A stretch of 64,000 nucleotides of DNA. It comes from Balanoglossus misakiensis (lineage: Eukaryota; Animalia; Hemichordata). Below the pieces are notes generated by a model, which ran no database searches, was not told where the DNA came from, and saw only the letters and a program-made list of their open reading frames with translations. Every line of letters starts with the position of its first letter. Position 1 is the first letter of the stretch. Positions 1-64,000 of this stretch are shown in pieces. The position numbers and the translations under genes are program-made. Where the stretch lies: assembly GCA_040954595.2 (NCBI GenBank), contig CM082587.2, positions 10,669,403-10,733,402 on the forward strand, given 5' to 3'.

Positions 1-470
1 TGTACTTATTTTACATATTCAATATTTGTAATTAGACCATGTGATGTATATCTTGGGGATTGCTCGATCGCAATGTCTCTGCTGGTACAATGTCCTTTTA
101 TCATGTAATATGGTAGTAATTGTAAGTGTGTGCGGCATTTGTAAATTATTTACAATTTATAAATTATTTGTAAGTTTCTTCATTCTCAAATTGCTTGCCC
201 AATTGCATTAAACTTTAAATTTTGGTATGATTTTGAGTAGGCTTTCTGTTTCAAAATTATTTTCTACACTTTTGAAATTTTTTGGTAAAATGATGTAATT
301 CGGTTGACAGGATTTGCACCATACCTCTAAATCATGAAGTACATGTATCAGAATTGCATCGGCACCCCCAAACAAAATTCTAGTCACCCTTGCCATGTAA
401 TATTAGCCATTGATGTCGGAAAGTTACAAAAATGTGTTGTCCAAGCACGTTGAAGGTACAAGTGGTTTTT
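1..470. repeat. Dispersed repeat copy, paralogous to 4784-5174 plus 5581-5680
   Basis: 'tgtacttattttacatattcaatatttgtaattagaccatgt...' recurs at about 4786. The second copy carries an extra insertion at 5175-5580. Confidence 0.8.
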
Positions 471-1570
471 ACACAGGGCAGTAGGTGGGAGTTTGTCTAA
501 ATGAAGTTGTCATTGCCAAAATATGCAAATGAGCTGGGAAAGTGTCAAATTTGTCAAAACTCAGGAACTCAAAAACTACTGGGTAAATTGCTTTCAAATT
601 CAAAATTGATATGCATGTAACTTATGGTAACCCCACACAGCCCTATATGTTGTCAGCTTATGTGAATTTCCAATTTTTATGCATTTTTTGTCTGCACATT
701 ATCGGTAAAAAAATACTTTTCTGGAAGTGATCAGCTGACTTGTTTGAAATTTAGTATGAAGCTTCACAGGTGATCTGAGTTACCATAGTTTTGATTAAAG
801 TGTTGCAAAATTTGTGTATTTTAATTTTGGAGCAATTTTTAGGTCCTATGGCATTTGGTTTGTGTGTATATATATATACGATTGGGACCTTAAGGAATGA
901 CATGCATCTGTATGTATGAATGAACGGATGAAAACTGCTGCACGTATCACTTCCATATTTAGTGTGTAGATGCAGTCGGAGCTGTAGGTGGGATTTTGTT
1001 CAAATGAAGTTGTCATTGCCAAAAGTATTACCTGTGAAAATGTGAAATTGGTCAAAAGTCAGAAACTCAACAACCACTGGTCAGATTGATCTGAAAACCG
1101 GTATGTCAATGAACCCCACACAGTCCTGTATGTTTTGAGCTAATATTATGAATTTTCTAATGTTTATTAATTTTTTTGTCTTTTTCCACATTATTGGTAA
1201 AAAAAAATCTTCACTTCTGAAAGCGATAGTCCGACTCCTTCAAAATTTAGTATGAAGCTTCCTATAGGTGGTCCGAGTTTCCATAGTTTTTGTTCAATTT
1301 GTTGTAAAATAGGCATATTTATAATTTTGAGCATTTTTGCCAATTTTGGTCAGAATGCTTTGCAATTTGGTAGGCAGATTCCCAGGGGTAACCCAAGTAA
1401 GATGTCGTAAAAATTGTTAAAACTGCGTGCTTGTGTTATTGAGCATATTTTTGGCAATCTCTGCCAAAAACTGTTTTCTCTTAAACCGTTCAAGCCGTTG
1501 TCAGATTGCTTTGAACTTTTTTGATGGCTTTGAAATATGGTAGGAATATTCCTAGGGGTAACCAATTTTG
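470..1570 (+). mobile_element. Fragments of a Helentron/HINE-like non-autonomous family (family A)
   Basis: Block 'aaatgaagttgtcattgccaaaa...caaaactcaggaactcaa' recurs at about 500, 1003, 5902, 6361, 8625 and, diverged, at 10595. 5' module 'aggtccta...gggacct' (short inverted repeat) is followed by a (TGTA)n-like microsatellite at about 841-930. Confidence 0.6.
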
Positions 1571-1639
1571 TTATGATTGCTTTGGAAGTTAGTTAACAAT
1601 TTCATAACACATGTATATGTACGTGCAACTTTGATTAAA

Positions 1640-2010
1640 TTCTGGTTGTCAAAATAGTTTGTTGTAAATTTCTTTGTTTTTGGATTGCAAATCTTCTTAA
1701 CCAAATGTTCAGTTTCTTTGAAAGTTGCTGTTAACAAGGAGAGTTGGTACACCCAACTTAGACATGTTTAAATAACTTTAATATGCCAGCTGTTACAGAG
1801 ACCACCAGCTATTCTATTTTGAATTAACAGTGGTGGGTCAGTGAGCAGGGCTGACTGAAATAAGTTGCTTGTCATATGTGTTTGTACAGACAATGTTTGG
1901 TCAAAAATACATTTTTCTATCTCTGTTTTGGATAGAAAATCTTCTTAACCAATTGTTCAGTTTCTTTGAAAGTTACTGTTAACAAGGAGAGTTGGTACAC
2001 CCAACTTAGA
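1640..2010. repeat. Local tandem duplication, period about 245 bp
   Basis: 'aatcttcttaaccaa.tgttcagtttctttgaaagtt.ctgttaacaaggagagttggtacacccaacttaga' occurs at about 1691 and 1938. Confidence 0.75.
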
Positions 2011-3826
2011 GCTACTATGACTGGTTACTAACTTCTATGTCTATTTGATTCATAGATGCTGCCTGAGATTGTCTCATTTCAACTCTGGATTCTCTTCCTC
2101 GTCCGGGGCGAGTTTAAGACCGCTCAATGGTAAGCATGACTTGCTATATATTTGCTTTTATCGGGCGTTGCAACCGAGACAATAGGAAGCAATGTATGTC
2201 TACGAACTAATTTACACATTCCAGTTATCAATACTTTTTTTCCCCTTCGAATTCTGGCCTCGATTGCCTGTGATATGATCGTGATGACATGAATTAAATG
2301 GTCAAGTTCAAATCTTCATGTGAAGCATGCATAAATTAAATTTGGATGCATTTCCTTAACCATATAGCTAGAAATTACTCCCATACCAATACACGAGGAG
2401 AGACCGTAATTTTGGCTGAAAGTGTGCTAGTCCAACACTATGCTTAATCAAACTGGCTAAGAGATCTGTTATTATATTAGACACATGAAGGAAAGTAATG
2501 TTGTTTAGAGTGACATAAAACAATACTTTAGGCCAGAAAGAATAATATAAATCATGACACAAACAGGCTGGATTCTTTTTTCAAAAATGTGTGCAGATTG
2601 GCCCATGGTAACCAAAGCCAGAGAAGCGCAGTTCTGAATTCGAAAACTCTGATCAGTACCAGAAACTTGCCCAAAGCTACCAAATGCACAAAAAGTTTTG
2701 AGAATCTTTATAAAGATAAAAAATCACCAAGTGACTAGTGGGCTTGTCTATGTTCAATGTCTTCCCTGGTAGCAACATCTACTTCTGCCACCATGCCATG
2801 AGATATACTGACAGCTACGTTTGAAACATTTTAGTATACTGATATTCAAAGTTTAAATTTTAAGGCTTACTTTTCTATACTAAAATAAATGTTTTATAAT
2901 TGCCAACAATGTACATTCTTATGCTAATCAGTTGTATGAAAAGTCAGGTGGATCAAATGTAAGTTTCATTTTCACAACAAACATAAAGAAATCCCTGTAC
3001 AGTGTTACGTAGATGTCAAAGTGTGTGTACACCTGTCGTTTACAGATATGATGTCAGTTTCGCTTGTCACCTAACTGCCATGTTTGTGGTATACCCATGT
3101 GGACCACTTTACTGCAGTACTGATGTAAATGGAGTTTCAAGATCGCTGTTACAGATTTCTCTGATTCGTATTCCACTGTTGTACATTATCGCAGCACAGT
3201 CTGACCCTACATTATACCATGTTTTGCATATTTTCACCAATTAGTATGGCCCAGATAATTCTAAAGCAAGGTTGATTGGTTACTAATTAATATGCATATA
3301 TTTGATTCACAGTCTTAAACACAGCATTTCAACGTATGCCGGAGGAGGAAGAGAATACCTAGGCCTGATCCAAGACCACTTTCCGGTAAGCACAACTTGC
3401 TGTATACATGCTCCATAGCTTGTTTGTAAAGGCTACCTTTTCCCATCAAATAGTGAAGTCGCCCTTTCAAAATTATGGTGGTGGCAAGTCACAACTGGTT
3501 ATCATGGAGAGTCGCATATACTTACCAGCCCACGCTAGCCATGACTTTACAAATGTTTCCGTCATATTATGCAGAAAATTCTGGCTGCCTTAAATAGGTT
3601 TTCACTTTGCGCTAGGGGGTCAAATCACATTGCATTCTGGGCGAAAAGTCCACAACCAACTGTAGTAAGAGATAGAAGAAATGATACATTTTTTTGTATT
3701 TCATGCTTTGGTCAAACATGTCTGTCTCTGTAGTTAGCATATTAAACTCATTAATTAAACTTTTTTCACATTTTGTTATTTAGTCTGTTAAAAAGTTCTA
3801 GAATGACCCATTATCACTTTAGCTTA

Positions 3827-4596
3827 GGCTCCATTCACAAACACCTCTGGAGGGGGGGGGGAGAATTTCATTTTTTACCGCTAATTTTCACATGCCCCCT
3901 GTACACAACCCGAAATATTTTCAAATCCCCCTTCTGCACTGCCAAAATTTTGAAATCCCCCCCCCCCATTTTCTTTCACAGAGCAAAACACATCACCTAT
4001 CTATCTTGTAAAAAAGAAAAACATCGCTCCCATGAAAAGACTTTGAAACTGATGTTTCCCCTCATCAGTGGGTATTAAAACTGAACATTGTTTTTATTTT
4101 TTATGTATTTGTATTCTGTGTTGGGAGACATTGTAAACCGAGAATTGAAGGGGGTGGGTGTGGGAAGGGGTGACCCCCTCCCACGTAAGAAAATTTTATA
4201 AAATACAGAGCTCAAAGCTGCATTTTAATGAACCGACAAAAGCAAATTAACTCAAATACCGGTATGTTGGGGAGGACAAATTTAACCGTCGCCGCTCAAA
4301 GTTATCATGGGGTGGGGGCAAGTCCCCTGACCTGGGACACTAGACAATGTTTGAACCAGTCAATGATTGAAAGGTGTTGATGAATGGAGGGGGTGGGTGT
4401 GGGAGGGGGTGTAAAATAAAGGGCGCGAAACTGCATTTTTGTGGACTCAAAATAAATATTTAGTCGTCAAAGTTTTCAAGTCCCCCCTTTCAGTCCCTAA
4501 ATTATTTCAAATCCCCCCTTACATACCCTCAATTTTTTCAAATCCCCCCCGCAATTCTCCTGCCCCCCCCCTCCAGAGGTGTTTGTGAATGCAGCC
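3827..4596. mobile_element. MITE, PIF/Harbinger-like
   Basis: About 33-bp terminal inverted repeats GGCT(C/G)CATTCACAAACACCTCTGGAGGGGGGGGG with one mismatch. Flanked by TTA at 3824-3826 and 4597-4599. No coding capacity. Confidence 0.8.
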
Positions 4597-5174
4597 TTAT
4601 GAACTCCCATTTCTTTAACATGGCAACAATCGGCCATCAATTGTCGACCATATGAGATTTTCATCACTCACTTAGGGTAGCTTAAGGGAGAATTGTATAG
4701 GCATGACTTGGGCTGTAAATTTCATGAAATAGCTACATGCCTATTGTTAACAAGCAGCTGACTGTACTGAAAGACTGGAAGTGTTGTGTACTTATTTTAC
4801 ATATTCAATATTTGTAATTAGACCATGTCATGTATATCTTGGGGATTGCTCGATCGCAATGTCTCTGCTGGTACAATGTCCTTTTAACTTGTACAGTAAT
4901 ATGGTAGTGATTGTAAGTTTGTGTGCGGCATTTGTAAATTATTTTCAATTTATAAATTTTTTGTAAGTTTCTTCATTCTCAAATTGCTTGCCTAACGTAC
5001 TGCTTTAAAATTTAAATTTTGGTATGATTTTGAGTAGACTTTTTGTTTCAAAATTATTTTCGACACTTGACATTTTGGGGTGATATGATTTTACATGGAA
5101 AATCTGATTTCCCAGTAATTTGGTTGACAGGATTTTCACCATATCTCTAAATCATGAAGTACATGTATCAGAAT

Positions 5175-5580
5175 AGACTCTAAGCAGTCGCTGTGCCTAT
5201 GGAACTTTCGGAACTGCGTCAGCGTACGTGGACGCGCCGCCAGGCATAGCGACTGTACGTTTCTGCACAAATATATTTGATATGAATATTCATAAGCGGC
5301 GTTAATTTGCATATAGAACATCTAGAAGCGCACACAAGCTCGAGATAACGCCCAAAAATGCGTGGTATGTACGCGTATAGAACTCATGTTGACGCGACGC
5401 TAATTTGATTGACAGACATATGAGGTTCGAATGTTCTCCGCTACTTACCAAAATCTGGTAAAACCACTTGAGGGCGTTTACAGAATCGGCAAGACTGTGT
5501 GATTAGCGTCGCGTCCTGTTCTATACGCAACGCGGACGCGCATTTCTTTTTCAGTATCACACAGTCTTGGAGCAAGACTA
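5175..5580. mobile_element. Small unclassified insertion with 10-bp target-site duplication
   Basis: GTATCAGAAT at 5165-5174 and 5581-5590. The paralogous empty site at about 345-360 reads 'gtatcagaattgcatc'. Terminal hairpin AGTCTTG-gag-CAAGACT. Confidence 0.75.
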
Positions 5581-5707
5581 GTATCAGAATTGCATCAGGC
5601 CCCCAAAATTCTAGTCGCCCTTGGCAAGTAATATTAGCCATTGTTGTCCAAGGACGTTGACGGTACAAGTGGTTTTTACACTTACTATGTAGGCATTTTA
5701 TCAGAAT

Positions 5708-6835
5708 TATTAGGTCCCATTTGGTGCAGGTATATGTATTTATACCATGGGACCTTATGGGATCAGTTGCACCTGTATATATGGATGTCTGTACGGATGT
5801 TTGTCTGTATGTCTATCAATATCAAACACTTGGAAACCACTGGCATGTGACCTTGATATTTAGTGTGGAGATGCAGGCAGGGCAGTAGGTGGGAGTTGTC
5901 AAAATGAAGTTGTCATTGCCAAAATATGCAAATTAGCTGGGAAAGTGTCAAATTCGTCAAAACTCGGGAACTCAACAACTACTGAGCAAATTGCTTTCAA
6001 AATTGAAAATTGGTATTCCTGTAAGTTATGTTAACCTCACACAGTTCTATATGTTGTGAGCTAATAATGTGAATTTTCCATTTGTATTTTTTGTCTCTTT
6101 CCACATTATCGGTAGAAAATCTGCTTTTCTGGAATTGATCAGCTGACTTATTTGAAATTTAGTATGAAGCTTCATAGGTGATCTGAGTTACCATAGTTTT
6201 GTAAGGACCCATTTGCTTTACCATGGGACCTTATGATATCGGTGGATGTATGTATGTATGTCTGTATGTCCGTCTACATCACAAACTTGAAAACCGCTAA
6301 GCATATGACCTCGATATTTGGTGTGTAGATGCAGGCCAGGCTGAAGATTGGAGTTTGTTCAAATGAAGCTGTCATTGCCAAAAATATGCAAATTAGCTAG
6401 GAAAATGTGAAATTGGTCAAAACTCAAACTCAACAACCACTGGTCACATTGATTTGAAAATCAGTATGCATGTACCTTATGTCTACCCCAAACAGTCCTG
6501 TATGTTTTGAGCTAATATTATCGATTTTTAATTTTTTATGCCAAAAATCCTTTATGCATTTTTTGTATTTTTCCACATTATTGGTAAAGAAATCATCATT
6601 TCTAAAAGTTATAGGCCTCATTCTTTGAATTTTCGTATGAAGCTTCTAATGGTTGTCTGAGTAACCAAAGTTTTGTTCAAATTGTTGAAACATTTGCATA
6701 TTTAAATTTTGAGCAATTTTTGCCATTTTTGGTCATTTTTTTTTCTTTAAACCTGCATGCCAGATTGATTTGGTAGGCATATTCCTAAGGGTAAACTGAG
6801 TAAGATGTTGTAAAAATGTGATATTATATATTGTG
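5708..6835 (+). mobile_element. HINE-like family A copies (two tandem partial copies)
   Basis: 5' module 'agg(t/a)cccattt...ccatgggacct' plus TGTA/TGTC microsatellite at about 5712 and 6204, each followed by the shared core sequence. Confidence 0.65.
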
Positions 6836-8225
6836 TTATTGGGGAAGGGGGGGGGGGGGGTTACTCAAACATTTATAACACCCAGCAACTTTTGGTACTG
6901 GCAAGGTTTGTCCTCCAATGATTTCAACATCCTGCTAGGAATACAACCTCTCCGCAACTTCATAAATATAGGGCATGACATTGCAGGTTTTTTGAGAACA
7001 CTGTTTAAAATAACCCTCATCAAGCCTGTTAACTTATTTAGACAGACTATTATCCAGAATGAAACGAAACATGGATGCAATAAAAAGATCTTGTGCAATA
7101 AAAACCAAGTTGATCATAACAATTATTTGCTACGTACAACATGTACATCACTAATAGAAGTTATGGCTATAAGCATAAACCTGTTTGTTTTTCTATCTTC
7201 ACTATTCATGTTATCTGACTATATTAATACATTTGCAAGCATACTGTTTCAGACATAGCGAATTTGATAAACATCTACAAATATATTTTTACCCGTTGAA
7301 GTTATCAAAATCCAGACACTTGACAAAAGGAGATTTTTCATCCCCTCTATAGATTGATAGTCTAACATAGCAGGCAATCTGTTTTTAACAATTGCAGAAG
7401 CCTTCATAAAAAGTTGTTGGCCAGAATGAAAGCTTGGGGGGACGTAGGGTTTCCTACTTTTTAGGTTATTTTTTCTATGGCCCCCAAAAGTTATGACAAA
7501 AAATTGATGACCCCCTTGGAATTTATAACTCCCCCCCCCTCCTATCATACCCTGTCCATATTCTTATAAATGTCAGTAATCGCCATACAGTCCTGTATGT
7601 TTTGTTTTGAGCTAATATTATGAATTTTCTATTTTTATTGTTTTGTCTTTTACTGCATTTTTGGTAAAAAAAATCTTCATTTCTGAAAGCGATAGCTTTT
7701 GTTCAAATTGCAAATTGTTGTGAAATTGGTATATTTATAATTTTGAGCAATTTTGTAATTTTTGCTCAGAATGCAGATTCCTAGGGGGGTAACCCAAGTA
7801 AGGTGTTGTAAAAGATTTGTTTAAAAAATAAAAATATATTTGTAGATGTTTATCAAATTCGCTGTGTCTGGAAGCGCTTGTCAGATTGCTTTGAACTTTG
7901 GCAGGAATGTTCCTTGTAGTGATTGAAGTAAGATGGTGCACAATTATAGTGATTTTTGCATATTTGTGTTTTTGCTACTTTTGAACAAATGTAGTTTTGT
8001 TTAACCCCCATCTTACCCTATCCATATTCAAATAAATATGAAAAGAAATTTCTCACAGATATTATTTACTTTGATAATACTATCATTTGTGCAACAACTA
8101 ATCAATCAAACAGTCAATAATCATAAATTGGGAGTTCAAAAATATCTATGAGGGAGATTTAAAACCCTGTTGGCAACAACTGTTTGCCATGTTTTCAGTA
8201 TTAATGTTTTGTGTAGCTTCTGCAG

Positions 8226-9185
8226 TTTTTAGGTCCCATTTTGTATGTACCATGGGCCTTATGGAATCAGTTGCGTCTGTATTTATGTATGGATGTACTG
8301 TATTTTCACGAGTTAAATTTTTTGCGATATCGAGAGAGGCCATTGTTTCGCGAGTATTAATTTTCGCGTTCTCTTATTTAATTCACTGCATCGTTATCTT
8401 CAAAAACATTTACGCGACTTTTTATTTTAACGTTATTTTGGCTCTTGCGTATTTGGCGAAAATTAATTGCTCGCGAAAATAAAGTGTTTTACAGTATGTC
8501 TGTCTGTTTGTATGGATGTATGTCTGTATGTCCGTCCACATCAAAAACTTGAAAACCGTTGTGCGTATCACCTCGATATTTGGTGTGCAGATGCAGGCTG
8601 GGCTGTAGATTGGAGTTTGTTAACATGAAGTTGTCATTACCAAAATATGCAAATTAGCTGGAAAAATGTGAAATTGGTCAAAACTCGCAAAAGTCAACAA
8701 CTGCTGGTCAGATTGATTTGGAAATTGGTATGCAAGTACCTTATGTCTACCTCATACAGTCCTGTATGTTTTGAGCTAATATTGATTTTCTATTTTTGAT
8801 GCATTTGTTTGTATTTTTCAACATTATTGGTAAAAAATCTTCATTTCTGAAAGTGATCGGCCTACTTCTTTGAAATTTAGTATGAAGCTTCTTATAGGTT
8901 GTCTGAGTAACCATGGTTTTGTTCAGATTGTTGCAAAAATTGCATATTTATAATTTTGAGCAATTTTTGCCATTTTTGGTCATTTTTTTTTCTTTAAACC
9001 TGCATGCCAGATTGATTTGGTAGGCATATTCCTATTTTTTTGTCATTTTTTCCCTCTGAGACCGCTTGTCAGATTGCTTCGATTGATTCGCATTTTGGCA
9101 GGCATGTTCCTTGTGGTGATTGAAGTTAAGATTTTGAACAATTTTGGTGATATTTACATGTATGTGTTTTTGCCACTTTTGAACA
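8226..9185 (+). mobile_element. HINE-like family A copy, interrupted by a MITE
   Basis: Same 5' inverted-repeat module at about 8231 and the same core as 6204-6830. Confidence 0.65.
8298..8494. mobile_element. MITE with TA target-site duplication (Tc1/mariner-like)
   Basis: TA|CTGTA...TACAG|TA termini and internal CGCG-rich inverted motifs (ttttcgcg/cgcgaaaa). Inserted in the TGTA microsatellite of the HINE. Confidence 0.65.
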
Positions 9186-10589
9186 AATATTTAGCAGACA
9201 CAAGAAATAGTCTGAACATTATCAGTACATTACTAAAACAGTGTAGGTACACTGTACTATAAACTGAGGAAGATTAGTGACTATTGTATGCCAAAAATTG
9301 TCCCAAGTCAGTTCTCAAGCATAGCAGAATAGTAGCTTTGAGTAGCAAAGTGTGATGATTTAAAATGTAAAAAGACAACACCAATCTCTAGCTCTGCTCT
9401 CAGCACTGCAAAAGTTATCAGACAGGTAGATAGATGTTCAGTCATCCTATGTCTGTCAACACTTTTCTTTTCTGAAATCACTGGTGCAAGTGCTTTCAAA
9501 TTTGGTGTGCAGGTTTCTTGGGGTAGCGAAGTACTGCGTGTTCAAATTGTGTTGAATTCTGCATATTTGTAGTTTGGAACAAGTTTTTTGCTGTTTTTGG
9601 AAGAAAAAAGCTAAGCTCGTAGATTACTTTGACTTTGCAGGTTTCTAGATATGACACAAGTTGTTTCTTCAAAATATGGTGAAATTTGCATATATGGGGG
9701 GAAATTTTCTCTGAAATTTAGTATGGATCTCCCTGAGGTATGTGACATAATCTGTAATTTTGTATTTTGGAGACAGTTGCCTTTTTATACAAACAAAAAA
9801 TCTTGTCAGAATATGCATGTCTGATTGCCATGTCCACAGGGGTGATCTAATTTTATTTACATTATAACCGAATCTGTAAAGTTTTCATAATGATCTTTAA
9901 AATAGGTACGTCTAATTGATTTGATGATTGGTATGAATTGTCCCTTGGTGATCATAGTCAATGCTTTTGAAATTCTGCTGAATATTGCATTATTATTTTG
10001 TCCGAGTCTGAATAGTAGTCATCTTCTCTGAAACCCCTTGACCTAAGTCAGGTGTCAAATAGTACAATTTGCAGATTTGTTGCATTGGAGATATTGTTGC
10101 AGTTTTTGAAATTCAAGATGGCTGCCAATGTCTGTGTTAACTCTATGGACAAACATTTATGTAAATACTTTTCTGAAAACAAGGTGGTGAACATCACATT
10201 TTTGTTTACAAACAGTAATAGAAATAGCTATCATTGTTTCTTAAAATCTTAACTTGTAGGATTCTTTTTCAATCTCTGGCATCTGCAGAGACAATTAAAC
10301 AACTCTATAAAAAGTCTTATTGCTTAGTACTGACACGAGGTGGTAAAAAGATGTGCAGCTTTTGACTTCTTACAGGCTTACACTTTGTTAGTAATATGAG
10401 TCCCTATTGGTATTGTGCTGGGTTTTTAGGAGCTTGGGCCCCATTCCCTGGATATTTTGTACACCTTGCTCTGAAAACCTGCCACACCTATGCTTCTTGA
10501 ATTTGTCACAGTTGTCCTTGCCAATGAGTGTGCACCTTGAAATTCAAATCAGTCATTTGACCTGGCAGCCATATTCAATTGAAATTTTT

Positions 10590-11085
10590 AAATTAATGCA
10601 AATTAGCTGGGAAAATTTGAAATTGGTCAAAACTCAGAAACTCGACAACCACTGGTCAGATTAATTTGACAATTGGTATGCAAGTACCTTATGTCAACCA
10701 CATACAGTCCTGTATTTTGAATAGTTTGAATGTTCTATTTTTAAGCATTTTTTGCCTTTTTCTTCATTTTTGGTAAAAAATCTACTTTTCTAGAATTGAT
10801 GAGACGACTTCTTTGAAATTTAGTATGAAGCTTCATATAGGTGATATGAGTTACCATACTTTTGTTAAAATGTAGGAAATTTGCATATTCATAACTTTGG
10901 AGCAATTTCGGCCCTTTTTGAATTTTTTTTTCTAAAACCGCTTGTTACATTGCTTTGAAATTTGTTAGTCATATTAGGGGTAGCCTAAGTAAGATTTGCA
11001 TGTATGTTTTTTGAAATCAACTTGATGAATTGAATAGTATATTTTTGGGATGATTTTTGCCATTTTTGGTGAAAACTCTTCTCAG
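10590..11085 (+). repeat. HINE-like family A core fragment, closely paralogous to 17667-18070
   Basis: 'gattaatttgacaattggtatgcaagtaccttatgtcaaccacatac...gatgaattgaatagtatatttttg' is shared with 17667-18068. Confidence 0.7.
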
Positions 11086-11300
11086 AACCCCCCACAGTAC
11101 GTGAAATATCCCATGAATCATTCTGATTTGTACAACCAGAGATTACTCGGTCAAACCAGGCAAAGTTCACATGTGTAGAGAAAATTGTAGACCACTAATA
11201 CAAATTTTGAGAGCATGCTTTAAAGGCGAATCTTATTGTCAATTACCATTTCAAATGATAAACAAAATCATGCATTATTGAAAGAGGAGATACAAATTTT

Positions 11301-14300
11301 ATAATATAGCTGCAAGCAGCGATGACGGGCACAAGCTTAAGCCGAAGGTCAAAGGTCATATGTGGTCACCCAAAAATTGGGCAAAAAGTTTTGACCCCCA
11401 TACTAGTCCAGGTCCAACAGAAACCAGACCTCTAGCCCTATTGGTTTGTCTGATATTAGATATGCGCATAATTAATGATGTAAAGTGTAAGACTCTATCA
11501 ATAGTTCGATCCATCCAAACACAAATGCTGTACCTGTTCTGGATGCCGAGATATAGGAAAGTAGGTCAAAGGTCACCTGAGGCCATCCGAAAGTTTAGCA
11601 AAAAATTTTGACCCCATACCAGTCCAGGTCCAACAAAAATCAGGCCTCTAACCCTATTGGTTCGCCTAGAATTAGATATGCACATAATTAATGGGGTAAA
11701 GTATAAGGCTTCATTAGGAGTTCCATGCCTCCAAATGCCAAGGCTGTATCTGCGCTGGTTGCCGAGATATGGTAAAGTAGGTCAAAGGTCACCTGAGGTC
11801 ACCCAAAATCGGGCAAGAAATTTTAACCCCATACTGGTCCATGTTCAACAAAAATCAAACCTCTAGCCCTATTGGCTAGCCTGGAATTAGGTATGCACAT
11901 AATTAATGAGATAAGCAGGTGTCACAGGTGACCCCTAATTTTGTCTTTTCAATTTTAGTCACAACCCTCCAAACGCCAAGTCAGTACCTGCTGTGGATGC
12001 CGAGATATAGGAAAGTAGGTCAAAGGTCACCTGAGGTCACCCAAAATTTGGGCAAAAATTTTTGATGCCATACTGATCCATGTCCCACAAGAACAAAACC
12101 TCTAGCCTTATTAGTTAGCCTGGAATTAGGTATGCACATAATTAATGAGTTAAGCAGGTGTTACAGGTGAGCCCAAAATTTTGCCTTTTATTGTGGTCCC
12201 ATTCTGCTCACGGGCCAATAGAGAGTCACTGTACAGGACCATTGCACAGCCGACGTGGACATAGCGTCATAGCTTAACTATAGAAAGTATAGGCCCATGG
12301 CTGGGTTCAAAAATATGAAAAAATATAGCTGCAAGCAGCGATGACGGGCACAAGCTTAAGCCGAAGGTCAAAGGTCATATGTGGTCACCCAAAATTTGGG
12401 CAAAAAATTTTGACCCTATACTAGTCCAGGTCCAACAAAAACCAGACCTCTAGCCCTATTGGTTCGCCTAGAATTAGATATGCACATAATTAATGAGGTA
12501 AAGTATAAGGCTCCAGTAGGAGTTCCATGCCTCCAAATGCCAAGGCTGTATCTGCATGGGTTGCCGAGATACGGTAAAGAAGGTCAAAGGTCACCTGAGG
12601 TCACCCAAAATTGGGCAAGAAATTTTAACCCCATACTGGTCCATGTTCAACAAAAATCAAACCTCTAGCCCTATTGGCTAGCCTGGAATTAGGTATGCAC
12701 ATAATTAATGAGATAAGCAGGTGTCATAGGTGACCCCAAATTTTGTCGTTTCAATTTTAGTCACAACCCTCCAAACGCCAAGTCTGTACCTGCTGTGGAT
12801 GCCGAGATATAGGAAAGTAGGTCAAAGGTCATCTGAGGTCACCCAAAATTTGGGCAAAAATTTTTGATCCCATACTGGTCCATGTCCCACAAGAACAAAA
12901 CCTCTAGCCATATTAGTTAGCCTTGAATTAGGTATGCACATAATTAATGAGTTAAGCAGGTGTTACAGGTGAGCCCAAAATTTTGCCTTTTATTGTGGTC
13001 CCATTCTGCTCACGGGCCAATAGAGAGTCACTGTACAGGACCATTGCACAGCCGACGTGGACATAGCGTCATAGCTTAACTATAGAAAGTATAGGCCTAT
13101 GGCTGGGTCCAAAAATATGAAAAATAAAAAAATCTTCTTCTCAAAATAGACTTGGCCCACGGCCTTGACATTTGGCATGTAGGACACTGACCACATGGTC
13201 CGCAAAAATCGCTAAAAGAATTTTGGTATCTCCATTCATATGCAAATGAGGCCAATTTGAAAACTTTGCCCATATATGGTCATCAGGTCACATGACTTAT
13301 TAAACATTCACGAGGGTACAGCACCAGCTCTCATAGGCCTGCACCACTGTGCCAAGTTTGAGATTTGTAGGTTCAGCCGTTTTCAAGATCCTGTTGGGCA
13401 AAAAAACGACACAAGAAAAAAAAAGAAGAAGAATATAGCTGCAAGCAGCGATGACGGGCCCAAGCTTAAGCCGAAGGTCAAAGGTCATAAGTGGTCACCT
13501 AATATTTGGGCAAGAAATTTTGACCCCATACTGGTCCATGTCCCACAAGAACAAAATCTCTAGCCCAATTGGTTCGCCTACAATTAGGTATGCACATAAT
13601 TAATGAGGTAAAGTGTAAGGCTCCATCAGGAGTTCCATCCCTCTAAATGCCAAGGCTGTATCTGCTGTGGATGCCAAGATATGGTAAAGTAGGTCAAAGG
13701 TCACCTGAGGTCACCCAAAATTTGGGCAAGAAATTTTGACTCCATACTGGTCCATGTTAAACAAAAATCAAACCTCTAACCCTATTGGTTAGCCTGGAAT
13801 TAGGTATGCACATAATTAATGAGATATGCAGGTGTCACAGGTGACCCCCATCTTGGCTTTTCAATTTTAGTCCCAACCCTCCAAACGCCAAGTCTGTACC
13901 TGCTCTGGATGCCGAGATATAGGAAAGTAGGTCAAAGGTCACCTGAGGTCACCCAAAATTTGGGAAAAAATTATTGACCCAATACTGGTCCATGTCCCAC
14001 AAGAACGAAACCTCTAGCCCTATTAGTTACCCCGGAATTAGGTATGTACATAATTAATGAGTTAAGCAGGTGTTACAGGTGAGCCCAAAATATTGCCTTT
14101 TATTTTGGTCCCATTCTGCTCACTGGCCAAAAGACAGCCACTTTACAGAACCATTGCACAGACCAGAATTCCACAATAAAACGTGGACATAGCTTAACTA
14201 TGGAGGTATAACTAAAGGTATAAATTTAATATAAAAATTAATATAAAAAAATCGGTTGATTTTTCATATTATTTTTTTTCGCTTAAAATGATTGACAAAT

Positions 14301-16683
14301 GCTAGGCTAGCTGCACACCAAAGTTGGAGTTGATCAGCTGAACAGATTTTGAGATATGTATGTATATTTATCCAAAATAATATGTGGTCATAGCTTAACT
14401 ATGTGAAGTATAGGCCCATGGCTTGGGCGAAAAATATGAAAAATAATACTTAAAAATCTTCTTCTCATAATGGACTTGGCCCACGGCCTTGAATTTTGGC
14501 ATGTAGGACACTGACCACATGGTCCACAAAGCATCTTAACAGAATTTTGATATCTCAATTCATATGCAAATTAGGCCAATTGGAAAAATTTGCCCATATA
14601 TGGTCATCAGGTCACGTGACTTATTAAACATTCACAGGGGTACAGATCATGCTCTCATAGGCCTGCACCACTGTGCCAACTTTGAAATTTGTCGGTTCAG
14701 CCGTTTTCCAGATCTAGCTGGCCGAAAAAACGACTGAAGAAGAAGAAGAAGAAAAAAGCCAGTAATACCAATAGGGCCCAAGCCTGCTGGGCTTGGGCCC
14801 TAAAAAGATGAAAAACCCCAGTAATACCAATAGGGCACAAGCCTGCTTGGCTTGTGCCCTAAATATAGCTGCAAGCAGCGATGACGGGCACAAGCTTAAG
14901 CCGAAGGTCAAAGGTCATATGTGGTCACCCAAAATTTGGGCAAAAAGTTTTGACCCTCATACTAGTCCAGGTCCAACAGAAACCTGACCTCTAGCCCTAT
15001 TGGTTTGTCTGAAATTAGATATGCACATAATTAATGATGTAAAGTGTAAGACTCCATTAATAGTTTGATCCATCCAAACACAAATGCTGTACCTGTTCTG
15101 GATGCCGAGATATAGCAAAGTAGGTCAAAGGTCACCTGAGGTCACCCAAAATTTGGGCAAAATTTTTGACCCCATACTTATCCATGTCCCACAAGAACAA
15201 AACCTCTAGCCCTATTGGTTAGCCTGGAATTAGGAATGCACATAATTAATGAGATAAGCAGGTGTCACTGGTGACCCCCAATTTTGGTTTTCAATTTTAG
15301 TCCCAACCCTCCAAATGCTAAGTCTGTGCCTGCTCTGGTTGCCAAGATATGGTAAATTAGGTCACAGGTCACCTGAGGTCATGCAAAATTTGGGTAAGAA
15401 ATTTTGACCCTATACTAGTCCATCTTCAACAAAAATCAAACCTCTAACCCTATTGGTTAGCCTGGAATTAGGTATGCACATAATTAATGAGATAAGCAGG
15501 TGTCACAGGTGACCCCCAATTTTGGCTTTTCAATTACCAACCCTCCAAACGCCAAGTCTGTACCTGCTATTGATGCAGAGATATAGGACAGTAGATCAAA
15601 GGTCACCTGAGGTCACCCAAAATTTGGGCAAAAATTTTTGATCCCATACTGGTCCATGTCCCACAAGAACAAAACCTCTAGCCGTATTAGTTAGCCCGGA
15701 ATTAGGTATGCACATAATTAATGAGTTAAGCAGGTGTTACAGGTGAGCCCAAAATTTTGCCTCTTATTGTCGTCCCATTCTGCTGACGGGCCAATAGAGA
15801 GTCACTGTACAGGACCATTGCACAGCCGACGTGGACATAGCGTCATAGCTTAACTATAGAAAGTATAGGCCCATGGCTGGGTCCAAAAATATGAAAAACT
15901 ACTAATATTTACAAGTCTTCTTCTCAAAATAGACTTGGCCCACGACCTTGATATTTGGCATGTAGGACACTGATGATATGGTCCACAAAAGTTGCTAAAA
16001 GAATTTCGATATCTCCATTCATATGCAAATTAGGCCCATTTGAAAATTTTGCCCATATATGGTCATCAGGTCACATGACTAATTAAACATTCACAGGGAT
16101 ATTGCACCAGCTCTCATAGGCGTGCATCACTGTGCCAAGTTTGAGATTTGTAGAATCAGCCGTTTTCAAGATCCTATTGTGCAAAAAAACTACACAAGAA
16201 AAAGAAGAGGATGAAAAACCCCAGTAATACCAATAGGGCACAAGCCTGCTTGGCTTGTGCCCTAAAAAAACCCAGTAATACCAATAGGGCACAAGCCTGC
16301 TTGGCTTGTGCCCTAATAAAAAAATCTTCTTCTCAAAATAGACTTGGCCCACGGCCTTGACATTTGGCATGTGGGACACTGACCACATGGTCTGCAAAAA
16401 TCGCTAAAAGAATTTTGATATCTCCATTCATATGCAAATTAGGCCCCTTTGAAAACTTTGCCCATATATGGTCATCAGGTCACATGACTAATTAAACATT
16501 CACAGGGATACTGCACCAGCTCTCATAGACCTGCACCATTGTGCCAAGTTTGAGATTTGTAGGTTCAGCCGTTTTCAAGATCTACCTGAGCAAAAAAACT
16601 ACACAAGAAAAAAAAAAAAAAAAAAAAGATGAAAAACCCCAGTAATACCAATAGGGCACAAGCCTGCTTGGCTTGTGCCCTAA
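11301..16683 (-). mobile_element. Cluster of tandem/nested Helentron-associated elements (HINE family B) with internal ~180-bp subrepeats
   Basis: Minus-strand 5' end TTAGGG(C/A)CAAGCC...GGCTTG(T/G)GCCCTA palindrome at about 14773, 14831, 16234, 16286 and 16653, followed by a (TTC)n/T-rich tract. 3' end GCTTG(T/G)GCCC sub-terminal repeat plus GCTGC-TT-GCAGC hairpin then TATATT at about 11303, 12323, 13432 and 14863. Internal repeats 'gtaggtcaaaggtcacctgaggtcacccaaa'. Confidence 0.75.
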
Positions 16684-16816
16684 AAATAAGCAATTGCATA
16701 GCCAGCCGATACAAAAAAGTTTGAAGTAAAACAGGGACACTTGAAACACTTGTTTAATCAAACAAAAAGATATTGATTTTTTTCTATTGACAGAACAATG
16801 GAAATTTACATGTTAA

Positions 16817-17321
16817 AGGCACGTAAGCTGCAACTGGATAAAAAAATTAAAGTTTTAAATAATCTCATATATGCTTTTAATCATGTCTATTCAATGATAT
16901 TTCATGATAATATATCAAGCTCAACACTTATTTATGACAAAATGGCCAAAAATTACAGAAAAACGAACATTCCTGCAATTTTAAAAAAAGTGCAATATTG
17001 CAATGAAAAATGAAAATCTGATGTCTCAGTGGTGTACATTTACTTCCATGAGCTCAAGTGGATGAGATCATGTTTTGTTTATGAAGTTTCATAACCGGAA
17101 ATGCAACATTTTCATTGTTTCTTGCATTTTCCCACGGTGGCGGCCATAATCGCTTGCGGCAAAGCTTTATTATTTATCTGGTTAAAACTTGCATACGCAC
17201 TCATATTTAAGGTTTATAATGCTTGTGTATAGTTCACTGCCTTCATCTGCATGGACTAATGGTAGTGCAGTATGAAACAAAAATTATGAAAATTATCCCA
17301 AAAGTTACAGCTTACGTGCCT
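16817..17321. mobile_element. MITE, Kolobok-like (TTAA target-site duplication)
   Basis: Inverted termini AGGCACGTAAGCTG(C/T)AACT. TTAA at 16813-16816 and 17322-17325. Confidence 0.75.
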
Positions 17322-17666
17322 TTAACTTTCAACAGAGACTGGCCACCTCAGTTAGTCATTGCTTCTTTCCTCTTAAGTGTGACATTTGACATACATGAAT
17401 GAATACTTTGATTTCTATGGCTTTTAAATTTTGATTTTGAAATTTTCACTCTAATTCCTCAACATAATTTTTCTAGATAATTCTTAATACAGTTATATGT
17501 ACTTCATATCATTCTTAGTATCTAAAACAGAAAGTAATTAAATGGACAATCTCGATGATACAAATCATGGAGAATTGTGGGTAAAATATCGTACTGTTCC
17601 CCCTCTACCCCCACTGCTTTAAAATTTGATTTAAAGGTTTCAGGGTTTGTTCTCATGATAATTTAC

Positions 17667-18068
17667 AGATTGATTTGACAATTGGTATGCAAGTACCTTA
17701 TGTCAACCACATACAATCCTGTATTTTTTGAACTAATAGTTTGAATGTTCTATTTTATGCATTTTTTGCCTTTTTCCTCATTTGTGCTAAAAAATCTACT
17801 TTTCTAGAATTGATGAGTCAACTTCTTTGAAATTTTAGTATGAAGCTTCATATAGGTGATATGAGTTACAAGACTTTTGTTGAAATGTTGCAAAATTTGC
17901 ATATTGATAATTTTGGAGCAATTTCAGCCTTGTTTAATTAATTTTTTTTCTCTAAAACAGCTTGTTCCATTGCTTTAAAATTTGTTAGTCATGTTAGGGG
18001 TAGCTCAAGTAAGATTTGCATGTATGTTTTTCAAATCAACTTGATGAATTGAATAGTATATTTTTGAG
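17667..18068 (+). repeat. HINE-like family A core fragment
   Basis: Closely matches 10659-11050. Confidence 0.7.
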
Positions 18069-18070
18069 GG

Positions 18071-18325
18071 ATCAAATCAAATCAAATCAAAACAAACATT
18101 TATAAAGCGCCAGAATCAATAAGAATGTTATTTCCAAAGGCGCTGAAAGTATAACATCAGTGTTCGTAGGCTTTGACAAATAGAAATGTCTTGAGTTTTT
18201 GTTTGAAAATGTTGAGACTAGAAGCCTGTTGAATGTCAGATGGCAGAGAATTGTTTTGAGTCTGTACTTTGGTACACACAACTGGTTCCTTGAGCTGGAG
18301 CGCAGAGCCCGACTAGGCTTATATG
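18071..18325 (-). mobile_element. 3' end fragment of an L2/CR1-group LINE
   Basis: Minus-strand translation YKPSRALRSSSRNQLCVPKYRLKT resembles a LINE ORF2 C-terminus. Short 3' UTR ends in a (TTTGA)n tail. Confidence 0.65.
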
Positions 18326-19087
18326 ATTTTTGATTTGAAGGTTTCAGGGTGTTTTCTCATGATGATTTACAAAACCTATGACTGATTACTTTGAAATTTG
18401 AGTAGAAAGTTAGTTGGATGTGTTTGTTTAGATAATGGAATCAAATAAAGTTATTCATTCTTCACCTTCATTCTTCACCTCATTTCATTTATTGGCTGGT
18501 TTGTCTATTGTATCAGGGCAGAGTACTTGCCATCCCACCCCACCGATGCAAACTTTGAGTGGCAAAAGTAAAATTTGTCGTAACATTGAGTTAATTTGCT
18601 TTTGGGCTCACTAAAATGCAACTCTGAGCTCTGTATTTGTACAAAATTTTCATTAATTGGCTGGTTTGTCTATTGTACCAGGCCAGCATACATAAGATCA
18701 AGATGTTTTCGGGGCTGGGGGGGGGGCATCATATTTTATTGCCTCTCTATGTGTGTGTCTGTCTGTCTGTACTCCTGTGTAGACATTTTCTAGTATAATC
18801 ACTAAATGAGACCACAGTGTCCTTGACGCTATTTTTTGTGATTATCAATGACCCCGGGGTAACCTTTGACCAGCTTTCATATATCTTGGTATTCACATCA
18901 GAATACAGCCTTGGCATACCCTGGTAACCATGGGAACCGTTTGGGCCCCACCAATAGTGCTGGCAGCGTTAATTTTTAAATGATTTCTTCTTATCGTTTT
19001 CTTTATCAATGATGATGACTTGATCTAATCAGATTAAAAAAATAATTTCATTCTTTTTTTACATTAGGTTCTTTGGTAACACTGCTG

Positions 19088-19470
19088 CTGGAGGGAGTGT
19101 AATATTTGTAACGACGCCGCCACCTAATACTGTACTGGAGGGATGAAGTTAATACTTGTAACGACGCCACCACCTAATACTGTACTGGAGGGAGGAACTT
19201 AATACTTGTAACGACGCCGCCATCTAATACTGTACTGGAGGGAGGAACTTAATACTTGTAACGACGCCGCCACCTAATACTGTACTGGAGGGAGGAACTT
19301 AAACTTGTAACGACGCCGCCACCTAATACTGTACTGGAGGGAGGAACTTAATACTTGTAACGACGCCGCCACCTAATACTGTACTGGAGGGAGGAACTTA
19401 AACTTGTAACGACGCCGCCACCTAATACTGTACTGGAGGGATGAACTTAATACTTGTAACGACGCCAGAT
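19088..19470. repeat. 50-bp minisatellite (about 7.5 copies, some 48-bp variants)
   Basis: Unit CTGGAGGGAGGAACTTAATACTTGTAACGACGCCGCCACCTAATACTGTA, recurring at 19131, 19181, 19231, 19281 and onward. Confidence 0.9.
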
Positions 19471-19647
19471 GATGCTTCTGTGACCAGAGGGATGAACGAC
19501 GCCATGATTTGTTGATCTGATCTAATTAATAATATTCATTCTTTTTTTTCAATAGGTTCATTGGTATTATCATCGCCGGAGGGAGTCTAATCAATATCTA
19601 CAACAACGCCGCACCAGATAACAATATCAAAACCAGAGGGATGCTGT

Positions 19648-19830
19648 CAATAGGTTAGGCTAATAAAAATGGTTTAATATGAGGGAATGGTAAAGGGTTG
19701 GTGTATGAATATGTTAGGGTAATAAAAAATGGTATAATCTAACGGAATGGTGAAGGGTTGGTGTATGAATAGGTTAGGCTAATAAAAATGGTATAATCTA
19801 ATGGAATGGTGAAGGGTTGGTGTATGATGA
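19648..19830. repeat. About 60-bp tandem repeat, 3 copies
   Basis: 'gttagg.taataaaaatggt.taat...ggaatggt.aagggttggtgtatga' three times. Confidence 0.8.
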
Positions 19831-21387
19831 CTAATAAAACAGTGTGCACAAGGGTACTATAACAAAACTGTCTGCAAGGGTATAATATTATGGTTTCAAG
19901 GGTATGATAAGTAATTAAAATACTATAAAAACATGAGTAATGCCACGTGGTAAATAAAAACTGTACATGTACAGAGGGTAAATACCGGTATAATATGTAA
20001 GGGTGTAAACATCAATGGTGTAATAATAAAAAATGGGTAACACAAGGTTTTGGTGGTATAATAATAATAAAATGGTATTAACTTGATGGTATAAACATTA
20101 TGGGATGTGTATAAATGGTGTTAATATTACAAAGGTATGATGATTAGTTGGGGTGTAATAATAAGAAACTTAAAATCATTGGATAATTTATTAGGGTCAG
20201 GTTGGGTAAAATTGTTGCTATGCATTCGTGTAATAATTGTCTGCGGATTTTTTGCAGCGTTACCCGCGTTGGCGTTCTTCATTGCAGGTCGCTCGTCGTG
20301 TAATGGAATTTCGCCGTGTGCCCGTTTGATTCGCCGATGGATTTTTTACAACATTACCCGCGTTCGCGTTCTTCATCGCAGTTCGCTCGTCGTGTAATGG
20401 AATTTCGCTGTGTGCCCGTTTGATTCGCCGATGGATTTTTTGCTTTCGTCATCGTAATTCCCGCATCAACACGAATCCTCAATCTCACGCAACAACAATA
20501 CATCAAAATGTACACAGAAAAATAGGAGTCGGCAAGACAATTCTGGTTAGTTTGAGCCCCAACCTTTTAAAATTCACAACGGGGGAGGGGGCAGTTTTTC
20601 CTCATTTTATATTTGGCTCGAGGTTTTTAACTGTCCCCAGGCGCGTAAAGTTAGTTAGTTTATCACACAGAATGTAATTATCTTGCTTGATTTAAAAAAA
20701 CACTAAAATTGTATGGGGGAGCTTCTTGCGATTTGCACTTAAGAAACTGATGGTTTTTACCCATAGATAATATTTAGTATTAAGCACATAATTGCCTGGA
20801 AATAAAAATTAACTCAAGGGTAGAATGCAACAGTTAATTTTGTGCAATATCAACAGGAGCTATTTTGGCACATTTTTTCAGTTTGATAAACAATGTTTTT
20901 GCTCATTGTTTCATTTCGACCACATTATTTCAGTTTGATAAACACTGTTTTTGCTCATTGTTTCATTTCGACCACTTTTGTCACCTTGTTTCAAATTGAA
21001 TGCAAGCATTGTTTCTGTTTGACCACTATACTTGGGGTAATTGTTCCAAATTGGTATGCAAGATATTTTACATCAGCAGTTAGCCATCTAGCCACACTTT
21101 AGCTGCACAGCATATGAAAAATAATGAAATTCATGCAAAAAGCAAAAAAGTATTATGGGTATAATGCCATTGCAGCATTGGCGGTTCGACTCCGTCGATA
21201 CTTACTTTGAAGCATAAGTCTTCATTATTTTTCATATGTAATAAATAAAACTATTCCAAATTCATATCTTTGTTTTCAGTTAGTGCTTTTGCTTCAGTTA
21301 GGGGGCCCACACTTACCAAACCTGTCTTGCCATCTTTTCACATTTCTTCAAATATGCAGCGCCAGCAATAGGCAGTATTTGATCAAA

Positions 21388-24300
21388 TTGACCCACAAAT
21401 CACTCAAAATTAATAGGCAGGATACTGTCCACTCTGGCCTGGTTACAGTCTGGCCAGGTTAATGTTGACGCAAAGGTTGACCACACCAAACACTCAAAAT
21501 TAATGAGCACGACACTGGCCACTCTGGCCTGGTTAATTAATGTTGACGCAAAGGTTGACCCCACCAAACACTCAAAATTAATGGGCACGACACTGGCCAC
21601 TCTGGCCTGGTTAATCAATGCTGACGCAAAGGTTGACCCCACCAAACACTCAAAATTAATGGGCACGACACTGGCCACTAGCTCTGGCCTGGTTAATCAA
21701 TGCTAACCCAAAGGTTGACCCCACCAAACACTCAAAATTAATGGGCACGACACTGGCCACTAGCTCTGGCCTGGTTAATCAATGCTGACGCAAAGGTTGA
21801 CCCCACCAAACACTCAAAATTAATGGGCACGACACTGGCCACTAGCTCTGGCCTGGTTAATCAATGCTGACGCAAAGGTTGACCCCACCAAACACTCAAA
21901 ATTAATGGGCACGACACTGGCCACTAGCTCTGGCCTGGTTAATCAATGCTGACGCAAAGGTTGACCCCACCAAACACTCAAAATTAATGGGCACAACACT
22001 GGCCACTAGCTCTGCATGGCCTGGTTAATCAATGCTGACGCATAGGTTGACCCCACCAAACACTCAAAATTAATGGGCACGACACTGGCCACTAGCTCTG
22101 CATGGCCTGGTTAATCAATGTTGACGCAAAGGTTGACCCCACCAAACACTCAAAATTAATGGGCACGACACTGGCCACTAGCTCTGGCCTGGTTAATCAA
22201 TGTTGACGCAAAGGTTGACCCCACCAAACACTCAAAATGAATGGGCACGACACTGGCCACTAGCTCTGCATGGCCTGGTTAATCAATGTTGACGCAAAGG
22301 TTGACCCCACCAAACACTCAAAATTAATGGGCACGACACTGGCCACTAGCTCTGGCCTGGTTAATCAATCCTGACGCAAAGGTTGACCCCACCAAACACT
22401 CAAAATTAATGGGCACGACACTGGCCACTAGCTCTGGCCTGGTTAATCAATGCTGACGCAAAGGTTGACCCCACCAAACACTCAAAATTAATGGGCACAA
22501 CACTGGCCACTAGCTCTGCATGGCCTGGTTAATCAATGCTGACGCATAGGTTGACCCCACCAAACACTCAAAATTAATGGGCACGACACTGGCCACTAGC
22601 TCTGCATGGCCTGGTTAATCAATGTTGATGCAAAGGTTGACCCCACCAAACACTCAAAATTAATGGGCACGACACTGGCCACTAGCTCTGGCCTGGTTAA
22701 TCAATGTTGACGCAAAGGTTGACCCCACCAAACACTCAAAATGAATGGGCACGACACTGGCCACTAGCTCTGCATGGCCTGGTTAATCAATGTTGACGCA
22801 AAGGTTGACCCCACCAAACACTCAAAATTAATGGGCACGACACTGGCCACTAGCTCTGGCGTGGTTAATCAATGCTGACGCAAAGGTTGACCCCACCAAA
22901 CACTCAAAATTAATGGGCACGACACTGGCCACTAGCTCTGGCCTGGTTAATCAATGCTGACGCAAGGTTGACCCCACCAAACACTCAAAATTAATGGGCA
23001 CGACACTGGCCACTAGCTCTGGCCTGGTTAATCAATGCTGACGCAAAGGTTGACCCCACCAAACACTCAAAATTAATGGTCACGACACTGGCCACTAGCT
23101 CTGCATGGCCTGGTTAATCAATGCTGACGCATAGGTTGACCCCACCAAACACTCAAAATTAATGGGCACGACACTGGCCACTAGCTCTGCATGGCCTGGT
23201 TAATCAATGTTGACGCAAAGGTTGACCCCACCAAACACTCAAAATTAATGGGCACGACACTGGCCACTAGCTCCGGCCTGGTTAATCAATGTTGACGCAA
23301 AGGTTGACCCCACCAAACACTCAAAATGAATGGGCACGACACTGGCCACTAGCTCTGCATGGCCTGGTTAATCAATGCTGACGCATAGGTTGACCCCACC
23401 AAACACTCAAAATTAATGGGCACGACACTGGCCACTAGCTCTGCATGGCCTGGTTAATCAATGTTGATGCAAAGGTTGACCCCACCAAACACTCAAAATT
23501 AATGGGCACGACACTGGCCACTAGCTCTGGCCTGGTTAATCAATGTTGACGCAAAGGTTGACCCCACCAAACACTCAAAATGAATGGGCACGACACTGGC
23601 CACTAGCTCTGGCCTGGTTAATCAATGCTGACGCAAAGGTTGACCCCAGCAAACACTCAAAATTAATGGTCACGACACTGGCCACTAGCTCTGCATGGCC
23701 TGGTTAATCAATGCTGACGCATAGGTTGACCCCACCAAACACTCAAAATTAATGGTCACGACACTGGCCACTAGCTCTGCATGGCCTGGTTAATCAATGT
23801 TGACGCAAAGGTTGACCCCACCAAACACTCAAAATTAATGGGCACGACACTGGCCACTAGCTCTGGCCTGGTTAATTAATGTTGACGCAATGGTTGACCC
23901 CACCAAACACTCAAAATGAATGGGCACGACACTGGCCACTAGCTCTGCATGGCCTGGTTAATCAATGTTGACACAAAGGTTGACCCCACCAAACACTCAA
24001 AATTAATGGGCACGACACTGGCCACTAGCTCTGCATGGCCTGGTTAATCAATGTTGACGCAAAGGTTGACCCCACCAAACACTCAAAATTAATGGGCACG
24101 ACACTGGCCACTAGCTCTGCATGGCCTGGTTAATCAATGTTGACGCAAACGTTGACCCCACCAAACACTCAAAATTAATGGGCACGACACTGGCCACTAG
24201 CTCTGCATGGCCTGGTTAATCAATGTTGACGCAAAGGTTGACCCCACCAAACACTCAAAATTAATGGGCACGACACTGGCCACTAGCTCTGGCCTGGTTA

Positions 24301-27300
24301 ATCAATGCTGACGCAAAGGTTGACCCCACCAAACACTCAAAATTAATGGGCACAACACTGGCCACTAGCTCTGCATGGCCTGGTTAATCAATGCTGACGC
24401 ATAGGTTGACCCCACCAAACACTCAAAATTAATGGGCACGACACTGGCCACTAGCTCTGCATGGCCTGGTTAATCAATGTTGATGCAAAGGTTGACCCCA
24501 CCAAACACTCAAAATTAATGGGCACGACACTGGCCACTAGCTCTGGCCTGGTTAATCAATGTTGACGCAAAGGTTGACCCCACCAAACACTCAAAATGAA
24601 TGGGCACGACACTGGCCACTAGCTCTGCATGGCCTGGTTAATCAATGTTGACGCAAAGGTTGACCCCACCAAACACTCAAAATTAATGGGCACGACACTG
24701 GCCACTAGCTCTGGCGTGGTTAATCAATGCTGACGCAAAGGTTGACCCCACCAAACACTCAAAATTAATGGGGACGACACTGGCCACTAGCTCTGGCCTG
24801 GTTAATCAATGCTGACGCAAGGTTGACCCCACCAAACACTCAAAATTAATGGGCACGACACTGGCCACTAGCTCTGGCCTGGTTAATCAATGCTGACGCA
24901 AAGGTTGACCCCACCAAACACTCAAAATTAATGGTCACGACACTGGCCACTAGCTCTGCATGGCCTGGTTAATCAATGCTGACGCATAGGTTGACCCCAC
25001 CAAACACTCAAAATTAATGGGCACGACACTGGCCACTAGCTCTGCATGGCCTGGTTAATCAATGTTGACGCAAAGGTTGACCCCACCAAACACTCAAAAT
25101 TAATGGGCACGACACTGGCCACTAGCTCTGGCCTGGTTAATCAATGTTGACGCAAAGGTTGACCCCACCAAACACTCAAAATGAATGGGCACGACACTGG
25201 CCACTAGCTCTGCATGGCCTGGTTAATCAATGCTGACGCATAGGTTGACCCCACCAAACACTCAAAATTAATGGGCACGACACTGGCCACTAGCTCTGCA
25301 TGGCCTGGTTAATCAATGTTGATGCAAAGGTTGACCCCACCAAACACTCAAAATTAATGGGCACGACACTGGCCACTAGCTCTGGCCTGGTTAATCAATG
25401 TTGACGCAAAGGTTGACCCCACCAAACACTCAAAATGAATGGGCACGACACTGGCCACTAGCTCTGCATGGCCTGGTTAATCAATGTTGACGCAAAGGTT
25501 GACCCCACCAAACACTCAAAATTAATGGGCACGACACTGGCCACTAGCTCTGGCGTGGTTAATCAATGCTGACGCAAAGGTTGACCCCACCAAACACTCA
25601 AAATTAATGGGCACGACACTGGCCACTAGCTCTGGCCTGGTTAATCAATGCTGACGCAAGGTTGACCCCACCAAACACTCAAAATTAATGGGCACGACAC
25701 TGGCCACTAGCTCTGGCCTGGTTAATCAATGCTGACGCAAAGGTTGACCCCACCAAACACTCAAAATTAATGGTCACGACACTGGCCACTAGCTCTGCAT
25801 GGCCTGGTTAATCAATGCTGACGCATAGGTTGACCCCACCAAACACTCAAAATTAATGGGCACGACACTGGCCACTAGCTCTGCATGGCCTGGTTAATCA
25901 ATGTTGACGCAAAGGTTGACCCCACCAAACACTCAAAATTAATGGGCACGACACTGGCCACTAGCTCTGCATGGCCTGGTTAATCAATGTTGACGCAAAC
26001 GTTGACCCCACCAAACACTCAAAATTAATGGGCACGACACTGGCCACTAGCTCTGCATGGCCTGGTTAATCAATGTTGACGCAAAGGTTGACCCCACCAA
26101 ACACTCAAAATTAATGGGCACGACACTGGCCACTAGCTCTGCATGGCCTGGTTAATAAATGTTGACGCAAAGGTTGACCCCACCAAACACTCAAAATTAA
26201 TGGGCACGACACTGGCCACTAGCTCTGCATGGCCTGGTTAATCAATGTTGATGCAAAGGTTGACCCCACCAAACACTCAAAATTAATGGGCACGACACTG
26301 GCCACTAGCTCTGGCCTGGTTAATCAATGTTGACGCAAAGGTTGACCCCACCAAACACTCAAAATGAATGGGCACGACACTGGCCACTAGCTCTGCATGG
26401 CCTGGTTAATCAATGCTGACGCATAGGTTGACCCCACCAAACACTCAAAATTAATGGGCACGACACTGGCCACTAGCTCTGCATGGCCTGGTTAATCAAT
26501 GTTGACGCAAAGGTTGACCCCACCAAACACTCAAAATTAATGGGCACGACACTGGCCACTAGCTCTGGCCTGGTTAATCAATGTTGACGCAAAGGTTGAC
26601 CCCACCAAACACTCAAAATGAATGGGCACGACACTGGCCACTAGCTCTGCATGGCCTGGTTAATCAATGCTGACGCATAGGTTGACCCCACCAAACACTC
26701 AAAATTAATGGGCACGACACTGGCCACTAGCTCTGCATGGCCTGGTTAATCAATGTTGATGCAAAGGTTGACCCCACCAAACACTCAAAATTAATGGGCA
26801 CGACACTGGCCACTAGCTCTGGCCTGGTTAATCAATGTTGACGCAAAGGTTGACCCCACCAAACACTCAAAATGAATGGGCACGACACTGGCCACTAGCT
26901 CTGCATGGCCTGGTTAATCAATGTTGACGCAAAGGTTGACCCCACCAAACACTCAAAATTAATGGGCACGACACTGGCCACTAGCTCTGGCGTGGTTAAT
27001 CAATGCTGACGCAAAGGTTGACCCCACCAAACACTCAAAATTAATGGGCACGACACTGGCCACTAGCTCTGGCCTGGTTAATCAATGCTGACGCAAGGTT
27101 GACCCCACCAAACACTCAAAATTAATGGGCACGACACTGGCCACTAGCTCTGGCCTGGTTAATCAATGCTGACGCAAAGGTTGACCCCACCAAACACTCA
27201 AAATTAATGGTCACGACACTGGCCACTAGCTCTGCATGGCCTGGTTAATCAATGCTGACGCATAGGTTGACCCCACCAAACACTCAAAATTAATGGGCAC

Positions 27301-30300
27301 GACACTGGCCACTAGCTCTGCATGGCCTGGTTAATCAATGTTGACGCAAAGGTTGACCCCACCAAACACTCAAAATTAATGGGCACGACACTGGCCACTA
27401 GCTCTGGCCTGGTTAATCAATGCTGACGCAAGGTTGACCCCACCAAACACTCAAAATTAATGGGCACGACACTGGCCACTAGCTCTGGCCTGGTTAATCA
27501 ATGCTGACGCAAAGGTTGACCCCACCAAACACTCAAAATTAATGGTCACGACACTGGCCACTAGCTCTGCATGGCCTGGTTAATCAATGCTGACGCATAG
27601 GTTGACCCCACCAAACACTCAAAATTAATGGGCACGACACTGGCCACTAGCTCTGCATGGCCTGGTTAATCAATGTTGACGCAAAGGTTGACCCCACCAA
27701 ACACTCAAAATTAATGGGCACGACACTGGCCACTAGCTCTGCATGGCCTGGTTAATCAATGTTGACGCAAACGTTGACCCCACCAAACACTCAAAATTAA
27801 TGGGCACGACACTGGCCACTAGCTCTGCATGGCCTGGTTAATCAATGTTGACGCAAAGGTTGACCCCACCAAACACTCAAAATTAATGGGCACGACACTG
27901 GCCACTAGCTCTGCATGGCCTGGTTAATCAATGTTGACGCAAAGGTTGACCCCACCAAACACTCAAAATTAATGGGCACGACACTGGCCACTAGCTCTGG
28001 CCTGGTTAATCAATGTTGACGCAAAGGTTGACCCCACCAAACACTCAAAATGAATGGGCACGACACTGGCCACTAGCTCTGCATGGCCTGGTTAATCAAT
28101 GTTGACGCAAAGGTTGACCCCACCAAACAAACACTCAAAATTAATGGGCACGACACTGGCCACTAGCTCTGGCTTAGTTAATCAATGCTGACGCAAAGGT
28201 TGACCCCACCAAACACTCAAAATTAATGGGCACGACACTGGCCACTAGCTCTGCATGGCCTGGTTAATCAATGTTGACGCAAAGGTTGACCCCACCAAAC
28301 ACTCAAAATTAATGGGCACGACACTGGCCACTAGCTCTGCATGGCCTGGTTAATCAATGTTGACGCAAACGTTGACCCCACCAAACACTCAAAATTAATG
28401 GGCACGACACTGGCCACTAGCTCTGCATGGCCTGGTTAATCAATGTTGACGCAAAGGTTGACCCCACCAAACACTCAAAATTAATGGGCACGACACTGGC
28501 CACTAGCTCTGCATGGCCTGGTTAATCAATGTTGACGCAAAGGTTGACCCCACCAAACACTCAAAATTAATGGGCACGACACTGGCCACTAGCTCTGCAT
28601 GGCCTGGTTAATCAATGTTGATGCAAAGGTTGACCCCACCAAACACTCAAAATTAATGGGCACGACACTGGCCACTAGCTCTGGCCTGGTTAATCAATGT
28701 TGACGCAAAGGTTGACCCCACCAAACACTCAAAATGAATGGGCACGACACTGGCCACTAGCTCTGCATGGCCTGGTTAATCAATGTTGACGCAAAGGTTG
28801 ACCCCACCAAACAAACACTCAAAATTAATGGGCACGACACTGGCCACTAGCTCTGGCTTAGTTAATCAATGCTGACGCAAAGGTTGACCCCACCAAACAC
28901 TCAAAATTAATGGTCACGACACTGGCCACTAGCTCTGCATGGCCTGGTTAATCAATGCTGACGCATAGGTTGACCCCACCAAACACTCAAAATTAATGGG
29001 CACGACACTGGCCACTAGCTCTGCATGGCCTTGTTAATCAATGTTGACGCAAAGGTTGACCCCACCAAACACTCAAAATTAATGGGCACGACACTGGCCA
29101 CTAGCTCTGGCCTAGTTAATCAATGCTGACGCAAAGGTTGACCCCACCAAACACTCAAAATTAATGGTCACGACACTGGCCACTAGCTCTGCATGGCCTG
29201 GTTAATCAATGCTGACGCATAGGTTGACCCCACCAAACACTCAAAATGAATGGGCACGACACTGGCCACTAGCTCTGCATGGCCTGGTTAATCAATGTTG
29301 ACACAAAGGTTGACCCCACCAAACACTCAAAATGAATGGGCACGACACTGGCCACTAGCTCTGCATGGCCTGGTTAATCAATGTTGACGCAAAGGTTGAC
29401 CCCACCAAACACTCAAAATTAATGGGCACGACACTGGCCACTAGCTCTGCATGGCCTGGTTAATCAATGTTGACGCAAACGTTGACCCCACCAAACACTC
29501 AAAATTAATGGGCACGACACTGGCCACTAGCTCTGCATGGCCTGGTTAATCAATGTTGACGCAAAGGTTGACCCCACCAAACACTCAAAATTAATGGGCA
29601 CGACACTGGCCACTAGCTCTGCATGGCCTGGTTAATCAATGTTGACGCAAAGGTTGACCCCACCAAACACTCAAAATTAATGGGCACGACACTGGCCACT
29701 AGCTCTGCATGGCCTGGTTAATCAATGTTGACCCAAAGGTTGACCCCACCAAACACTCAAAATTAATGGGCACGACACTGGCCACTAGCTCTGCATGGCC
29801 TGGTTAATCAATGTTGACGCAAAGGTTGACCCCACCAAACACTCAAAATTGATGGGCACGACACTGGCCACTAGCTCTGCATGGCCTGGTTAATCAATGT
29901 TGACGCAAAGGTTGACCCCACCAAACACTCAAAATTGATGGGCACGACACTGGCCACTAGCTCTGCATGGCCTGGTTAATCAATGTTGACGCAAAGGTTG
30001 ACCCCACCAAACACTCAAAATTGATGGGCACGACACTGGCCACTAGCTCTGCATGGCCAGGTTAATCAATGTTGACGCAAAGGTTGACCCCACCAAACAC
30101 TCAAAATTGATGGGCACGACACTGGCCACTAGCTCTGCATGGCCTGGTTAATCAATGTTGACGCAAAGGTTGACCCCACCAAACACTCAAAATTGATGGG
30201 CACGACACTGGCCACTAGCTCTGCATGGCCTGGTTAATCAATGTTGACGCAAAGGTTGACCCCACCAAACACTCAAAATTAATGGGCACGACACTGGCCA

Positions 30301-33300
30301 TTAGCTCTGGCCTGGTTAATCAATGCTGACGCAAAGGTTGACCCCACCAAACACTCAAAATTAATGGGCACGACACTGGCCACTAGCTCTGGCCTGGTTA
30401 ATCAATGTTGACGCAAAGGTTGACCCCACCAAACACTCAAAATTGATGGGCACGACACTGGCCACTAGCTCTGCATGGCCTGGTTAATCATTGTTGACGC
30501 AAAGGTTGACCCCACCAAACACTCAAAATTGATGGGCACGACACTGGCCACTAGCTCTGCATGGCCAGGTTAATCAATGTTGACGCAAAGGTTGACCCCA
30601 CCAAACACTCAAAATTGATGGGCACGACACTGGCCACTAGCTCTGCATGGCCTGGTTAATCAATGTTGACGCAAAGGTTGACCCCACCAAACACTCAAAA
30701 TTGATGGGCACGACACTGGCCACTAGCTCTGCATGGCCTGGTTAATCAATGTTGACGCAAAGGTTGACCCCACCAAACACTCAAAATTGATGGGCACGAC
30801 ACTGGCCACTAGCTCTGCATGGCCTGGTTAATCAATGTTGACGCAAAGGTTGACCCCACCAAACACTCAAAATTAATGGGCATGACACTGGCCACTAGCT
30901 CTGGCCTGGTTAATCAATGCTGACGCAAAGGTTGACCCCACCAAACACTCAAAATTAATGGGCACGACACTGGCCACTAGCTCTGGCCTGGTTAATCAAT
31001 GCTGACGCAAAGGTTGACCCCACCAAACACTCAAAATTAATGGGCACGACACTGGCCACTAGCTCTGCATGGCCTGGTTAATCAATGCTGACGCAAAGGT
31101 TGACCCCACCAAACACTCAAAATTGATGGGCGCGACACTGGCCACTAGCTCTGCATGGCCTGGTTAATCAATGCTGACGCATAGGTTGACCCCACCAAAC
31201 ACTCAAAATTGATGGGCACGACACTGGCCACTAGCTCTGCATGGCCTGGTTAATCAATGCTGACGCAAAGGTTGACCCCACCAAACACTCAAAATTGATG
31301 GGCACGACACTGGCCACTAGCTCTGCATGGCCTGGTTAATCAATGCTGACGCAAAGGTTGACCCCACCAAACACTCAAAATTGATGGGCACGACACTGGC
31401 CACTAGCTCTGCATGGCCTGGTTAATCAATGTTGACGCAAAGGTTGACCCCACCAAACACTCAAAATTGATGGGCACGACACTGGCCACTAGCTCTGCAT
31501 GGCCTGGTTAATCAATGTTGACGCAAAGGTTGACCCCACCAAACACTCAAAATTGATGGGCATGACACTGGCCACTAGCTCTGCATGGCCTGGTTAATCA
31601 ATGTTGACGCAAAGGTTGACCCCACCAAACACTCAAAATTGATGGGCACGACACTGGCCACTAGCTCTGCATGGCCTGGTTAATCAATGTTGACGCAAAG
31701 GTTGACCCCACCAAACACTCAAAATTGATGGGCACGACACTGGCCACTAGCTCTGCATGGCCAGGTTAATCAATGTTGACGCAAAGGTTGACCCCACCAA
31801 ACACTCAAAATTGATGGGCACGACACTGGCCACTAGCTCTGCATGGCCTGGTTAATCAATGTTGACGCAAAGGTTGACCCCACCAAACACTCAAAATTGA
31901 TGGGCACGACACTGGCCACTAGCTCTGCATGGCCTGGTTAATCAATGTTGACGCAAAGGTTGACCCCACCAAACACTCAAAATTGATGGGCACGACACTG
32001 GCCACTAGCTCTGCATGGCCTGGTTAATCAATGTTGACGCAAAGGTTGACCCCACCAAACACTCAAAATTAATGGGCATGACACTGGCCACTAGCTCTGG
32101 CCTGGTTAATCAATGCTGACGCAAAGGTTGACCCCACCAAACACTCAAAATTAATGGGCACGACACTGGCCACTAGCTCTGGCCTGGTTAATCAATGCTG
32201 ACGCAAAGGTTGACCCCACCAAACACTCAAAATTAATGGGCACGACACTGGCCACTAGCTCTGCATGGCCTGGTTAATCAATGCTGACGCAAAGGTTGAC
32301 CCCACCAAACACTCAAAATTGATGGGCGCGACACTGGCCACTAGCTCTGCATGGCCTGGTTAATCAATGCTGACGCATAGGTTGACCCCACCAAACACTC
32401 AAAATTGATGGGCACGACACTGGCCACTAGCTCTGCATGGCCTGGTTAATCAATGCTGACGCAAAGGTTGACCCCACCAAACACTCAAAATTGATGGGCA
32501 CGACACTGGCCACTAGCTCTGCATGGCCTGGTTAATCAATGCTGACGCAAAGGTTGACCCCACCAAACACTCAAAATTGATGGGCACGACACTGGCCACT
32601 AGCTCTGCATGGCCTGGTTAATCAATGTTGACGCAAAGGTTGACCCCACCAAACACTCAAAATTGATGGGCACGACACTGGCCACTAGCTCTGCATGGCC
32701 TGGTTAATCAATGTTGACGCAAAGGTTGACCCCACCAAACACTCAAAATTGATGGGCACGACACTGGCCACTAGCTCTGCATGGCCTGGTTAATCAATGT
32801 TGACGCAAAGGTTGACCCCACCAAACACTCAAAATTGATGGGCACGACACTGGCCACTAGCTCTGCATGGCCTGGTTAATCAATGTTGACGCAAAGGTTG
32901 ACCCCACCAAACACTCAAAATTGATGGGCACGACACTGGCCACTAGCTCTGCATGGCCTGGTTAATCAATGTTGACGCAAAGGTTGACCCCACCAAACAC
33001 TCAAAATTGATGGGCACGACACTGGCCACTAGCTCTGCATGGCCTGGTTAATCAATGTTGACGCAAAGGTTGACCCCACCAAACACTCAAAATTGATGGG
33101 CACGACACTGGCCACTAGCTCTGCATGGCCTGGTTAATCAATGTTGACGCAAAGGTTGACCCCACCAAACACTCAAAATTGATGGGCACGACACTGGCCA
33201 CTAGCTCTGCATGGCCTGGTTAATCAATGTTGACGCAAAGGTTGACCCCACCAAACACTCAAAATTGATGGGCACGACACTGGCCACTAGCTCTGCGTGG

Positions 33301-36300
33301 CCTGGTTAATCAATGTTGACGCAAAGGTTGACCCCACCAAACACTCAAAATTGATGGGCACGACACTGGCCACTAGCTCTGCGTGGCCTGGTTAATCAAT
33401 GTTGACGCAAAGGTTGACCCCACCAAACACTCAAAATTGATGGGCACGACACTGGCCACTAGCTCTGAGTGGCCTGGTTAATCAATATTGACGCAAAGGT
33501 TGACCCCACCAAACACTCAAAATTGATGGGCACGACACTGGCCACTAGCTCTGCATGGCCAGGTTAATCAATGTTGACGCAAAGGTTGACCCCACCAAAC
33601 GCTCAAAATTGATGGGCACGACACTGGCCACTAGCTCTGCATGGCCTGGTTAATTAATGTTGACGCAAAGGTTGACCCCACCAAACGCTCAAAATTGATG
33701 GGCACGACACTGGCCACTAGCTCTGCATGGCCTGGTTAATTAATGTTGACGCAAAGGTTGACCCCACCAAACGCTCAAAATTGATGGGCACGACACTGGC
33801 CACTAGCTCTGCATGGCCTGGTTAATCAATGTTGACGCAAAGGTTGACCCCACCAAACACTCAAAATTGATGGGCACGACACTGGCCACTAGCTCTGCAT
33901 GGCCTGGTTAATCAATGTTGACGCAAAGGTTGACCCCACCAAACACTCAAAATTAATGGGCACGACACTGTCCACTAGCTCTGGCCTGGTTAATCAATGC
34001 TGACGCAAAGGTTGACCCGGCCAAACACTCAAAATTAATGGGCACGACACTGGCCACTAGCTCTGCATGGCCTGGTTAATCAATGCTGACGCATAGGTTG
34101 ACCCCACCAAACACTCAAAATTAATGGGCACGACACTGGCCACTAGCTCTGCATGGCCTGGTTAATCAATGTTGACGCAAAGGTTGACCCCACCAAACAC
34201 TCAAAATGAATGGGCACGACACTGGCCACTAGCTCTGCATGGCCTGGTTAATCAATGTTGACGCAAAGGTTGACCCCACCAAACACTCAAAATGAATGGG
34301 CACGACACTGGCCACTAGCTCTGCATGGCCTGGTTAATCAATGTTGACGCAAAGGTTGACCCCACCAAACACTCAAAATGAATGGGCACGACACTGGCCA
34401 CTAGCTCTGCATGGCCTGGTTAATCAATGTTGACGCAAAGGTTGACCCCACCAAACACTCAAAATTAATGGGCACGACACTGGCCACTAGCTCTGCATGG
34501 CCTGGTTAATCAATGTTGACGCAAAGGTTGACCCCACCAAACACTCAAAATTGATGGGCACGACACTGGCCACTAGCTCCGCATGGCCTGGTTAATCAAT
34601 GTTGACGCAAAGGTTGACCCCACCAAACACTCAAAATTGATGGGCACGACACTGGCCACTAGCTCCGCATGGCCTGGTTAATCAATGTTGACGCAAAGGT
34701 TGACCCCACCAAACACTCAAAATTGATGGGCACGACACTGGCCACTAGCTCCGCATGGCCTGGTTAATCAATGTTGACGCAAAGGTTGACCCCACCAAAC
34801 ACTCAAAATTGATGGGCACGACACTGGCCACTAGCTCTGCATGGCCTGGTTAATCAATGTTGACGCAAAGGTTGACCCCACCAAACACTCAAAATTGATG
34901 GGCACGACACTGGCCACTAGCTCTGCATGGCCTGGTTAATCAATGTTGACGCAAAGGTTGACCCCACCAAACACTCAAAATTGATGGGCACGACACTGGC
35001 CACTAGCTCTGCATGGCCTGGTTAATCAATGTTGACGCAAAGGTTGACCCCACCAAACACTCAAAATTGATGGGCACGACACTGGCCACTAGCTCTGCAT
35101 GGCCTGGTTAATCAATGTTGACGCAAAGGTTGACCCCACCAAACACTCAAAATTGATGGGCACGACACTGGCCACTAGCTCTGCATGGCCTGGTTAATCA
35201 ATGTTGACGCAAAGGTTGACCCCACCAAACACTCAAAATTGATGGGCACGACACTGGCCACTAGCTCTGCATGGCCTGGTTAATCAATGTTGACGCAAAG
35301 GTTGACCCCACCAAACACTCAAAATTGATGGGCACGACACTGGCCACTAGCTCTGCATGGCCTGGTTAATCAATTTTGACGCAAAGGTTGACCCCACCAA
35401 ACACTCAAAATTGATGGGCACGACACTGGCCACTAGCTCTGCATGGCCTGGTTAATCAATGTTGACGCAAAGGTTGACCCCACCAAACACTCAAAATTGA
35501 TGGGCACGACACTGGCCTTGACGCAAAGGTTGACCCCACCAAACACTCAAAATTGATGGGCACGACACTGGCCACTAGCTCTGCATGGCCTGGTTAATCA
35601 ATGTTGACGCAAGGTTGACCCCACCAAACACTCAAAATTGATGGGCACGACACTGGCCACTAGCTCTGCATGGCCTGGTTAATCAATGTTGACGCAAAGG
35701 TTGACCCCACCAAACACTCAAAATTGATGGGCAAGACACTGGCCACTAGCTCTGCATGGCCCGGTTAATCAATGTTGACGCAAAAGTTGACCCCACCAAA
35801 CACTCAAAATTGATGGGCACGACACTGGCCACTAGCTCTGCATGGCCCGGTTAATCAATGTTGACGCAAAGGTTGACCACACCAAACACTCAAAATTGAT
35901 GAGCATGACACTGGCCACTAGCTCTGCATGGCCCGGTTAATCAATGTTGACGCAAAGGTTGACCCCACCAAACACTCAAAATTGATGGGCACGACACTGG
36001 CCACTAGCTCTGCATGGCCCGGTTAATCAATGTTGACGCAAAGGTTGACCCCACCAAACACTCAAAATTGATGGGCACGACACTGGCCACTAGCTCTGCA
36101 TGGCCCGTTAATCAATGTTGACGCAAAGGTTGACCCCACCAAACACTCAAAATTGATGGGCACGACACTGGCCACTAGCTCTGCATGGCCTGGTTAATCA
36201 ATGTTGACGCAAAGGTTGACCCCACCAAACACTCAAAATTGATGGGCACGACACTGGCCACTAGCTCTGCATGGCCTGGTTAATCAATGTTGACGCAAAG

Positions 36301-39300
36301 GTTGACCCCACCAAACACTCAAAATTGATGGGCACGACACTGGCCACTAGCTCTGCATGGCCTGGTTAATCAATGTTGACGCAAAGGTTGACCCCACCAA
36401 ACACTCAAAATTGATGGGCACGACACTGGCCACTAGCTCTGCATTGCCTGGTTAATCAATGTTGACGCAAAGGTTGACCCCACCAAACACTCAAAATTGA
36501 TGGGCACGACACTGGCCACTAGCTCTGCATGGCCTGGTTAATCAATGTTGACGCAAAGGTTGACCACACCAAACACTCAAAATTGATGGGCACGACACTG
36601 GCCACTAGCTCTGCATGGCCTGTTTAATCAATGTTGACGCAAAGGTTGACCCCACCAAACACTCAAAATTGATGGGCACGACACTGGCCACTAGCTCTGC
36701 ATGGCCTGGTTAATCAAGTTTGACGCACAGGTTGACCCCACCAAACACTCAAAATTGATGGGCACGACAATGGCCACTAGCTCTGCATGGCCTGGTTAAT
36801 CAAGGTTGACGCAAAGGTTGACCCTACCAAACACTCAAAATTGATGGGCACGACACTGGCCACTAGCTCTGCATGGCCTGGTTAATCAATGTTGACGCAA
36901 TGGTTGACCCCACCAAACACTCAAAATTGATGGGCACGACACTGGCCACTAGCTCTGGCCTGGTTAATCAATGTTGACGCAAGGGTTGACCCCACCAAAC
37001 TCTCAAAATTGATGGGCACGACACTGGCCACTAGCTCTGGCCTGGCTAATCAATGTTGACGCAAGGGTTGACCCCACCAAACACTCAAATTTGATGGGCA
37101 TGACACTGGCCACTAGCTCTGCATGGCCTGGTTAATCAATGTTGACGCAAAGGTTGACCCCACCAAACACTCAAAATTGATGGGCACGACACTGGCCACT
37201 AGCTCTGCATGGCCTGGTTAATCAATGTTGATGCAAAGGTTGACCCCACCAAACACTCAAAATTGATGGGCACGACACTGGCCACTAGCTCTGCATTGCC
37301 TGGTTAATCAATGTTGACGCAAAGGTTGACCCCACCAAACACTCAAAATTGATGGGCACGACACTGGCCACTAGCTCTGCATGGCCTGGTTAATCAATGT
37401 TGACGCAAAGGTTGACCCCACCAAACACTCAAAATTGATGGGCACGACACTGGCCACTAGCTCTGCATGGCCTGGTTAATCAATGTTGACGCAAAGGTTG
37501 ACCCCACCAAACACTCAAAATTGATGGGCACGACACTGGCCACTAGCTCTGCATGGCCTGGTTAATCAAGTTTGACGCACAGGTTGACCCCACCAAACAC
37601 TCAAAATTGATGGGCACGACAATGGCCACTAGCTCTGCATGGCCTGGTTAATCAAGGTTGACGCAAAGGTTGACCCTACCAAACACTCAAAATTGATGGG
37701 CACGACACTGGCCACTAGCTCTGCATGGCCTGGTTAATCAATGTTGACGCAATGGTTGACCCCACCAAACACTCAAAATTGATGGGCACGACACTGGCCA
37801 CTAGCTCTGGCCTGGTTAATCAATGTTGACGCAAGGGTTGACCCAACCAAACTCTCAAAATTGATGGGCACGACACTGGCCACTAGCTCTGGCCTGGCTA
37901 ATCAATGTTGACGCAAGGGTTGACCCCACCAAACACTCAAATTTGATGGGCACGACACTGGCCACTAGCTCTGCATGGCCTGGTTAATCAATGTTGACGC
38001 AAAGGTTGACCCCACCAAACACTCAAAATTGATGGGCACGACACTGGCCACTAGCTCTGCATGGCCAGGTTAATCAATGTTGACGCAAAGGTTGACCCAA
38101 CCAAACACTCAAAATTGATGGGCACGACACTGGCCACTAGCTCTGCATGGCCTGGTTAATCAATGTTGACGCAAAGGTTGACCCCACCAAACACTCGAAA
38201 TTGATGGGCACGACACTGGCCACTAGCTCTGCATGGCCTGGTTAATCAATGTTGACGCAAAGGTTGACCCCCACCAAACACTCAAAATTGATGGGCACGA
38301 CACTGGCCACTAGCTCTGCATGGCCTGGTTAATCAATGTTGACGCAAAGGTTGACCCCACCAAACACTCAAAATTGATGGGCACGACACTGGCCACTAGC
38401 TCTGCATGGCCTGGTTAATCAATGTTGACGCAAAGGTTGACCCCACCAAACACTCAATATTGATGGGCACGACACTGGCCACTAGCTCTGCATGGCCTGG
38501 TTAATCAATGTTGACGCAAAGGTTGACCACACCAAACACTCAAAATTGATGGGCACGACACTGGCCACTAGCTCTGCATGGCCTGGTTAATCAATGTTGA
38601 CGCAAAGGTTGACCCCACCAAACACTCAAAATTGATGGGCACGACACTGGCCACTAGCTCTGCATGGCCTGGTTAATCAATGTTGACGCAAAGGTTGACC
38701 CCACCAAACACTCAAAATTGATGGGCACGACACTGGCCACTAGCTCTGCATGGCCTGGTTAATCAATGTTGACGCAAAGGTTGACCCCACCAAACACTCA
38801 AAATTAATGGGCACGACACTGGCCACTAGCTCTGCATGGCCTGGTTAATCAATGTTGACGCAAAGGTTGACCCCACCAAACACTCAAAATTAATAGGCAC
38901 GACACTGGCCACTAGCTCTGCATGGCCTGGTTAATCAATGTTGACGCAAAGGTTGACCCCACCAAACACTCAAAATTGATGGGCACGACACTGGCCACTA
39001 GCTCTGGCCTGGCTAATTAATGTTGACGCAAGGGTTGACCCCACCAAACACTCAAAATTGATGGGCACGACACTGGCCACTAGCTCTGGCCTGGCTAATC
39101 AATGTTGACGCAAGGGTTGACCCCACCAAACACTCAAAATTGATGGGCACGACACTGGCCACTAGCTCTGGCCTGGCTAATCAATGTTGACGCAAGGGTT
39201 GACCCCACCAAACACTCAAAATTGATGGGCACGACACTGGCCACTAGCTCTGGCCTGGCTAATCAATGTTGACGCAAAGGTTGACCCCACCAAACACTCA

Positions 39301-39757
39301 AAATTATGGGCACGACACTGGCCACTTAAGCTCTGCATGGCCTGGTTAATGAATGTTGACGCAAAAGTTGACCCCACCAAACACTCAAAATTAATAGGCA
39401 CGACACTGGCCACTAGCTCTGCATGGCCTGGTTAATCAATGTTGACGCAAAGGTTGACCCCACCAAACACTCAAAATTAATGGGCACGACACTGGCCACT
39501 AGCTCTGCATGGCCTGGTTAATCAATGTTGACGCAAAGGTTGACCCCACCAAACACTCAAAATTGATGGGCTCGACACTGGCCACTAGCTCTGGCCTGGC
39601 TTATCAATGTTGACGCAAGGGTTGACCCCACCAAACACTCAAAATTGATGGGCACGACACTGGCCACTAGCTCTGGCCTGGCTAATCAATGTTGACGCAA
39701 GGATTGACCCCACCAAACACTCAAAATTGATGGGCACGACACTGGCCACTAGCTCTG
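21388..39757. repeat. Satellite DNA array, 82/86-bp monomer (about 215 copies), left arm
   Basis: Unit GGCACGACACTGGCCACTAGCTCT(GCAT)GGCCTGGTTAATCAATG(C/T)TGACGCAAAGGTTGACCCCACCAAACACTCAAAATT(A/G)ATG. 78-bp variants occur at the left edge. Confidence 0.98.
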
Positions 39758-40260
39758 CCCTTACGAAAAAGGTTCTATAGAACTCTATTGAACTGTGTAG
39801 AATTCGATAGAAATTCAATAGAATGCAATTTTCTATAGAATTATATTGATGACTTCTGTGGATTTTCAGTAGAAAATCAATAGAATATATTTTCTATAGA
39901 AATTTTACTGATGACCTCTATTGAATGAAGGATGCATTTTACTAGTTTTTATCAAAATTATAGAAAATGAAATAAAAATTGTAATATTTGCCCGCTGTAC
40001 ACAATTTTTCATAAATATTACCAAAATTCAACATAAACATGTAGACTCTACAGAATTATATTCGTCTCTGGATTTTCTATAGAAAATCTGTTCCTACTTG
40101 CTATGAAATGTCTGCCCATACTCAGTTCAGAATGATCAAAGAATAAGTAATGTTTGCTTCCTTTACTTGTATAAACAGTAATACCAGTGCACTTCAACAA
40201 AAATCTATTGACTTCATGGAGTTCTGTAGATGTCAATAGATTTTCTATTGAAAAGTATTT
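39758..40260. repeat. Left terminal inverted repeat and subterminal repeats of the CACTA element
   Basis: Many TTCTATAGAA / TCTATTGA / TCAATAGA motifs in both orientations. Confidence 0.8.
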
Positions 40261-40616
40261 CGATGCATTTTCAATCAGACTCGCATTTAAAAAACAAAGT
40301 ACAAGCAAAAAAATTGTTGTATAGCACTAATTCTTTATTACAACCTGCAAAAGATTTCCGTATATGTATATATATTCAAATACAAAGAGTCCTTTACAAA
40401 AAATTTCATCACATCAAATCAGTAAAATGTTAAAAACACATCTAAAATATCAAAGATATCACACTTTAAAAATATTTACATATGATCAACTAGTATGTAA
40501 AACAAAACAAAAAACACACTTCACAGGTCTATTTGATGTCTTAAGGGTGAAGCATAGCCCCAGAGAAGACAGTTACATGTACTCAAATTTAAAACAAGCA
40601 GTTGGCTGATTAAGTA

Positions 40617-43600
40617 TTAATCCCTTTCAAATGTGTTAGGGAGAGGAGACAAGTGGAGTGTCTCTCCCATTACAAGTTCTACACATTTTTTTTTCAAAAA
40701 TGAAGGCAAGACAGCAATACTGTCATGTATAATATCATTTAGTGGTATTATGTGTGTACACTGTATACCAATTTCATTATCAACAAATAATGGCCTTCCA
40801 GTTAAATATCTCTTGACTATAACAAAAGGTTTTTCACTACAACCACAAGGATCGTCACCTTCACATACACAATCTGGCTTAACAATGACAAGACTTCTTA
40901 TTGCATAATAGTTCTGATCAGCTCCCTGAAAATGATGATTCACTCTCTTGAATGCCCTTGTATAACTACTTGTTGTAAACACAACACCCAATACCATGAA
41001 CCGATTGTAGTATTTAGCACTGACATTTGTCATACGATGGCCCACTAACTCCTCTATGGCTAACTGGTCAGTCAATCTTAATTGCTGTTTGCAGGGAGCT
41101 CCCATTGTAAGAATCCCCGAGCATCTTTGGTAGTGCCTCTCTAAAAGGACCATTCCACAAGACAATTTGTCAAATATTTTTCTCAGAACACCATTGTGAG
41201 GTATAATTGTTGATCGTCTTGATAAATCTCTCCAGCTACAGAAAGTATTTGCAATCTGTGAAGGTACATGTTGTGTTCCCTGAAACAGCTTCATGAGCAC
41301 CCCATTGTTACTTTCAAAGATAAATGATGATGTAGCCCAGAGTGGTGCCCAATGTCTAACACTGTTAGACAAATGTAATAATATGTGCATATTAAAGGAC
41401 ATACATTCTTTACCATATAGCTGTTCTGTTGTAATCACAAATTTTCTGATAACTTGCTCTGCCAGATCAATAGATTGTCTCGGTACATTTTCCTGGAGCA
41501 AGGTGTGAATCCCAAAGACCAATAAAAACCAATGGTTGATATAAACTGCAGGTAGCACACCTTTCAAAACAATCAATGAATAGAATAGAAGAAATGCCCT
41601 CCATTCTGAACCTTTCCAATATTTTCGTTGGTCTAATGAACGTGGTGTTCTAGTTATTTCATTTGGTGGGGACTGCTGTTGTAAACGAGAATTAACTAAG
41701 CGCTGCTTAGTGGGGGTTAAATACCATGGCTTCTGTTTATTTTCACTGTTAAGCCAAAGGTAGGTTACTTGTCTGACTACCCCTAACAAAACACAATGTA
41801 AATAATCTGGGACAAACCCTTGCACTATGTCAAAATTTGGAAGGAGCATACAGACACTGGGTCCCTTCACGCCTAACACTGGTTGATCATTTTCAACAGC
41901 CTGCCTGCTACACTCTTGAAATTGGTCATTATCCCTTGGCTCAGGATTAGCAAGGTCGTGCACACTATACACACGGGCATGACCATTGCCCTTGGCAATA
42001 TATTCCCCAGGGTGAAGGCACCAGTCACATCCATATTCCCCATTGTATTGCTTACAGTTTCGAATCATTGGTCGGGCTACGGAATCTGCAGTACACAATA
42101 ACACATGTGCACGTGTGTTGATCACCTCACCAGTATTTTGGTTTTGCCAGTTGAAGCCGTCGGTACACAATGCCACACACTCTTCCACAAATGGTGCCAA
42201 AAAGCAATCCATTTGTGGTTTAGTTTGACCGAACCACAGGCCTGGCATGAGGATATTCTTTTTTTGACATTTTGGTGTCAGTTCCGTAACTGTACATTGA
42301 ATGGGCCATACAGAGAAACCTGATGACTTAAAAGCTGGCACTCCATCACAATTCCAGAGAAGTGTTAAGTCATTATCCCCAACAATATTGTTAAGAAGAT
42401 CTTGATAAATTGACCCACCAAAAAGAGTTGAATTTGACAATTCACCACTTACGTTCTGATTTTCCATAAGATCCACAAGTTGATCCTTTAGTGACAACAT
42501 TATGAAAAATGTGCTATTCGTTAGAGAAGTTTGCTCACTGAATGGCTCATTACAACCAACACAAGTGTCAACTGTAATTTCCCCTTCCACCCCAATGTAT
42601 GTCATACAACTGCAACAATAAAAGTGCTTCTTACATGATACAGCAGTCTCTATGAAACATTTCTTGAAAAAATATGTTGTTGCTGGTACAGTTTCTGGAG
42701 CTGTCAAGTTAATGATATCCAATAAGTCCTGAACAGCATCTCTTGTTAGTCTGTGCCTGAGGATAAATGCCTGAAGAAGCAGACAAAGCTGGTCTGTTGT
42801 GACGTTTGTTTCTTCGTCGGCCTGTTGACACCCCTAAGAATGAGAAAAGGCAATATAAATAACACAAATATGTTCCTTAACCAATAAGGATGTTGCTTTT
42901 TTCAATTTCATGAGATAAATATCTGGTCACAGGACAAACTAGGAAATAAAACTGAATACAGCCATGCCACATGCCCTCACTTTAGCAGCAGGATCCTGTT
43001 ACAATAAAGCCCATAAAGGCATTAGCACCACAATTTACCCACAATTCCCTGTGATTGATACTATCATGTGTTACAACTTTTTCAATGCAATAACCAATGA
43101 ACCATGTCATTGAATCAAATAAAAATTTCGCTAGATTTTACAGAAATCTTAAAAAATACCATTTTATGTGCAAAAAAGTCACTCTCTAGGTATGTCGTCA
43201 TTTTGGGTACTAAATCAGGTTAACATACATTTTTTTGTCTTGTCAATTGGAAAAGGCATTATTAAAAAAGACATTTCGTTTTATTTTTTTAACAAACACA
43301 ACAATATCTCTACATGAAAGTGCACTGTGAGATAGACATTGTCTAATGTAACATGACTTACAAACCACACACACACACCAGCTATCCTGTGACTATGTGG
43401 TATGTTGAATCAAGAAGTAAGACTTACCAATTCATTATCAAGCAGATATGGTCCTATGCCAGTCACACCATTTTCTCCATTCTGCATGTTTGCATGAAGA
43501 GTCTCTCCATCGTCTGTTGTGTCTGTTTCTGCAATTATGTTTTCATTGTTGTCCTGTTCACTGCTACAAAAACTTTCACTCAGATCGTTGCCATGAACGG

Positions 43601-44532
43601 TTTCATCATCATCCAAATGTCCCTCAATATCAGTTTCAAAACTGCTGAGAATGTCATCCTCTGTGACATCACCATTATCAAGGCTACCTGTGTTCAGAGG
43701 TTCAGATCCAGCCCCATGATCACTACAAGCCAGAATTTCATCTTCATCTTGTTGAATTGAGGTGTCATTGTGCTGAAAGATGAAAACAACCACATATAAG
43801 GAAGCGCCTTCCATCAAATTAATGTACAAGAAAACTTTATCTGAAAATGAGTATGTGAATTTTTTTTTCTAGTCAGATCGATTACAAAAGCATAGAAAAC
43901 AAACTCATATTATTATGCGGGAGTCAATGTAAACCCCCACCCCCACCTCGGGCGATACAGGACAAATGTGGGAGATTCGACCGTTTTGGCCATGAAACTG
44001 TGCCCGAGGAGGTGGGGCAATTGCCTCATTTTGATCCCCCTATTCCTTTCTTGGAATTTATGAATGCCACCCATGGGGGTGGGGGAAATGTGGGGGATTA
44101 ACTTGTATCAGGTGGGGATTTTCAAGATTGTTTTGCCCCAGGGGTGGGGCATTTGACAGATTTGCACCAGACCATTCGCGATTCTTGTCGAAATTGTACC
44201 AGAAACTCGGGTCGGTCATGGAGGTACTAAGAGTACCTCGATCCATGGGTCGATCGGGCCGTTAGTATAAAATATCCCACAAACGCAGGATTACGTGTTT
44301 GTTTGCCTAAAGCAAACATCGGTTCTTGTGCATCATGCATGTCGCCATGGAGGACAACGTACGCGTACATGGTTTGGTTACTTTTAAAAAACATTGGAAG
44401 TGATCTGCAATTAGTACATACCTCAAAACAATTGTTATTACGATGCCGCCGCCTCGTCAAAGTTCTTTTTGGAATACCGGCTTCAGGATCCCTCAGGTAA
44501 CGTTTGTATGGACCACGCTTCGAGTTAGACAT
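40617..44532 (-). CDS. EnSpm/CACTA-type DDE transposase, 3 exons (44532-44422, 43772-43428, 42833-40617), about 890 aa
   Basis: Motifs WNCDGVP, WPI, ADSVAR, YNGEYGCDWC, PDYLHCVLLGV, WKGSEWRAFLLFY, NMHILLHL and SSFIFESNNG. GT-AG introns are both phase 0 and join the exons into one open frame. Exon 2 is acidic. Confidence 0.88.
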
Positions 44533-44828
44533 GTCTACGTCTTCGATCGATGTAAAGGTCAACGCGACTCAGCTGATCTGACGCTCAACTAGGAAATACG
44601 TACGTAACGTCCGGTCATGTGACGACCATGTGACTTGTTGAAAGTAGACAGATTTCGGAGGTAATGCGACTGTTTGATAGTAAACCTTCGAAAGCCACGC
44701 GAAATTAGTTTTCAAACAATAAATATATACCCCCAAAATATCCAACTTAAATGCAATATGAAAAATTAAAAAAAAAAAATACCCCGGGGTTGTATTGGAG
44801 CTTTTCCCAGCATGCATCACGGCGCGTC

Positions 44829-44836
44829 TATATAAG
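44829..44836 (+). promoter_or_regulatory. Putative TATA box of the BEN gene, separated from it by the Gypsy insertion
   Basis: TATATAAG. In the reconstructed empty site it lies 30 nt upstream of an Inr-like TTCA (A at 55837) and about 120 nt upstream of ATG 55927. Confidence 0.5.
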
Positions 44837-44847
44837 TGCCAACGACC

Positions 44848-45142
44848 TGTAGCGTTTTCCCCAACTTCAACGCCACGGAAAGGTTTCCCTAGTCAATGCC
44901 CGTAACGCATACTCACCTAGTTGAGTGCGTGCAGGCGGTCCGGGTCCAGAGCAAGTAGAGCGTGTAGCACCAGACCATGGACGAGACGAGAGAGAACCCC
45001 GACTTCCGGTCCCACGGTGTTATATATACCCTTCACGGGGTCACGTGACAGGTCACATAAGGGTCACCACCTAATCAGCATTTCCACAGGAATCTCCAGG
45101 CACTGGCATACTCCAGGTGAGGTTTTCTCCAGAAATACCACA
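44848..45142 (-). repeat. 3' LTR (295 bp)
   Basis: TGTAGCGTTTTCC...AAATACCACA on the plus strand. No differences from 55527-55821 seen by eye. Confidence 0.96.
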
Positions 45143-45160
45143 CTCTCCCCTGTTTTCTTC
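45143..45160 (-). other. Polypurine tract
   Basis: Minus strand GAAGAAAACAGGGGAGAG abuts the 3' LTR. Confidence 0.85.
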
Positions 45161-45523
45161 TGGAGCGATGGGTTCCGTGTGGACCTCTGGAAACTGGGAG
45201 ATTCCTTTCATAGATGGTTAGATGATTATGGACGGAACAGCCGATTCGAATCAATCCGGGATATGGCACGTTTTTCTTTTTTCTCTTTTGGGGACTTTTT
45301 AGAGCCATACCGTCGAGATCGATTCTTACACGATGGTGGCAAACACAATTTTACTGCCACTGGGGAGGGACCGGAAGTAACAAAAATCAACAAGCAAAAA
45401 TATCCCCAGTGGCGTGGGCCCAGATAAAAGGGAAAGACCCATGGAAGGCAGCTCCGGATGTAATATGGATTTCACAGTCAAACACCAATACTGCAGCCTA
45501 GGACCCCCCCAAAGATTACCCGT

Positions 45524-47893
45524 TCAGTCGAAGCCGTACAAGCGCCTGGTGTTGTTGGCAGCAGCTTCCAGTAGTTGGTTCAGAGGTATCCCCCGCCGCG
45601 CCGCAACCAGGACAGCAACATCTCCGATAAAGGCTGGAGTGTTGGGCTTGGCACCATTGGCCACAGGGAAGTACGGGGAGTCCGTCTCCAAGAGAAGACG
45701 ATCCTCTGGCACCGCCCTGAGTGCTTCAAGCTGAGGGGTAGAAAAAGTGTTAACACCAGCATTAAAGCTGAAGTAACAGTACGGATAATCCCTGGTCCAG
45801 CACTCGACCACAAAACGATCTCCAGTGAAGCCATGGAAGTGGATCAACTGCTCACTGGCGCAGTACTCACGAACGAGTTCAAGAGCCCTACGCCCGACAG
45901 CAGCAATACACACATCTCCCGTAGCTCCTCTGATGTGCAGAACCAGGACCTTCCGTGGATCACACAGGGAAAGGGCCAACCTGAACACGGTCTCCTGGAG
46001 AGGCCATTTGTCTGCCGCAACAGAGAAATCTAACCCAACCTCCCCAACTGCTGCCACCTGAGGGGATTGGATTAATTCCTTGAACTTCTCCAGTCGATTT
46101 CCAGTCAGTGTTGCCGCCTGTTTGGGATGTATTCCCACAGCAATTTTCCAACGCTTACTCCGGGAAAGATTGGTGGGAAAAGTCGTAGGGTCACAGTAAA
46201 CCTCCACCCCACCCAATACGGGAATCCCCGTCAGGGATTTCAGCATGGAAGGGGAGGAGACCACTACGTCCGATGTCACGCGGGTGACAGTACCCCGCCA
46301 CGAAGAAGTCAATCGATCCAAATGAAAATGAGAATCAAAGGCTCCTAGTGGCGAAGCCGCACTGCCAACGCATTTCACCTTACCCTTAGACTTAGTCGGG
46401 GGAGGACCTACATCCAAACGCTGGCTCCCTGAAGCAGAAGCAGTTGCCGAGGCAATCAAATCTTGCACTTCCTGTGATCGGGACACAGTGCACGACTTCC
46501 TGGGCAGAGGATGGCTTTGCTTGGTTTTCTTGGCCTGCAGAATCTGCCGATCCCCGCTGAAGAGGCCTGCAAACTCCGCTCTCTGCAAAGGAGAAAGAAA
46601 ACCCAACAAAACCAAGAGCACTCTCCAGTGAACGAGTACAGCGGGAGAATTTGGCGGGTGGAGTCCAAACCGTAGCATGGGCTCCCACCCCAAATCCCTA
46701 CATAGCTGATGCATCAAAGGAAAATACTCTTCCTCTACCGATGAAACCGGCGGAAGAAAGACATGGCCAAACCGCTTGAAATAAACCAACAAGCTCATGG
46801 CCGGTGAACCTGGTGATCCCCCAACAATCCAGGAATGGAGAATGCCCAAAGCATGGAACACTCTCCAAGCCTCGAAAGGATGATCACCCCGGAGTACCGG
46901 AGGAACATGCTTACCCAAGACATGAGCCCTGAGGTCCACAGTTACCTCCGTGCACTCCGGCAAGGGACAACGAACATGACCTGCCGGCGGTATTCCAAGG
47001 TAGCCTGGGGGAAGAGGAACGAGAGGGGGTTGCCCTAAACCAACCGGGAGAAAAGCCTCACTAAAGGGTCCGACCAGAGAAAGAGGGCCAGATCGTTGCA
47101 CCCGCTGACTCCCTGCGGAGCCAACAGGAGGCTGATTCAGAACCCCCTTCCCCTTCTTGCCTTTACTGGACTTCTTCTTACCCCGGCCGGTTGCCACCAC
47201 AGCCTTCCTCACCGCTGGTCCTCGTTGCGGGCTAGCCGTTTCCATAGGCGCAGGAAGTACTTCCGGCGCTGCCTCCACCGGGGCAGAGACCAACACCGGT
47301 TGCACCTCCGGTATGGATCCAACCGGTGGACATACCAGTTCCCCCGCCCCCGGCCCCCGAGCGCGTTGGACGTCTGGCAGAGGTGCTGCGGGCAGCACCT
47401 CTTGCGGGATATCTGAGTGCACAGACTCCCGCTGCCATCTTTCCACTTGCTCAGGGTCCTGAAGACGGAAGTCCCGGTACATACCATCAGGTGGAACTTC
47501 ATACGAAGCCGACTTCTTGGACCTTTGGGGAGCAGACCAGGTGTTTTCTCTTGGATTTGGATGAGGAAGATGTTCATCAATCCAAGCGCGATCAAAACCA
47601 AGGCAAAGATCGACGTCTTTGCGCAGGGCTCTGATCCATCCCCATCGCTTCCTCCGGGCTGCTATGGTGTATTGACCGATCAGGAGCTCCTGGCCCTGTG
47701 CCACAGACCGGTCAGGTCCCATGGAAATAACCCCGATGCCATTGACTAGCTCCCGAACTTGCCAAAGGAAGTCATTGGTGGTAGCATCGGAGATCTCCTG
47801 GCTAAGACGCTGGCGAGCGGCACTCGGACCAGTCGGAGCGACCTCCTTCCATTGGCGCTTGGGCGAGGCAGGGGGAGGAGACGAAGAAGCCAT
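45524..47893 (-). CDS. Gypsy ORF3: Pro/Ser-rich N-terminus, C2H2-like motif and C-terminal TatD-family metal-dependent nuclease domain (about 789 aa from ATG 47893; frame open to 47968)
   Basis: TatD motifs FDSHFH, VGIHP, AVGEVGLD, VLHIR, IHFHGF and LLLETDSPY in about 45527-46345. CPLPEC-x9-HVLGKH at about 46907-46969. Splice acceptor immediately before ATG 47893. Confidence 0.88.
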   Translation of the reverse strand: MASSSPPPASPKRQWKEVAPTGPSAARQRLSQEISDATTNDFLWQVRELVNGIGVISMGPDRSVAQGQELLIGQYTIAARRKRWGWIRALRKDVDLCLGFDRAWIDEHLPHPNPRENTWSAPQRSKKSASYEVPPDGMYRDFRLQDPEQVERWQRESVHSDIPQEVLPAAPLPDVQRARGPGAGELVCPPVGSIPEVQPVLVSAPVEAAPEVLPAPMETASPQRGPAVRKAVVATGRGKKKSSKGKKGKGVLNQPPVGSAGSQRVQRSGPLSLVGPFSEAFLPVGLGQPPLVPLPPGYLGIPPAGHVRCPLPECTEVTVDLRAHVLGKHVPPVLRGDHPFEAWRVFHALGILHSWIVGGSPGSPAMSLLVYFKRFGHVFLPPVSSVEEEYFPLMHQLCRDLGWEPMLRFGLHPPNSPAVLVHWRVLLVLLGFLSPLQRAEFAGLFSGDRQILQAKKTKQSHPLPRKSCTVSRSQEVQDLIASATASASGSQRLDVGPPPTKSKGKVKCVGSAASPLGAFDSHFHLDRLTSSWRGTVTRVTSDVVVSSPSMLKSLTGIPVLGGVEVYCDPTTFPTNLSRSKRWKIAVGIHPKQAATLTGNRLEKFKELIQSPQVAAVGEVGLDFSVAADKWPLQETVFRLALSLCDPRKVLVLHIRGATGDVCIAAVGRRALELVREYCASEQLIHFHGFTGDRFVVECWTRDYPYCYFSFNAGVNTFSTPQLEALRAVPEDRLLLETDSPYFPVANGAKPNTPAFIGDVAVLVAARRGIPLNQLLEAAANNTRRLYGFD

Positions 47894-47924
47894 GTCTGTG
47901 GACAATGAAGAGAAAGACAATAGA

Positions 47925-50900
47925 TTAAGAACATGCCGGACAAGTATAAACAGAAATCCTCCGCGCATCCCTGGTCGTCACCCCAACGCAGTGTCCATGG
48001 TACCACTCCGAGCAAGCATCACACTGGATCATGAACTCACCACGATAGGGCTTCCGACAAACACAATATAGTGTCGATGATACATCGGCGATCTCTGCCT
48101 TACCTGTACTATGCCGTTTGAGATTTTCTTGATACCTCATGACCCATTGGGGCAGGTCTCGGCTCCGACATAGCTTAAGTCGATCATGGTGGGCAGTTAC
48201 TATGGCCCGCTGGAATTTTACCTTATACAAGTATGGTGTTAACTTGTTGATAATAATCCCAGGTCCTTTCCACGGACGACTTAATTTCCGGCTTTTCCCT
48301 TTTCCTACTGCAGATTCAAGCATGTAAACGCAATTCCCTACCTCGTAAGAATAAAGGTTTACCCTTAAATCATAATTCCTCTTCATTACTTCTTGGGTAG
48401 ATTGAAGTTTGGTCCTTGCTATCTCATGCGCAAGCTTGATAGCGGACTCAAGCTCACAGACATGGTCCTGCGGCTCCTTACCTTTGACTGATGATAAGCC
48501 AAATACGAGGTCGGAAGGTTGATTGACTTCACGACCAAGCATTAGCTTATTGGGGGTGAATCCTGTATGTCTATTGATACAGGACCGGAGAGCTCCAGCA
48601 ATTTGTGATAGATACACATCCCAGTTTCGCTGAGTTTTGTCCACAAAACATCGAACTGCATCCATTATACTTCTGTTGGCCCGCTCCACTTGTCCATTTG
48701 CGGAGGGCCGGTAGGGTGTAGTCCGGGTCTTGTGAATGTGTAGCACGTCACAAATTGCGGAGAACAGTTTACTCTCGAAGTTAGCGCCCTGGTCAGTGCA
48801 GATCTCAAATGGATAACCAAATCGCGAAAAGAAGTTTTCCACGGCTGCATGTGCTGTTATTTCCGCGGTTTGGGATGGAAGTGGTATGCACTCCACCCAT
48901 TTCGTGAACTGGTCAACCATTACAAGAACACACTCATTCCCTCGTGCTGTTTGAGGTAGTGGGCCCAGGAAATCCAGATGGACACGCTCCATAGGGGCGC
49001 CAGCATGGAACTTGGTTAACGGGAATCGGGATCGACGCACAGGTTTCTTGCTAGTTGCACAGACACTACAAGAAGTAATAAACCGGGTGATATCTCGAGA
49101 CATACCATACCAGAAATATTTCTCCCTGAGTTTGGCTTGAGTCCTGGTAATCCCCTGATGTCCTGCAGCAGGAATGTTGTGATTTAACTCCACGACCTCC
49201 AACTGCAGCGATCTGGGCACAACCAGGGTCACACTGTCATCCAGTTTCCTCCATATGGTCCCATTTTCAATAAAGAAGATATCCCTGTTAATCCAATAAT
49301 ACTTGGCTGCCGGAGAAGACAAGAATATCTCATTACTGCTTGGTTCCACTTTCGATGTAAGCCATGGCCACAGAAAAATCAGATCTGCATCCTGTTGCTG
49401 GGCCTGACCGATTTCCTTGGTCGTATACCCCAAAAAGGTGCTGCCTTGGGTGTCTTGGTGAAACCGTGTAACAACACAACATTTTGGGGAGGATACGGTT
49501 TTAATTATCTCAACTGAGGGGTACATAGTATCCAGGTCACTAATAGTACCATCCTCAGGAGATAAAGGATCCCAGCAGATGAAATCCGATTCCCATGGCC
49601 ATTTTGGAAACTGGTTGGTGACTTGCAGTTGAGCAACCTTGAGGGTCGATTCGGTGTCCTTGCCCTGATAAGGAAATGAGACTAGTGGTACTACATCATC
49701 CACATCACTGGTAAAACGAGCCCAATTGTCATGTGCACGAGTACAGTAGTAACATCCCCCACAGGGTAGATTTCCTGGTCTAACTTCGATGGAAAAATCG
49801 CAGCAAACTTCACCATGGGGCTGGCGTGATAAAGCATCGGCGTTACTGTGCTTCTTCCCAGGTCGGTGTTGTACGGTCATGTTGTATTGGCTAAGTTCTT
49901 CCAGCCACCTTGCCAGTTGTCCTTGGGGGTCCTTGAACCGTAGGAGCCAGACAAGACTGCTATGGTCGGTTCTGATAGTAAATTGGTTCCCCAACAGAAA
50001 ATGACGGTACTGGCGAGTAAACCGTACCACTGCTAGCAGCTCCTTCCTGGTAGTACAATAGCGTCGTTGCTCAGGGGTAAGGGCATAACTTCCATAAGAA
50101 ATTACTTTTTCCTCCCCATTCTGCACTTGCAATAATTCAGCTCCAATGGCGAAGTCCGATGCATCTGTATCTAAAATAAAAGGATCGGTGTTGCTGGGCA
50201 AAGCGAGCACAGGGGCAGACAACAAAGCCTCTTTCAATGTGTCAAAAGCCTGCTGTTGTTCCTGACCCCAAATGAAAGCTTTTTTCCCGGTAACACCATA
50301 GAGAGGAACAGCCGTATTAGCGAAATCTTTGATGAAAGCTCGATGGTAATTGGCCAATCCCAAAAACTTCTCAACATCTTTGGTGTTCTTAGGTACGGGC
50401 CAATCCTTGACTGCTCGAATGGAACTTTTATCCAACTCCACATTGCCGTTCCTGATGATGCGCCCCAAGAAGACGACTTCTCTTTGAAAGAGATCGCACT
50501 TCTTGGGTTTCAGTTTTAGTTGGTAGTGACGCAGTCGATCAAAAACTTTCCGCAAGTAGGTCAGATGGTTGTCGAATGAAGTCCCAAGCACGAGAATGTC
50601 ATCAATGAAGGCTAACACGATATCCCAAGTAAGACCTCTGAGTACTAGATTGATGACTCTGGAGAATGTGGCTGGAGCATTGCAGAGACCAAAGGGCATT
50701 CTATTGAATTCAAACAAACCATATTTGGTGGTGAAGGCAGTTTTCTTCTGGTCTTCTTCCTTGATTCTAATCTGCCAATATGCTGAGTTTGCATCCAATT
50801 TTGAAAACCACGTTTGTCCTGCCAATGTATCCAGACATTCTTCAATCAGAGGTAGAGGGTAGACATCTTTGGTCGTGTGATCATTTAATGCACGATAATC

Positions 50901-52124
50901 GACACACCAACGAACTCCCCCATCACGTTTTCTCACTAGTACTGGAGCAGAAGCCCACTCGGAAATAGAAGGTTGGATAACCCCTGCATCTAGCATCTTT
51001 TGAAGATGTGCCTCTTCTTCCTGCGCAAAACACATGGGTGTCCGGCGCATCCGCTGTTTGACTGGCTTGGAATCACCGGTGTCGATCTGATGTTGAATGG
51101 TGGTGAAGTTCCCCAGATCAAATTCGGTTTTGGCAAACACATCTTCATACTCGATAAGTAGATCTTGCACTCGAGCTTTTTCTTCATCTCGTAGATGGAT
51201 GCCAGACCTCTCCAAGAGATCATGAAGATGTACAGGGATTTCGTCCTCCTCTGTTTCTCCGTTCCTTTCCTTGCATTCGACAGGTTGAAGTGAAACAGCC
51301 CCTACCTCTACCGCATGAGCGATGACCTTGCCTCTTCGAAGGGTCACAAACTCATCAGTAGGGTTGACTATGCAAACTTTAGGTGTCTGTCCTCCTGAAT
51401 GGAGTGTACGTGGTATCAGTACCGGTAGATCTTCTGTTGATTCAACCACATACTCAGACATGGAGTCACGCATAGCACATGGCAGTCTAATTACAGTATT
51501 TGGGGGGATCCGTACCCTATGCAAGAGAGCGACTTTTGCGATCTTGGGTTCCCCTATTACTGTACCAAACTGCAAGGGTATTATTTCATCCTCAATCCGA
51601 AGAATGTTGTTGAGTAAATCTAGATGGACCCCATGAGACCTAACAAAGTCGATGCCTAGGAGCATTTCGTCCTCAATGGGAGCCACATAGACTCGCTCCG
51701 AGTATAGACCTTTTCCCAATCGGATGTCAACCGGACCCACCAAAAACCCCTTCATCTTCAGCTCCCTTCCGGCAGTTTGGAAGGTCACTTGGTTAATAAT
51801 GGGCGGTTTAACATCTAACTGGTCAAAGAACTTATCAGAAATGATAGTTACTTCCGAAGCAGTATCAATTATCGCTTGGGTATCATGTCCTTGTATCCGA
51901 AGTGGAACGCGGTACATTTTACCGGAACGCAATTGACAAATAGTTAACAATTCATGTGAATCGTTAACCCCATCTACGGAAGACAACGCAATGTTACCGT
52001 CTCCTACCACCCTCAAACCGTGGCGCTCCTTCCGAGTTACCTCTGGAGGAAACACCCCGCTCTTTTGGATGGATGAAGGGATAACATCACTATGATGGTG
52101 GTGGCCTGTCGATCTGGGGGTCAC
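47925..52124 (-). CDS. pol: Gypsy Pol: aspartic protease, reverse transcriptase, RNase H, integrase and C-terminal PHD finger (probably translated by -1 frameshift from gag near 52154)
   Basis: Protease IIDTASEVT. RT CVDYRALN, MPFGLCNAPATF and AFIDD. RNase H TDASD, KELLA and TDH. Integrase HHCC, HLD / TDQG / VER and WKGP. Terminal C4HC3 PHD finger. Confidence 0.97.
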   Translation of the reverse strand: MTPRSTGHHHHSDVIPSSIQKSGVFPPEVTRKERHGLRVVGDGNIALSSVDGVNDSHELLTICQLRSGKMYRVPLRIQGHDTQAIIDTASEVTIISDKFFDQLDVKPPIINQVTFQTAGRELKMKGFLVGPVDIRLGKGLYSERVYVAPIEDEMLLGIDFVRSHGVHLDLLNNILRIEDEIIPLQFGTVIGEPKIAKVALLHRVRIPPNTVIRLPCAMRDSMSEYVVESTEDLPVLIPRTLHSGGQTPKVCIVNPTDEFVTLRRGKVIAHAVEVGAVSLQPVECKERNGETEEDEIPVHLHDLLERSGIHLRDEEKARVQDLLIEYEDVFAKTEFDLGNFTTIQHQIDTGDSKPVKQRMRRTPMCFAQEEEAHLQKMLDAGVIQPSISEWASAPVLVRKRDGGVRWCVDYRALNDHTTKDVYPLPLIEECLDTLAGQTWFSKLDANSAYWQIRIKEEDQKKTAFTTKYGLFEFNRMPFGLCNAPATFSRVINLVLRGLTWDIVLAFIDDILVLGTSFDNHLTYLRKVFDRLRHYQLKLKPKKCDLFQREVVFLGRIIRNGNVELDKSSIRAVKDWPVPKNTKDVEKFLGLANYHRAFIKDFANTAVPLYGVTGKKAFIWGQEQQQAFDTLKEALLSAPVLALPSNTDPFILDTDASDFAIGAELLQVQNGEEKVISYGSYALTPEQRRYCTTRKELLAVVRFTRQYRHFLLGNQFTIRTDHSSLVWLLRFKDPQGQLARWLEELSQYNMTVQHRPGKKHSNADALSRQPHGEVCCDFSIEVRPGNLPCGGCYYCTRAHDNWARFTSDVDDVVPLVSFPYQGKDTESTLKVAQLQVTNQFPKWPWESDFICWDPLSPEDGTISDLDTMYPSVEIIKTVSSPKCCVVTRFHQDTQGSTFLGYTTKEIGQAQQQDADLIFLWPWLTSKVEPSSNEIFLSSPAAKYYWINRDIFFIENGTIWRKLDDSVTLVVPRSLQLEVVELNHNIPAAGHQGITRTQAKLREKYFWYGMSRDITRFITSCSVCATSKKPVRRSRFPLTKFHAGAPMERVHLDFLGPLPQTARGNECVLVMVDQFTKWVECIPLPSQTAEITAHAAVENFFSRFGYPFEICTDQGANFESKLFSAICDVLHIHKTRTTPYRPSANGQVERANRSIMDAVRCFVDKTQRNWDVYLSQIAGALRSCINRHTGFTPNKLMLGREVNQPSDLVFGLSSVKGKEPQDHVCELESAIKLAHEIARTKLQSTQEVMKRNYDLRVNLYSYEVGNCVYMLESAVGKGKSRKLSRPWKGPGIIINKLTPYLYKVKFQRAIVTAHHDRLKLCRSRDLPQWVMRYQENLKRHSTGKAEIADVSSTLYCVCRKPYRGEFMIQCDACSEWYHGHCVGVTTRDARRISVYTCPACS

Positions 52125-52160
52125 CTCCAGGCCTAATCGGTGGACCCCTTCCCGTTTGGG
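52103..52160 (-). promoter_or_regulatory. Programmed -1 ribosomal frameshift signal (slippery heptamer plus H-type pseudoknot)
   Basis: C CCA AAC in the gag frame (52160-52154), 5-nt spacer, stem 1 GGGGTCCACC/GGTGACCCC, and loop GGCCTG pairing with downstream CAGGCC. The pol frame is -1 and open across this site. Confidence 0.8.
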
Positions 52161-54172
52161 GGTTCCGAAAAGGATACCCTACGCTCTGGGGAGGTGAAGC
52201 GACGTGAAGGTGAGGCAGTGCAGTCCCGTTGAAAATGTCCAGGTTTTCCGCAGCGGTAGCAGTTGGACCTACTGGGAGAAGGAGATCTTGATCGTGCACT
52301 AACCAAACCCTCAAGTTGAAGAGCCATCTTATTTAAGGTAGATGTAAGGTCCGCTAGGTGGCGCTCCATTCGTGACATCCGTCGCTCCACTTCACCAATG
52401 GGGGAGGCCTGCTTTGACGTCCCTGGAGGGGTGGTAGACATGGCTTTTACCTCAATAGCTTCCTCCCCGGTCTGAGGAGAATCCTGGCTTACATACCGAA
52501 CCCGAGGTGGTGGTGGTCGGTCAAAAATGGCTCGGCGGTTGTATTGATGCCATTTTATTAGGTTGATAGCCTGTTCCATCGACCGAGGGTAGTTATTGGC
52601 GGCATACTGCCCAGCGTGCTTGTCAATACACCCCTGACAAAAACGTAAAACAGCCTGTTCCATCATAAATGAATCGGATACTCTGCTGTATGCGTTGGTA
52701 GCTACAGTTAGGATCCTATCAGCCCATTTGTTCAGAGGCTCGTTGGGTTCCTGTTTCTGTTGCAGGAAATCCAAATGGGCTGTCTCTGGCAGTTCTTTAT
52801 AACCAAAGCGTTGCTCCAGTTTGAGCAACAGATCCATGTAACGAATATTCGGTTCGTTCTCCAGAATGATGGTGTAACAGTCCCCAGCTTCTCCATCCAG
52901 ACACCAGCACAGTTGTTCACGTCGTACATCAGCTGACCAACCCTGGGAAGTTGCATATTTGGAAAATCTCATGACAAAGGATTTCCAACTTCCCTCCCCA
53001 TTAAAATACAGATTTTTGGGGAAATGCCGGGGTTGGATAGCGTCTGCCCCCTGATGTCTTGGTGCATGGACTCCTGGAAGGGTATTTTCGGAATGAACAT
53101 TCTGTCTTGAAGATGTCCCAGCAAGCATGCCTGGCGTCAACCCATATGCCCGGTCACCCGCTCCAAAGTGTTGCGAAGTTGCAGACGGAACATTCATAGG
53201 CGGATTAGCTGTTCTATCCAATGAATGTAGACCCTGGGTGAATGTATGCGGTGCACTGCCATGCACAGATGATGATGGCATTCCAGGGTGAGCTATAGGA
53301 TGACCAGTATAGGATTGCGCCACCATCGGTGGTAGGGTGACAGGAAAATACCCACCCAACGATGGAACAAAATGCCACTGGACAGAGGAGGTTTGTGGGC
53401 CAGACCGCTCTCCACAATACGGAACCGATGGTGGAACACCCCGGGGGTGTCCAGTCACAGGCACCGATTGCTGAAAAGCAGAAGGGGTCACAACAGTTCC
53501 TGGTGCAGCTGGAACAGGTGATTGCAAACGAGAATGTGACCATGGGGTATTAACCACCGGAGCTGATTGTCGTGCATAAGTGGGCAGCGCAGAGGTCGTC
53601 ATCGTTTCCATCAGTGGAGTGCTGCCGGTGACTTGTGGTGTACGCAGTGATCTTCTAGGAACCGTTCCGGATGCTGGAGTGAACGCGACGGATGGTGCAG
53701 CAATTGCAGACCCTGGTGGGACCATGACCGCTGGGCCCGCGCACGCAAAATCATCATCAAATGACATCTGTCCAACATCCGACCCAGGACCATCCAGACC
53801 ACGCACAACACTCCTCCTTGATGACGGTGGCATGGATAACTCATCAATCTTCTTTACCACGTTATCGATGATAGGATCCCTCCGCGATGACCTTGGGGTT
53901 GCTGGAGGTTCGGGCAGCTTAGCCGGTGAAACCATGAAGCTTGCATCCTCCAATTCCACATCGGATGGCGGCCCGAACGGTGAAAAATCGACACGAGCCT
54001 TGAAATCTTCCGAGATGTTGATGTGGGGCAGGGCCAGAACATGTTCCCATGTAAGGTTTCCCATCCGTTCTCGTTCAGTTAGCAAGGTGTTGGCCGATGC
54101 TCTTCCAATCCCATAGATGGTAATCAACTCATCCAAAGTACAGTGGTTAATGTACACCCTAGCCATTGTCAC
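52133..54172 (-). CDS. gag: Gypsy Gag with N-terminal ComEA-like helix-hairpin-helix, capsid-like region and CCHC zinc knuckle
   Basis: N-terminal VYINHCTLDELITIYGIGRASANTLLTERERMG. Capsid-like FNGEGSWKSF...QEPNEPLNKWADRI. Knuckle CYRCGKPGHFQRDC. Confidence 0.92.
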   Translation of the reverse strand: MTMARVYINHCTLDELITIYGIGRASANTLLTERERMGNLTWEHVLALPHINISEDFKARVDFSPFGPPSDVELEDASFMVSPAKLPEPPATPRSSRRDPIIDNVVKKIDELSMPPSSRRSVVRGLDGPGSDVGQMSFDDDFACAGPAVMVPPGSAIAAPSVAFTPASGTVPRRSLRTPQVTGSTPLMETMTTSALPTYARQSAPVVNTPWSHSRLQSPVPAAPGTVVTPSAFQQSVPVTGHPRGVPPSVPYCGERSGPQTSSVQWHFVPSLGGYFPVTLPPMVAQSYTGHPIAHPGMPSSSVHGSAPHTFTQGLHSLDRTANPPMNVPSATSQHFGAGDRAYGLTPGMLAGTSSRQNVHSENTLPGVHAPRHQGADAIQPRHFPKNLYFNGEGSWKSFVMRFSKYATSQGWSADVRREQLCWCLDGEAGDCYTIILENEPNIRYMDLLLKLEQRFGYKELPETAHLDFLQQKQEPNEPLNKWADRILTVATNAYSRVSDSFMMEQAVLRFCQGCIDKHAGQYAANNYPRSMEQAINLIKWHQYNRRAIFDRPPPPRVRYVSQDSPQTGEEAIEVKAMSTTPPGTSKQASPIGEVERRMSRMERHLADLTSTLNKMALQLEGLVSARSRSPSPSRSNCYRCGKPGHFQRDCTASPSRRFTSPERRVSFSEPPNGKGSTD

Positions 54173-55511
54173 AGTTCACAATCTTAATTTACACAAGCCT
54201 TGGATGCAAAAACTTGAGCAAATTAAATTACCCTCTGATATGTTTAAACAAATCTAGAAATTTTCTTTAAACTTGAGAAAACTATCAGTTAATAGATTTA
54301 TACAAGTCTAACTAGTAAACTTGGAAAATCTATATGTTACTAACTGAATTCAATCTAAATTTAGACAAGTCCCCAAAAAGCCAAGAAATTCGGAAAAATC
54401 AAGCGAAGTGTCACTATGCAATCACACAAGCCACAGATTTCTCCACGAACTTGAATAAAGTGACGACACAGATCCAAATCCCCAATTCTAATCAATCTCA
54501 AAGCTCCTCAAAAACTTGAAGAAACTCGATAAATTCAGTACAGGGAAAAGGGACAAGTGCTGTTTTTCTCGTGGGAAGACTTTTTTTTCAAAAAGGCCGA
54601 AACAATTGCACAGAAAAAATTCCTACACTCTTGGATACAAGCACGAATTGCAGGACCCTAACAGTGGTAGAAATCTCCTGAACCCTTGCAGTAATTGTGA
54701 TATGCGATCACCCACTTTCAGGATGACCACAAATTATCACTACTGCAATATTACCCAAATGACCCACAAGGAAAATGCTCTCAGTGATAGAAGAAATTAT
54801 TGACCTGTTATATTTGTTGGTCGGTTTTTTTTTATTACTAGAACGTAACAATATTTTCGACCTGTTATATTTGTTGGTCGTTTTTTTTTTTTTTTTTAGT
54901 ACTGGAAATATCTAAGCTATCCCAGAAATATGCAACAATAACGAAGATATCCAGTAACAACAGAGTCAACGCTTCAAACTAAAATTCAAATTACCAGGTG
55001 GTAGGTAAATTTGCACAAGAATGACTGAATTCCCGCGTCAAACGCTATTCAAAGAAAAATTCCCGCTCCACAAATGTTATGCAATCTCTCAGCGAAATGC
55101 TTTCAAAAATAATCCCGACAAAAATGCAGTAAATAATCCACACAAATGCCGACACAGGAAGATTTAATTCAACAAAACGCATGAAAAACTACACACAAAC
55201 GCTGCACCGGAAAGTTCTAGGTTTCACGAATGACAAGAATTCCCAAACTCAAGTACAAAAAAACCCGAAACTAAATAAGCAAATTCCCGCACACACTTTC
55301 ACTTCCAACACAATTACTTACGATCCTTTGGTGATACGGAAAATCTGCTCACTCAGGTAAATCACACAAGCTACTCAAATTCACCGATGAGCACCAGTAC
55401 AGAAACACCACAGTCTCCGGGTAATTTTTTTTTTTCCTTTTACTTTTTCCGCCCGAAAACAATGGGTCTTGTACTTACCCACTCCCCTCAAAAATTCCGC
55501 AGGGAAGAAGT

Positions 55512-55525
55512 TGCTCGCAGCGCCA
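55512..55525 (-). other. Primer-binding site, probably tRNA-Ser
   Basis: Minus strand TGGCGCTGCGAGCA lies 1 nt inside the 5' LTR boundary. It is complementary to a Ser-type tRNA 3' end (...UGCUCGCAGCGCCA); isoacceptor not verified. Confidence 0.75.
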
Positions 55526-55526
55526 A

Positions 55527-55821
55527 TGTAGCGTTTTCCCCAACTTCAACGCCACGGAAAGGTTTCCCTAGTCAATGCCCGTAACGCATACTCACCTAGT
55601 TGAGTGCGTGCAGGCGGTCCGGGTCCAGAGCAAGTAGAGCGTGTAGCACCAGACCATGGACGAGACGAGAGAGAACCCCGACTTCCGGTCCCACGGTGTT
55701 ATATATACCCTTCACGGGGTCACGTGACAGGTCACATAAGGGTCACCACCTAATCAGCATTTCCACAGGAATCTCCAGGCACTGGCATACTCCAGGTGAG
55801 GTTTTCTCCAGAAATACCACA
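55527..55821 (-). repeat. 5' LTR (295 bp) with TATA box and candidate splice donor
   Basis: Direct repeat of 44848-45142. Minus-strand TATATATAA at 55707-55699, palindrome GTCACGTGAC at 55719-55728, and AG|GTGAGT at 55595. Confidence 0.95.
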
Positions 55822-55926
55822 GACCTTCTGACCTTCACACAGCTGATTTGCTCGCTATTGTTCACAACCATAACAACGCTCCGGCTTTCGAATTTTTCTA
55901 CAAACTGTTTTACCAAACGTCCCACA

Positions 55927-58900
55927 ATGAAGTACGCTTTATTCGACTTCTTCGAAGAACAAACTATTGAAGTAGGCGAGACGGCATGGATTGAGGATCT
56001 CGATGAACAGGACGCTAATGAGTTCGATTTGGAAGAAGAATGCGTCGTCTTGTGGCCAACGAAGAAACAAGGAAAAGGTTCTGCGACTTTGAGATATGCG
56101 GCTAGAGTGATCAAGTTCAGCGGTAAGAACTGTTTCCAAATTCTAAAACACTATGAAAGTTTTTCCAGTTGTAAACTTTTTGAAATACTTAGTCGTGCTG
56201 AAGGTGTTTCATTTCAAAAGTTTGAATTACCCGCCGTTTCCATTAAGTGTAAATACAGCACACATCTTGTTTACTTCCTGTCCATTGTTTTAAATTTGCA
56301 TAATAAAAGAGTTGCCACCAGGGACTTACATGTGTAACAGTGTTGCCCTGGTAATAATTGCGCAGAAGTTGTGATATTTTTGTTCTTCTTTCTAGATGAC
56401 AAACAACAGCTGTTGCGTCTTGCAAACGTATATGCCAAGAAGGGAATTGATGCATCTGTGACACTGAAGACTCCAGAATATGGTCGTGGCAAGCGCGAGA
56501 AGGCACCAAAGCGAATTATAAGTGACACTGAAGATGATGAGGAGGAGGAGGAATGTGTACCGGTAAGTTGATCTCTAAGATGGCATGTTAGTGTAGCTGT
56601 ATTCAATTCCTTTGCAATGCAGGGATTGATTTGTGATGTTATTCCTACACACAATGCACATTGGATTTTGAATCTATACCGCCACATGTCATCATGTGAT
56701 GATTTACCTGGACAAGTGTGTCCTATGCTAATGTCCACCTGTACCTAAGCAAAATTAACTTGCATGAGATCAGTGCGAATATGCACAGAAATATTTCAGC
56801 ATCATCTTGGGTGAATAACAGGTGCTCAATATAATTGTACACGTCTTTTGATACTTTCCAGCAAATCTCAAGAAAGAAGAAAAAGTCAATCAACAAGGAC
56901 CTGTCGTTAAGTCTCCTGAGGAAAATAAATAACAAAAAGCCAGTGCATTTAAAGAAAAAAATGGAGAGTGATGTCAACTCTGTCCTCTCAGTAAGTACTG
57001 TCAATAAGAGAGGTTAAGTTACTGCAGTCTGCGCACATTTCATTATGATTTAACTTAGTGAATTTCTTAGTTGAATTCCATCATTTTATCTTAAATTGTT
57101 ATCATGCATTTCTCTTGTTTGAATACTTCTTTTAGTTTAATTAATTAGTGTTTGTACCTGTAGTTTATTTCCTAACACATTGTATTGTTTATAACCCAAG
57201 CTGTTATGATTCCTGACCCAAGCTGTGAAGATAGTTATGACTATACTAAGTATCAGTTTCTCACATGTATCACATCAGAGCTAATAGCCAATCACATTAC
57301 AGTGCAGGGTATTGATACATATTCCTTACATTCCAGAGTGCCAGTTCCTCTTCATCGACATTTGACTCAGGAGAAGACTTGCGCCAAGAAAATAGGGCTT
57401 TAAGAGCAGAAAATGTTGCTCTTCGCAACACAATCACAGTCTTAAGAGGTAAGATAATATATTGTTGGACTGTCAATTATGTCTTTGCTGTATTGGTTCA
57501 GTTTAATAAACTGCTTAATTCGGGTGATTCCTAGAATATTAGCTTTGTGCTTTTGACCGCCTTTTTAGCTATTGGCCTAGGTGATAAATGGTGCTGGGAT
57601 TTAAATCAAATTCTTCTCTTATGGCCAGACATATGATGTTCAGTAAGGACTGAAATTGTGATGATTGAGCTCAATTAGTGTCTAGAAGCAGTAAATGGAT
57701 AGATTCTTCAGGAGCGGAATTGACAATTATATCGATACAAATCCTTCTTTTGAGGTATATTAACACTATTTTTTGTGTTTCTCAATGATACAGAGTTACC
57801 TAGCCTGATTGGTCAGATAGCGGAGTTAAAAAAGTCTTCTGGTAGTGGTGTAAAATTAGCAAGTCCAAGCAATGTTGCCTCGGTGGACAGTCAAGAGGTA
57901 TGTCATTATTATTAATTTTAATTTGACTATTGGCTCTTCAAGGGACAAAGTCTCTCCCTCGCTACCCCTTTTCCATTAATTATGCTTGATACAAGACACT
58001 GTTATGTTATTCTACATGTGGATATATAGTGAATTAATGTTCGACCAAACACAACTCTATCCCGTTTGTAGGATATGAGAGTAAAAATCTAGCCCAAATG
58101 AATAAATGGTTAACACCGATTATTCATTTTGGTGAGTTTCTTCACTCTTGTGTGTACAAGTGGGATGGAAGTTGTGTGTGGTTGAACGTTCATTCATTAT
58201 ATATCAACATGTAGAATAACATAACCGGTATCTTGTATCAAACATAATTAATGGAAAAAGGGCAGCTAGAGAGAGACTTTTTCCCTCTAATGAATTGAGA
58301 CACAATCACTTTAAAAAACTTACCTTACTTTTCAATCACTAACAAGTTGTCTGTGATGCAAATTCAGTCCATCATATGTCATATGCATACGAGAGCATTC
58401 CATAGACATTTTTCTGGTATAATATGTTCTAGTGAAAGTTTAATAATGGTACTTGGATTGATATTTTGGTTTATGTGTCTTTCTTTGGTTTTGTATTTGG
58501 CAAGTTGGTCAAAATATTGTTTCATGATGAAATCTTCCATTTCTGTTTACCATTTCCCCAATACAACTACATCATTATTTTTTTTTCAGATTACAGTTGA
58601 TGGTAAGGTTCTGGTGACTGCACAGCAGCTGAGATGCTGTGACAATTCGTCATAAAAAAAAATGACATACGATTTAATGAACGTTTTGTTCGATAAAGAA
58701 ACAATGAGAAGCCACTCATATAGTGGTCGTGTTTGTAATGCGGTGCCTGGCAGTGTAGCCAAGCCAGCGCTGAATGCTGAAAAGCTAAATGCCCTGAAAG
58801 GTATGTATCTGATGTGTTACTTCAATTTATCCAATGTGTTGCACCTTGAAAACTGTTGAGCTAAAATTGTCAGTTTTAGGAATTTTTGGGTGTTTATAAA

Positions 58901-59221
58901 TTTAACATCTATGGAGTTGCCAATGTTTAACACATTTTTTTTTAATTTGTACTATCATGGGCCAAGTAGAAATCCAGTTTGCTCATATTGGTGTTTCTGC
59001 AATCTTTGTAGTGTAAATTGGTAAATTCAAAACAGATTAAATTATGAAATATTTAAATTGAGATTGGGTGTGTGCAATATTTCAGTAATGGAAAATTGTT
59101 CAGATATTTATTTCTGGTTTTTCTCTCCACAGATTACATATGTAGCAAATTCGGCTGCAAGAAGGCAGAAGTGGAGCAACATATCAAAATGAAAATGTAT
59201 TCTGAATCCAAACACAAGTAG
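55927..59221 (+). pseudogene. CACTA accessory gene encoding a coiled-coil plus BEN-domain protein, 7 exons, 335 codons, with one in-frame TAA
   Basis: Exons 55927-56122, 56396-56562, 56862-56990, 57337-57448, 57794-57897, 58590-58800 and 59133-59221, all GT-AG with matching phases. BEN-like DLMNVLFDKETMRSHSYSGR...KPALNAEKLNALKDYICSKF. TAA at 58653-58655. AATAAA at 59241. Confidence 0.8.
57935..58290. repeat. Long imperfect inverted repeat (fold-back) in intron 5 of the BEN gene
   Basis: Arm 57941-58070 (agggacaaagtctctc...atcccgtttgta) is reverse-complementary to arm 58156-58286 (tacaagtgggat...gagactttttccct). Confidence 0.85.
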
Positions 59222-59454
59222 CAGATTTAGTTTAGTTAAAAATAAATAGTGAAAGTAGTGAGGTTTTTTTAGTATTATTATTTAGTTTTTGCTTTGAAAT
59301 TTGTTTTTTTTAAATGTATTCTTTTTTTCAGTTATTTGTAATAAAAATGTTTTTTCATTATAATTTTATGTGTTCTTTCATTTTTTTAATGTTTCACTGC
59401 TTCATCCATTTGGCGTGACAAGAACAATATACATGCATCAGAATGCAATGAAAT

Positions 59455-59963
59455 TCCCATAGAAATTGTATAGAAAAAAAAATAATTTCTATTCCTCTTC
59501 TATAGAAATTCGATAGAATGTTGATAGACACCTATTGCTCATCTGTAGAATTTCAATGAAGGTTCTTTTGAATATCTATAGATCTCTATTGATATTCAAT
59601 AGAAATCAGTGGCTCCTCGATTGAAATTCCATAGATTACCCATTGAACTTAGTCGATTTTCCATTGAATTTCCATTTAATTCTATTCTTTTTCAATTGAA
59701 TATCTATAGATCTCTATTGATATTCAATAGAAATCAGTGGCTCCTCGATTGAAATTCCATAGATTACCCATTGAACTTAGTCGGTTTTCCATTGAATTTC
59801 CATTTAATTCTATTCTTTTTCAATTGAATTTTGATGGAAAAGGGGCCAAATGTCCATAGAAGTCAACAGAATTTCAATAGATTTTCTATCTAGTATCTAT
59901 TGATTTTATGAAGAAATTTCAATTGAAAAGGGATGGAAAATCTATAGAACTTTTTCGTAAGGG
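59455..59963. repeat. Right subterminal repeats and terminal inverted repeat of the CACTA element, including a 128-bp tandem duplication
   Basis: TCTATAGA/TCTATTGA motifs. 'tatctatagatctctattgatattcaatag...' occurs at 59573 and 59701. Confidence 0.85.
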
Positions 59964-61530
59964 TGGCCTGGCTAATCAATGTTGACGCAAGGGTTGACCC
60001 CACCAAACACTCAAAATTGATGGGCACGACACTGGCCACTAGCTCTGGCCTGGCTAATCAATGTTGACGCAAGGGTTGACCCCACCAAACACTCAAAATT
60101 GATGGGCAAGACACTGGCCACTAGCTCTGGCCTGGCTAATCAATGTTGACGCAAAGGTTGACCCCACCAAACACTCAAAATTGATGGGCACGACACTGGC
60201 CACTAGTTCTGGCCTGGCTAATCAATGTTGACGCAAAGGTTGACCCCACAACCACTCAAAATTGATGGGCACGACACTGGCCACTAGCTCTGGCCTGGCT
60301 AATCAATGTTGACGCAAAGGTTGACCCCACCAAACACTCAAAATTGATGGGCACGACACTGGCCACTAGCTCTGGCCTGGCTAATCAATGTTGACGCAAA
60401 GGTTGACCCCACCAAACACTCAAAATTGATGGGCACGACACCCAGGCCACTAGCTCTGGCCTGGCTAATCAATGTTGACGCAAAGGTTGACCCCACCAAA
60501 CACTCAAAATTGATGGGCACGACACTGGCCACTAGCTCTGGCCTGGTTAATGAATGTTGACGCAAAAGTTGACCCCACCAAACACTCAAAATTAATAGGC
60601 ACGACACTGGCCACTAGCTCTGCATGGCCTGGTTAATCAATGTTGACGCAAAGGTTGACCCCACCAAACACTCAAAATTAATGGGCACAACACTGGCCAC
60701 TAGCTCTGCATGGCCTGGTTAATCAATGTTGACGCAAAGGTTGACCCCACCAAACACTCAAAATTAATGGGCTCGACACTGGCCACTAGCTCTGGCCTGG
60801 CTTATCAATGTTGACGCAAGGGTTGACCCCACCAAACACTCAAAATTGATGGGCACGACACTGGCCACTAGCTCTGGCCTGGCTAATCAATGTTGACGCA
60901 AGGGTTGACCCCACCAAACACTCAAAATTGATGGGCACGACACTGGCCACTAGCTCTGGCCTGGCTAATCAATGTTGACGCAAGGGTTGACCCCACCAAA
61001 CACTCAAAATTGATGGGCACGACACTGGCCACTAGCTCTGGCCTGGCTAATCAATGTTGACGCAAGGGTTGACCCCACCAAACACTCAAAATTGATGGGC
61101 AAGACACTGGCCACTAGCTCTGGCCTGGCTAATCAATGTTGACGCAAAGGTTGACCCCACCAAACACTCAAAATTGATGGGCACGACACTGGCCACTAGT
61201 TCTGGCCTGGCTAATCAATGTTGACGCAAAGGTTGACCCCACAAACACTCAAAATTGATGGGCACGACACTGGCCACTAGCTCTGGCCTGGCTAATCAAT
61301 GTTGACGCAAAGGTTGACCCCACCAAACACTCAAAATTGATGGGCACGACACTGGCCACTAGCTCTGGCCTGGCTAATCAATGTTGACGCAAAGGTTGAC
61401 CCCACCAAACACTCAAAATTGATGGGCACGACACCCAGGCCACTAGCTCTGGCCTGGCTAATCAATGTTGACGCAAAGGTTGACCCCACCAAACACTCAA
61501 AATTGATGGGCACGACACTGGCCACTAGCT
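59964..61530. repeat. Satellite array, right arm (about 19 monomers)
   Basis: Same monomer resumes in register after the transposon, mostly the GGCTAAT variant. Confidence 0.97.
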
Positions 61531-61890
61531 AGATATTGTTTTCCACCAAGTTTTTGCCTTGTTTTCGACATTGTAAATGTGTATTCTTTTGTTGAAGTGA
61601 TGCCGTGAAGTGTAGTGAAGTTTAATAGGTTTTTGAGGAGTTGTTGAAGTTTTTGTGATGACCGCAAGAGAGACGGTCTGCTGATGAAGTCGAGATGTTT
61701 TAATGACCGCAAGGGAGACGGTCTGGCGTATGAAAATGGCCCTTTGAGTTGGCATGTGAGTTCATACGAGGGACAAGAGAGAAGTCCCAGAGTGTAGTTG
61801 AAGTTGATCGTGATTTTATTGTAGTCTTACGCATCCTTTCACATAAGAATTCGTGTCGTGGTTATTTTTGAACCTGACAGTATGATGAAG

Positions 61891-62292
61891 TGTATCTGTA
61901 TCTGTATCTGTATCTGTATCTGTATAATACTGCAGAGTAACTCAGAAATTGAGCAGTAATCCTGCAGGTGCGCAAGGTGAATTTAGTCGTGATGACTAGT
62001 TATTCCTGAAAGACCAGCTTTAAAATGCTCTAGGTTTGTGCTAGTTACAATGTTATCAGGTAAGTGGTTCCAGTCAATAATGGTTCGCGGAATGAAGGAG
62101 TGTTAACTGTGTAAGTATCTGTTTTGACATTGGTATGAACAGGGGTCTTGAGTGTGAATTACTGGATGTACGTGGGTTGAATTTAATATGACTTTCGGCT
62201 GGAGTTGCGATTTGGTTATTTTGTACATAAGATGAAGCCGCTGTTCTCTCCTGCGATCAGATAGTGGTATTAAATTAAGATCTTTTAACATT
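61891..62292 (-). mobile_element. 5'-truncated CR1-group LINE 3' fragment with nearby (GATACA)n microsatellite
   Basis: Translations MLKDLNLIPLSDRRREQRLHLMYKI and NSFIPRTIIDWNHLP are typical of a CR1-group ORF2 C-terminus. (TGTATC)n at 61891-61924. Confidence 0.65.
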
Positions 62293-63319
62293 CATTAAAT
62301 TCATTTTTACTGTTTATTACGAGCTTGTATTGCATTAGGATCCACTCTGAAATGCTCCGTACTTGGCGGTATTATCCGGAACCGTTATTGTGTTCGAGAG
62401 CATCTTTGGAATGTGCCTGCTCCGTTAGTACAGCAGTGAAGAGACTGTTTGTACGAAAGAACTATCAGACTTGATTTTTTACGCGGTTATTGACTGTTGA
62501 ATTTTTCACTGGAAAAGAGACACTCTTTGACGAGAAGTCAGAACAGTGAAGTCGTTTTGAATTTTGACATTGAAAACGTTTTATGCGATTTTCTTTAATT
62601 TGTTTGAACAGGCTGTGATATTTTAAAGGTGATTATTGCGTTTGATTTTGACGTAGTGTATTTAAAACCGATAGCGCAGATTTGGTTTTCGTTTTCATTC
62701 TTTCTTTGATCGAACGTGGAAGTTCGATTATTGGAAAAGTGGGAAAGTGTCACGACTGAGTTTTAACGCTCACAGATCTTTTCTATGATTACGTAAGAAG
62801 TCATTCACTTGTATGGTTTTAGTCCAGTATTGACATAGGTACTTGACCCAGAGTAAACAAGATTGTGTAATTGATACATGTCAGAACGAGATAGAGATAT
62901 CACGCGCTAAGTTCATGTTTAAGATATATTAAGATGACGTGTTCCTTTTATGACTTAATACTTGACTAATGTATTAATAAGGTGTGGTGAAATTTGAGAT
63001 CACACGTTTATCACCGGAGATCCGTGATAGGAGTCAACGAGCATGGATCGAGTCGTGCAATTCTTACGTGTGACCAGTAATAAACCAGAACTTTGTGTTA
63101 CTCGGAAAACTTGTTGCAAGTCTCTGTCTACGAAAGGTTTACGATCTGCCGGGTACCTCTCTCGGACTTTATGAATATGTTGGGTGGAGAAGGAGATGGA
63201 GAGAATGTACGCCGTCAGCCTTCGGACGTGGCTGATTCCCCACAGAAGCCGATGAGGTAAACGTCCGGAGGACGACCGGCCGTAACAACAAACTGCATGA
63301 ATTAAAGTTCAACAATCCT

Positions 63320-63623
63320 TAGAAGACAGGAACGTCAGAGGTTGAATCTTGATGGGAAAAGGCGAGGTATCGCTGGTTATCATCGGCGTACTGATGAAAT
63401 TGTAGGATGTGGGGACGAATCGGTTTACTATAAAGTGGGGCTATATAAATGGTGAACAACAGAGGGGCAGTGGCACCCCGTATACGAGAGGTGACTGTGA
63501 ACTTGCAGTGTTTTCGATGATTACAGTTTGATATCTATATTGAAGGTAAGATGTAAACCATGTTAGTACTGTGTCTGAGATGCCAAGGTTCGATAGTCTA
63601 CAAAGAAGTATCCCGTGATGCAA
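63320..63623 (-). pseudogene. Degenerate LINE (L2/CR1-group) reverse transcriptase fragment
   Basis: HGILLCRLSNLGISDTVLTWFTSYLQYRYQTV...YGVP followed, after frameshifts, by FHQYADD. Confidence 0.75.
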
Positions 63624-64000
63624 ATGTACAACTGAAGAAAAAAGGAATCACAAATCTTAAAACTAAGATGCCGTTAAGAATTAAATTTCGCGAAAAGGAA
63701 GTGACGAAATACGTACATTTTCAGGTGCTCTACAACAAGTAGTCTCCCTATCATCCCTATTGGAGCATGCAGCTAAAATTTACCATGACGTCATTGATTC
63801 TACGCGAACGTTTTTCTAATAGCGATAAACATATTTTGTATAAATTGTGCTCAAACGCCCGTGAATCTCACTCGCAAAAATTCACAAGTGGCGCATACAA
63901 CACTAGGAAGAAAATTTTTTAGCAGTCTATAGAGTTTGTGACCTGAGATTTGGAAGTAAAAGTTAAACTTAAAAGTTGAGACAGAAGTGATTGAAGAGTA

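Follow-up and report, generated by a model that had tools for sequence, protein, structure and literature searches.

In animals, a Gypsy element is commonly taken to consist of gag and pol, with env as the only addition in some cases. Chromoviruses carry a chromodomain at the end of the integrase, and Tf1 targets promoters. Precedents for other accessory parts have been described, namely enzymes encoded by a third ORF (Juno and Vesta of bdelloid rotifers) and PHD fingers in Gypsy elements (Chlamydomonas). In the Gypsy-like Juno and Vesta, ORF3 encodes a DEDDy exonuclease or a GDSL esterase instead of env, with intact catalytic residues and no membrane span, and enzyme ORF3s of this kind are described as typically spliced (PMC5408684). 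PHD fingers occur as accessory domains with a proposed insertion bias in Gypsy-7a_cRei and REM1 (Chlamydomonas), Ginger1-9, CR1 and Chlamys elements (PMC9940879, PMC2836005, PMC8557442). CERV, an accessory nuclear protein of the C. elegans LTR-retrotransposon Cer1, is made from a spliced message (PMC10309623). Class II TatD enzymes act as AP endonucleases and degrade ssDNA as 3'-5' exonucleases (PMC10085689), and TATDN2 degrades the RNA of R-loops (PMC10711561). The MolGy and PolGy clades of molluscs and annelids were defined on RT/RNase H alone, and PHD and TatD are absent from the main texts of both reports (PMC6238403, PMC8556966).

The element described here lies in a window of 64,000 nucleotides of DNA from Balanoglossus misakiensis. 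It shares with Juno and Vesta an ORF3 that encodes an enzyme, but this enzyme, a TIM-barrel TatD with three added domains, is neither of the DEDDy nor of the GDSL type, and protein names place the lineage in molluscs, a brachiopod and echinoderms. TatD does not occur in the Juno/Vesta paper (PMC5408684). As in chromoviruses and Tf1, the integrase is closed by a chromatin-reader domain; here, however, it is a PHD finger, predicted to read an active mark, and not a chromodomain. The PHD-bearing elements listed above belong to other hosts and lineages, and the accessible portions of those papers report neither HhH-Gag nor TatD. The role described for CERV is RNA export, with no mention of nuclease activity in the accessible text. 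YcfH, TATDN2 and TATDN3 share the HxH motif, the metal ligands and the fold with the ORF3 enzyme (PMC10085689, PMC10711561), which differs in being borne by a retrotransposon and in having an N-domain, a C2H2 finger and a helical domain ahead of it; it is only about 25% alike to solved structures. The RT clade of the element may well be one of the MolGy/PolGy clades, since those were drawn from the same hosts. A lineage combining HhH-Gag, PHD and TatD ORF3 was not found in the literature searched; a description may exist in Repbase, in subscription journals or in the supplements to PMC6238403 and PMC8556966.

Structure of the element

The Ty3/Gypsy element occupies 10,974 nt (positions 44848-55821, minus strand) and contains three open frames (Table 1). 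The sequence-only reading had described a very young element with apparently identical LTRs, a perfect 4-bp duplication, intact PBS and PPT and three open ORFs, and these structural points were all borne out. The two LTRs, TG...CA on the minus strand, aligned without a mismatch, GACC flanks the element on both sides, the PBS and the PPT were found next to the LTRs, and gag, pol and ORF3 are uninterrupted. Identical LTRs together with close further copies in one sample support a young age. The tRNA matching the primer-binding site is presumably a serine tRNA. Contigs aligned to the two element ends gave no empty-site joint, a result compatible with a homozygous as well as a heterozygous insertion. 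The element is likely still active.

Table 1. Positions of the features in the window
Feature	Position	Strand	Remark
CACTA/EnSpm-type transposase exon of the DNA transposon hosting the element	40617..42833	-	Transposase_21, E 4.9e-9
TATA box of interrupted promoter, outside element	44829..44836	+	
Target-site duplication, left copy (GACC)	44844..44847	.	
3' LTR	44848..45142	-	295 nt, 100% identical to 5' LTR
Polypurine tract	45143..45161	-	adjoins 3' LTR
ORF3	45524..47893	-	789 aa: helical N-domain, low-complexity linker, C2H2 finger, helical middle domain, TatD nuclease
TatD domain, class II (HxH)	45527..46342	-	ligands H-x-H, E, H, H, D plus GxHP histidine; TatD_DNase E 2e-37 (Pfam)
C2H2 zinc finger (46907-46969) and conserved helical middle domain	46559..46969	-	middle domain of no known family
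All-helical conserved N-domain of ORF3	47519..47866	-	no clear fold match
Predicted splice acceptor	47896..47920	-	pyrimidine tract and CAG, two bases before ORF3 ATG
pol (PR-RT-RH-IN-PHD)	47925..52178	-	-1 frame relative to gag
PHD finger at integrase end	47931..48071	-	PHF2/BPTF/PHF8/DIDO-like; Pfam PHD E 1.3e-9
Integrase zinc finger and D-D-E core	48501..49223	-	
Reverse transcriptase and RNase H	49878..51020	-	
Aspartic protease	51633..51917	-	
gag	52133..54166	-	677 aa from first ATG: HhH, low-complexity region, PNMA/Ty3-like capsid, CCHC knuckle
Predicted -1 slippery heptamer (C CCA AAC)	52154..52160	-	followed by predicted stem
ComEA/EEPD1-like helix-hairpin-helix module, Gag N-terminus	53975..54163	-	
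Long A/T-rich 5' leader	54167..55509	-	candidate splice donor at 55478, not conserved
Primer-binding site	55510..55525	-	starts TGG, one base past 5' LTR
5' LTR	55527..55821	-	295 nt; TATA box, second candidate splice donor (GT ~55595)
Target-site duplication, right copy (GACC)	55822..55825	.	
Initiator-like site	55834..55839	+	its A 30 nt past TATA box with element removed

The gag open frame as a whole extends over positions 52133-54175 of the minus strand. Its product combines a PNMA-like capsid (Pfam, E 1.4e-6) with a zf-CCHC knuckle (E 9e-7), as is the rule for Ty3/Gypsy Gag, and the relatives give weak Ty3_capsid matches. The HHH_3 match of the N-terminus was weak (E 0.029, 14.9 bits; Pfam cut-off 27); with a profile made from 15 relatives, the window being left out, the module scored 48.4 bits (E 1.4e-11), and in relatives HHH_3 exceeded the Pfam cut-off (L294, 51.9 bits; L195, 44.1 bits). 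Comparison with the PDB gave only weak matches, to ComEA and EEPD1 (E 0.08-0.09). The HhH module of Gag would likely grip DNA with no choice of sequence. Pol has the Ty3/Gypsy order PR-RT-RH-IN with intact catalytic motifs. Most relatives have T TTA AAC at the position of the slippery heptamer, and Gag-Pol is predicted to arise by a -1 frameshift at this conserved site.

The -1 slippery site, the ORF3 splice acceptor, three further parts of ORF3 and the CACTA-type host transposon had been absent from the sequence-only reading.

Distribution of the three modules among relatives

It had been proposed that the modules define a distinct clade, a proposal at odds with a single chimeric copy or with modules scattered over unrelated RT lineages. 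The window fell in a clade of 13 rows among the 80 rows of an RT-RH tree (SH-aLRT 100), and in a careful tree of 30 rows the support of the RT clade was 100/100 (bootstrap 100). Among contigs with enough upstream DNA, HhH-Gag was present in 12/12 of the clade, 5/5 of the sister lineages and 0/24 of the others. Where enough downstream DNA was available, the TatD gene was present in 16/16, 1/2 and 0/20 contigs, respectively (5 of the 16 had been fetched on account of their TatD). Clade labels were assigned by hand from the trees, and four contigs lacking RT or IN were labelled by their PHD. Every whole member of the clade had all three modules (7/7), as did L294, a full HhH/PHD/TatD element in a second metagenome bin. 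When G001 contigs were picked on Pol alone, the ORF3 family was found in 10/10 of the matches listed that reach the end of Pol. Integrase distances correlated with TatD distances (Mantel r 0.52, n 12), HhH distances (r 0.59, n 9) and PHD distances (r 0.58, n 12), each at p < 0.001.

These counts are not independent events, because the contiguous loci come from three bins and the window only, with 98 contigs from one bin; a search of 301 genomes in the family of G001 yielded two more bins only. The layout was identical in relatives from the three metagenome bins. In these trees the modules are inherited together and mark one RT clade, and neither a chimeric copy nor scattering holds. We are highly confident that this is one lineage with co-inherited modules. 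Outside the clade the set is incomplete: in the sister lineages, L198 has HhH and TatD without PHD, and L196, a whole element of the wider group, has HhH alone. Since L196 is whole without TatD and PHD, neither is required for such an element to exist. PHD was also missing in 3 of the 31 rows of the integrase clade.

The ORF3 protein and its message

The ORF3 open frame spans positions 45524-47977 of the minus strand and has its ATG at 47893. Its TatD domain has the HxH motif and the Glu, His, His and Asp ligands of class II enzymes. The metal ligands were retained in 73-75 of 75 rows at five columns and in 64/75 at the sixth, and all six were intact in 92 of the 108 further representatives that cover them (126 in all). 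The predicted model has the TatD TIM-barrel fold (Foldseek E 8e-14) and superimposed on YcfH with Z 29.6 (rmsd 2.5, 249 aligned). On this conservation and the predicted fold, the domain is probably an active nuclease. The N-domain model (pLDDT 87) had no Foldseek match under E 0.001 and its best Z, 8.2, is ordinary for helical bundles; neither the C2H2 finger nor the middle domain had a usable Atlas match. ORF3 is a TatD protein, unlike the errantiviral ORF3, a glycoprotein with a signal peptide that spans the membrane; its most hydrophobic stretch (mean 1.93) sits inside the globular helical domain of the model.

The ORF3 family comprised 76 matches, the named ones from oysters, clams, scallop, abalone, mussel, Lingula and sea urchins. 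In the family search the best 150 clusters (50% identity) all scored >320 bits, versus ~110-120 for bacterial TatD. When the ORF3 alignment was run against contigs from metagenomes, viruses and genomes, bacterial TatD made up most of the matches, L001 and L088 being the only element-type loci of 167. A TatD tree split 64 element-type or unnamed rows from 17 bacterial-type rows (SH-aLRT 97); in this tree, which included no named TATDN2, unnamed stand-alone proteins were nearest to the element-type rows.

With two pairs compared per domain, dN/dS was 0.13 for TatD (both unsaturated pairs), 0.03 and 0.11 for PHD (two closest pairs), 0.07-0.09 for RT, 0.39 for HhH (sole unsaturated pair) and 0.48 for the ORF3 N-domain. 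These sequence comparisons indicate that the TatD domain is under purifying selection. Between the element and the contigs of run X1, the TatD part had 4 non-synonymous and 3 synonymous sites (among 32 ORF3 sites in the first 40 of 108 differences), and at this depth there is no sign of constraint on it.

Scored by rule, 10 of 11 elements had an acceptor no more than 20 nt from their first in-frame ATG, as against 153 of 896 control ATGs. Because a conserved splice acceptor precedes ORF3, the protein likely comes from its own message, and we consider it quite probable that this message is spliced. The acceptor phase was mixed (8/7/3), which fits a non-coding first exon and rules out a conserved fusion of TatD to Pol or Gag by splicing. 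A search for a conserved splice donor found none, and across 13 leaders donors were not enriched on the sense strand.

The PHD finger, the insertion site and the role of the modules

The best PDB matches of the PHD finger were PHF2, BPTF, PHF8, DIDO1 and CXXC1 (E 7e-17 to 5e-14), and no chromo match was found in Pol with Pfam. The finger keeps the Cys4-His-Cys3 pattern and the Tyr, Met and Trp that PHF2/BPTF/DIDO-type H3K4me3 readers have at the PHF2 positions, which we take to be the methyl-lysine cage. The aligned Tyr/Phe, Met and Trp were present in 113/116, 116/116 and 116/116 rows. These features make it rather more probable than otherwise that the PHD reads H3K4me3 and biases insertion; by such binding the integrase would be steered to promoters. 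The element is nested within a CACTA-type DNA transposon, whose transposase likely has its first ATG at 44532. Its insertion separated a TATA box from an initiator that lies 30 nt away once the element is removed, with an ORF starting at 55927 past the initiator-like site; this pattern spans 29 of 32,926 other bases, and the case is one site spotted post hoc.

On balance we favour the view that the element is a young intact copy of an old marine-invertebrate Ty3/Gypsy lineage bearing three captured modules, which likely work apart. ORF3 would likely act as a nuclear TatD nuclease tethered by its zinc finger, and might clear ssDNA or RNA-DNA hybrids left over from transcription and copying of the element; that clearing by-products is its job is a tentative assignment, somewhat short of an even chance. 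The sequence-only reading had instead joined the modules in a coordinated system, HhH, PHD and TatD acting together in the integration complex with TatD trimming or repairing DNA ends. Such cooperation could explain why each whole clade member has the full set, TatD enzymes are known to have AP-endonuclease and exonuclease activity (PMC10085689), and in one protein cluster (P0053/P0346) HhH is fused to the ZnF-TatD part. The system was nevertheless not upheld, as the modules are spread over three proteins, ORF3 likely having its own message, and sister lineages have only one or two of them. A conserved fusion is excluded by the acceptor phase, and the element has the usual TG...CA ends, flanked by a clean 4-nt duplication. 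With D-D-E retained in the integrase and TatD lying outside Gag-Pol, processing of DNA ends by TatD is doubtful, and we regard the joint complex as improbable.

A counter-defence role of ORF3, by analogy to viral nucleases that hide replication products, is possible but rather unlikely. The nuclease would then destroy signals, among them small RNAs and cytosolic DNA, that let the host detect and silence the element. ORF3 takes the place of env and has a start and an acceptor of its own, so that it can act early and in trans; the N-terminal parts of ORF3 are fast-evolving (between families, 24-39% identity as against 64-71% for the integrase) and have been swapped (HhH in P0053; CCHC in P0073 and P0420), and a silencing role has been entertained for the rotifer DEDDy ORF3s (PMC5408684). 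The TatD domain itself, however, shows plain purifying selection, and the chemistry is the same as in the clearing of by-products, the two differing only in the benefit gained. That the modules are mere passengers, captured once and carried unused, with a PHD that is idle or only avoids harm, is highly improbable. Enzyme ORF3s had no clear tie to copy number in the rotifers (PMC5408684), but metal ligands and cage positions are retained across families only ~40% alike, dN/dS is 0.03-0.13 and the acceptor is kept, so that conservation largely refutes this explanation.

A more far-reaching version of the favoured view, which we offer as speculation with less than an even chance, is that captured host parts were rebuilt into a promoter-targeting, self-cleaning kit: an integrase that reads H3K4me3 and lands in core promoters, a Gag that grips chromatin, and a TATDN2-like nuclease, made from a spliced message, that resolves R-loops or by-product DNA by which the element would otherwise be exposed or stalled. 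If so, the TatD genes annotated by the hundreds as 'host' genes in bivalves and sea urchins would belong to retrotransposons.

A wide animal Gypsy lineage retains a separate gene for a likely nuclease and, on its integrase, a predicted reader of active chromatin. Many uncharacterised TatD proteins of molluscs and echinoderms, and some that are filed in bacterial symbiont bins, are probably products of such retrotransposons. Should promoters prove to be where the PHD directs insertion, the lineage would be an animal counterpart of Tf1 and the chromoviruses; if TatD acts on hybrids or ssDNA, a step of retrotransposition or of host evasion would be served by an enzyme that the element itself supplies.

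Anatomy, predicted expression signals and probable further copies of the element

By every feature tested the element is a Ty3/Gypsy retrotransposon, and it is neither an errantivirus nor a chromovirus. The intact anatomy claimed by the sequence-only reading was found throughout: the two LTRs (295 nt each, TG start, CA end) are 100% identical, a perfect 4-bp target duplication, GACC, flanks the element on both sides, the PBS starts one base past the 5' LTR, the purine tract adjoins the 3' LTR, and the frames gag, pol and ORF3 are all open. Identity over 295 nt limits the divergence of the LTR pair to about 1%, and the claim of youth, made from the identical LTRs, holds. Pfam matched Gag to a capsid and a knuckle, Pol to the series PR-RT-RH-IN-PHD, and ORF3 to TatD. 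The helix-hairpin-helix (HhH) at the Gag N-terminus of the window copy matched Pfam below the cut-off (E 0.029), but scored 48.4 bits with a profile of 15 relatives from which the window sequence was left out. In relatives the HhH exceeds the Pfam cut-off.

The pol frame is -1 relative to gag, and a predicted slippery sequence in their overlap is followed by a predicted stem. When the Gag ends of 16 relatives were inspected by eye, 14 had T TTA AAC or a close variant, one had C CCA AAC, and one had neither in the printed stretch. ORF3 has its own start, with a pyrimidine tract and CAG two bases ahead of the ATG. Scoring by rule located a predicted acceptor no more than 20 nt from the first in-frame ATG in 10 of 11 elements (five more gave no motif match and were excluded from scoring), as compared with 153 of 896 ATGs inside pol. 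With hand-picked starts the acceptor was present in all 16 clade members and in two of three elements of the sister type. Its phase is mixed among elements, which fits a non-coding first exon. In the window the predicted junction would end at 47896, and candidate donors lie in the LTR (55595) and in the leader (55478); a donor conserved among the elements was looked for and not found.

Runs X1, X2 and X5 represent one sample, from which the window itself may have come. In X1, depth, which is not copy number, was 178-297 for element contigs, 440 for the LTR and 21-29 for the unique flanks, and several close copies are likely. Two X1 contigs differed from the window copy at 37 of 6,546 and 33 of 2,263 letters, and gaps in the coding part were in frame in 12 of the 13 rows shown. 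The left element junction was bridged by one contig.

Coordinates of the element, of its signals and of other features (window positions unless a contig is named)
Feature	Position	Strand	Description
Whole element	44848-55821	minus	
Predicted gag/pol slippery sequence	52154-52160		C CCA AAC
ORF3 ATG	47893		
CACTA/EnSpm-type DNA transposon	about 40600-44847 and 55826-59300		738-aa open transposase exon; second multi-exon ORF head-to-head; promoter split by the Gypsy element
Head-to-head ORF starts of the CACTA-type transposon	44532 and 55927		
Satellite array	21461-39758		18 kb; 86-nt unit, units 93-96% alike
Second satellite block	59964-61530		82-nt unit, same family as the 86-nt satellite
Repeat family	11346-16322		several copies of 216-239 nt; also short 51-59-nt duplications
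Short inverted-repeat element	57941-58286		very high run depth; MITE likely
Upstream ORF before gag, neighbouring lineages	L196:1696-2472, L200:553-1362, L201:399-1187		resembles SGNH/GDSL esterase; weak Lipase_GDSL_2 match, E 0.044
Second zinc-finger-TatD ORF3 family	L198:7518-9032		about 500 aa; also L231, L232, L233, P0197-P0232
Integrase-PHD and TatD unit	L088:1-3008 and 7762-10769		repeat at 7,761 nt; RT absent from contig

Inheritance of the HhH, PHD and TatD modules

The locus sample consisted of 100 stretches of metagenome bin G001, in which animal Gypsy contigs are plentiful (246 Pol matches), and five from two further bins. An 80-row RT-RH tree placed the window inside a 13-row clade (SH-aLRT 100), and all seven whole members of this clade carried HhH, PHD and TatD; a careful tree of 30 rows gave the clade 100/100 support. 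Among contigs long enough to tell, HhH-Gag was present in 12/12 of the clade, 5/5 of the sister lineages and 0/24 outside, and the TatD gene in 16/16, 1/2 and 0/20, respectively. Five of the 16 clade contigs had been picked for their TatD; in an unbiased count, TatD was found in 10 of 10 G001 contigs among those listed with a Pol match running to the PHD end. L294, a locus from a second bin, has the same whole layout, acceptor included.

The integrase tree, with 87 rows, contains a clade of 31 rows (support 99) that is characterised by the PHD: 28 rows have it and three lack it. This clade includes named proteins from oysters, abalone, whelk, sea urchin and acorn worm. Most loci are from one host, and this link across phyla is made by protein names, not by contiguous DNA. 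Among the 120 top-scoring Pol matches, Pfam annotates a PHD in 115, to a query that itself contained the PHD. Integrase distances correlate with those of TatD, HhH and PHD. These trees and contig counts bear out the proposed co-inheritance of the three modules in one clade.

The traits are nested: HhH is the widest, TatD is shared by the clade with a single sister lineage (L198, whose ORF3 is shorter), and PHD is confined to the clade. L196 is a whole element with HhH as its only module of the three. The modules are co-inherited yet separable, which counts against one obligate machine, and the earlier proposal of a coordinated system was not supported. The three lineages branch in an open fork, which is compatible with more than one order of gain and loss.

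Several further arrangements were observed. The ORF3 family of about 500 aa belongs to the PHD-less sister lineage, and its barrel holds an additional Cys-rich insertion. The L088 unit has stops in several frames; it either arose by deletion from a fuller element or is a circle created in assembly. P0114, a single Pol sequence of the clade, has, between its integrase and PHD, a Tpt1/KptA domain (RNA 2'-phosphotransferase; E 4e-43). G001 (L188-L285), G182 and G064 are bacterial-labelled bins with hundreds of animal retrotransposon contigs, many of them whole circular units; ORF3 proteins from these bins carry the public name 'TatD family hydrolase' of symbionts.

The probable ORF3 nuclease

ORF3 has a helical N-domain, a C2H2 finger accompanied by a further helical domain, and a TatD of class II. 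Nothing in the protein points to a membrane-spanning segment. Among the 76 homologs found, those with names come from bivalves, abalone, Lingula and sea urchins; at 50% identity the family comprises at least 150 clusters. The TatD metal ligands are retained across the family, dN/dS of TatD was 0.13 in two pairs, and the TatD model matched YcfH with Z 29.6. In the TatD tree the element-type sequences stand apart from the bacterial ones, their nearest outside neighbours being unnamed stand-alone proteins; a host TATDN2-like donor is plausible. In one cluster (P0053/P0346) HhH replaces the N-domain, and two variants (P0073, P0420) have a CCHC knuckle, located in the ORF3 linker. These variants suggest nucleic-acid binding as the role of the front part of ORF3, although a deletion may have given rise to the HhH form. 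In P0336, one gene model joins PR-RT-RH to a divergent TatD.

Insertion site and possible roles of the modules

The PHD gave its best solved-structure matches with PHF2, BPTF, PHF8, DIDO1 and CXXC1, which are H3K4me3 readers, and the aligned positions that hold an aromatic residue, Met and Trp hardly vary across 116 rows. The element is inserted within the CACTA-type transposon, between the head-to-head ORF starts, and parts a TATA box and an initiator-like site whose spacing is 30 nt once the element is removed; pairs of this kind cover 29 of the other 32,926 window bases. The position fits promoter targeting, as a single site spotted after the fact.

Particle assembly would follow the usual Gypsy pattern, with Gag and frameshifted Gag-Pol. 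The HhH occupies the matrix position and likely grips DNA or chromatin, and the PHD probably anchors the integration complex to nucleosomes that carry H3K4me3. ORF3, probably made from a spliced message, is likely nuclear and would act in trans. Class II TatDs act on ssDNA as 3'-5' exonucleases and also cleave at abasic sites (PMC10085689), and TATDN2 takes away the RNA of R-loops (PMC10711561). On the basis of these activities we tentatively propose that ORF3 may clear single-stranded or hybrid by-products. A role as counter-defence factor is ranked below this and seems rather unlikely, and end-processing by TatD, as envisaged by the sequence-only reading, is ranked lower still and appears improbable.

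Enzyme ORF3s have been described in rotifer Juno/Vesta (PMC5408684). The literature likewise records PHDs in Chlamydomonas Gypsy and other mobile elements, and a spliced accessory protein in Cer1, comparable to the predicted spliced ORF3. No report of TatD or HhH-Gag in such elements was found in the literature searched, Repbase being outside the search, and the main texts of two surveys of mollusc/annelid Gypsy clades mention neither PHD nor TatD, so this RT clade might have been named before. The element belongs to one variant lineage with co-inherited modules, whose functions we infer, and is a young member of what is apparently an undescribed variant.

Follow-up and report, generated by a model that had tools for sequence, protein, structure and literature searches.

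What is a gene that ends in a nuclease domain doing in a Gypsy retrotransposon, at the position of an envelope gene, and what could it contribute to the element? In errantiviruses, env is a third open reading frame that is translated from a spliced subgenomic RNA, and the accessory genes in Gypsy elements of non-insect animals are barely characterised. For the hemichordate locus described here, an earlier note had proposed that the element captured a TatD-family nuclease gene and maintains it.

Results

The element and its third gene

The window, i.e. the whole 64,000-nt stretch of DNA that was analysed, contains an intact and very young Gypsy LTR retrotransposon of 10,974 bp on the minus strand, on which all genes and signals described below are located. 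The LTRs of 295 bp (5' LTR, 55527..55821, with TG...CA ends; 3' LTR, 44848..45142) are 100% identical, and the flanking sequence carries a 4-bp target-site duplication, GACC (55822..55825 and 44844-44847). The 5' LTR is followed by a 14-nt primer-binding site, TGGCGCTGCGAGCA (55512..55525), which is identical in locus L011 and of which the first 11 nt are shared by locus L012; there are no tRNA genes within the 64,000-nt window. A polypurine tract (45143..45161) abuts the 3' LTR. The gag gene (52133..54166, 677 aa) encodes a weak HhH-like N-terminal motif, a capsid-like PNMA match and a CCHC knuckle (Pfam E-values 1.4e-6 for PNMA, 9e-7 for zf-CCHC and 0.038, under the cut-off, for HHH_3), and the Gag N-terminus has 38-40% identity to its counterparts in loci L011 and L027. 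In the overlap of gag and pol, a slippery heptamer CCCAAAC (52154..52160) may mediate a -1 frameshift into pol. The pol frame (47925..52178, 1417 aa) contains protease, reverse transcriptase, RNase H and integrase with their catalytic motifs, and its best PDB match is Ty3 Gag-Pol (E 5e-104); the order of gag followed by these four pol domains, with a Ty3-like reverse transcriptase, is that of Ty3/Gypsy elements (Metaviridae). The element has inserted into a CACTA element near a satellite, where a promoter is not evident. In contigs from the run X1, depth is 217-297 over the element and 21.5 over the junction contig, an about tenfold excess in depth that does not equal copy number and is no independent support, as X1/X2 may be the source sample. 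Mapping of LTR reads did not separate individual insertion sites.

Between pol and the polypurine tract, the earlier note had seen an uninterrupted frame of about 790 aa without a convincing signal peptide or env-type transmembrane architecture, and both observations hold. The frame is open from 47893 to 45524 (ORF3, 45524..47893, 789 aa from the ATG); it starts 31 nt past the pol stop (47925) and ends 362 nt before the polypurine tract (45161-45143). Its N-terminus is polar and without any hydrophobic stretch, and the highest 19-aa hydropathy (KD19 1.93, at aa 418) falls inside the helices of a confidently modelled globular domain, so that ORF3 does not have the signal peptide and membrane anchor that characterise env-bearing, errantivirus-like Gypsy elements. 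Besides a splice-acceptor-like site before the ORF3 ATG, the earlier note had overlooked two conserved domains within ORF3 residues 1-445, a PHD finger on the integrase and an HhH-like motif at the Gag N-terminus.

The first of the two ORF3 domains is a helical bundle (aa 23-117, 47543..47827) that is conserved in the family and modelled with pLDDT 84-98. VIA structural matches are confined to aa 18-122 and are generic helical bundles, none of them specific (best match Z 8.4, rmsd 3.3, 96 aligned). The middle domain (aa 306-445, 46559..46978), which is conserved as well, consists of a C2H2-type zinc finger with the ligands C309, C314, H324 and H329 and a helical part with an NSPAxLxHWR motif. 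It matches no Pfam family and has no Atlas match at or above 0.9. Foldseek, run with aa 1-450 and hence with the middle domain as part of a longer model, had no match at E <= 0.001, and a novel fold is not claimed. The cores are joined by linkers that vary widely in length and sequence among homologs and are basic or RS-rich in several of them.

A complete TatD domain

The C-terminal domain (aa 519-787, 45533..46339) matches Pfam TatD_DNase (PF01026) over the whole profile (positions 1-253; E 1.9e-37, 129.5 bits at a cut-off of 27). The TatD motifs noted earlier are indeed present in order, namely DSHFH (520-524), GIHP (587-590), GEVGLD (617-622), LHIR (652-655), FHGF (686-689) and ETDSPY (736-741). 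The fold was also borne out, as the AlphaFold model matches TatD, YcfH and TATDN3 structures in Foldseek (E 2.6e-11 to 1e-7), with TM(target) 0.75-0.78 against YcfH-type chains. By sequence, the best PDB matches of the domain are bacterial YcfH-type proteins, with no TATDN2 chain among the matches listed. Group II TatD proteins are described as having an HxH motif plus E, H, H and D as metal ligands (PMC10085689), and the window ORF3 has H522, H524, E618, H653, H687 and D738 at these positions, along with E736 of the ETDSPY motif. The domain is thus a predicted metal-dependent nuclease of the Group II HxH type with a complete ligand set. Of 155 aligned family rows, 141 extend over all six ligands, and 122 of these have the complete set; the other 19, in which ligands are altered, are scattered over about eight places in the family tree and imply that catalysis is not always needed.

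Recurrence and selection

ORF3 is not confined to the window, as it was found in other copies and in other element families, and one X1 contig spans both the end of pol and ORF3. Among 23 independent loci, 11 show the layout of pol with a PHD finger, followed by a gene with the zinc finger/helical domain and TatD, including 8/8 of those with more than 1.4 kb (1,400 bases) upstream; locus L021, with 1.1 kb upstream, has no pol match. Immediately upstream of the TatD gene and in the same orientation, 9/19 metagenome loci and 2/4 further loci have pol sequence (integrase and/or PHD), and these 11 pol-linked loci represent nine families besides the window element. In locus L011, integrase-PHD and ORF3 even share one open frame. 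A putative deletion derivative was also observed, in which ORF3 is kept and gag-pol is lost. When clustered at 50% identity, the ORF3 family falls into at least 150 groups; where a source is named, it is a bivalve, a sea urchin or a hemichordate, and most of these members are annotated as “uncharacterized”. In Mya arenaria, 13 members of one 90% cluster are spread over several contigs of chromosome size, and there are 5 members in Argopecten. There were no gag or pol matches among 156 proteins compared, and a weak search for a long pol-TatD fusion found no protein of more than 1,381 aa.

In a FastTree tree of TatD domains (166 family rows), pol-linked domains occur in both main subclades, and the family stands apart from nine prokaryotic TatD proteins (SH 92). 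Five distant TatD proteins on viral contigs (28-29% identity) were treated as prokaryotic outgroups; relatives of the ORF3 middle domain or of pol were not found on viral contigs. Distances of pol and ORF3 are weakly correlated among eight elements (Spearman 0.21, Mantel p 0.08, first 5,040 orderings), and a strict co-descent is therefore not established.

ORF3 is under purifying selection, which excludes the neutral evolution that would have spoken against a maintained gene. Between the window copy and the X1 contigs, the 32 listed differences comprise 20 synonymous and 12 non-synonymous changes and no stops (pN/pS 0.21, p 1.3e-5). The synonymous excess falls in the N-terminal 110 aa (10:2), and the TatD domain alone has a ratio of 3:4. 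For the TatD domain, the comparison of loci L009 and L012 gave a pN of 0.14 at a saturated pS of 0.75. The middle domains of the near-identical copies L006, L007 and L008 gave dN/dS values of 0.31, 1.59 and 0.62, which are based on few changes and include a stop in L008. With the TatD fold, the multiple copies and families and the non-neutral evolution, the proposal of a captured and maintained TatD nuclease gene stands.

Splice signals and the integrase PHD finger

A pyrimidine-rich tract ending in CAG (47896..47920), which resembles a splice acceptor, lies 2 nt before the ORF3 ATG, and three donor-like GTRAGT sites (55321..55595) are found upstream, at 55595 in the LTR and at 55478 and 55321 in the leader; we infer that these donors are used for splicing. 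A CAG at most 4 nt from the ORF3 ATG was counted post hoc in 5/7 families with a clear start, and an acceptor rule that had been fixed beforehand found sites in only 6/12 loci vs 21/149 background windows. Even in L011, despite the shared frame with integrase-PHD, there is a CAG-ATG at the ORF3 start. Judged by these signals, ORF3 likely has its own spliced message.

The C-terminus of the integrase is a PHD finger (47931..48065) of the PHF2/PHF8/DIDO/BPTF class (Pfam PHD E 1.3e-9; PHF2 E 4e-17), which is present in 11 loci. It has a C4HC3 arrangement and, when aligned to PHF2, the Tyr/Met/Trp cage positions, of which Met and Trp are kept in 10/11 locus rows. In this class of PHD fingers, these cage positions serve H3K4me3 reading, and homology to the class makes the integrase PHD finger a putative H3K4me3 reader.

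Discussion

We regard it as nearly certain that the element is a Gypsy retrotransposon with a third gene ending in TatD, and that it belongs to a widespread lineage. Enzymatic third genes have precedents: in the LTR retrotransposons Juno and Vesta of bdelloid rotifers, ORF3 encodes a DEDDy 3'-5' exonuclease or a GDSL esterase (PMC5408684), and a nuclease as the third gene is therefore no new concept. Both systems are Gypsy-type elements with an enzymatic, non-env ORF3 that lacks transmembrane segments, both include a nuclease of the 3'-5' type with intact catalytic residues, and in both the function is predicted. The fold differs, however, being a TIM-barrel TatD here and RNase H-like DEDDy in Juno/Vesta; the rotifer ORF3s are described as not departing significantly from neutrality within genomes (PMC5408684), whereas selection is purifying here; and the present lineage has two extra conserved ORF3 domains, a PHD integrase and a distribution over several phyla. 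With errantiviral env, ORF3 shares the position between pol and the polypurine tract and the likely acceptor right before the start codon, but it has an enzymatic domain instead of a signal peptide, a transmembrane segment and fusion-protein features. The chromatin-reader module on the integrase recalls the chromodomain at the integrase C-terminus of chromoviruses (PMC12440569), which is replaced by a PHF2/DIDO/BPTF-class PHD finger in the window element. No description of a TatD-bearing LTR element was found in the literature searched, which was confined to papers, so that an annotation in Repbase or GyDB is possible; “TatD” is absent from the main texts of PMC5408684, PMC12440569, PMC6238403 and PMC13524379, and “PHD” from the main text of PMC6238403. 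Within the papers searched, the TatD ORF3 enzyme and its lineage thus appear to be undescribed.

With the cellular Group II TatD proteins TATDN2, TATDN3 and E. coli YcfH, the domain shares the TIM barrel and the motifs HxH, GE.GLD, H.R, H.F and ETD.PY; it differs from them in being encoded by a multi-copy retrotransposon, together with its own helical bundle and ZnF-NSPA domain. Its closest-looking cellular relative is TATDN2, whereas the functions listed in the earlier note were centred on DNA. Like TATDN2, ORF3 has a long N-terminal extension and the motifs CDP and FP..GF, and by motif its E618, E736 and D738 correspond to E593, E705 and D707 of TATDN2 (PMC10085689, PMC10711561). Among the family rows, 116/154 have CDP at 567-569 and 120/148 have [FY]P at 703-704, and neither motif occurs in the five prokaryotic TatD proteins checked. 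In the partly garbled PDF alignment of Fig. S1B in PMC10085689, human TATDN2 alone among eight rows has CDP, and it also has YFPN..GFT. TATDN2 was not among the sequences recovered in a search that started from the distant relative P0008, and the TatD tree does not contain it. Based on the two short motifs, the TatD domain of ORF3 may well derive from a host TATDN2. TATDN2 is reported to be mainly an RNA/R-loop nuclease that cleaves the RNA strand of R-loops as well as hairpin RNA (PMC10711561), and to guard fish germ cells against R-loop damage (PMC12709183).

These likenesses lead us to favour, tentatively, a reading in which ORF3 would be a trans-acting, TATDN2-derived nuclear nuclease, produced from a spliced message, that clears RNA:DNA hybrids and 3' ends arising from replication and integration. 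Splicing would join a donor in the leader or LTR to the CAG just ahead of the ORF3 start codon, in the manner of env, and the protein would be made separately from Gag-Pol. ORF3 may be carried to nucleic acid by its zinc finger/helical domain and by a linker that is long, basic and disordered, and the PHD finger may direct integration into H3K4me3 chromatin, which would be rich in transcription hybrids. There, TatD could strip the RNA strand from hybrids or trim single-stranded 3' ends; fewer DNA-damage and nucleic-acid-sensing responses in germ cells would follow, and new insertions would be inherited more often. As the element retains its own RNase H motifs, ORF3 would be an add-on and not a replacement.

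Which other functions could be envisaged? It is rather unlikely that ORF3 is an anti-silencing factor, i.e. a TATDN2-like RNase that acts on hairpin or dsRNA, on small-RNA-bound RNA or on nascent chromatin RNA and thereby blunts piRNA/RNAi. Such a role would agree with the separate expression that the splice signals suggest, with highly variable linkers around conserved cores, as in proteins of host conflicts, and with the retention of ORF3 in the putative deletion derivative, but selection on the conserved domains is purifying and not positive. A packaged ORF3 that acts on cDNA maturation within the particle, by 3'-end trimming, primer removal or abasic-site incision, would make use of the 3'-5' ssDNA exonuclease and AP-endonuclease activities described for Group II TatD proteins (PMC10085689), and the single open frame of L011 would fit. 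Since the element already has RNase H and integrase motifs, the CAG-ATG persists in L011, and the weak search found no long pol-TatD fusion protein, we consider this role unlikely.

Slightly less probable still is the destruction of cytosolic cDNA or hybrids, or of nucleic acids of rival elements or viruses, by which sensing would be evaded or competitors harmed. A broad single-strand nuclease activity would be enough for this, and TatD proteins have reportedly been recruited into conflict systems, such as QatD (PMC13434339), but the basic or RS-rich linkers of several homologs are more typical of nuclear proteins. That the barrel is mainly a scaffold for nucleic-acid binding, with the N-terminal and zinc finger domains doing the work, would account for the rows with altered ligands and for the fact that the clearest constraint within the family lies in the N-terminal 110 aa; it is nevertheless improbable, as most rows have the complete set of six ligands at an identity of about 40%, with synonymous sites saturated. 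The env position and the probably env-like splicing could finally be taken to indicate an env substitute, or ORF3 could be a passenger, captured once and neutral, or an artefact of the assembly, but these readings are already largely refuted and hardly credible, given the absence of a signal peptide or membrane anchor, the X1 contig that links the end of pol to ORF3, the nine other families with the same layout, and purifying selection.

The favoured reading of a TATDN2-derived nuclear nuclease can be extended, speculatively and with considerable doubt, to a germline “damage-control kit”. An old Gypsy lineage across molluscs, echinoderms and hemichordates would then combine an H3K4me3-reading integrase with a captured, TATDN2-derived R-loop RNase that has two new folded domains and removes hybrids before they can kill the germ cell or attract silencing, and the ORF3-only and catalytically altered copies would be cases in which the gene was kept and domesticated alone.

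Many RefSeq genes of bivalves and sea urchins that are named “uncharacterized”, “TatD” or “mucin-like” are likely retrotransposon ORF3s and not host genes, and a correction of such annotations follows. ORF3 provides an enzyme that can be tested directly, along with two folded domains that are uncharacterised. That a conserved nuclease with intact ligands is kept in at least ten divergent families suggests a retrotransposition step, or a host defence, that has to be countered in marine invertebrates.

Architecture of the element and of its third frame

A whole Gypsy LTR retrotransposon of 10,974 bp occupies 44848-55821 of the window, and by every feature examined it is a Gypsy element, with two mutually identical LTRs of 295 bp, a target duplication (GACC) read from the flanks, a primer-binding site (PBS) at 55525-55512 and a polypurine tract (PPT) at 45161-45143. 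Gag (677 aa) combines a CCHC knuckle with a capsid-like match and, at its N-terminus, a weakly scoring HhH match, in a stretch that is 38-40% identical to its counterparts in two other families. Pol (1417 aa) comprises PR, RT, RNase H, integrase with catalytic motifs and a terminal PHD finger, the nearest relatives of which are PHF2, DIDO, BPTF and PHF8, and a -1 frameshift can be inferred at a CCCAAAC heptamer in the gag/pol overlap. Three open frames and two identical LTRs mark the insertion as very recent. Its position is upstream of a CACTA/EnSpm-type transposase ORF that is itself intact (40617-42833; Transposase_21, E 4.9e-9), probably inside the CACTA-type element to which this ORF belongs (flanking stretches at 43400-44850 and 55822-56340). 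The window also holds a long tandem array of an 82/86-bp satellite unit (about 21390-39760), a second, short array of this unit (59964-61530), and MITE-like small inverted-repeat elements with 45-59-nt arms (57941-58286 and 7247-7873).

The earlier note had described an uninterrupted frame of about 790 aa between pol and the PPT that ends in a TatD nuclease. This frame, ORF3, is present on the minus strand (47893-45524, 789 aa) and contains all six claimed TatD motifs in the claimed order. The TatD fold is borne out by the full-length Pfam TatD_DNase profile, which aligns to aa 519-787 (E 1.9e-37), and by a predicted AlphaFold model that matches solved TatDs (E 2.6e-11 to 1e-7). The top PDB sequence matches are Group II YcfH-type TatDs (E about 1e-16 to 1e-15), and by all features examined in sequence and model the domain is a Group II TatD. 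Ahead of the nuclease, two further domains are predicted with confidence, namely a helical bundle (aa 23-117), for which structure searches returned generic fold matches only, and, at aa 306-445, a C2H2-type zinc finger fused to a helical domain that carries the motif NSPAxLxHWR, a unit for which Pfam has no family; predicted disordered linkers part these domains and the nuclease.

A pyrimidine-rich tract with a CAG lies 2 nt upstream of the ORF3 ATG, and donor-like sites are found in the LTR and in the leader. Across loci with ORF3 relatives, a pre-set acceptor rule picked out 6/12, versus 21/149 background windows, and by a post hoc count the CAG is at most 4 nt from the ORF3 start in five of the seven families with a clear start; among these seven, it is 14 nt away in locus L013, and locus L023 has none near the start. 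Together, these signals make a separate spliced ORF3 message likely. In locus L011 (1-2700), integrase C-terminus, PHD and ORF3 share one stop-free open frame with the CAG-ATG kept at the ORF3 start, and this ORF3 lacks the N-terminal helical bundle.

A widespread, pol-linked lineage

The profile search for the ORF3 family gave at least 150 clusters at 50% identity (E <= 6e-79). Six of 20 clusters checked by name are named (Pecten, Ostrea, Argopecten, Mya, Diadema, Lytechinus), and one further cluster of the 20 has a TatD label only; Ptychodera, Ruditapes and Strongylocentrotus are additional genera. One Mya cluster has 13 members across several chromosome-size contigs. A scan that used just the middle domain yielded 19 metagenome loci and four contigs from Sedimenticola MAGs. 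Integrase and/or PHD lie immediately upstream of ORF3 on the same strand in 11/23 of these loci, and in all eight whose upstream sequence exceeds 1,400 bases; the remaining 12 are mostly too short to show upstream pol, and L021 is an ambiguous miss. With near-copies counted once, the linked loci represent nine families besides the window element. TatD matches thus adjoin Gypsy pol well beyond the window, and the one-off capture that the earlier note had considered finds no support, as ORF3 recurs in other copies and families. Complete gag-pol-ORF3 sets occur in L012 and L027, and the window PBS is common to L011 and L012. The four Sedimenticola-binned contigs (L025-L028) carry element fragments, one being a whole permuted gag-pol-ORF3 set, and are most likely animal host DNA inside bacterial bins.

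Pol-linked loci have TatD domains in both main subclades of the family tree, with nine prokaryotic TatDs apart (SH 92; FastTree, midpoint root), and the family therefore probably descends from an ancestor whose TatD gene was already linked to pol. The distances for pol and for ORF3 show a weak correlation (Mantel p 0.08), and there may have been module exchange or saturation. A divergent sister group with zinc finger, HW[KR] helix and TatD (proteins P0008 and P0166-P0170) falls outside the main family in this tree. In the giant-squid Hox cluster, a figure legend annotates a "putative deoxyribonuclease TATDN2" next to pogo- and ZMYM-like genes (PMC6962438); this gene could be one of these ORF3s.

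The nearest published case is that of the bdelloid Juno/Vesta elements with a DEDDy exonuclease ORF3 (PMC5408684), which share the idea of a nuclease as ORF3 but differ in fold and have a narrower range. Literature searches, which did not extend to Repbase and GyDB, listed no paper on an LTR element that carries TatD. The TatD-bearing Gypsy lineage is real and, among the papers searched, appears new in form; the nuclease-ORF3 idea was already known.

Constraint and copies

Neutral evolution of ORF3, raised in the earlier note, does not agree with the substitution pattern. Between the window and contigs of sequencing run X1, one of which spans pol end and ORF3, at least 32 listed differences include 20 synonymous and 12 non-synonymous changes and no stops (pN/pS 0.21, p 1.3e-5); among these, the synonymous excess lies in the first 110 aa, and the TatD part taken by itself gives 3:4. 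The sole ORF3 indel among the rows listed for X1 is in frame, three further indel rows existing. Between related families, the TatD domain is clearly constrained, pN being well under pS (L009 vs L012: pS 0.75, pN 0.14; L017 vs L019: pS 0.79, pN 0.24).

The majority LTR contig in X1 and a second run, X2, differs from the window LTRs (44848-45142) at 6/283 sites, and as the two window LTRs are identical, two or more active sublineages are probably present side by side. One X1 contig, with 29 letters on its short side and absent from the X2 matches listed, joins window 55512 to 48308 and is tentatively an internally deleted derivative that would keep LTR, PBS, the end of pol that encodes the PHD, acceptor, ORF3, PPT and LTR. 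Its left break is exactly the last PBS base, and the junction shows 3 nt of microhomology plus two additional letters, which would fit aberrant strand transfer in reverse transcription.

Origin and possible role of ORF3

CDP at ORF3 567-569 (116/154 family rows) and [FY]P at 703-704 (120/148) are common to the family and human TATDN2, which in the Fig. S1B alignment is the only one of eight rows with CDP at that site and also has YFPN..GFT (PMC10085689). These two motifs, which are not a phylogenetic test, suggest capture of host TATDN2. TATDN2 is reported to degrade the RNA in R-loops and to cleave RNA hairpins via E593 and E705 (PMC10711561), to which ORF3 E618 and E736 correspond by motif, and its loss causes fish germ cell death via R-loop damage (PMC12709183).

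All six metal ligands are kept in 122/141 family rows, the other 19 rows having altered ligands, and a scaffold without catalysis appears doubtful as a role for ORF3. Altered-ligand members include P0022/P0163 (Ostrea edulis), P0107, P0093 and P0077 (Lytechinus), possibly domesticated host genes; P0022 has two ZnF-NSPA domains, and a member of its cluster is seen on 14 Logan contigs. Neither signal peptide nor membrane anchor was found in the sequence and predicted structure, as the earlier note had said, and an env substitute or passenger is very improbable. An anti-silencing RNase is unlikely, though of these alternatives it ranks highest; a cofactor packaged in the particle and trimming cDNA is rather less likely, and a cytosolic nuclease, or one aimed at competitors, slightly less so again.

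As the element retains its own RNase H and ORF3 is seemingly expressed separately, we tentatively favour a nuclease that acts in trans in the nucleus. Such an ORF3 would clear hybrids and 3' ends left behind by reverse transcription and by integration into active chromatin, which the PHD finger would guide.

Follow-up and report, generated by a model that had tools for sequence, protein, structure and literature searches.

The integrase-bearing Pol polyprotein of a Ty3/Gypsy retrotransposon in Balanoglossus misakiensis ends in a PHD finger. The PHD tail is genuine, and it is conserved across a widespread clade whose named hosts are molluscs, sea urchins and an acorn worm. Alignments and a predicted fold place the finger in the H3K4me3-reader subclass (the PHF2/BPTF/DIDO/Cfp1 class), and it probably binds H3K4me3.

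An intact Ty3/Gypsy element

The window that we analysed is a 64,000-nt stretch of contig CM082587.2 (GCA_040954595.2), and all coordinates refer to it. It contains an intact Ty3/Gypsy element on the minus strand (44848-55821), with identical 295-nt LTRs and a 4-bp target-site duplication. The features of the element are the following.

44848..55821, minus strand: whole Ty3/Gypsy LTR retrotransposon, 10,974 bp, young and apparently intact (LTRs, ORFs, Pfam)
55527..55821, minus strand: 5′ LTR, 295 nt, TG...CA (100% identity to the 3′ LTR)
44848..45142, minus strand: 3′ LTR, 295 nt (100% identity to the 5′ LTR)
55510..55525, minus strand: primer-binding site starting TGGCGC, adjoining the 5′ LTR (sequence)
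45143..45161, minus strand: polypurine tract before the 3′ LTR (sequence)
44844..44847 and 55822-55825, no strand: the two copies of the 4-bp target-site duplication GACC (sequence)
52133..54166, minus strand: gag ORF with PNMA-like capsid and CCHC knuckle (ORF, Pfam)
47925..52178, minus strand: pol ORF, 1417 aa from stop to stop, stop-free (ORF, Pfam)
about 51908-51645, minus strand: protease (Pfam)
50936-50460, minus strand: reverse transcriptase, RT (Pfam)
50270-49884, minus strand: RNase H (Pfam)
49220-49044, minus strand: integrase H2C2 (Pfam)
48998-48705, minus strand: integrase DDE (rve) core (Pfam)
48266, minus strand: GPG motif, integrase GPY/F-like (sequence)

The presence of TG...CA LTRs, primer-binding site, polypurine tract and target-site duplication identifies an LTR retrotransposon, and the pol order protease–RT–RNase H–integrase, with intact catalytic motifs, identifies it as Ty3/Gypsy. 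We take the TGGCGC start of the primer-binding site to be tRNA-Ser-like. Gag and pol overlap, with pol in the -1 frame, and an in-phase C-CCA-AAC slippery heptamer is present at which -1 frameshifting would take place. A Cys/His cluster between RNase H and integrase (CCD...CGGCYYCTRAH, about 49640-49900, minus strand) has the look of an extra zinc site.

In sequencing run X1, contigs of the element have depths of 217-297 and the LTR a depth of 440, compared to 21.5 at the junction of this insertion; these depths show a multi-copy family and are not a copy number. The run possibly stems from the sample that the window comes from. One contig joint in the same run connects 48308 to 55512 and skips 7203 nt, at a depth of 41 and with just 29 letters on its shorter side. 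It agrees with a depth step from 273 to 217 and suggests an internally deleted derivative that retains the PHD end and the third ORF (ORF3, described below). The element had no match in a viral sequence collection.

A PHD finger of the H3K4me3-reader subclass at the Pol C-terminus

The last 48 aa of the translated pol frame form the PHD finger, in which the following positions were assigned.

47928..48071, minus strand: PHD finger, C4HC3 (Pfam, PDB match, fold)
48068-48066, minus strand: cage position Y1371 (alignment to solved readers)
48047-48045, minus strand: cage position Y1378 (alignment to solved readers)
48032-48030, minus strand: cage position M1383 (alignment to solved readers)
48005-48003, minus strand: cage position W1392 (alignment to solved readers)

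The motif quoted in the initial annotation is followed by one extra Ser and a TAA stop at 47927-47925. Pfam detects PF00628 at the Pol C-terminus with an E-value of 1.3e-9 (38.3 bits, cut-off 24), and the same domain occupies the same place in 111/120 of the listed relatives (the best 120 of 930 matches). A chance match is excluded by these scores together with this recurrence; translation, Pfam, PDB matches and relatives all confirm that Pol ends in a C4HC3 PHD finger, as the initial annotation had proposed.

The best PDB sequence match of the Pol tail is the PHF2 PHD (E 4.6e-17, 8f8y), followed by BPTF, PHF8 and DIDO1, which bears out the assignment to a PHF2/PHF8/BPTF-class pattern, and the predicted fold agrees. 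Y1371, Y1378, M1383 and W1392 align to Y, Y, M and W in PHF2 and PHF8 and to Y, Y, Y and W in BPTF, positions that we take to form the methyl-lysine cage of the host PHDs. An AlphaFold model of the finger, built on a 34-sequence alignment, has a pLDDT of 89.5 and superposes on H3K4me3-bound BPTF, DIDO and PHF2 at rmsd values of 0.8-1.2 Å; a fold search with the model returned PHDs as matches. The best matches overall are PHF2, Cfp1, BPTF, DIDO and PHF8, several of which have been solved with an H3K4me3 peptide. The finger thus has subclass, cage positions and fold in common with the host readers PHF2/PHF8/KDM7A, BPTF, DIDO and Cfp1, at 44-56% identity. The net charge of this copy's PHD is +2, compared to a family median of -2 (6.5% of 107 are equally basic), which could weaken its binding to a basic histone tail.

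Against the PHD family profile, the scores of PHF2 and Cfp1 differ by no more than about 1 bit, and the donor family is therefore not singled out. A region search for a donor gave two candidates, with one match, an SNF2-helicase-PHD protein, and a protein-cluster (Atlas) query gave clusters of the element itself and of generic PHDs.

It is rather improbable that the finger recognises, in place of promoter nucleosomes, a non-histone protein that carries methylation or a mimic of a histone, supplied by the host or by the element itself (Gag or ORF3). The PHF2 PHD, the best sequence match, has also been solved with a VRK1 N-terminal peptide (7m10, 8f8y), and the relevant passages of one screen report H3-tail binding by just 31/123 human PHD constructs (PMC6979384). 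However, the same passages list the KDM7A, DIDO1, PHF and ING families as positive (PMC6979384), and the nearest relatives of the element's finger are those solved with H3K4me3.

Conservation and selection of the PHD finger

Homologues were searched with the last 491 aa of Pol, which gave 930 matches among 4946 candidates. The query included the PHD, so the best 120 of the 930 lean to PHD-like matches. Named hosts among the listed matches are Ostrea, Pinctada, Nucella, Haliotis and Lytechinus for PHD-bearing sequences, and Ptychodera, Gigantopelta and Elysia for gene models that have no PHD. All eight zinc ligands are present in 106/120 listed relatives. Residues were counted in the 110/120 with at least six of the eight ligands aligned; the remaining ten are truncations, frameshifted sequences or sequences that lack the PHD, and in two of the ten a PHD is present that the cut misaligned.

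Among these 110 aligned PHDs (from the best 120 of 930), the cage Met and the cage Trp are both invariant (110/110 each), and the first cage position is aromatic in 107/110 (Tyr 93, Phe 14). The second cage Tyr is found in just 15/110, with Asp in 56, Trp in 21 and Cys in 8. Asp1387 is kept in 95/110 and Glu1391 in 92/110. Among 17 distant representatives listed, Met is lost in two and Trp in one. An Asp at the fourth cage position also occurs in Drosophila Cfp1, of which structure 9c0o is titled as H3K4me3-bound. The family thus retains three core residues and varies in the fourth wall, a pattern that still fits K4me3 reading. The intact Y-Y-M-W cage named in the initial annotation therefore holds for this copy, in which all four residues align; as a description of the family it needs narrowing to the three conserved positions.

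Averaged over alignment columns, identity amounts to 0.80 for the integrase core, 0.65 for the PHD and 0.18 for the linker that immediately precedes the finger. At the DNA level, synonymous positions have reached saturation, while the median pN is 0.30 (351 pairs among 27 sequences, namely 26 stop-free loci and the window), and the closest informative pair has a pS of 0.39 and a pN of 0.013. We conclude that the PHD evolves under purifying selection.

At the level of loci, the PHD is present in 48/77 of those with at least 700 nt after the integrase core, including all 43 with a core identity of 65% or more. It is scarcely credible that the PHD is carried along neutrally, or that a chimera with a host PHD gene arose in the assembly or the gene model: Pol is one continuous ORF inside identical LTRs, the same fusion recurs in 111/120 listed relatives and in those 48/77 informative loci, and the finger is under purifying selection. 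Some matches (L081-L096, P0008, P0018 and P0031) are animal retrotransposons filed under bacterial MAGs (Sedimenticola, SUP05, Ca. Thiodiazotropha); contamination by host DNA is the most likely reason.

PHD-bearing and PHD-less integrases

An integrase tree of 152 rows, with 35 close PHD rows drawn at random and nine outliers dropped, groups 45/48 PHD rows in one clade of 59 with a support of 1.0. The PHD-less rows within this clade are mostly cut short or off frame at the PHD start. In a 48-row IQ-TREE analysis, 16 PHD rows form a clade at an SH-aLRT of 100 and three lie outside. The integrase tree does not establish independent captures: in an AU test, one origin for all PHD rows is not rejected (p 0.55).

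A sister Pol outside the main PHD clade, P0228, carries an ING-type PHD in the same place (residues 1937-1985 of a single 1986-aa ORF on a 6.4-kb contig), and all PHD matches of this finger are ING/YNG/PHO23. This one sequence suggests a second capture of an H3K4me3-type reader.

In the PHD-less sisters, the integrase closes with an acidic, disordered tail that has a basic R-x-G-R-x-x-P-like motif, which a regular expression matched in 39/58; a fuller form, T-R-x-G-R-x-x-R-x-P-like, is seen in PHD-less relatives among P0186-P0320. The tail and motif are possibly an ancestral chromatin or nuclear anchor.

ORF3 encodes a TatD nuclease

Downstream of pol, the element carries a further ORF that the initial annotation had overlooked, although its PHD call itself stands.

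45524..47893, minus strand: ORF3, 789 aa (ORF, Pfam, fold)
about 46978-46556, minus strand: C2H2-like zinc finger and conserved unnamed domain of ORF3 (alignment)
about 46339-45533, minus strand: TatD nuclease domain of ORF3 (Pfam E 2e-37)

ORF3 starts 31 nt past the pol stop, and a pyrimidine tract and CAG right before its ATG have the look of a splice acceptor. The protein comprises a helical N-domain, a disordered region, the C2H2-like finger with the unnamed domain, and TatD. The last is supported by Pfam (E 2e-37), PDB (E 4e-16) and fold search (E 9e-13), which identify ORF3 as a TatD protein and not as the envelope of an env-bearing (errantivirus-like) Gypsy element. The HxH, E, H, H and E-T-D motifs, presumably metal-binding and catalytic residues on a TIM barrel, are all present, as is the TIM-barrel fold. 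In 33 TatD proteins aligned from 54 matches, E617, H652, H686, E735 and D737 are kept in 33/33, and H521 and H523 in 32/33.

A TatD lies downstream in 29/30 PHD-positive loci and in 7/11 PHD-negative loci, counted among loci with 3.5 kb downstream or a TatD match, a rule that inflates both fractions; the loci also derive from a small number of samples. Because TatD is found with and without the PHD, ORF3 appears to predate the PHD acquisition. It is a separate accessory and would likely serve as a metal-dependent nuclease, with replication intermediates or competing nucleic acids as its substrates. The literature on TatD and retrotransposons, in a search covering few subscription papers and no Repbase Reports, yielded no link between TatD and LTR elements.

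The insertion site lies between two divergent transposon genes

The element is inserted in another transposon, which itself lies in a satellite array.

39757..59962, no strand: EnSpm/CACTA-like DNA transposon hosting the insertion, with 24-nt TIRs and a 2-bp TG duplication (repeats, Pfam)
likely ATG 44532, large exon 40617-42833, minus strand: Tnp2 transposase gene of EnSpm (Pfam)
likely ATG 55927, plus strand: BEN-domain gene of EnSpm, head-to-head with Tnp2 (Pfam)
44829..44836, plus strand: TATA-like box of the promoter that the insertion interrupts, with its end 7 nt short of the target-site duplication, in CpG-rich DNA (sequence; promoter function inferred)
21603-39758 and 59964-61530, no strand: 86-bp satellite array (82/86-bp units), about 20 kb, about 214 and 19 copies (tandem repeats)

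The result is a three-level nest, with the Gypsy element inside an apparently intact EnSpm/CACTA-like transposon inside the array. Dispersed tandem repeats of 216-239 bp also occur in the window at 11346-15746.

The insertion falls in the 416-nt gap between the two head-to-head ATGs of the 9.2-kb EnSpm-like element. The CpG o/e at the site is 1.36, compared to a median of 0.38 for the window, and 4.3% of 299 overlapping 400-nt windows are as high; the site is a single case, selected post hoc within the 64 kb. Judged by its sequence, it would be a CpG-rich divergent promoter of the EnSpm-like transposon, and it fits what promoter targeting predicts, with n = 1. The CpG richness of the host EnSpm may be ancestral. 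Satellite arrays are usually heterochromatic.

Promoter-proximal insertion could also have come about by another route, through open DNA or contact with TBP/TFIID, the PHD merely adding affinity; we regard this as improbable, and slightly more so than a non-histone ligand. A TATA-like box is 7 nt away, which places the site nearer the expected position of TBP than that of the +1 nucleosome, and Ty3 and Tf1 use transcription-factor tethers. Against this route, we identified no further motif that could act as a tether, and the linker ahead of the PHD shows no conservation.

For further insertions, we examined the flanks of 80 metagenome and 16 genome-collection loci, which are short, circularly permuted or collapsed repeat contigs. 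Self-comparison of those above 4 kb and of all 16 found no complete element with identifiable flanks in the 96 loci. Among five listed sequencing runs, none recorded as RNA, contigs revealed no joint from an empty site, and the loose ends that they gave were short and insufficient for statistics on insertion sites. A missing TSS enrichment among old, fixed copies may reflect post-integration selection, as discussed in passages of de Mendoza et al. (PMC6673714). As selection removes promoter insertions, a lack of enrichment in old copies would not refute targeting.

A proposed role in integration targeting

On balance we lean, with modest confidence, towards a likely role in targeting: the PHD would bind the trimethylated H3 tail, tether the integration complex at promoter nucleosomes and bias insertions to active promoters. 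Once -1 frameshifting and protease cleavage have taken place, the mature integrase would still carry the finger, which sits at the end of a linker with little conservation. Tyr/Phe, Met and Trp, with a variable fourth wall, would cage K4me3, and the conserved Asp1387 and Glu1391 may help to hold the H3 N-terminus. The tethered intasome would then insert in nearby open DNA, here between the TATA-like box and the expected start site. The gain for the element would be an expressed, germline-active landing site, often another transposon's promoter.

In favour of targeting we count the reader subclass, the conservation of the PHD and its purifying selection, the CpG-rich, TATA-proximal site and the precedent of chromodomain and MBD; against it stand the satellite setting of the host EnSpm, the second Tyr in only 15/110, the losses of Met and Trp and the basic charge of this PHD. 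Published work also bears on both sides. The chromodomain steers MAGGY to H3K9me regions, according to passages of PMC6673714 and bioRxiv 10.1101/2021.11.30.470311. Counting against targeting, passages of Grau-Bové et al. (bioRxiv 10.1101/2021.11.30.470311) argue that targeting of active chromatin is harmful to the host, and the relevant passages on Chlamydomonas Gypsy-7a_cRei, one Gypsy-PHD element with insertion data, report an intergenic enrichment that the authors were unable to disentangle from effects of selection.

Unlikely, though far from negligible, is a function of the same H3K4me3 (or me2) reading in docking the pre-integration complex on chromatin or holding it in the nucleus, or in maintaining the activity of the element's own LTR, without a strong site bias. 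All sequence and fold evidence fits this equally well, the basic-motif tail of the PHD-less sisters (39/58) could be a general anchor that the PHD replaced, and PHDs occur in many transposon proteins other than integrase tails, as passages of PMC6673714 and PMC8557442 describe. However, it is the site-choosing enzyme that carries the fusion, and the single insertion that can be seen lies in TATA-proximal, CpG-rich DNA.

Comparison with known systems

In chromoviruses, the chromodomain lies C-terminal to the integrase GPY/F-like motif. The initial annotation had equated the place of the PHD with that of the chromodomain; the finger does lie C-terminal to the GPY/F-like motif. Partial descriptions of chromoviruses such as MAGGY show a histone-reader domain at the end of a Gypsy integrase and the same tethering logic. 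The element here differs in having a PHD and no Chromo domain (Pfam; the fold search finds PHDs), in a predicted mark that is active H3K4me3 instead of heterochromatic H3K9me, and in its extra TatD ORF3. It would function in the manner of a chromovirus whose predicted target is the reverse, and its domain content is not that of a chromovirus.

Gypsy-7a_cRei likewise has a PHD in a Gypsy polyprotein (Gag-Pol), and targeted insertion was suggested for it, but it is from a green alga and its legend gives the order PHD before INT; the relevant passages of its description contain no cage analysis, H3K4me3 claim or TatD. As presented in parts of PMC2836005, Ginger1-9_HM is an animal element with a PHD C-terminal to a Gypsy-type integrase; unlike the element here, it is a TIR DNA transposon with the PHD after a Ulp1 protease, and it is 1/16 tabulated Ginger1 families. 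CopiaMBD (de Mendoza et al. 2019, PMC6673714) also captured a host epigenetic reader proposed to bias insertion, with flank statistics given there; it is a Copia element with a methyl-CpG reader and, in the passages concerned, a bias to methylated repeats. Bdelloid Juno and Vesta carry captured enzyme genes (a DEDDy exonuclease and an esterase) in the env position, according to passages of PMC5408684, in the main text of which 'tatd' is absent, whereas the element here has a TatD-fold nuclease with a full metal-binding set. For molluscs, PMC6238403 defines the Gypsy clades MolGy1-16, Osvaldo/Gmr1 and CsRN1, and 'phd' and 'tatd' are absent from its main text.

PHD fingers have already been reported from transposons, a Chlamydomonas Gypsy among them; passages of PMC6673714 and PMC8557442 describe them in many transposons and suggest that they read histone marks. 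The portions of Grau-Bové et al. (bioRxiv 10.1101/2021.11.30.470311) that we drew on catalogue 823 chromatin–TE fusions, which may already contain members of this clade. The literature on PHD with integrase, Gypsy or H3K4me3 targeting, apart from Repbase Reports and most subscription papers, held no description of this animal clade, for which a prior Repbase annotation is possible. No relevant PHD/TatD passage was found in PMC3286476, PMC6962438, PMC12801592, PMC5890265 or bioRxiv 10.1101/2023.10.26.564294.

Implications

Known self-encoded integrase readers steer away from genes, the chromodomain to H3K9me and the MBD to methylated repeats. We give slightly less than even credence to a broader reading, in which a large and old Gypsy clade of marine invertebrates is the active-chromatin mirror of the chromoviruses: it would aim its own H3K4me3 reader at promoters, perhaps after more than one capture in related lineages (of PHF2/Cfp1 and ING type), and carry a catalytically intact TatD in the env position throughout. 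The TatD ORF3 represents a further class of captured nuclease, one for which our search, covering few subscription papers and no Repbase Reports, found no LTR-element report. Because PHD-bearing and PHD-less sister families are closely related, they offer a clean natural comparison within the same genomes. If the targeting role is true, a built-in H3K4me3 reader aims these elements at active promoters without a borrowed host tether, and such elements would be strong regulatory mutagens in mollusc and echinoderm genomes.
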